Below the pieces are notes generated by a model, which worked only from the letters and a program-made list of their open reading frames with translations, did not search any database and was not told the DNA's origin. This document shows, piece by piece, positions 1 through 21,573 of a stretch of DNA of 21,573 nt (the stretch's first letter is position 1; each line of letters opens with the position of its first letter). The position numbers and the translations under genes are program-made. The stretch is from Armatimonadia bacterium (lineage in GTDB: Bacteria > Armatimonadota > Zipacnadia > Zipacnadales > UBA11051): contig JBDKRC010000117.1 of NCBI GenBank assembly GCA_039683575.1, positions 1 through 21,573 on the forward strand. The letters run 5' to 3'.

Positions 1-1554
1 CGTCTTGACCACCTTGTCGCGCTTGTCGTACTCGAAGTAGGAGGCATTGCCGAGGGGGTCGAGCGAGGAGACGACGTTGCCCGCCAGATCGTGACTGAAG
101 TAGGTCGCTTGCCCTAGGGCGTCCCGCACCCAAACCATGTTGCCATAGGCGTCATAGTCGTAGTAAGTCGTAGCCCCCAGCTTGTCGGTGCCTGAGATCA
201 TCTGCCCATGCTGGTCGTAGGCGTAGTAGCTGGCGTGATCGAGGGCGTCCGTCTCCTTGATCAAGTTCGCTCGATCATCGTAGTCGTACCGCGTTGTATG
301 CAGTAGCGGGTCGATCACCTCACGCAGCCGATTGGCCTTCGGGTTGGTCACGTTGTAGTTGTAATACGTGACGTTGCCCAGCGCATCCTGCACACTCGTG
401 CGGTTGCCGTAGTAGTCCGTTGTGTACCAGGTGAGGTTGCCCAGAGGGTCAAGGTCGTTTACGTGACGGTTGTAACCATCCCAGCCCTGCTGTTGCTCAA
501 CCCCGCTGCCGGTCTTCGTGCTCAGAAGATGATGATGAATGTTGTAGTTGTAGTAGGTGGGATTGCCCAGAACGTCAACAACCGTAGTCGCCCCGCCCCA
601 GGACTGGTCGAAACCGATGACCTTATCGTACCGATAGTAAGTCGTCCCACCCGTGCACGAGATGATTTTGCTGACCTTCCACCCTTCGGGCACACTCGAT
701 TGTGGCCCATTGTATGGCAGAGGTCCCCACTCATAGTCATAGTACGTTGTGTACCCATCCGGATCGGTCATGCTGGTCATGCGGTAGTCGGAGGAGTATT
801 CATAGGAGGTCATGCAACCCTCCGGCCCCGTTTGCTTAACCAAGTGACCATAGCTGTCGTGCTCGTAGTAGTGCGTCCGCCCCGCCCAGTCCGTCATAGT
901 GTCGAGGTAACCGTCCGCGCCGTACCCGAAGTAGATAGCGCGACCCGCCGCGTCATAGACGCGGTCCAGACGATGCGCCGCATCGTAGGTGAAGTAGGTC
1001 TCGTTGCCGTTCGGATCACGACTCGACGTAATGTGCCCGTAGTTGCAGCGAGCGGCCAGGAGGGGATCATACGGATCAGGTATTGATACTTGCGCGTACT
1101 GATCATATGCTAACAGCCGGCCGGAAGCTGTGCATTCCTCCCAGTGTCCATCTCGCCAATCCACATGCATGGTGTTGTAGTTGCCCGCCAGACGAATCCA
1201 CTCATCGCCGGTGAACGAGGGCATCCACACCATGTCCCCGCCATGCACGCGCCGGCAGTAGACCGATCCGGGATCGCCCGCCGAGGCGATGTATTGCTTC
1301 AACTCACCAAACAATGACAGGTTCCACCTCTCGCCAAGTGGGCTGGAGGGACCGTAGAGGCTGTTGAAACGGTGCTGAATATCGATCGGCTCACCGCGCG
1401 TTCGCAGGCTGACATCCGGATCGACATCCAATTCGCCGCAGGAAAGCCCTACACGTACATCATTACCTGTAGCCAAAGGTAACTGCAGTGGCTGTGAAGC
1501 TAAGCCTGAAGATACCAGCAAGTCACTTTCGGTCGGCATCGATATAGCCCCCAT
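1..1554 (-). CDS. RHS/YD-repeat protein, N-terminal part (runs off the left edge); DUF6531-like domain followed by YD repeats
   Basis: Absent from the ORF track, presumably because it has no stop in the window. Manual translation of the minus frame gives YD repeats (RDPNGNETYFTYDAAHRL, YDAAGRAIYFGYGADGYL, TDPDGYTTYYDY, RDALGQATYFSHDLAGNV, DPLGNASYFEYDKRDK) and an N-terminal segment like the pre-RHS DUF6531 domain (GELDVDPDVSLRTRGEPIDIQHRFNSLYGPSSPLGERW). Start is ATG 1554 or ATG 1539 (GGGGG upstream of the latter); GTG 1590 is also in frame. Confidence 0.9.
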   Translation of the reverse strand, partial: MGAISMPTESDLLVSSGLASQPLQLPLATGNDVRVGLSCGELDVDPDVSLRTRGEPIDIQHRFNSLYGPSSPLGERWNLSLFGELKQYIASAGDPGSVYCRRVHGGDMVWMPSFTGDEWIRLAGNYNTMHVDWRDGHWEECTASGRLLAYDQYAQVSIPDPYDPLLAARCNYGHITSSRDPNGNETYFTYDAAHRLDRVYDAAGRAIYFGYGADGYLDTMTDWAGRTHYYEHDSYGHLVKQTGPEGCMTSYEYSSDYRMTSMTDPDGYTTYYDYEWGPLPYNGPQSSVPEGWKVSKIISCTGGTTYYRYDKVIGFDQSWGGATTVVDVLGNPTYYNYNIHHHLLSTKTGSGVEQQQGWDGYNRHVNDLDPLGNLTWYTTDYYGNRTSVQDALGNVTYYNYNVTNPKANRLREVIDPLLHTTRYDYDDRANLIKETDALDHASYYAYDQHGQMISGTDKLGATTYYDYDAYGNMVWVRDALGQATYFSHDLAGNVVSSLDPLGNASYFEYDKRDKVVKT

Positions 1555-1597
1555 GTCTAGATCGCGCGTTAACCATCGCGGCGGCCTCACGACAAAG

Positions 1598-1939
1598 CTA
1601 TGATTGCCCCAGCGCTGGCGGACATATCGGTTCGCCAGGATGACATGGGTCCCCGGGTGACAGCTTGCCGCTGCCAGCGCAGCCTATCTGATCACCGCTG
1701 ACGCCAGAAGAGACGCGGCAGCCGACACCCAATCCTGTCGCTGCTCCGGCACTACCAGTACTACTGCCGCTGCACGCACGTCCACCGCCAGCGCCCGGGC
1801 AGTTGGTGCCTCTACCACAGCACTTCGCAGCCACCCCCCCGGGCGCCGCGCCTTCTGGATCGAAGTCACCCAAAGCGTATCCCGCCGCGCCCGTTGGAAA
1901 CATTGCCGGCGGAAACATCACACCGTTACCAGGCATCAT
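1598..1939 (-). CDS. Small Gly/Cys/Pro/Ser-rich protein (113 aa, 8 Cys), function unknown
   Basis: Strong RBS (AAGAAGGGTGAGGTGACG) before ATG-ATG at 1939/1936. The longer called ORF (to 2053) runs through an RNA hairpin, so I re-started it here. Co-oriented with and about 45 nt upstream of the RHS gene. Confidence 0.6.
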   Translation of the reverse strand: MMPGNGVMFPPAMFPTGAAGYALGDFDPEGAAPGGVAAKCCGRGTNCPGAGGGRACSGSSTGSAGAATGLGVGCRVSSGVSGDQIGCAGSGKLSPGDPCHPGEPICPPALGQS

Positions 1940-1982
1940 CGTCACCTCACCCTTCTTCAACTGCGCCAAGCACCAACAAACA

Positions 1983-2023
1983 GAACAAATGAAACCGCAT
2001 CCGAAGACGCGGTTTGTCTGTTC
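1983..2023 (-). terminator. Strong hairpin with cUUCGg tetraloop and U-rich tail in the leader of the peptide/RHS unit (terminator or attenuator)
   Basis: Minus strand reads GAACAGAC-AAACCGCGTC-TTCG-GATGCGGTTT-CA-TTTGTTC, followed by TGTTTGTT. Confidence 0.65.
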
Positions 2024-2126
2024 ACAGGCACAAGCGAAAACGAACCCACGCACTCACACGCAGGCATTTATCTGCTTCCAGCGACGGTTCTGATGAATGA
2101 AGTTCTGAGTCCCCCACTCCCCACAT
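2022..2126 (-). CDS. Possible 34-aa leader peptide MWGVGDSELHSSEPSLEADKCLRVSAWVRFRLCL
   Basis: GAGGGGGGG lies 7 nt before ATG 2126; the TGA stop overlaps the base of the 1983-2023 hairpin. Confidence 0.3.
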   Translation of the reverse strand: MWGVGDSELHSSEPSLEADKCLRVSAWVRFRLCL

Positions 2127-2158
2127 GCTGAGGCCCCCCCTCGATGATCTTTGTATCA

Positions 2159-2187
2159 ATCATGCAACAACACTGCCCAACTGTCAA
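2159..2187 (-). promoter_or_regulatory. Sigma70-type promoter for the peptide/RHS unit
   Basis: Minus strand: TTGACA (2187-2182), 17-nt spacer, CATGAT (2164-2159). Confidence 0.7.
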
Positions 2188-2202
2188 GCAGAAACTGGGG
2201 CT

Positions 2203-2221
2203 GTGCAAACCCGCCTTGCAC
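2203..2221 (-). terminator. Short hairpin just after the last glycosyltransferase gene
   Basis: GTGCAA-GGCGGGT-TTGCAC lies 7 nt after the stop codon at 2229; no clean U-tract. Confidence 0.3.
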
Positions 2222-2228
2222 CTACAGA

Positions 2229-3398
2229 CTATGCCAGAACGGTTTTATATAACTCGAGTGAGCGGCGCGCCACGTCCATCCAGCGATGCCCCTCCATTGC
2301 CAATTGACGTGCTTGGGCAATGCATTCGGATGCTTCCGCAGCGCTGGTGAGCATTCGTAGAATGGCGCCGGCCAAGGCGTTGGGATCATTTGGGGGAACC
2401 GTGAACCCGGTCTGCCCATCCTGCACGAGCTCTGCCAAACCGCCCGTGTCAGCGGCGACAACCGGCGTGTCACAGATCATAGCCTCCAAGGCCACCATTC
2501 CCAGGGGCTCGTACAGGCTCGGCACTACGAGCACGTTGGCACACCTGTACAGGGCCGCCAACGCTCTGCCGCGCACGTGCCCCACAAAACGAGTGTGATC
2601 GTCCAATCCAACTTCCTGAGCGTGCTGCCTCAGCTGATCTTTGAGCGCGCCGTCCCCCGCCAGCACCAGTTGTGCGTCAGGAAGTACCTTCACCACCTCA
2701 CGAAGCGCCTCCAGCAAAATTCCGGGGCCCTTGATGGCCGTGAGCCGCCCGACGAAGAGGATCAGCGGGACGCCAGGCGCGCAGAACAAGGACCTGAAGT
2801 CGGCCGCATCCACATCAACATGAAAACGCTCTGGGTTCACACCACATCCCGCTACAGTGATGCGGTCGGCGCGCACCCCGTACGCGGCTGTGAGTTCTGT
2901 CTTGATGAAGTTGGAATTGGCAGCCACGGCGTCGGCCTTCTCACAGAGCCATTGCTCCATCTCCGCCACGTATTGCTGTTCAGGCGTCAGTTTCCCCATC
3001 GCCCTGCCCAGTTCGGTGTCGTGCATCGTCACAACCAGAGGAACGCCGAAGCTCTCCTTGAGCGCAACGGCCGCGCTGGCGGACAGCCAGTCATGCGTCT
3101 GGATCACGTCAATGCCGGACTGGCGCTGAAGAAGCTCAGCCGCTCGCGCCAACAGGGTGACATTGCCCTGGAGAATGTCAGCGATGGAATTGTACCCCTG
3201 AAAGGGAAGATGGAAGGGTACGTTGGAGATCTCGACGCCTTCCTCACAGTACCGTGGGTGCTGGGGGTCATAGTTGTTGCAGATGACATCCACTTGCGCG
3301 CCTGCGGCAACGAGTGCCTGACAGTGTTCGCTTGCATAGCGGGCCAAACCGTAGCCTTGAGCCGGCGGGAACTCCGTCGCCAAACACAGAACTCGCAT
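2229..3398 (-). CDS. Glycosyltransferase family 4 (GT-B; glycogen-synthase-like/PimA-like type)
   Basis: Motifs EFPP..GYGL, QTHDWL, LFVGRL..IKG, VPSLYEPLGMVALEAM (EX7E). RBS AGGAG precedes ATG 3398. Confidence 0.92.
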   Translation of the reverse strand: MRVLCLATEFPPAQGYGLARYASEHCQALVAAGAQVDVICNNYDPQHPRYCEEGVEISNVPFHLPFQGYNSIADILQGNVTLLARAAELLQRQSGIDVIQTHDWLSASAAVALKESFGVPLVVTMHDTELGRAMGKLTPEQQYVAEMEQWLCEKADAVAANSNFIKTELTAAYGVRADRITVAGCGVNPERFHVDVDAADFRSLFCAPGVPLILFVGRLTAIKGPGILLEALREVVKVLPDAQLVLAGDGALKDQLRQHAQEVGLDDHTRFVGHVRGRALAALYRCANVLVVPSLYEPLGMVALEAMICDTPVVAADTGGLAELVQDGQTGFTVPPNDPNALAGAILRMLTSAAEASECIAQARQLAMEGHRWMDVARRSLELYKTVLA

Positions 3399-3448
3399 GG
3401 TTTCTCCTGTCACTGAAGTGGTACGTCTGCAGTGAAGACGCGGGCCCT

Positions 3449-4576
3449 CTAGCCCTGCTCTGCTTGAGCAGCCCTGCGCAACAGCCTCAGGAGTGCCTCA
3501 CTTGATCGACGCCAGCTGAATTCCCTCGCCCTGTCAGAGGCGCGCTCAGCCAGCTGCTGTCGCATCGTCGAATCCACCATTAGCGCGCGCAAGCCGCCCT
3601 CGATGCTGTCGACGCTGGCGGGATCCACGGTCACCGCAGCTGCGCCCGCGATTTCCGTGAGGGGATTAACATTCGAGCACATGATCGTTCGACCAGCAGC
3701 CATGGCCTCCAATAGTGGCAGCCCGAACCCCTCGAAGAGCGAAACGAAGGCAAAGATGTCACAAGCCTGGTACAGGGCCGGCAAGTCCTCATCGGGCACG
3801 TATCCCAAGCGAACCACCGACTCCCGGTGCGGAAGCTGGCTGATAGCCTCCAGCACTTGTGACTCTGCCGCCCCCGGCGGCCCGGCAAGAACGAGTTGCC
3901 ACTGGTCCTCAATTCCTGTTCGGGACTGGCCAAAGGCCGCAACCAGGCGCGGCAGGTTCTTGTTTGGCTCGGAACTGGATAGGGAAAGCACGAAGGGGTG
4001 CCTCAGTTGACGTGATCGGCAAAACTCATCCAGGTCCGCCTGCCCCACTGGCCGACGCAGAATCTCGTCCGGCGCACCAGGCACGAGGTGCACACGCTCC
4101 CGTTGCACATCCACCAAATCAGCGAGATCATCTCTCAGACTAGACGCTAGACAGACGATTGCATCTGCACGCCGGACCCAAGCCGGTAGCCACTTGCGGA
4201 GGTATCCTCGCAAGGACGGTGCATAGAATTCCGGATGCTGCAAGAACCCCAGGTCATAGACGACCGAGACCATGGGACAACTCCGAATCATTGGGAGTAC
4301 CGAGGTGGGAGCGAAGTAGACGTCGGGCTGCAGGTCTCGCAGGACCGTTGGAAGACGCAACTGTTCCCACATCTCATCTCCCAGTCTGGCATCAGGTAGG
4401 CATATCTCGCGAACATTGCCAAGTGAAGCCAGATCGGGGCTGGACCTCTCGCGCAGCACCACAAGCTCAGTGTCGGAACTGAGGTCGGCCATGCCTGCGA
4501 TCAGCCGGCATGTGTACTGTGTGCCGCCAGTCTTGCGAACGTCGAGCAGTCGGCCGTCTATGGCGACTCTCATCAT
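3449..4576 (-). CDS. Glycosyltransferase family 4 (MtfB/WbdB-like mannosyltransferase type)
   Basis: Motifs RVAIDGR, TGGTQY, VYDL, EPNKNL, GYVPDEDL, SLFEGFGLPLLEAMA. Start 4576 overlaps the upstream stop (ATGA); GGAGG upstream. Confidence 0.92.
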   Translation of the reverse strand: MMRVAIDGRLLDVRKTGGTQYTCRLIAGMADLSSDTELVVLRERSSPDLASLGNVREICLPDARLGDEMWEQLRLPTVLRDLQPDVYFAPTSVLPMIRSCPMVSVVYDLGFLQHPEFYAPSLRGYLRKWLPAWVRRADAIVCLASSLRDDLADLVDVQRERVHLVPGAPDEILRRPVGQADLDEFCRSRQLRHPFVLSLSSSEPNKNLPRLVAAFGQSRTGIEDQWQLVLAGPPGAAESQVLEAISQLPHRESVVRLGYVPDEDLPALYQACDIFAFVSLFEGFGLPLLEAMAAGRTIMCSNVNPLTEIAGAAAVTVDPASVDSIEGGLRALMVDSTMRQQLAERASDRAREFSWRRSSEALLRLLRRAAQAEQG

Positions 4577-5391
4577 CCCCTCGCCTCCGACCAGAAGCGA
4601 TGGGCCCACCTTGAACGAAAGATCATCTCATTGCGCAGTGCGACGCGAGAGATTCCTTTGCCACTCTGCTCGAGGGCGGTGGCCGTCACCGTCGCATGAT
4701 GATAGATCTCAGAGTAGGGCGAATAGACGATCCTGAAGCCGGCTTCCCTGGCGCGGAAGCAGTAATCACTGTCTTCGTAGTATCCCGGAGAGAAGACCTC
4801 GTCCAACACCCCAATGCTCTCGATGACGCTGCGCTTGATGAGCATGCACGAGCCCTCAGCGTACTGCACGTCCAGTACCTGACGCAGCTGCAGGTCGTGT
4901 CGGCTGGCACCACGTCCCAAGGGGAAGGAGGTGTGGGCTTGATAGAAGATCAGCCCGCCGATATTGTGGACCCGGCCGGTTGCAGGATCCAGTGTTCTGG
5001 GGCCAACGATGCCGATGCGGTCATCCATCTCTGCGCTGACAATCAAGCCCGTCAACCACGCCGGAGTGACTTTCGTGTCGTTGTTTAGCAGCACGACGTA
5101 CCTCCCAGTGGAAGCCACCATCCCTTGGTTGATCGCCTTGGTGAATCCCAAGTTCTCAGGGTTACGGATAACTTCGAGGTGAGGGCAGTCCCGGCTAAAC
5201 TCATCCAGGGCTGCGTCGGTCCCATCGTCACTGCCGTTGTCAACGATGATCAGGTGGTACGGATGCGTCGTGTGCGCGACAATGCTATTCAGGCAGTCGC
5301 GCGTATACTCCACCTGGTTGAACACCGGGATGATCAGGTCGGCGTGTTGCGGCCCGGGGTCACGTCCGGCAGCCCAGAGATCGGCGCTCAT
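4573..5391 (-). CDS. Glycosyltransferase family 2 (GT-A; WbbL/rhamnosyltransferase-like type)
   Basis: Motifs IIPVFN, IIVDNGSDDGT, ENLGFTKAINQG, LLNNDT, GSCMLI, YYEDSDYCFRA. ATGA-coupled at both ends. Confidence 0.92.
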   Translation of the reverse strand: MSADLWAAGRDPGPQHADLIIPVFNQVEYTRDCLNSIVAHTTHPYHLIIVDNGSDDGTDAALDEFSRDCPHLEVIRNPENLGFTKAINQGMVASTGRYVVLLNNDTKVTPAWLTGLIVSAEMDDRIGIVGPRTLDPATGRVHNIGGLIFYQAHTSFPLGRGASRHDLQLRQVLDVQYAEGSCMLIKRSVIESIGVLDEVFSPGYYEDSDYCFRAREAGFRIVYSPYSEIYHHATVTATALEQSGKGISRVALRNEMIFRSRWAHRFWSEARG

Positions 5392-6599
5392 CTGCTGATC
5401 TCACAAGAGCAAGGTTCCCGCGTCCCGCCTGGCTGCATCCCGGCATATTCCTTAATCGTCTGTCGCGCGACGTGCGTCCAGCTATACAAGCGTTCAGCGC
5501 GCTGCCGCCCCTGGTCTCCCAGCTTGACGGCCAGTTCGTCACTCGTCAGGACCTTGAGGAGTGCGCCAGCGAGTGCGACCGCATCCGCCGGTGGCACAGT
5601 CAGGCCCGTCTGTCCGTCGAGCACGATCTCCCTGAGGCCTCCAATTGCTGACGCCACAATGGGCCTGCCACAGATCATGCCTTCCAGGGCAACGATACCG
5701 AAGGGCTCATACAGGCTCGGAACCGCGACGACGTGGCAGCTGTGATACAAGGCTGCCAGAACCTCGCCTTCGACATAACCCGTAAAGCTGATTCGATCGC
5801 TGATGCCGAGTTCATGTGCGCTCTCAAGCAGGCGCTGGTGCAGCACCCCCTTGCCCGCGATCACCAGCCGGGCTTGCGGTACGACCAGCAACAACCTCGC
5901 CAGCGCTTCCAATAGATGGGGCAGGCCCTTTTCCTGATCAAGGCGTCCCACATAGAGGATGACCTTGTCCCCTGGATCGGCGAAAAGGCAAAGGAAGCCC
6001 TCGACGTCCACATCAACCACGAAACGCTCCGCGTCCACGCCACATGGGATGATCCCGATCTTTTCAGACGGAACCTGATACTCCTGCGTCAGCTCCTGGC
6101 GGACGTGCTCACTGCAGCAGATGACCAGTTCGGCCTCCGCCCCCACATAACGTTCAAGGAATGAGATATACTGATTCGGGGGACTCAGCCGTCCAAAGTA
6201 CTTGCCATGAGCCGTGTCGTGAATGGTGACGGCAAGCAAGCTGTTGGGATGCAAGTGCTTCACGGATCTTCCCGCCAGCACTGTGAGCCAGTCATGTACA
6301 TGGATCACCTCCGGCGCTAGCCCCGATCTGAGCAACTCGCATGCCTTCTGCACCAGCAGAACGTTGAACTGGATCACGGCAGTGGTGTCGTCAGGCGGCT
6401 TTGGCGGGGGCGGAAAGTGAATCCGGTGGACCCACACCCCGTCCATGAGTGAGTCGGGATCGCAGCCACCAAGGCTGTTGGTGACCACGTGCACCTCATG
6501 GCCCAGGGCGGCTTGGGCAACGGCGAGGTCGTTCACCGCACGCCCCAGGCCAAAGACCTGTGTCGGTGGATATTCTGATGACAGGTGCATGATCTTCAT
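5388..6599 (-). CDS. Glycosyltransferase family 4 (glycogen-synthase-like/PimA-like type); paralogue of 2229-3398
   Basis: Motifs SSEYPP..FGLG, HVHDWL, TIHDT, YVGRL..EKG, VPSLYEPFGIVALEGM. Confidence 0.92.
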   Translation of the reverse strand: MKIMHLSSEYPPTQVFGLGRAVNDLAVAQAALGHEVHVVTNSLGGCDPDSLMDGVWVHRIHFPPPPKPPDDTTAVIQFNVLLVQKACELLRSGLAPEVIHVHDWLTVLAGRSVKHLHPNSLLAVTIHDTAHGKYFGRLSPPNQYISFLERYVGAEAELVICCSEHVRQELTQEYQVPSEKIGIIPCGVDAERFVVDVDVEGFLCLFADPGDKVILYVGRLDQEKGLPHLLEALARLLLVVPQARLVIAGKGVLHQRLLESAHELGISDRISFTGYVEGEVLAALYHSCHVVAVPSLYEPFGIVALEGMICGRPIVASAIGGLREIVLDGQTGLTVPPADAVALAGALLKVLTSDELAVKLGDQGRQRAERLYSWTHVARQTIKEYAGMQPGGTREPCSCEISR

Positions 6600-6609
6600 G
6601 ATTTGTCTC

Positions 6610-7725
6610 TCATGACACGGCTCTCCGATATGTTTCCAGGGTCTCCAGGGCAGCCTTCTGCCAACTGAATTGCGCGGCTCGCGTCAGTCCCCGAGCCGCC
6701 AAAATCCCCCGTTTGGCTTCATCTGCGAGCAGTTCGCCCAGGCGCGCCGCCAGTTCCACGGGATTGTGTGGGTCCACCAGGATGCCTGCCTCACCTACCA
6801 CCTCGGGCAGGGAAGTCGCATTGGCAACGACCGTCGGGATGCCACTGGCCATCGCCTCCAGCGGCGGCAGCCCAAAACCCTCGTACAGCGAGGGGTAGAC
6901 AAATACGGTGGCGGCCGCATATGCCACCGGCAGGTATCTGTCCGGTAGGAAGCCTGTGATCACCGTGTGCTCACTCACTCCGAATGCTTGCAGGGCCTCA
7001 CCGGGATCATAGGCTGCGCCGCCACGGCCGCCGGCAAGCACCAGTGTTGCCCGATGCCCCTCCCGACGCAGTTGCCCGAACGCTTGCAGCAGGACATCGA
7101 TATTCTTCTTGGGCTCCAATGAGCCAACATACAATACGTAGGGGCCGTTGATGCGATATCGTTTGCGGAATTCGTTCTCCAGGATGCCACCGTAGCGCGG
7201 ATAAAAGCGATCTTGCTCCGCCGCCTCATAGATCACATCAATCTTGTCACCCGTCACTCCATATGCGTCCATCAGCGCCTGCTTGGAGTACTCCGAGACA
7301 GTGATGATACGTGACGCCAGACGCGCTGCCAGTTCGGTCCAGCGCCGCAGATATTGGCGCAGCGACGCAGCCACCAGGTCGGGGCGGGCGTGGAAGACAA
7401 CATCGTGAATGGTTGTCACCATCGGACACAGTGCGACCAATGGCAATGCAAACGTTGGATTGTGATACAGGTCGGGCTTGAGTTCCTCCAGCAGGGCGGG
7501 CAACTGCAGTTGCTCCCACGGGGCGTCGAGCATGGCTGCGGGAACACGAACCTCGCGAAAATTGGGGGCTGTCACCACGGGATGATAATGTCGCGAGGCA
7601 CTGTGCAGGACGATGAACTCATCGGCATCATTTACGCGGGCAATCGCCTTCACAAGCGAGCCGGCATAGTTGCCGATGCCGCCGCAACCACCGAAGACGC
7701 AGCGGCAGTCAATGACACACTTCAT
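6610..7725 (-). CDS. Glycosyltransferase family 4 (MtfB/WbdB-like type)
   Basis: Motifs GGIGNY, WEQLQLP, TTIHD, YVGSLEPKKN, YPSLYEGFGLPPLEAMASG. Confidence 0.92.
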   Translation of the reverse strand: MKCVIDCRCVFGGCGGIGNYAGSLVKAIARVNDADEFIVLHSASRHYHPVVTAPNFREVRVPAAMLDAPWEQLQLPALLEELKPDLYHNPTFALPLVALCPMVTTIHDVVFHARPDLVAASLRQYLRRWTELAARLASRIITVSEYSKQALMDAYGVTGDKIDVIYEAAEQDRFYPRYGGILENEFRKRYRINGPYVLYVGSLEPKKNIDVLLQAFGQLRREGHRATLVLAGGRGGAAYDPGEALQAFGVSEHTVITGFLPDRYLPVAYAAATVFVYPSLYEGFGLPPLEAMASGIPTVVANATSLPEVVGEAGILVDPHNPVELAARLGELLADEAKRGILAARGLTRAAQFSWQKAALETLETYRRAVS

Positions 7726-8420
7726 CGGTTCGCCCCCGCACCATCCCTGCCCGCGATGGCGTCATAGTCCACGAGTTGTAGCCCCTGCTCATCGATCAGG
7801 TGCTCATAGTCCCCATCGGGGTCCTCACGACGGTACAACTCGTACTTTGCCACGGTCTGCTCCCAAAAGGAATAACCGTAATGTCGGATGTAGAGGCTCT
7901 CGGCAACCGCCGCCTGCCCCTGCAGGCCCAGAATGTGTGCACCGTGGATCTTCTGCGGCGGGAAGTATATCCCCGGCTGGTTGCGAAATAGGCGGGGGTG
8001 GATGTGCCTGCCAGTCTCCTCCCCCCATTTTCCATCGATGCGATAGCGGCGCTTGTCCCTCCAGAAATGCAGCATTCGGAAGCCCCAGACGGCACATTCA
8101 TCCTGATTCAGCAGTTCAGGAAGAACCGCGGCCGCATGAGCCTCAAAGACCTCATCGATGTCCATGATCAGAATCCAATCCGGCTCCGTGTCCTTGATCA
8201 TCGCGAGCATGACATTGCGGTCGATCCCCTCGTGGAAGAAGCTCTTCTCCCAGCGCAACAGCCGAGTCACCTTGGAACATGCGCGACAGATGGAGGGCGT
8301 TGCGTCAGTGGACCCGTTGTCAAGAACCACAATCTCATCTACCACTTCACTGAGCTGATACAAACACTCCTCGGCCCACGGCTCGCCGTTCTTTACGCGG
8401 ATTCCGGCGGTCAGCTTCAT
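7722..8420 (-). CDS. Glycosyltransferase family 2 (beta-glucosyltransferase-like GT-A clade, resembling WaaE/LgtF, SunS-type and flagellin glycosyltransferases)
   Basis: Motifs IRVKNGE...ECL, VDEIVVLDNGSTDAT, DWILIMDIDE (DxD), PRLFRN, IRHYGY. No TPR tail. Confidence 0.85.
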   Translation of the reverse strand: MKLTAGIRVKNGEPWAEECLYQLSEVVDEIVVLDNGSTDATPSICRACSKVTRLLRWEKSFFHEGIDRNVMLAMIKDTEPDWILIMDIDEVFEAHAAAVLPELLNQDECAVWGFRMLHFWRDKRRYRIDGKWGEETGRHIHPRLFRNQPGIYFPPQKIHGAHILGLQGQAAVAESLYIRHYGYSFWEQTVAKYELYRREDPDGDYEHLIDEQGLQLVDYDAIAGRDGAGANR

Positions 8421-9535
8421 GCTTCTGCCCTCATCACCTGATGGTAGACCGCCATGGTGTCGCGCCCCATCCGCTCCAGTGTGAAATCAGCGGCCCGCGC
8501 CAGACCGGCCGTGACCAATGCGCGACGAAGATCATCTTGGGTCAGCACTCGATACAGCGCTTGAGCGATGTCCTCAGCGTCGTAGGGATTAACATATAGA
8601 CATGCATCACCTCCGACCTCAGGCACCGATGAGGTACGGGAGGCCACGACCGGAACCCCACAACTCATCGCCTCCAGCACCGGCCTTCCGAAGCCCTCAT
8701 AGAAGGACGGAAAACAGAAGGCGGACGCACCGGAGTACAAAGCCGCGAGTTCAGCATCAGGCACGTAGCCTGTGACGACAATCTCGCCGTGCCGGCCGTC
8801 GGGCGGCAGTATTCCCTCTGGATCGTGGACATCGGCGTCCCGGGGGCCAGCCAGGACCAGCAGGGGGCGGTCGATGTCAGTCTCCCGCAGCAACTGAAAC
8901 GCCCGCAGCATCCCCGCGACGTTCTTGCGTAATTCAACCCGACCAACGACCAGAACGTATGGCCTATCGAGCCCGTAACGCTTGCGAACAGCGATGATGG
9001 CTTCAGGGGCTGCCGGCTGAAAGACCTCATTCACCGCTTGGTACACCACCGTCATCTTCTCAGGCGGCAGGCCATAGAAGTGGGTTAGATCGCGACAGGT
9101 GTGTTGGGAATCACAGATCACATGGTCGGCACGCTCGAGCCACAGGGGAGCCCACTGCTGGAAGAAACGACACAGCCACGGCGAGGCTAGCTCTGGGAAC
9201 AGTCGGGGGATGCAGTCGTGCACGGTAGCGACATAACGGCAGGATTTGATCAGGGGCAAGCCAAAGGCCGGACTATGGTACACGTCCGCGCCCTCGGCTA
9301 ATAGCAACTCCGGCAGCTCAAGTTGCTCCCAGAGATCAGCACCGGGAATAGGCAGAAACGCGCGGTCATAATTCGACAGCGACATGAGAGGTCGGAGAGC
9401 TTCAGGGTCCCCTACAAGGGTAAAGCTCTCGGTGGTTCGGCAACGGGACAGGCCGCGCGTCAGGGCGGCGGTGTAGTGACCGATCCCTGACATGCCTGTG
9501 TTGCCGATTGAGCCAGCATTCAAAACGATCCGCAT
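8417..9535 (-). CDS. Glycosyltransferase family 4 (MtfB/WbdB-like type); first gene of the operon
   Basis: Motifs [46 protein letters not shown]. Start placed at ATG 9535 (MRIVLNAG) after GGGGGG. Confidence 0.92.
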
Positions 9536-10124
9536 ATGCCCCCCGGTTTCCCGTTGATGAGTCACGGATTTCGCCAGGAAGTGCAGAGTCACCTTCTACG
9601 AAGATTCAGAGTCGGCAGTTGCCGGAGAAATCCTCTGAAAGCCCCCCAGCACTGGACATTTCGGAGAGCCCTGGATTGCAGTACCACCGAGTTTCGGCTG
9701 ACCCCGCACGCTGCGCCTGATCCCGCTGGCTCCGTAACCAGACATATGTCCCACGTGCCCGACAGAAGGCGTGCGGAGGTCAGTTCGTGAGAAGGTGCAA
9801 CTTGCCATCCCTCCTCGCCAGCATACGCTAACGCATCTCATTTGCCCAAGGGGCCGTCAGTTGTAGATGGCGTGGATGCGATGAGGCTGCACACGCCTGA
9901 GTCATTCCTACCTTACCTCTTGGCATGCCTGTGGTGATCGTGTCCTGCAGGAAAGACGTGGCCTCGGTTGCACCTGAAGGATTTCCCTTATCCTGTGAGG
10001 AAGCAGATGTTTGGGGGGAGATTCCCAGCCTCTATCTCCGTCTCCCCCGCAGCCAATCCGCCGCAGCACTCTTCCGCCTCAGGGATGGTGCCGCTGCGCG
10101 GCCCGAAGTTCGTAGGGGGCTCCA

Positions 10125-12218
10125 ATGGCAGATCGCAATGACTTCTGGTTCCCGCCCGGAAAAGGCGTTCAGATCGGCTGGCATTTTGTACCTGATGGTA
10201 TGATCCACGTCGGCGCAGGGCTACGGGCCGTGTCCGGAGGGAGTGTGGAGCCTGCACTGATAGACCCGCGGCTGGCAATTGGTGAACCCACAGCAGGCAG
10301 CGTTCAGATCGGGTACTGGCCCTCGTACGACAGGCTGACGCCAGATTGCCGAGCCACGTATCTCAACTGGCTTGCGACGGGGCGATCTGACCCTGGCATT
10401 GACATCGGATATGTCTTCCTCTTCTTCTACGGTCTCGAGCGTCGACTATTGGTCGATTTGAAGCCCTCAGACTCCCCCACCAGTGAATGGCAGTACCTTC
10501 TCGCAGAGCTGCGTCGATTGCTGTCAATCTACGGGGCCAGCGGCTCCTTTCACGGCTACGCCTCCTCACTTATCGACTTCTGCGTGGCGCTGTCGCAACC
10601 TGTTGCTGACAATTTGCCACAACCGCCTCGCGAACGCGTCGGCTATGATCTTCCTGTTTCACTGAAGTATGCGTTAGGTACACTTTCTGCTCAGGCTAAG
10701 CCCATTCCCTGGGAGTGGGCGTTCTCCTGGTACGTCTGCCACCCGCAGACTTCCTTGCGCACACCAGCCAAACGATGTTCTAAGGAATTCAGGGCATTGT
10801 TTGGTTGGCGCTACGTTGCTGCCCTCGGCCACGGGCTCGTTGTCGAGCCCAATAAGACGATGCTGGCAGTCGAGCATCGGCCAGCCAGCGCCTCGTTCAT
10901 GGGCAGGTCGTTTGTTGCGAAAACGACAGTACCCGACGTGACAGTGCTGAAGCGCCCCTTCGCCACGGTGAGCAAGCTGGGCGAACAATGTGAACTTGAC
11001 CTTGAGCCGTTCTCCCGCTGGCTTGGCCGCAATCCCGAGCGGCGGGGGGATCTTGAGGCTGTGGCACTACTGCCGGATGAGCTTGCTCGTGGACATAGGG
11101 GCAGTGCGGTCGCAGAGATGAGGCAGTGGGCAGAGGAACGGCTCCAAAACCAGCCGAGGATCGCGCTGCAGGCAGATGACCTGCTTAAGTGGACGCCGTC
11201 TCCTGCGGCCGACAAGCTCTCCAAGAAGGAGGCCGTGCTCTTTGCCCAACTGCTCGGCAAGCTGGGCTACGGGCTTGAGCCGGACGTACGGTTTGGTGGA
11301 CCCTGCCTGAGGAAGGGGGACATGGCCACCATCTTTCGGTTGCCCCAGGACGCGGCATCAGCGGCTTCGGACGAATACTTGGCTGCGACGCTGTTGACGG
11401 ACTTGTTTGTGGCCGTTGCGGCTGCAGATGGGCAACTTGGGAAGGAAGAATACGGTCTTTTGGTTTCGCACATGAGAGACCAAATGGACTTGTCGGCGAA
11501 AGAGGCCACCCGTCTCAACGCTCATATCTGGTGGCTCTATCACGCCAAGCCGAGTATCAAGGGCATACAGAAGCTCTTCGTCGGCGTTGGCGCGGACCAG
11601 ACCAGCGCCCTTTGTCAATTCCTCACGCAGGTTGCGTGCGCCGACGGTGTCGTTTCGCCCGACGAAGTCAGCGTACTGGTGCGGGTGTACGAGATGCTGG
11701 GGCTTGACCAAGGCCAAGTTCACCGTGATATCCACTCCTGCATATCAGGAATCTCGGCACCGTCGGCCGATCCCGACAGTGCGGCGGGGGACCGGGCGCG
11801 TCGAGACGCACCAAGATCATCACTCGGTACGGAGCCTACAGGCAGCAGGCGGCAGCTTGACATGAGTCTAATTCAGCGGAAGATCGCTGAGACGGCGAAG
11901 ATCGCAGATGTGCTGACGGGCATCTTTGAGGAGGAGGACGAAGCAGTCGCGCCAGGCGCTGGCGAGCAGGCGGCGGTGAGTGTGGCGGGGCTCGACCAAG
12001 CGCATGCGCTGCTTCTTCACGATTTGCAGGAACACAATTCGCTGGCGCGGGGCCAGTTCGACGAAATGGCGGCGAGGCGTTCTCTACTTCCAGACGGGGC
12101 TTTGGACGCGTTGAACGAGGCGGCGCTGGACGCGTGTGACGAGATGGTTTGCGAAGTTTGCGGTGATGTGATTCAGGTCAATGCTGACATATTGAAGGAG
12201 ATGCTGGCGACATCATGA
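10125..12218 (+). CDS. sngA: TerB-N/TerB/TerB-C domain protein, Shango SngA-like
   Basis: TerB_N signature (GYWPSYDRLTP..RATYLNWLATGR, IGYVFLFFYGLERRL), two TerB-type ADG motifs (VAAADGQLGKEE, VACADGVVSPDE) and a TerB_C-like end (LLPDGALDALNE). Context with ATPase and helicase. Confidence 0.85.
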   Translation: MADRNDFWFPPGKGVQIGWHFVPDGMIHVGAGLRAVSGGSVEPALIDPRLAIGEPTAGSVQIGYWPSYDRLTPDCRATYLNWLATGRSDPGIDIGYVFLFFYGLERRLLVDLKPSDSPTSEWQYLLAELRRLLSIYGASGSFHGYASSLIDFCVALSQPVADNLPQPPRERVGYDLPVSLKYALGTLSAQAKPIPWEWAFSWYVCHPQTSLRTPAKRCSKEFRALFGWRYVAALGHGLVVEPNKTMLAVEHRPASASFMGRSFVAKTTVPDVTVLKRPFATVSKLGEQCELDLEPFSRWLGRNPERRGDLEAVALLPDELARGHRGSAVAEMRQWAEERLQNQPRIALQADDLLKWTPSPAADKLSKKEAVLFAQLLGKLGYGLEPDVRFGGPCLRKGDMATIFRLPQDAASAASDEYLAATLLTDLFVAVAAADGQLGKEEYGLLVSHMRDQMDLSAKEATRLNAHIWWLYHAKPSIKGIQKLFVGVGADQTSALCQFLTQVACADGVVSPDEVSVLVRVYEMLGLDQGQVHRDIHSCISGISAPSADPDSAAGDRARRDAPRSSLGTEPTGSRRQLDMSLIQRKIAETAKIADVLTGIFEEEDEAVAPGAGEQAAVSVAGLDQAHALLLHDLQEHNSLARGQFDEMAARRSLLPDGALDALNEAALDACDEMVCEVCGDVIQVNADILKEMLATS

Positions 12219-13546
12219 TGCCCGACATCAAGCCCAGAGATCGTGACGCGATTATCCAGTCCCTGCGAGCAGGGGTGGTTCCGAGAACGGGCCATCAGCA
12301 CATACAGGTAGGCCGAGCAGATGAAGTAACCGCCCTGGTCGGTGACATCGACCGCATTTCCGACGGAGGGGCTGCGATCCGCTTCATTATCGGTGAATAT
12401 GGGTCCGGCAAGACGTTCTTCCTGTTTCTTGTCCGCGCCATTGCTTTGCAGAAGAAGCTGGTGGCGACCCATGCCGATTTGGCCCCGGAGCGGCGTTTGT
12501 ACTCGACCGGCGGACATGCCCGGGCATTGTACGCCGAGCTGATGCGCAACATATCCACCCGCGCCAATCCCGATGGTGGGGCACTGCCCAGCATAGTCGA
12601 ACGGTTTGTAAGCTCAGCCCTGAATGAAGCACAAGCAAACGGCACAAACGCAAGCCGGGTGATCCAGGCACGGCTTGAGCAGTTGAGCGAGATGGTGGGC
12701 GGATATGATTTCGCGCAGGTGATTGGTGCCTATTGGCGCGGGCACGACACCGGCAACGAGGTACTGAAGTCGGATGCTGTGCGGTGGCTACGGGCTGAAT
12801 TTTCCACTCGCACCGATGCACGAGGCGCGCTGGGCGTACGAACGATCATAGATGATACAAACGCCTACGATCACCTGAAGCTCATGGCTCGTTTTGTGCG
12901 GCTGGCCGGCTTCGGCGGCTTCCTTGTCTGCATGGACGAGATGGTGAATCTCTACAAACTGACAAACACTACCGCGCGAAGTTCGAATTACGAGCAGGTT
13001 CTGCGCATCGTGAATGACGGTCTTCAGGGAATATCGTGCGGGTTGGGGATCATGTTCGGCGGGACCCCGGAGTTTCTCACCGATACGCGCAGGGGCCTAT
13101 ATAGCTACGCGGCACTGCAGTCGAGGCTTGCCGAGAATAGCTTCGCCGTCAACGGTTTGGTAGACTACTCCGGCCCTGTGATACGCCTGCCCAATCTTAC
13201 TCCCGAAGATTTCCTGGTGTTGCTGACTCGTTTGCGGCACCTGCACGCATGCGGCGATGTCTCGCGTTACCTGATACCAGACGAAGCGCTGCATGCGTTC
13301 ATGGATCATTGCTCAAGCCGAGTCGGTGACGCCTACTTCCGAACGCCGCGCAACACGATCAAAGCCTTCCTGGATCTGCTTGCTATCTTGGAGCAGAACC
13401 CAGAATCCTCGTACGTCGATCTAATTGGGACGGTGGCGATAGATCAGGAAATTAACACCGACCTGCTACCGCTAACGGACGAGGATGAACCCGAGGCAAC
13501 CGCCACGGAAGGCGATGACGATGAACTTGCCTCGTTCAGGCTCTGA
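12215..13546 (+). CDS. sngB: P-loop ATPase (DUF2791/BrxD-like), Shango SngB-like
   Basis: N-terminal IIQSLRAGVVPR, Walker A GEYGSGKT, Walker B LVCMDE, RRGLYSYAALQSRL. ATGA overlap with sngA. Confidence 0.88.
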   Translation: MMPDIKPRDRDAIIQSLRAGVVPRTGHQHIQVGRADEVTALVGDIDRISDGGAAIRFIIGEYGSGKTFFLFLVRAIALQKKLVATHADLAPERRLYSTGGHARALYAELMRNISTRANPDGGALPSIVERFVSSALNEAQANGTNASRVIQARLEQLSEMVGGYDFAQVIGAYWRGHDTGNEVLKSDAVRWLRAEFSTRTDARGALGVRTIIDDTNAYDHLKLMARFVRLAGFGGFLVCMDEMVNLYKLTNTTARSSNYEQVLRIVNDGLQGISCGLGIMFGGTPEFLTDTRRGLYSYAALQSRLAENSFAVNGLVDYSGPVIRLPNLTPEDFLVLLTRLRHLHACGDVSRYLIPDEALHAFMDHCSSRVGDAYFRTPRNTIKAFLDLLAILEQNPESSYVDLIGTVAIDQEINTDLLPLTDEDEPEATATEGDDDELASFRL

Positions 13547-15755
13547 ATTGGGTCAGTACCCCGACGGAGGGGGCGCATTCGAACAGCTGCATCCCTCGGT
13601 GCAGCGATGGGTCTATTCACGCGGCTGGTCCAAGCTGCGCGACATTCAGGAACAAGCCGTAGTGCCGATTCTGGCGGGGGAAGACGTCGTCATCGCTGCG
13701 CCAACAGCTGCCGGCAAAACGGAGGCCGCGTATCTGCCGATCTGCTCATCTATAGTGGGCGAGGAGACAACAGGCCTTAACGTCCTCCACGTGAGCCCGC
13801 TCAAGGCGCTGATCAATGACCAGTACCAGCGGCTCGAGGACCTGTGCGCCGACTTGGAGGTGCCTGTCCACAAGTGGCATGGGGACGTGGCACAGAGTAA
13901 GAAGCAGTCTGTGGTAAGGGAACCTGCTGGCATCCTGCTGATAACGCCTGAGTCACTTGAGGCGATGTTCGTCGTTAGGGGGCAGCAACTCCCGCGGCTG
14001 TTTGCATCGCTGCGTTACGTAGTGGTTGATGAGTTGCACGTCTTTCTCGATACAGAGCGAGGGCAGCAACTGCAGTCTCTCCTGCACCGGCTGGAACTCT
14101 TGCTGCGAAGGCACGTGCCCAGGATCGGGCTGAGCGCCACCTTAGGGGATATGCAACTTGCTGCCAAGTACCTGCGTCCGACCGGCAAGCATGCCCCACG
14201 GCTAATCGTGGGTGCCAGAGGAGGTAAGGAGCTTCGACTTGCTATCCGCGGCTACAAAGATACCGGGCCGGCCGCCGCCAATAAGGATGATTCCGACAAC
14301 CATCGAGTCCCCGCATCGCATGCGATTGCGGATTGCCTTTTCGAAAAGCTCCGTGGCACCAACAACCTCATCTTTGCCAATAGCCGGTCAAACGTCGAGT
14401 TGTATGCCGACCTTCTTCGCGAGATGTGCGAACAGAGGCGAGTGCCGAATGAGTTCGGCGCGCATCACGGCAACCTCTCGAAGGAGATCCGAGAGGAGAC
14501 AGAGGAGCGTCTTAAGCGATCTGAACTTCCCTTCAGCGCCGTCTGCACAAACACCCTCGAACTCGGTATCGACATAGGCAATGTCGAGAGCATCGCGCAG
14601 ATCGGATCGCCCCCCAGCGTGGCCAGCATCAGGCAACGCTTAGGGCGGTCTGGACGGGGAGAAGGCAAGCCTGCCATACTTCGGCTGTTCGTAACCGAGC
14701 GCGAACGCAACCCACGAACCCCGCCCCAGGATCTCATCAGGGCCCACCTGGTTCAGTGCATCGCGATGGTGAACCTGCTCCTACGCCACTGGTGCGAACC
14801 CTCGTCAGATCAGGCACTCCATCTCTCCACTCTCGTTCAGCAGGTGCTTTCCATTCTCGCCCAGCTTAGTGCCGCCCATCCCCAGCCGCTCTGGGAGGCA
14901 CTTTGCCGGACCGGCCCGTTCGAGCATGTTGATCAACGGACCTTTGCCCGTCTGCTCAAGAGCATGGGAACGAACGATCTGATCTCGCAAGACGCGAGTG
15001 GGATGCTCATGCTCGGAGCTGAGGGTGAGCGAATTGTCAACCATTACGGGTTCTATTCAGCCTTTGTCTCAGCAGAGGAATACCGTATTGTCACCAGTGG
15101 GAAAACTCTCGGCACCCTTCCCGTGGATTACCCCGTAACCGAGGGCATGTACATCATCTTCGCCGGTCAGCGGTGGTTAGTGCTTGCAGTCGATGGTCAT
15201 AGCAAGGTCATTGAGGTGACGCCCGCGGCCACAGGCAACGTACCCCTCTTCTCGGGCTCGGGCGGCATGATACATGATCAGGTTCGCCAGGAGATGCTGG
15301 CCATCTACCAAGCAGAAGATGTTCCGGCATTTCTCGACTCAACTGCTCGCTCTCTATTGTCTGAAGGCAGGCAATCCTTCAGGCAATTAGGCCTCAACGC
15401 ATCTCCAACTCTGCAGATGGGCAACGACATGTTGCTCTTTTGCTGGATGGGGGATCGCGTGCTGAATACCTTGTGTCTGCAGTTGGCGAACTCGGGGTTC
15501 AAATCGGCCAGGGATGGCGTCGCTATTCTCGTGGAGAACTGCACTCAGGCGGCGCTGACTGAGCACCTTCGAGTGTTGCATGCCGCTGGGCTCATGGAAG
15601 GCACAGAACTGGCCGCTCTTGCCAAGAACAAAGACAGCGAGAAGTATCATTGGTGTCTGGATGAGGAACTGCTCTGTCTTGACTACGCGTCGACGTATCT
15701 CGACCCGGTCGGTGCGGCTACTACAATCGCCAGCCTACTAATGCGCATGGAATAG
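13515..15755 (+). CDS. sngC: Lhr-like DEAD/DEAH-box helicase, Shango SngC-like
   Basis: Q motif (LRDIQ), APTAAGKT, SPLKALINDQ, TPESLE, DELH, SAT, HHG, TLELGIDIG, QRLGRSGR. Start uncertain (13485, 13515 or 13521); overlaps the end of sngB. Confidence 0.88.
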   Translation: MTMNLPRSGSELGQYPDGGGAFEQLHPSVQRWVYSRGWSKLRDIQEQAVVPILAGEDVVIAAPTAAGKTEAAYLPICSSIVGEETTGLNVLHVSPLKALINDQYQRLEDLCADLEVPVHKWHGDVAQSKKQSVVREPAGILLITPESLEAMFVVRGQQLPRLFASLRYVVVDELHVFLDTERGQQLQSLLHRLELLLRRHVPRIGLSATLGDMQLAAKYLRPTGKHAPRLIVGARGGKELRLAIRGYKDTGPAAANKDDSDNHRVPASHAIADCLFEKLRGTNNLIFANSRSNVELYADLLREMCEQRRVPNEFGAHHGNLSKEIREETEERLKRSELPFSAVCTNTLELGIDIGNVESIAQIGSPPSVASIRQRLGRSGRGEGKPAILRLFVTERERNPRTPPQDLIRAHLVQCIAMVNLLLRHWCEPSSDQALHLSTLVQQVLSILAQLSAAHPQPLWEALCRTGPFEHVDQRTFARLLKSMGTNDLISQDASGMLMLGAEGERIVNHYGFYSAFVSAEEYRIVTSGKTLGTLPVDYPVTEGMYIIFAGQRWLVLAVDGHSKVIEVTPAATGNVPLFSGSGGMIHDQVRQEMLAIYQAEDVPAFLDSTARSLLSEGRQSFRQLGLNASPTLQMGNDMLLFCWMGDRVLNTLCLQLANSGFKSARDGVAILVENCTQAALTEHLRVLHAAGLMEGTELAALAKNKDSEKYHWCLDEELLCLDYASTYLDPVGAATTIASLLMRME

Positions 15756-15810
15756 TGCCATCGCAGTAAGACAAGAGGTCTGCCGCAATCCATCATCTCC
15801 TGGGCCATCG

Positions 15811-15838
15811 GTCGTCTCCGCGCGGGCGTGGATCGAGC
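15811..15838 (+). repeat. Solitary degenerate CRISPR type I-C-like repeat (not an array)
   Basis: GTCGTCTCCGCGCGGGCGTGGATCGAGC resembles the I-C repeat pattern GTCGC-(stem-loop)-GCGTGGATTGAAAC. It is intergenic between convergent genes; no cas genes in the window. Confidence 0.4.
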
Positions 15839-15865
15839 ATGAGCCGGTCGATCTCGTACAAGACG

Positions 15866-17116
15866 CTAAGGCCGCGGCCGGTCGCCAGCATCAGGGCGGT
15901 TCGGGACCTGGTGCCCCTTTCTCCTCGGCGTCCGCACAGGTATTAGTTTCTCCTGCTCCAGGTACCGGCGGATCTCACGCACCCTCCTGCCGCCTGAGTT
16001 CAGCAGATCCTGATCGTCCTCATTCTTGTAGCCATGGAACTCGAAGCGGAGTGGGTAAAGGCCTTGCCTAAATGCTTGCCTGACCAGGTCCGCGTTCTCC
16101 GCTTGCCCCTCGGATTTGAGTAACTCCTCGATAACGAACTTCCGAAACCTCGTCGACTTCTCGAGCTCGCCGCTCTGGCGCCTATAGCGGATCGCAAAGC
16201 GGTTGAGTTGCGCGAGCCACTTTCGCTTGTTGTCGGGCGTGATCGGGACCATGTTGAAGATTGAGGTCTTCCATAGTTCGAGCTTCATTTGCCAAAGAAT
16301 CTTGTTCTGCAGATTGGCGCCGAAGTAGAACGGCAAGTAATCGAACCGTAGGCACTGAGAGAATGGTGCTGACGAGCCGGCGCGAGTAGTGGCATCTGCC
16401 GACGCGCCTCCAAACTCAGATTCGCTGTAAGCCTCCTCCATTTCCTCACGATACTCCAGCAAAGCCAGCACTCCCTCTTCCGCCAGGATGCGCTGGGCCT
16501 CCTGCGTCTCCACCTCCGGGGCGCAGCGCCAGCGTCTGCCGGTCCGCGCGCTACGCGGCCCATAGTTTAGGTGGTCGAGCCAGGGTTTCCCCTCATCAGG
16601 GATGATAAGCCCGTGCTCGATCCAGGCTGAAGCCCACTTCTGCCATTTACCCGCCCAAAGCTCCCGGTATCGATCGGTGTCAGAACAGCGTCCATCGAGG
16701 ATGTCGAGCGCTGTCACGAAGTCGAGTTCGTAGTACGGCAGTAGCCGATGACCCCAAAAGATGGGCTTCAGGGTTCCCTCCTTTGCCATCAGTTCCAGGT
16801 AGAAGTAGGGATACACCCACTCGTCATGTTCATCAGCGATCACCCCCGGATTCTGCTTGCAGAGCTCGACCAGATGCGACAAATCGATCGGCAACTTAGT
16901 GCCGCGAGGCATGCCGCTCTTCAGGGTTGACAGGGAAACGCGCAGTTGGCTGTAGTCGGCAATCGCCTGGCCGGGGAAGTTGGGCAGCGCGAACGGGGCC
17001 GTGGGCAGGATCAGCGGGTGATCTCCAAGGCGGTCTAGAATGAGGTCGCCGCGCATGAGATGCCACGGTTCCTCACGCATCGTCTCGAACAGCGAGGCGG
17101 CACTGAGATCAGCCAC
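15866..17116 (-). CDS. Hypothetical protein (~416 aa), aromatic-rich with a basic C-terminus
   Basis: Long ORF filling the space between the helicase and the recombinase. GGAGG lies 8 nt before GTG 17116, which avoids overlap with the divergent integrase. No family recognised. Confidence 0.75.
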   Translation of the reverse strand: MADLSAASLFETMREEPWHLMRGDLILDRLGDHPLILPTAPFALPNFPGQAIADYSQLRVSLSTLKSGMPRGTKLPIDLSHLVELCKQNPGVIADEHDEWVYPYFYLELMAKEGTLKPIFWGHRLLPYYELDFVTALDILDGRCSDTDRYRELWAGKWQKWASAWIEHGLIIPDEGKPWLDHLNYGPRSARTGRRWRCAPEVETQEAQRILAEEGVLALLEYREEMEEAYSESEFGGASADATTRAGSSAPFSQCLRFDYLPFYFGANLQNKILWQMKLELWKTSIFNMVPITPDNKRKWLAQLNRFAIRYRRQSGELEKSTRFRKFVIEELLKSEGQAENADLVRQAFRQGLYPLRFEFHGYKNEDDQDLLNSGGRRVREIRRYLEQEKLIPVRTPRRKGHQVPNRPDAGDRPRP

Positions 17117-17196
17117 AACGGTAACCTCCATGAATGCGGACAAGTGTGCGGTCTTGTCCGCTGCGCTACCCCCAGGCGAGCTGCGACAATCGTAGC

Positions 17197-18384
17197 ATGC
17201 CAACTCCGGACGAACCCAAACTCCACGACAGCGCGAAGTTGGAAGCTTGTCAAGAGCATTCATCTCCCCTTGTGGTGGACGCACGTAGGGTGTTGCCCGC
17301 ACCGGAGGACCGGGTGGTTCCAGGCGGTTCCGCCGTTGCTCCTGACCGCGCCCGTCGGGGCGCGACCGAAAAGAGCGGCATCGGCCTGAGTGAAGCTGTC
17401 GAACTTCTTGAAAATCACGCGGCCAATGGTCGGCGCCTCTCCCCCCTTACGGTCTCAGCCTATCGGGGCGATTTGCTCGCCTTCGCCGCCTGGCGGGAAC
17501 GAGAAGAGCTGTCCCTACAGGTTGAAAAGGTTCTGCCCGCGGAGATTGAGAGCTACCTCGCCGACTGCCCCGAGGCCAGCCCCGCTACTCTTCGGCGGCG
17601 CCTCGATGCCCTCTCCAGTCTCTACAAGTTCCTGCTCAAGCGCGGCCTGGCGGACAACAATCCGGTCGTGCAAGTTGACCGTCCCCGGTTGCCGGACAAC
17701 CGCCGCGCCTACCTCACTGAAGAGCAGATGGGCCAATTGGCCGCAGTCGTTGAAGACACTCCCAAACGGGCCATGCTGCTCCTGCTATGTCTGCTCGGGC
17801 TTCGTCGCTCCGAGATCGTGAACCTCAACTGCGGGGACATCGACCTCACCGCCCTGCGCCTGGAGATCATCCAGTCCAAGGGCGGACACTCCCGCACGCT
17901 ACCCATCCCCGCCGACCTGGAGCCGGTACTCCGGCATCAGTTGGCGGACAGGGACGGCGCGCCCGGCGAGCCACTCTTCCTCTCCCACACCAAGAGCCGC
18001 CTCTCGCGCTCGGTGCTGGCCCGCGCCTTCAGCAAGTGGCTCGCACTCGCCGGGCTTGAGGGGCTTGGTCTCTCCCCACACTCATGCCGCCACGGCGCGG
18101 CTTCGAGGTGGCTCAAGGCCGGCCTCACCATCACCGAAGTCCAGGCCTTGTTGGGCCATCGCGATTCATCTACGACCGGAAAATACTGCCACGCCTCGCT
18201 TGATGAAATCTCCGCCGCGATGTCGGACAAGCTGCGGCCCCTGGGCCAGCAGGCGCCGGCAGCCAACGCCGCAGTGGATGGCGAGTGGGGTGAGGTGCTG
18301 GCGGAGCTCACACCAGAGCAAGATGCCGCCCTACTCTCCCTCGCCCGTTCGATGCTGGCCCCGGCGCACGCCAGAGCGCCGTAG
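17197..18384 (+). CDS. Tyrosine recombinase/integrase (XerC/D-like fold) with N- and C-terminal extensions
   Basis: SAM-like N-terminal region (LSPLTVSAYRGDL, SPATLRRRLDALSSLYKFL, NP) and full catalytic set: GLRRSE (R), SKGG (K), HSCRH (H-x-x-R), LLGH, TTGKY (Y). Start uncertain (17134, 17197 or later). Confidence 0.9.
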   Translation: MPTPDEPKLHDSAKLEACQEHSSPLVVDARRVLPAPEDRVVPGGSAVAPDRARRGATEKSGIGLSEAVELLENHAANGRRLSPLTVSAYRGDLLAFAAWREREELSLQVEKVLPAEIESYLADCPEASPATLRRRLDALSSLYKFLLKRGLADNNPVVQVDRPRLPDNRRAYLTEEQMGQLAAVVEDTPKRAMLLLLCLLGLRRSEIVNLNCGDIDLTALRLEIIQSKGGHSRTLPIPADLEPVLRHQLADRDGAPGEPLFLSHTKSRLSRSVLARAFSKWLALAGLEGLGLSPHSCRHGAASRWLKAGLTITEVQALLGHRDSSTTGKYCHASLDEISAAMSDKLRPLGQQAPAANAAVDGEWGEVLAELTPEQDAALLSLARSMLAPAHARAP

Positions 18385-18417
18385 AAACCTACTCTCTTCA
18401 GCCGCTGCAATGATGAT

Positions 18418-18431
18418 AGAACAAACGTTTG
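18418..18431 (+). promoter_or_regulatory. Putative LexA/SOS box of the GAAC-N4-GTTY type
   Basis: AGAAC-AAAC-GTTTG lies between a possible -10 region (CAATGATGAT) and the RBS GAGAGGAG of the 69-aa ORF. Confidence 0.55.
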
Positions 18432-18443
18432 AGAGGAGTCAAG

Positions 18444-18653
18444 ATGATGAACAAGCAGCCCAATAACCGGCTGAGTCTGCACTCGGAACAGGGCGGAACA
18501 AATGAGTCACCAGGCTCAGCGTCGACGCTGGAGGGCTTCGCTGGGCTTCTCGCCCAGACCGCCGCGCAGCACGGCCTCAGTGACGCACCAGTGGAAGCGC
18601 AAGAGAGCGATATTCAGCCTGCAGACGACGGTTGCGAAAGCCATACGGCGTGA
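18444..18653 (+). CDS. Small acidic hypothetical protein (69 aa)
   Basis: Strong RBS AGAGGAG before ATGATG at 18444; sits between the two recombinase genes. Confidence 0.5.
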   Translation: MMNKQPNNRLSLHSEQGGTNESPGSASTLEGFAGLLAQTAAQHGLSDAPVEAQESDIQPADDGCESHTA

Positions 18654-18679
18654 GGCGGCTCAATGCAGTCAGCGCAGCC

Positions 18680-18738
18680 AACCCATACAACTCGCTCAGG
18701 AGCCCCCCAAAGCCCTACACGGCTATGTTGTATTGGTT
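18680..18738. repeat. Imperfect inverted repeat, 12-bp arms with a 35-nt spacer
   Basis: AACCCATACAAC (18680-18691) and GTTGTATTGGTT (18727-18738) are complementary at 11 of 12 positions. Confidence 0.6.
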
Positions 18739-18765
18739 TAGCATGCAATGAAAGTATATCAATGC

Positions 18766-18814
18766 TTGACGAAACAGTTGCACTAAAATACAATGCAACT
18801 CAGGGAACAGGAGG
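18766..18814 (+). promoter_or_regulatory. Near-consensus sigma70 promoter of the serine recombinase, with an overlapping palindrome and RBS
   Basis: TTGACG (18766-18771), 17 nt, TACAAT (18789-18794). Palindrome AGTTGCA-N11-TGCAACT at 18776-18800. RBS AGGAGG at 18809-18814. Confidence 0.8.
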
Positions 18815-18820
18815 CAGAAG

Positions 18821-20905
18821 GTGACTACGAATGCAGCGGTCGAGCAGAGGCCCATCCGCAACGTCGGCCTCTACATCAGATACTCCACCGAAGAGCAGAA
18901 GGCCAAGTCCTTCTCGGAGGAGATGCAGACTGAACAGTGCCTGCAACGCTTCGAGGCGGTCTACGGTAAGATCCCCCACAACCTGCGGGTGTTCAAGGAC
19001 CTCGGCAAGTCTGGCGCCATTGGCCTGGACAACCCGGCCTTCGGGGGCAAGGAACACCGTGAAGGCCTCGAGGCTCTCCTCAACGCGATGGCCGACGGCG
19101 AGTTGGACCTGGTACTGTGCTATAGTCAGGACAGGTTAGCCCGCGACGAGTTCCTCTGGCACTACATGAACGCCACGATCTTCCAGAAGCATCGCATCCC
19201 GATCCTCTTCGCCCGGGAGGGGCATGATCTTCTCACTGAGGAGGGGCAGATGATCGGCACCCTCCACGCTCTCGCCGCGTCTCTGGAGCGGCGCAAGGCC
19301 AGCCGCAACGTCGTGGCCTCGTGTCAGCGCCGGGCGTCGGAGGGTTACCTCACCTTGCCGCCCTACGGGTGGGAATTCGACCCGACCCAGGTACCCGGCC
19401 CCCGTGTGCGTCGGCGCATCGTGTGCAACGAGGCCGAGGGCGCCATCCTGCTCGAGAGCTTCAGCCGGTACACGTCCGGATGGCCGACGGCCGAGATGGT
19501 GCGCGACCTCAACGGCCGGCGCATCCTGTCGCCCAGCGGCGGTCACAACTGGACGACCGACGGGTTGCTCAAGGTACTGGCTAACCCGGTGCATGCGGGC
19601 CTCGTCAGGCACAAGAACCGGCTCTATCCTGGCCAGCATGCCCCGCTGCGATACTGGTCGCCCGAGCAGCGGGACCTGCTCCTACTGCGCATCGAGGAGC
19701 GGCGCGACCACCCCCTCAAGATCAAGGCGGTCGAGGACTACCTGCTGGCCGGCATTCTCTTCTGCAAGCACTGTGGCCGGCGCCTGGTTGCCAACCGCAG
19801 CTGGCGCCGCAATGTGCAGCAGTACAGCTGTCATTCGCCACAGACCGAGGGCCAGCATCGGCGCCGCGGGAAGGACGGGAAGCTCGGGGACGTCCGGTCG
19901 TGCCCGGGCATTTCGCGCCGCGCCGATGAGTTGGAGGCGGCAATCATCCAGGCCGTGCGCGACCTCGCCAACTCCCCGGCGGTGCAGAAGATGGCCCAGG
20001 ACCGCCTGCAAGCGGCAATGGACGAAAAGGATACCCGCCTACAGGATGAGCTGGCCGGGGTGACCAAGGAGGTCGCCCGCGTCCAGCAGGGGTTCACCCG
20101 GCTCTTCGCCATGCTGGACGAAGACAAGATCCAGCCCGACGAGTTCGAGGCCGAGAACGACCGCCGCCGAGCCGAGCAGGAGGCGCTGGAGAATCGGCGG
20201 GCCCGCCTGGAGGCCGAGATCGCCCAACGCCGCAGCCGGCTGGCGGAGTTGACGGCCGCGCTGGAGCTACTGCGCGACTTCGACCGCCTATGGGACAAGA
20301 TGACGATGGGAGAGCGCAAGGAACTCCTGCGCCGCATCGACCCGCACATGACCATCCGGCGCGAGGACGATCTTCACATCGTCACGATCCGCCCCGGCTG
20401 GACCGAGCCCATCGAGATCACGTTCGTGTGTCGGCCGAGGACGAAGTCCTGGACCCCCGGCCCGGACGCACCGTTGACCAGGGCGCAGATCTCCCTGCTG
20501 TGGTGCTGGCGTGAAGGCATGGCCCTCGACGAGATCGCGCAGGCGCGGCACATCGCTTTGACGACGGTCTGGTGGATGCGGGACCAAATCTACAAGCGGC
20601 TGTTGGTCAAAGACCTCGACGAGGCGGTCGAGTTGGTGAAGGGTCGACTGGATCGGTGCCGCAAGACGGTCAAGACGGAGGGCCGGTTCAACAGACGGCC
20701 CGCGCAGAACCCCACCGTGCTGTCCGAGCCGTTGATGGCGGTCCTGCGCCTCATGGCCGAGGACAATAGCGGCAACGAGATCGCCGCGGCCCTCAAGAAG
20801 GACAAGAGCACCGTGAGCCGGCAAATGACGGCCATCTGTAACCGGCTGGCGGTCCACAGTCGCGACGAGGCCGTGGCGCGGGCCCGTGAACTCGGGCTGA
20901 TCTGA
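18821..20905 (+). CDS. Large serine recombinase (resolvase, recombinase, Zn-ribbon and coiled-coil domains) fused to two C-terminal LuxR/NarL-type HTH domains
   Basis: YIRYST (catalytic Ser22), DLGKSG, YSQDRLAR, PPYGW, LANPVHAG, YLLAGILFCKHCG..YSC..SC, then a coiled coil. C-terminal LTRAQ..L...REG...DEIA...IALTTV...IYKRL and LSEPL..VLRLMAE..SGNEIAAAL..STVSRQ...ICNRLAVHSRDEAVARARELGLI. Confidence 0.9.
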   Translation: MTTNAAVEQRPIRNVGLYIRYSTEEQKAKSFSEEMQTEQCLQRFEAVYGKIPHNLRVFKDLGKSGAIGLDNPAFGGKEHREGLEALLNAMADGELDLVLCYSQDRLARDEFLWHYMNATIFQKHRIPILFAREGHDLLTEEGQMIGTLHALAASLERRKASRNVVASCQRRASEGYLTLPPYGWEFDPTQVPGPRVRRRIVCNEAEGAILLESFSRYTSGWPTAEMVRDLNGRRILSPSGGHNWTTDGLLKVLANPVHAGLVRHKNRLYPGQHAPLRYWSPEQRDLLLLRIEERRDHPLKIKAVEDYLLAGILFCKHCGRRLVANRSWRRNVQQYSCHSPQTEGQHRRRGKDGKLGDVRSCPGISRRADELEAAIIQAVRDLANSPAVQKMAQDRLQAAMDEKDTRLQDELAGVTKEVARVQQGFTRLFAMLDEDKIQPDEFEAENDRRRAEQEALENRRARLEAEIAQRRSRLAELTAALELLRDFDRLWDKMTMGERKELLRRIDPHMTIRREDDLHIVTIRPGWTEPIEITFVCRPRTKSWTPGPDAPLTRAQISLLWCWREGMALDEIAQARHIALTTVWWMRDQIYKRLLVKDLDEAVELVKGRLDRCRKTVKTEGRFNRRPAQNPTVLSEPLMAVLRLMAEDNSGNEIAAALKKDKSTVSRQMTAICNRLAVHSRDEAVARARELGLI

Positions 20906-20927
20906 ACCCGTTGTACCATCGCCATAC

Positions 20928-20966
20928 CCGGCGGCCTGGGCCTGAAGTCCGGGCCGCCGGTGCTTT
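20928..20966. terminator. GC-rich hairpin between convergent genes; probable (possibly bidirectional) intrinsic terminator
   Basis: CCGGCGGCCTGGGC-CTGAA-GTCCGGGCCGCCGG (14-bp stem with two G-U pairs), followed by TGCTTT. Confidence 0.75.
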
Positions 20967-20968
20967 CG

Positions 20969-21573
20969 TCAGAAGAGTGTCAGCGCCGGTTGCTGCCGTT
21001 GGGGCGGAGCGGCTGTGGCCCGCGACCGCCGCACTTGCTCGCCCGGCAACCTACTGCTCGGGATGTCGGGCGGCCAGTATGGCAACAGGCTGTCCTTGAT
21101 GAGGTATTCGACGCCCGGCTTGCTGTTGAGGGCGGGGATGAGCCTGTCCACGAAGGCCTGCCAGTCAATCTGCTCCACCCGCGCCCGAAGCTCGGGCTCG
21201 AGCAGATGCAGGTGATTGAGTTTGCCGATCTTCCACGCGTCCACATGCGGCGCCGCGTGCTCAATCAGTTGGAGGGCCTGGTCGGGATCGATCACCGGCT
21301 CCAACGACAGCCATGTCCTGACCCCCGCGTCATGCGCGATCGTCAGCGCCTGCAGACGGTCCTCGATGGGTGACGCCCCCGGCTCCCATAGCTGACGGTC
21401 CGCGTCATCCATGAAGATGATGGTTTGCCCCAGCCACCCGCCTCCTGCGACGAAGAGGGGAACATCATCCTGCATCGCCTGCAAGCCGTTCTTCGTGCAG
21501 ACCTGCCAGGGCAGATTGTGTTCGTTGAGAAGCTGCAGGGCCTGCCGCGTCAGACGATGTTCACGCTCTGCCG
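20969..21573 (-). CDS. Radical SAM protein, spore-photoproduct-lyase-like (SplB/Rv2578c-related), C-terminal part; 5' end outside the window
   Basis: The frame is open to the right edge: AEREHRLTRQALQLL...QVCTK...WEPGASPIEDRLQAL..AHDAGVRTWLSLEPVI...KIGKLN. The CxxxCxxC motif is not visible because of the truncation. Confidence 0.75.
   Translation of the reverse strand, partial: AEREHRLTRQALQLLNEHNLPWQVCTKNGLQAMQDDVPLFVAGGGWLGQTIIFMDDADRQLWEPGASPIEDRLQALTIAHDAGVRTWLSLEPVIDPDQALQLIEHAAPHVDAWKIGKLNHLHLLEPELRARVEQIDWQAFVDRLIPALNSKPGVEYLIKDSLLPYWPPDIPSSRLPGEQVRRSRATAAPPQRQQPALTLF

Follow-up and report, generated by a model that had tools for sequence, protein, structure and literature searches.

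The window analyzed here, a 21,573-nucleotide stretch of DNA, encodes a large serine recombinase (LSR) whose reading frame continues into two LuxR/NarL-type helix-turn-helix (HTH) domains. Our preferred reading, which we hold at a probability of roughly 0.5, is that this protein is an active integrase or resolvase belonging to a three-gene recombination module, in which the tail reads repeats at the promoter of its own gene and a small neighboring protein acts like a recombination directionality factor (RDF).

The recombinase body is intact

The LSR gene (18821..20905, + strand; 694 amino acids plus stop) is the sole long reading frame in its place. It starts with GTG at a position common to its relatives in the alignment, and GGAGG lies ahead of this start at 18809-18813. 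Pfam detected Resolvase at residues 17 to 175 (E = 1.2e-15; 58.3 bits, cutoff 23.3), Recombinase (PF07508) at residues 206 to 268 (E = 5.6e-05; 23.8 bits, cutoff 21.1), which scores higher in relatives, and Zn_ribbon_recom (PF13408) at residues 308 to 380 (E = 1.7e-08; 35.2 bits, cutoff 25.3), while DUF4368 (PF14287) gave no Pfam match in the LSR at E values up to 1. Pfam Resolvase, invariant residues, and the structural model delimit a catalytic (resolvase) domain with helix E at residues 14 to 173 (18860..19339, + strand). The Recombinase domain at residues 204 to 295 (19430..19705, + strand) is defined by PF07508, the model, and Foldseek matches to solved serine integrases; and PF13408, four cysteines, and the model define a zinc-ribbon domain at residues 301 to 383 and 496 to 536, into which a coiled coil (residues 386 to 485) is inserted (19721..20428, + strand).

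The nucleophile is S22. In an 18-sequence LSR alignment, D104, R105, and R108 and the zinc ligands C315, C318, C337, and C361 are invariant, and Y18, R20, and S22 are conserved in at least 90% of sequences, the single miss being an N-terminally truncated sequence. A 21-sequence alignment reaching 20% identity keeps Y18, R20, S22, R105, and R108 invariant, and the zinc ligands are conserved there as well. The full-length AlphaFold model (pLDDT 85.6) has a canonical serine-integrase body at residues 14 to 536, with long helices at residues 386 to 433, 439 to 468, and 470 to 485 and zinc-domain return strands extending to residue 536. This model matched solved complexes of Bxb1, PhiC31, and other serine integrases (9dxh, 9y66, 9iu2, 9tep, and 4kis) at Foldseek E values of 8e-19 to 1e-12, the sequence identity to solved LSRs being 13 to 19%; a sequence-only search found the TP901-1 catalytic domain alone (E = 1.3e-4). 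Since the best NCBIfam match of the LSR body, XisF (E = 6.4e-18), scores 64.9 bits, far under the family cutoff of 375, the LSR is not a member of that family. The best reading of the sequence is that the protein is a catalytically competent LSR of the integrase or resolvase type. The earlier note on this DNA had described an intact LSR with Ser22, a recombinase domain, a four-Cys zinc ribbon, and a coiled coil, a description that Pfam, the alignments, and the AlphaFold model bear out.

Both tail units are LuxR-type domains

The tail extends the LSR by about 150 residues. Pfam GerE (PF00196) matches two stretches within it, the better at residues 634 to 686 (E = 1.7e-12; 47.2 bits, cutoff 23.5). 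HTH1 covers residues 554 to 612 (20480..20656, + strand) according to Pfam, a tail profile, and the models, and HTH2 covers residues 636 to 690 (20726..20890, + strand) according to the GerE match and a fold match. In the full-length model, both are four-helix domains that follow the body on flexible linkers; pLDDT falls below 50 at residues 541 to 543 and 624 to 629, which are flanked by confident domains. The tail profile matched the DNA-binding domains of DesR, NarL, GerE, and VraR at E values of about 1e-13, and HTH1 alone matched VraR, TraR, and EvgA in a profile search. A model of the tail (pLDDT 87.7) superposes on the DNA-binding domains of VraR, GerE, LiaR, DegU, and ComA with TM scores (target) of 0.83 to 0.95 and rmsds of 0.7 to 1.1 Å over about 61 residues; the Foldseek E values of just 2e-3 to 5e-2 arise because the query comprises two domains. 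Both tail units are LuxR/NarL-type HTH domains. They had been placed by eye of sequence at about residues 551 to 608 and 633 to 694, close to the boundaries in our model, and the proposal that the protein ends as LuxR-type HTHs do agrees with its C-terminus, SRDEAVARARELGLI. Across the last ~145 residues, where that assignment depended on a GerE/LuxR match or fold, both are present by Pfam, profile, and model.

The two units differ in conservation. In the recognition helix of HTH2 (KDKSTVSRQ), K660, K662, S663, T664, S666, R667, and Q668 are invariant in 18 sequences, whereas the recognition helix of HTH1 varies among relatives and has no invariant residue in the same alignment.

The fusion is conserved and appears to be ancient

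Nothing was found in favor of the fusion being an assembly chimera or a frameshift that joins an LSR gene to a separate LuxR gene, and we consider such an artifact extremely unlikely. The fusion is kept in 17 full-length relatives (43 to 85% identity), in every one of which a single frame runs uninterrupted across the core-tail junction; PF00196 is listed for 16 of the 17, and the 17th aligns through the tail. Resolvase, Recombinase, and GerE are likewise combined in a continuous frame in 10 of 10 distant relatives (23 to 31% identity). These close and distant relatives stem from differing samples and genomes, and at least 25 clusters at 50% identity carry the architecture. Moreover, an independent contig from an unrelated public run bridges the junction (20271-20578) and thus crosses 20440-20480, the interval that the earlier note had singled out for checking. 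It had also allowed that homologs might prove to be two separate genes; they keep one gene.

Among the best 150 matches of a tail-profile search were 40 proteins of 550 to 850 amino acids, 25 with Recombinase, 23 with Zn_ribbon_recom, and 20 with Resolvase. In a core-only tree (residues 10 to 540), 43 tailed rows fall into one clade (SH-aLRT 97) together with a single "tail-less" row (L022). In this row, HTH-coding DNA persists past the LSR stop in a different frame, so a frameshift separates the tail, the opposite of a frameshift that creates the fusion. The tree thus shows a single origin, and judging from these sequences the tail was gained once, anciently.

All named carriers of the tailed LSR are Armatimonadota or Abditibacteriota. 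None of the 336 phage records with a match reaches the tail, and one of the 103 matching plasmid records does: the circular plasmid pIAD-21 (102,890 bp), the one complete record found, in which the protein is annotated "hypothetical protein." In the ESM Atlas, ordinary LSR clusters appeared and no large cluster with this domain set, and its structure neighbors with DUF4368 align to LSR residues 2 to 585 only. A word-indexed profile search with a broad alignment returned no tailed members beyond those already found, and literature searches did not find the architecture described. The architecture is uncharacterized and uncommon, a variant on a known kind of LSR; the concern that it might already be common or characterized is thus answered by the phage and plasmid records, the ESM Atlas, and the literature.

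Two partner genes accompany the recombinase

A gene for a Xer-like (simple) tyrosine recombinase, recognized by Pfam and by invariant catalytic residues, lies at 17134..18384 on the + strand. Translation probably begins near 17300, since the ~55 codons at the 5' end overlap a divergent gene and fail to align with relatives. The protein comprises a SAM-like core-binding domain (Phage_int_SAM_1, E = 3.2e-09) and a catalytic domain (Phage_integrase, E = 4.3e-33) with the R-K-H-R-H-Y set; R224, K249, H316, R319, H342, and Y351 are invariant in nine sequences of 28 to 51% identity. Its best NCBIfam matches are XerC, XerD, and XerA, all under their cutoffs (146.9 bits against 335 for XerC and 138.7 against 330 for XerD), and its sequence marks it as related to XerC/XerD yet neither one. 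In 11 of the 15 loci with enough upstream DNA, this gene immediately precedes the tailed LSR and shares its strand. It is absent beside three tailed LSRs (L045, L049, and L050), and in L043 it is downstream of the tailed LSR. Between locus L029 and the window, the tyrosine recombinases are 88% identical and the LSRs 71%, and in P0158, a decayed copy, a deletion has fused the tyrosine recombinase with the body of the LSR.

Between the two recombinase genes is a small open reading frame (ORF) of 69 codons (18444..18653, + strand), whose product combines an amphipathic helix in its center (LEGFAGLLAQTAA) with an acidic tail. An ORF of 59 to 72 amino acids occupies the same position in 8 of 8 close loci. 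When a profile of this ORF was run against 12 distant loci, ORFs just 5' of the LSR matched at E < 1e-3 in three and at E = 0.016 to 0.045 in three more. The predicted complex between the small protein and the LSR reached an ipSAE of 0.64 (best of three controls, 0.00), a mark that 58 of 80 solved complexes but also 2 of 110 mismatched pairs attain, although solved LSR-RDF complexes (2026) are among the structures listed for the LSR model, so the prediction may lean on likeness to them. The runs share at least 75% of contacts, and the small protein has a pLDDT of at least 52. Its residues 24 to 47 contact LSR residues 382 to 399, 476 to 506, and 525 to 527, a predicted surface that includes the family-invariant A383, A392, L477, L484, W491, M494, and E498. 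RDFs act at the coiled-coil base, as the literature on PhiC31 gp3 describes. Position, profile, and complex prediction make the small ORF a candidate accessory or directionality factor, with a predicted docking place at the coiled-coil base. Neither of these conserved partners had figured in the earlier note, which treated a lone enzyme; with them it becomes a three-gene module.

Conserved repeats frame the LSR promoter

A sigma-70-type promoter for the LSR (TTGACG, 17-nt spacer, TACAAT; 10 of 12 positions match) lies at 18766..18794 on the + strand. It is the sole + strand promoter-like site in 17000-21573, and its -35 and -10 hexamers align in relatives. Three short repeats lie around it: A, ATACAAC (18685..18691, + strand; extended CCATACAAC from 18683); B, GTTGTATTG, the reverse complement of CAATACAAC (18727..18735, - strand); and C, CAATGCAAC (18791..18799, + strand), which overlaps the -10 hexamer. 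In alignment A2, the GTTG core of B and the T-A-A-T-C-A-A-C columns of C are invariant. Each repeat is present in 8 of 8 close loci, in the order A(+), B(-), C(+), with an A-to-B distance of 41 to 42 nt and a B-to-C distance of 67 nt, while the mean column identity of the region is just 53%; because these eight loci are related, shared ancestry accounts for part of this conservation of motif and spacing. The word T/A-R-CAAC occurs 31 times in the 8 × 200 nt of upstream sequence, compared with 3.0 ± 1.8 (maximum, 11) in 2,000 shuffles and 0.31 per 200 nt in coding sequence. In the 6.23-Mb genome, the A..B pair and the B..C pair are each found a single time, at the LSR locus, and a second copy of the repeat region was not found in the genome's 352 contigs. 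The loci that keep the repeats are the same ones in which the HTH2 helix is invariant, whereas the HTH1 helix varies.

A search for A-42-B-67-C with any 7-mer and at most one mismatch matched 0 of 12 distant loci (the search did recover the window, its positive control, and matched 0.3% of shuffled regions), so the repeat architecture is either limited to the close subfamily or different elsewhere. Within the window, ACAATGCAAC with up to two mismatches had 10 matches against 15 expected, only those at 18727 and 18790 being within the module. CAATRCAAC is not enriched genome-wide, as its 21 occurrences compare with about 40 expected from composition. Finally, a public contig is about 97% identical to the window over 18214-18771 and about 83% identical from 18908 on; a mosaic joint is thus seen, at the level of sequence, at the LSR promoter.

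The module lies in variable, defense-rich DNA

Between the LSR gene and a convergent radical-SAM-like gene is a GC-rich hairpin with a 14-bp stem (20928..20960, no strand assigned; -37.2 kcal/mol, z = -2.9), which is probably a two-way terminator. It is kept in five loci (L027, L028, L034, L035, and L054), with three differing flanks thereafter, and interlocus homology stops just past it. The flanks of the module differ between loci, being unrelated and rich in defense genes: Shango in the window (identified by PADLOC) and PLD-SNF2, Cas3, type IIG restriction-modification, and SbcC-like genes at other loci. PADLOC gave only weak HTH matches for the LSR and none for the tyrosine recombinase, the 478-amino-acid neighbor, or the downstream gene. 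Further marks of mobile or variable DNA are the plasmid copy, several copies per genome (three matches each in G167, G122, and G243), and decayed copies: the LSR copy of L035 is interrupted by an IS21-type IstB gene, and a contig (C120) carries a 101-amino-acid tail remnant. We considered whether this stand-alone tail protein might be a trans-acting regulator or mark an unoccupied target and rejected both ideas in favor of a remnant, because its sequence corresponds to the tail of the L034-type copy, with which it also shares the NTPase gene downstream.

A repeat search for element ends over 15500-21573 returned only short pairs at chance level, and no inverted repeats bracket a gene or promoter at a workable distance in this interval. 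When window positions 1600-21573 were compared with five genomes from the same genus or family, no synteny emerged, the only matches being short ones to glycosyltransferases, and comparison of L040 with three genomes of its genus gave scattered short repeats and no clean empty site. In the pair L004/L030 (91% identical), homology ends about 117 bp past the stop, with no recognizable att feature. Att sites, direct repeats, and element ends were thus not identified in the window, L040, and L004/L030 comparisons. Among public sequencing data, the matches were contigs, and no run contained more than 10% of the sampled words. Two contigs from RNA libraries fall on the tyrosine recombinase gene and the radical-SAM-like gene, not on the LSR, and do not speak for or against LSR expression.

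DISCUSSION

We propose that, in one ancient event, an LSR acquired a C-terminal pair of LuxR/NarL-type HTHs on flexible linkers. The resulting module, consisting of a Xer-like tyrosine recombinase, a small helical acidic protein, and the tailed integrase on its own promoter, is found in variable, defense-rich DNA and on at least one plasmid of Armatimonadota. The small protein would dock on the coiled-coil base of the integrase, as an RDF does, and the tail would read the three CAATRCAAC repeats that frame or overlap the promoter, chiefly via HTH2. The enzyme would thereby repress its own transcription and assemble on a multisite region beside its own gene, following a logic like that of the Tn3/gamma-delta res site or the arm sites of lambda integrase. 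The tail is the most likely reader of the repeats, although they could alternatively be read by the recombinase and zinc domains of the LSR, the tyrosine recombinase, or a host factor. From the predicted complex, we infer that the small protein may control directionality; the module as a whole would presumably move or resolve DNA. The functions suggested in the earlier note are all conjectural; the candidate repeats would fit two of them, autoregulation and binding to accessory sites that set directionality, the third being targeting of integration. A more far-reaching version, which we hold only tentatively and regard as doubtful, is a heterobivalent system in which the LuxR tail reads the repeats of a res-like site, the small protein gates the coiled coil, the Xer-like partner is obligate, and the whole moves or resolves defense islands and plasmids throughout Armatimonadota.

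Comparison with known systems places the protein among LSRs while setting its tail apart. It shares with the serine integrases of phages and elements (Bxb1, PhiC31, SPbeta-type, Listeria A118/LI, and TP901-1) the catalytic Ser/Arg set, the order of catalytic domain, helix E, recombinase domain, and zinc ribbon with inserted coiled coil, and, by prediction, a small partner at the coiled-coil base; unlike Bxb1 and PhiC31-type integrases, it adds about 150 residues with two LuxR-type HTHs and is paired with a tyrosine recombinase gene. XisF, which excises the fdxN element of Anabaena and tops the NCBIfam matches of our LSR body, likewise depends on small accessory proteins, XisH/XisI; to our knowledge, it has no LuxR tail. 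Tn3/gamma-delta resolvase binds several unequally spaced sites at its own promoter, which provides both self-repression and a selective synapse, and hybrid elements joined at res are known for the Tn3 type. The fixed, unequal spacing of candidate sites over the LSR's own promoter and the mosaic joint there are analogous. The small resolvases, however, use one HTH for all sites, whereas the LSR has a full DNA-binding body plus two HTHs; in addition, only half-site-like 9-mers are conserved here, and no second res copy was found. The size, recombinase domain, and zinc ribbon of the LSR put it outside the Tn3 resolvase family. Like heterobivalent tyrosine integrases of the lambda type, the LSR would by analogy use a flexibly linked DNA-binding domain for accessory (arm) sites, but the catalytic family and fold differ, and lambda Int has its arm-binding domain at the N-terminus, while the LSR bears its extra domains at the C-terminus. 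The tail units match the LuxR/FixJ/NarL (GerE) domains of DesR, NarL, GerE, VraR, LiaR, and ComA in sequence and fold; unlike proteins of that family, the LSR tail is tandem, is attached to an enzyme, and lacks a receiver or autoinducer-binding domain. TnpX/TndX-type LSRs likewise continue past the zinc ribbon and coiled coil into a further C-terminal domain; theirs is DUF4368, which is not a LuxR HTH and was undetected in our LSR. Passages of Durrant et al. 2022 (PMC10083194) link DUF4368 to site choice.

The repeats might instead be the crossover site itself. Either the B-to-C (18727-18799) or the A-to-B (18685-18733) dyad would then be att or res site I, the tail HTHs would lengthen an ordinary ~50-bp site by binding the 9-bp motifs at its outer ends, and autoregulation would follow as a side effect. 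The inverted repeats A and B have outer edges 47 to 49 bp apart, the usual size of an LSR attP. B and C face outward as a dyad whose 67-nt spacing is strict in 8 of 8 loci; in the window, 10 of the first 13 positions of their arms agree, and the arms match once more at TGCAA. Against this reading, relatives show little conservation in the inner parts of the dyads, and the 73 bp from B to C exceed the length of any LSR site known to us. The identity switch of the public contig falls at about 18771, 8 bp from the dyad center, and att and res sites usually adjoin the recombinase gene. Nevertheless, hybrid attL/attR sites would split the tyrosine recombinase and the LSR into different elements, which clashes with their conserved linkage, and the region is single copy in the genome. 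On balance, we think it unlikely that either dyad is the crossover.

It is improbable, in our estimation, that the tail is a targeting device that tethers the integrase to LuxR-box-like recipient sequences, with the promoter repeats being unrelated regulatory elements. The flanks of the module do differ among loci, and in other LSRs an altered target choice goes along with additional C-terminal domains: DUF4368 occurs in 63% of a multitargeting LSR clade but in 0.73% of LSRs that are site-specific (Durrant et al. 2022, PMC10083194). However, insertion junctions and target sites were not recovered in the loci compared, CAATRCAAC is not enriched (21 versus about 40 expected), and the invariant HTH2 helix accompanies repeats beside the gene itself. 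We consider it very improbable that the protein is a domesticated recombinase acting mainly as a transcription factor, or a DNA invertase that switches neighboring genes, rather than a mobile-element integrase. Catalytic residues, zinc ligands, and coiled coil are conserved to 20% identity, a partner like a directionality factor is predicted, inverted repeats do not bracket a gene or promoter at a workable distance in 15500-21573, and multiple, decayed, and plasmid copies exist. In favor of such a role are the combination of a LuxR tail with operator-like repeats over a promoter and the precedent, reported for PinQ (PMC12529663), that recombinases beside defense genes can act as switches.

Serine integrases are prized for genome engineering for their short sites and independence from host factors, and the recombinase domain, zinc domain, and coiled coil alone are credited with setting site choice and directionality. 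An ancient natural clade with two added HTH domains suggests a different control logic, one that by analogy with resolvases or lambda Int would combine self-repression with dependence on accessory sites. If this is true, that logic could be borrowed for more selective or switchable integrases, and should the heterobivalent version hold, no serine integrase before this one would have relied on built-in accessory DNA-binding domains for its site selection or directionality. The three genes may also serve as a marker for variable, defense-rich DNA in a poorly studied phylum, the Armatimonadota.

An LSR with two LuxR-type DNA-binding units

The tailed large serine recombinase (LSR) gene occupies 18821-20905 on the plus strand, an open frame of 694 codons with a GTG start and GGAGG 7 nt ahead of it. 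The window is the entire 21,573-base contig C117 from a genome of 6.23 Mb and 352 contigs. Pfam searches identified Resolvase (amino acids [aa] 17-175), Recombinase (aa 206-268), Zn_ribbon_recom (aa 308-380), and two stretches of GerE (best, aa 634-686), all above the curated cutoffs. When the last 175 residues were modeled, they formed a beta-hairpin and then two units of four helices each (pLDDT 87.7), whose best Foldseek matches were the DNA-binding domains of VraR, GerE, LiaR, DegU, and ComA (target TM score 0.83 to 0.95, root mean square deviation of ~1 Å). A sequence profile of the tail matched DesR, NarL, and GerE at ~1e-13, and the first helix-turn-helix (HTH1) was matched separately.

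The full-length model (pLDDT 85.6) comprises the catalytic domain plus helix E (aa 14-173), the recombinase domain (aa 204-295), and a zinc domain (aa 301-383 and 496-536) interrupted by a coiled coil (aa 386-485). HTH1 (aa 554-612) and HTH2 (aa 636-690) come next, each preceded by a linker, the first of which is of low confidence. The closest structural matches to this model were recently solved serine integrase complexes, including those of Bxb1 and PhiC31 (E values of 8e-19 to 1e-12). Since Pfam, the tail profile, and both models agree, the earlier note's description of an intact LSR continuing in frame into tandem LuxR-type HTHs proved right in every detail checked. Separately, we consider it very probable (roughly 0.9) that this LSR is active and that its LuxR tail is genuine.

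By fold and domain order, the protein belongs to the LSR family, for which the large survey of Durrant et al. 2022 (PMC10083194) gives Resolvase/Recombinase/Zn_ribbon as the typical architecture. The same survey places DUF4368 in a multi-targeting clade; the window LSR is not of the DUF4368 type according to Pfam; its closest NCBIfam match was XisF, yet this match fell far under the cutoff. Candidates in that survey were restricted to 400 to 650 aa, a filter that would exclude the tailed family.

The fusion is genuine and old

A word-indexed search retrieved 21 relatives, of which 17 were full length, with 43 to 85% identity, and lay on different contigs. PF00196 was listed for 16 of these 17, while the remaining one aligned through the tail; 3 relatives carry a third HTH. 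When 301 genomes from the phylum were searched in six frames, 24 had matches at an E value of ≤1e-20, three genomes having three matches each, and many of the matches were open frames of ~680 to 720 aa that aligned over the whole query at 23 to 31% identity. Resolvase, Recombinase, and GerE were found together in all 10 distant frames scanned. If the fusion were an artefact, as one rival explanation has it, this single-frame architecture would have had to arise in the 17 full-length relatives and the 10 distant frames alike. The fusion of an LSR with a LuxR tail is real and old.

When a profile of the tail only was searched against 1.84 billion representatives, 99 matches were obtained at an E value of ≤1e-30. 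Among all 40 proteins of 550 to 850 aa within the best 150 matches, Recombinase was present in 25, Zn_ribbon_recom in 23, and Resolvase in 20; the remaining ~15 were LuxR HTH arrays. The tail profile also retrieved giant LuxR/GerE HTH-array proteins (P0044 to P0050, P0053, and others), such as P0045 (2,854 aa, 14 GerE stretches), P0047 (3,836 aa, 9 GerE stretches, an N-terminal WXG100-like domain, and an HATPase_c_2 domain), and P0044 (7,703 aa, 20 matched stretches).

In a rapid maximum-likelihood analysis of core sequences (aa 10-540, tail left out, 61 rows, midpoint root), all 43 tailed proteins fell into one clade (SH-aLRT 97) along with one "tail-less" row, L022, in which HTH-coding DNA persists past a frame break. 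This topology fits a single gain of the LuxR tail, with the caveat that similarity to either the query or its tail was the basis for choosing the rows. Catalytic residues Y18, R20, S22, R105, and R108 were invariant in 21 sequences with identity down to 20%, so that tailed LSRs are enzymes under selection rather than relics. Named members come from "Armatimonadetes/Armatimonadota bacterium" metagenome-assembled genomes (MAGs), one MAG of "Candidatus Zipacnadia" (an Armatimonadota class), and one Abditibacteriota isolate.

Two partner genes accompany the tailed LSR

An Xer-like tyrosine recombinase gene lies upstream of the LSR gene on the same strand (17134-18384), and its R-K-H-R-H-Y catalytic set was invariant in 9 sequences. 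Among 15 loci with sufficient upstream DNA, such a gene directly precedes the tailed LSR in 11 (the window, L004, L029, L040, L041, L042, L044, L046, L047, L048, and L051), lies downstream of it in L043, and is absent from L045, L049, and L050. Protein P0158 joins the N-terminal part of the tyrosine recombinase to the recombinase, zinc, and HTH parts of the LSR, a deletion fusion that is a by-product of the adjacency of the two genes.

Between the two recombinase genes lies a small open reading frame (ORF) of 69 codons (18444-18653), whose position, central helix, and acidic tail are kept in all 8 close loci. A profile of this ORF detected counterparts immediately 5' of the LSR gene in 3 of 12 distant loci at an E value of <1e-3 and, more weakly, in 3 more; L049, which lacks the tyrosine recombinase, is among the distant loci with a match. 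When LSR aa 300-694 and the small protein were submitted to complex prediction with a separate alignment for each, the complex scored 0.64, versus 0.00 for the best of 3 controls. For calibration, 58 of 80 solved complexes but just 2 of 110 mismatched pairs attained this mark, counts that apply only roughly here because our own alignments were supplied. Because complexes of LSRs with recombination directionality factors were solved in 2026, likeness to those structures may account for some of the score. The runs shared at least 75% of contacts, with a partner pLDDT of at least 52. In the predicted complex, the helix at aa 24-47 of the small protein lies against LSR residues 382-399, 476-506, and 525-527, where the coiled coil exits and re-enters the zinc domain; predicted contacts include LSR W491, M494, and E498 and helix residues 32-40 of the small protein. 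Directionality factors reportedly act at this coiled coil/zinc domain junction, as known from work on PhiC31 gp3. The prediction supports putative binding of the small protein to the LSR.

Fixed-spacing repeats at the LSR promoter

The only promoter-like site on the plus strand within 17000-21573 is TTGACG-17-TACAAT at 18766-18794. Three copies of CAATRCAAC surround it: repeat A (18685-18691, plus strand), repeat B (18727-18735, inverted), and repeat C (18791-18799, plus strand), which overlaps the -10 element. Their order is the same in all 8 close loci, with 41 to 42 nt from A to B and exactly 67 nt from B to C, even though the intervening sequence is divergent (the region averages 53% column identity). 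The core word occurred 31 times in the eight 200-nt upstream regions, versus 3.0 ± 1.8 (maximum, 11) in 2,000 shuffles. Within the genome, the paired repeat arrangements are unique to this locus. In relatives with the repeats, the HTH2 recognition helix is invariant (K660, K662, S663, T664, S666, R667, and Q668), whereas no position of the HTH1 recognition helix is invariant in the same set. Distant subfamilies have different HTH2 helices, and the spacing pattern was not found in them; the repeat finding is limited to one subfamily. This combination fits a scenario in which the HTH2 helix and the repeat motif change together, a pattern that shared descent alone could explain. The promoter region is a joint of differently related halves: identity between a public contig and the window drops from ~97% to ~83% at ~18771, and L029 is 88% identical to the window in the tyrosine recombinase versus 71% in the LSR.

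Flanks and decayed copies

The flanks share little apart from the recombinase genes and the small ORF. A 478-aa protein divergent from the tyrosine recombinase (15866-17302, minus strand) is of no known family, since Pfam, NCBIfam, and PADLOC all returned nothing for it; this arrangement occurs in 3 loci, including the distant loci L042 and L047, where homologues take the same position. A protein of >1,100 aa is common to the flanks of 2 loci. Defense genes are frequent in the flanks. In the window, a complete three-gene Shango anti-phage system, SngABC (10125-15755, plus strand), immediately precedes the recombinase module and encodes a TerB_N/TerB/TerB_C protein (SngA; PADLOC E value, 9e-75), a BrxD-like ATPase (SngB; 2e-175), and a DEAD helicase (SngC; 7e-271). 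Other loci are flanked by PLD-SNF2, Cas3, a type IIG restriction-modification enzyme, or an SbcC-like ATPase. One tailed LSR, annotated as "hypothetical protein," is carried by the 102,890-bp circular plasmid pIAD-21.

Homology among close loci stops 50 to 120 bp past the stop codon; in the window, this end point directly follows a conserved GC hairpin (20928-20960). A partial radical-SAM-like gene follows (20969-21571, minus strand, running off the contig end; a weak PA0069-family match, NCBIfam E value of 4.8e-07, below the cutoff); it adjoins the LSR 3' end in the window and L035, and L027 shares ~90 bp of the window's DNA downstream of the LSR. Another contig of this genome, C120, carries a 101-aa ORF (L054, 7938-8240; L002, 1438-1743) that is 68% identical to LSR aa 615-694 and represents what is left of the tail of a second copy, of the L034 type. 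Downstream of this ORF come a P-loop NTPase gene and a paralogue (76% identity) of the window's radical-SAM-like gene. Another decayed copy is truncated beside an IS21-type IstB gene.

The contig looks compositionally mosaic, since positions 1-9600 (a glycosyltransferase cluster and an RHS-repeat gene) have a G+C content of 0.57 to 0.61 versus 0.66 to 0.68 for the LSR gene (genome mean, 0.635). Three genomes of the same genus as that carrying L040 (G122:C2), namely, G080, G176, and G219, contain short dispersed repeats (50 to 170 bp, 72 to 95% identical) on dozens of contigs that look like miniature mobile elements. In G167, a tandem-like repeat of ~70-bp periodicity, evident as many offset self-matches at 72 to 77% identity, lies just downstream of a tailed LSR gene (L041, ~6360-7340).

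A proposed mechanism and its rivals

Around the demonstrated components (an intact LSR body, two flexibly linked LuxR HTHs, a conserved pair of partner genes, and promoter repeats at fixed spacing), we propose that the tail, mainly HTH2, would bind the CAATRCAAC repeats and that occupancy of repeat C would block the -10 element, so that the LSR represses its own gene. Repeats A, B, and C would also be accessory sites that position the LSR, by analogy with res sites II and III of small resolvases and the arm sites of lambda Int. The small protein would gate the coiled coil, and the tyrosine recombinase may serve a second reaction (integration versus resolution). We give this package as a whole about an even chance.

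One less probable rival holds that the repeats themselves are the crossover site. The tail could instead be a targeting device, or the tailed LSR could be a domesticated regulator or invertase.

In the literature searched, we found no published description of an LSR with a LuxR tail and nothing on paired serine and tyrosine recombinases in Armatimonadetes. The tailed LSR, for which we thus have no published account, is a real, conserved variant of the LSR family with a testable mechanism.
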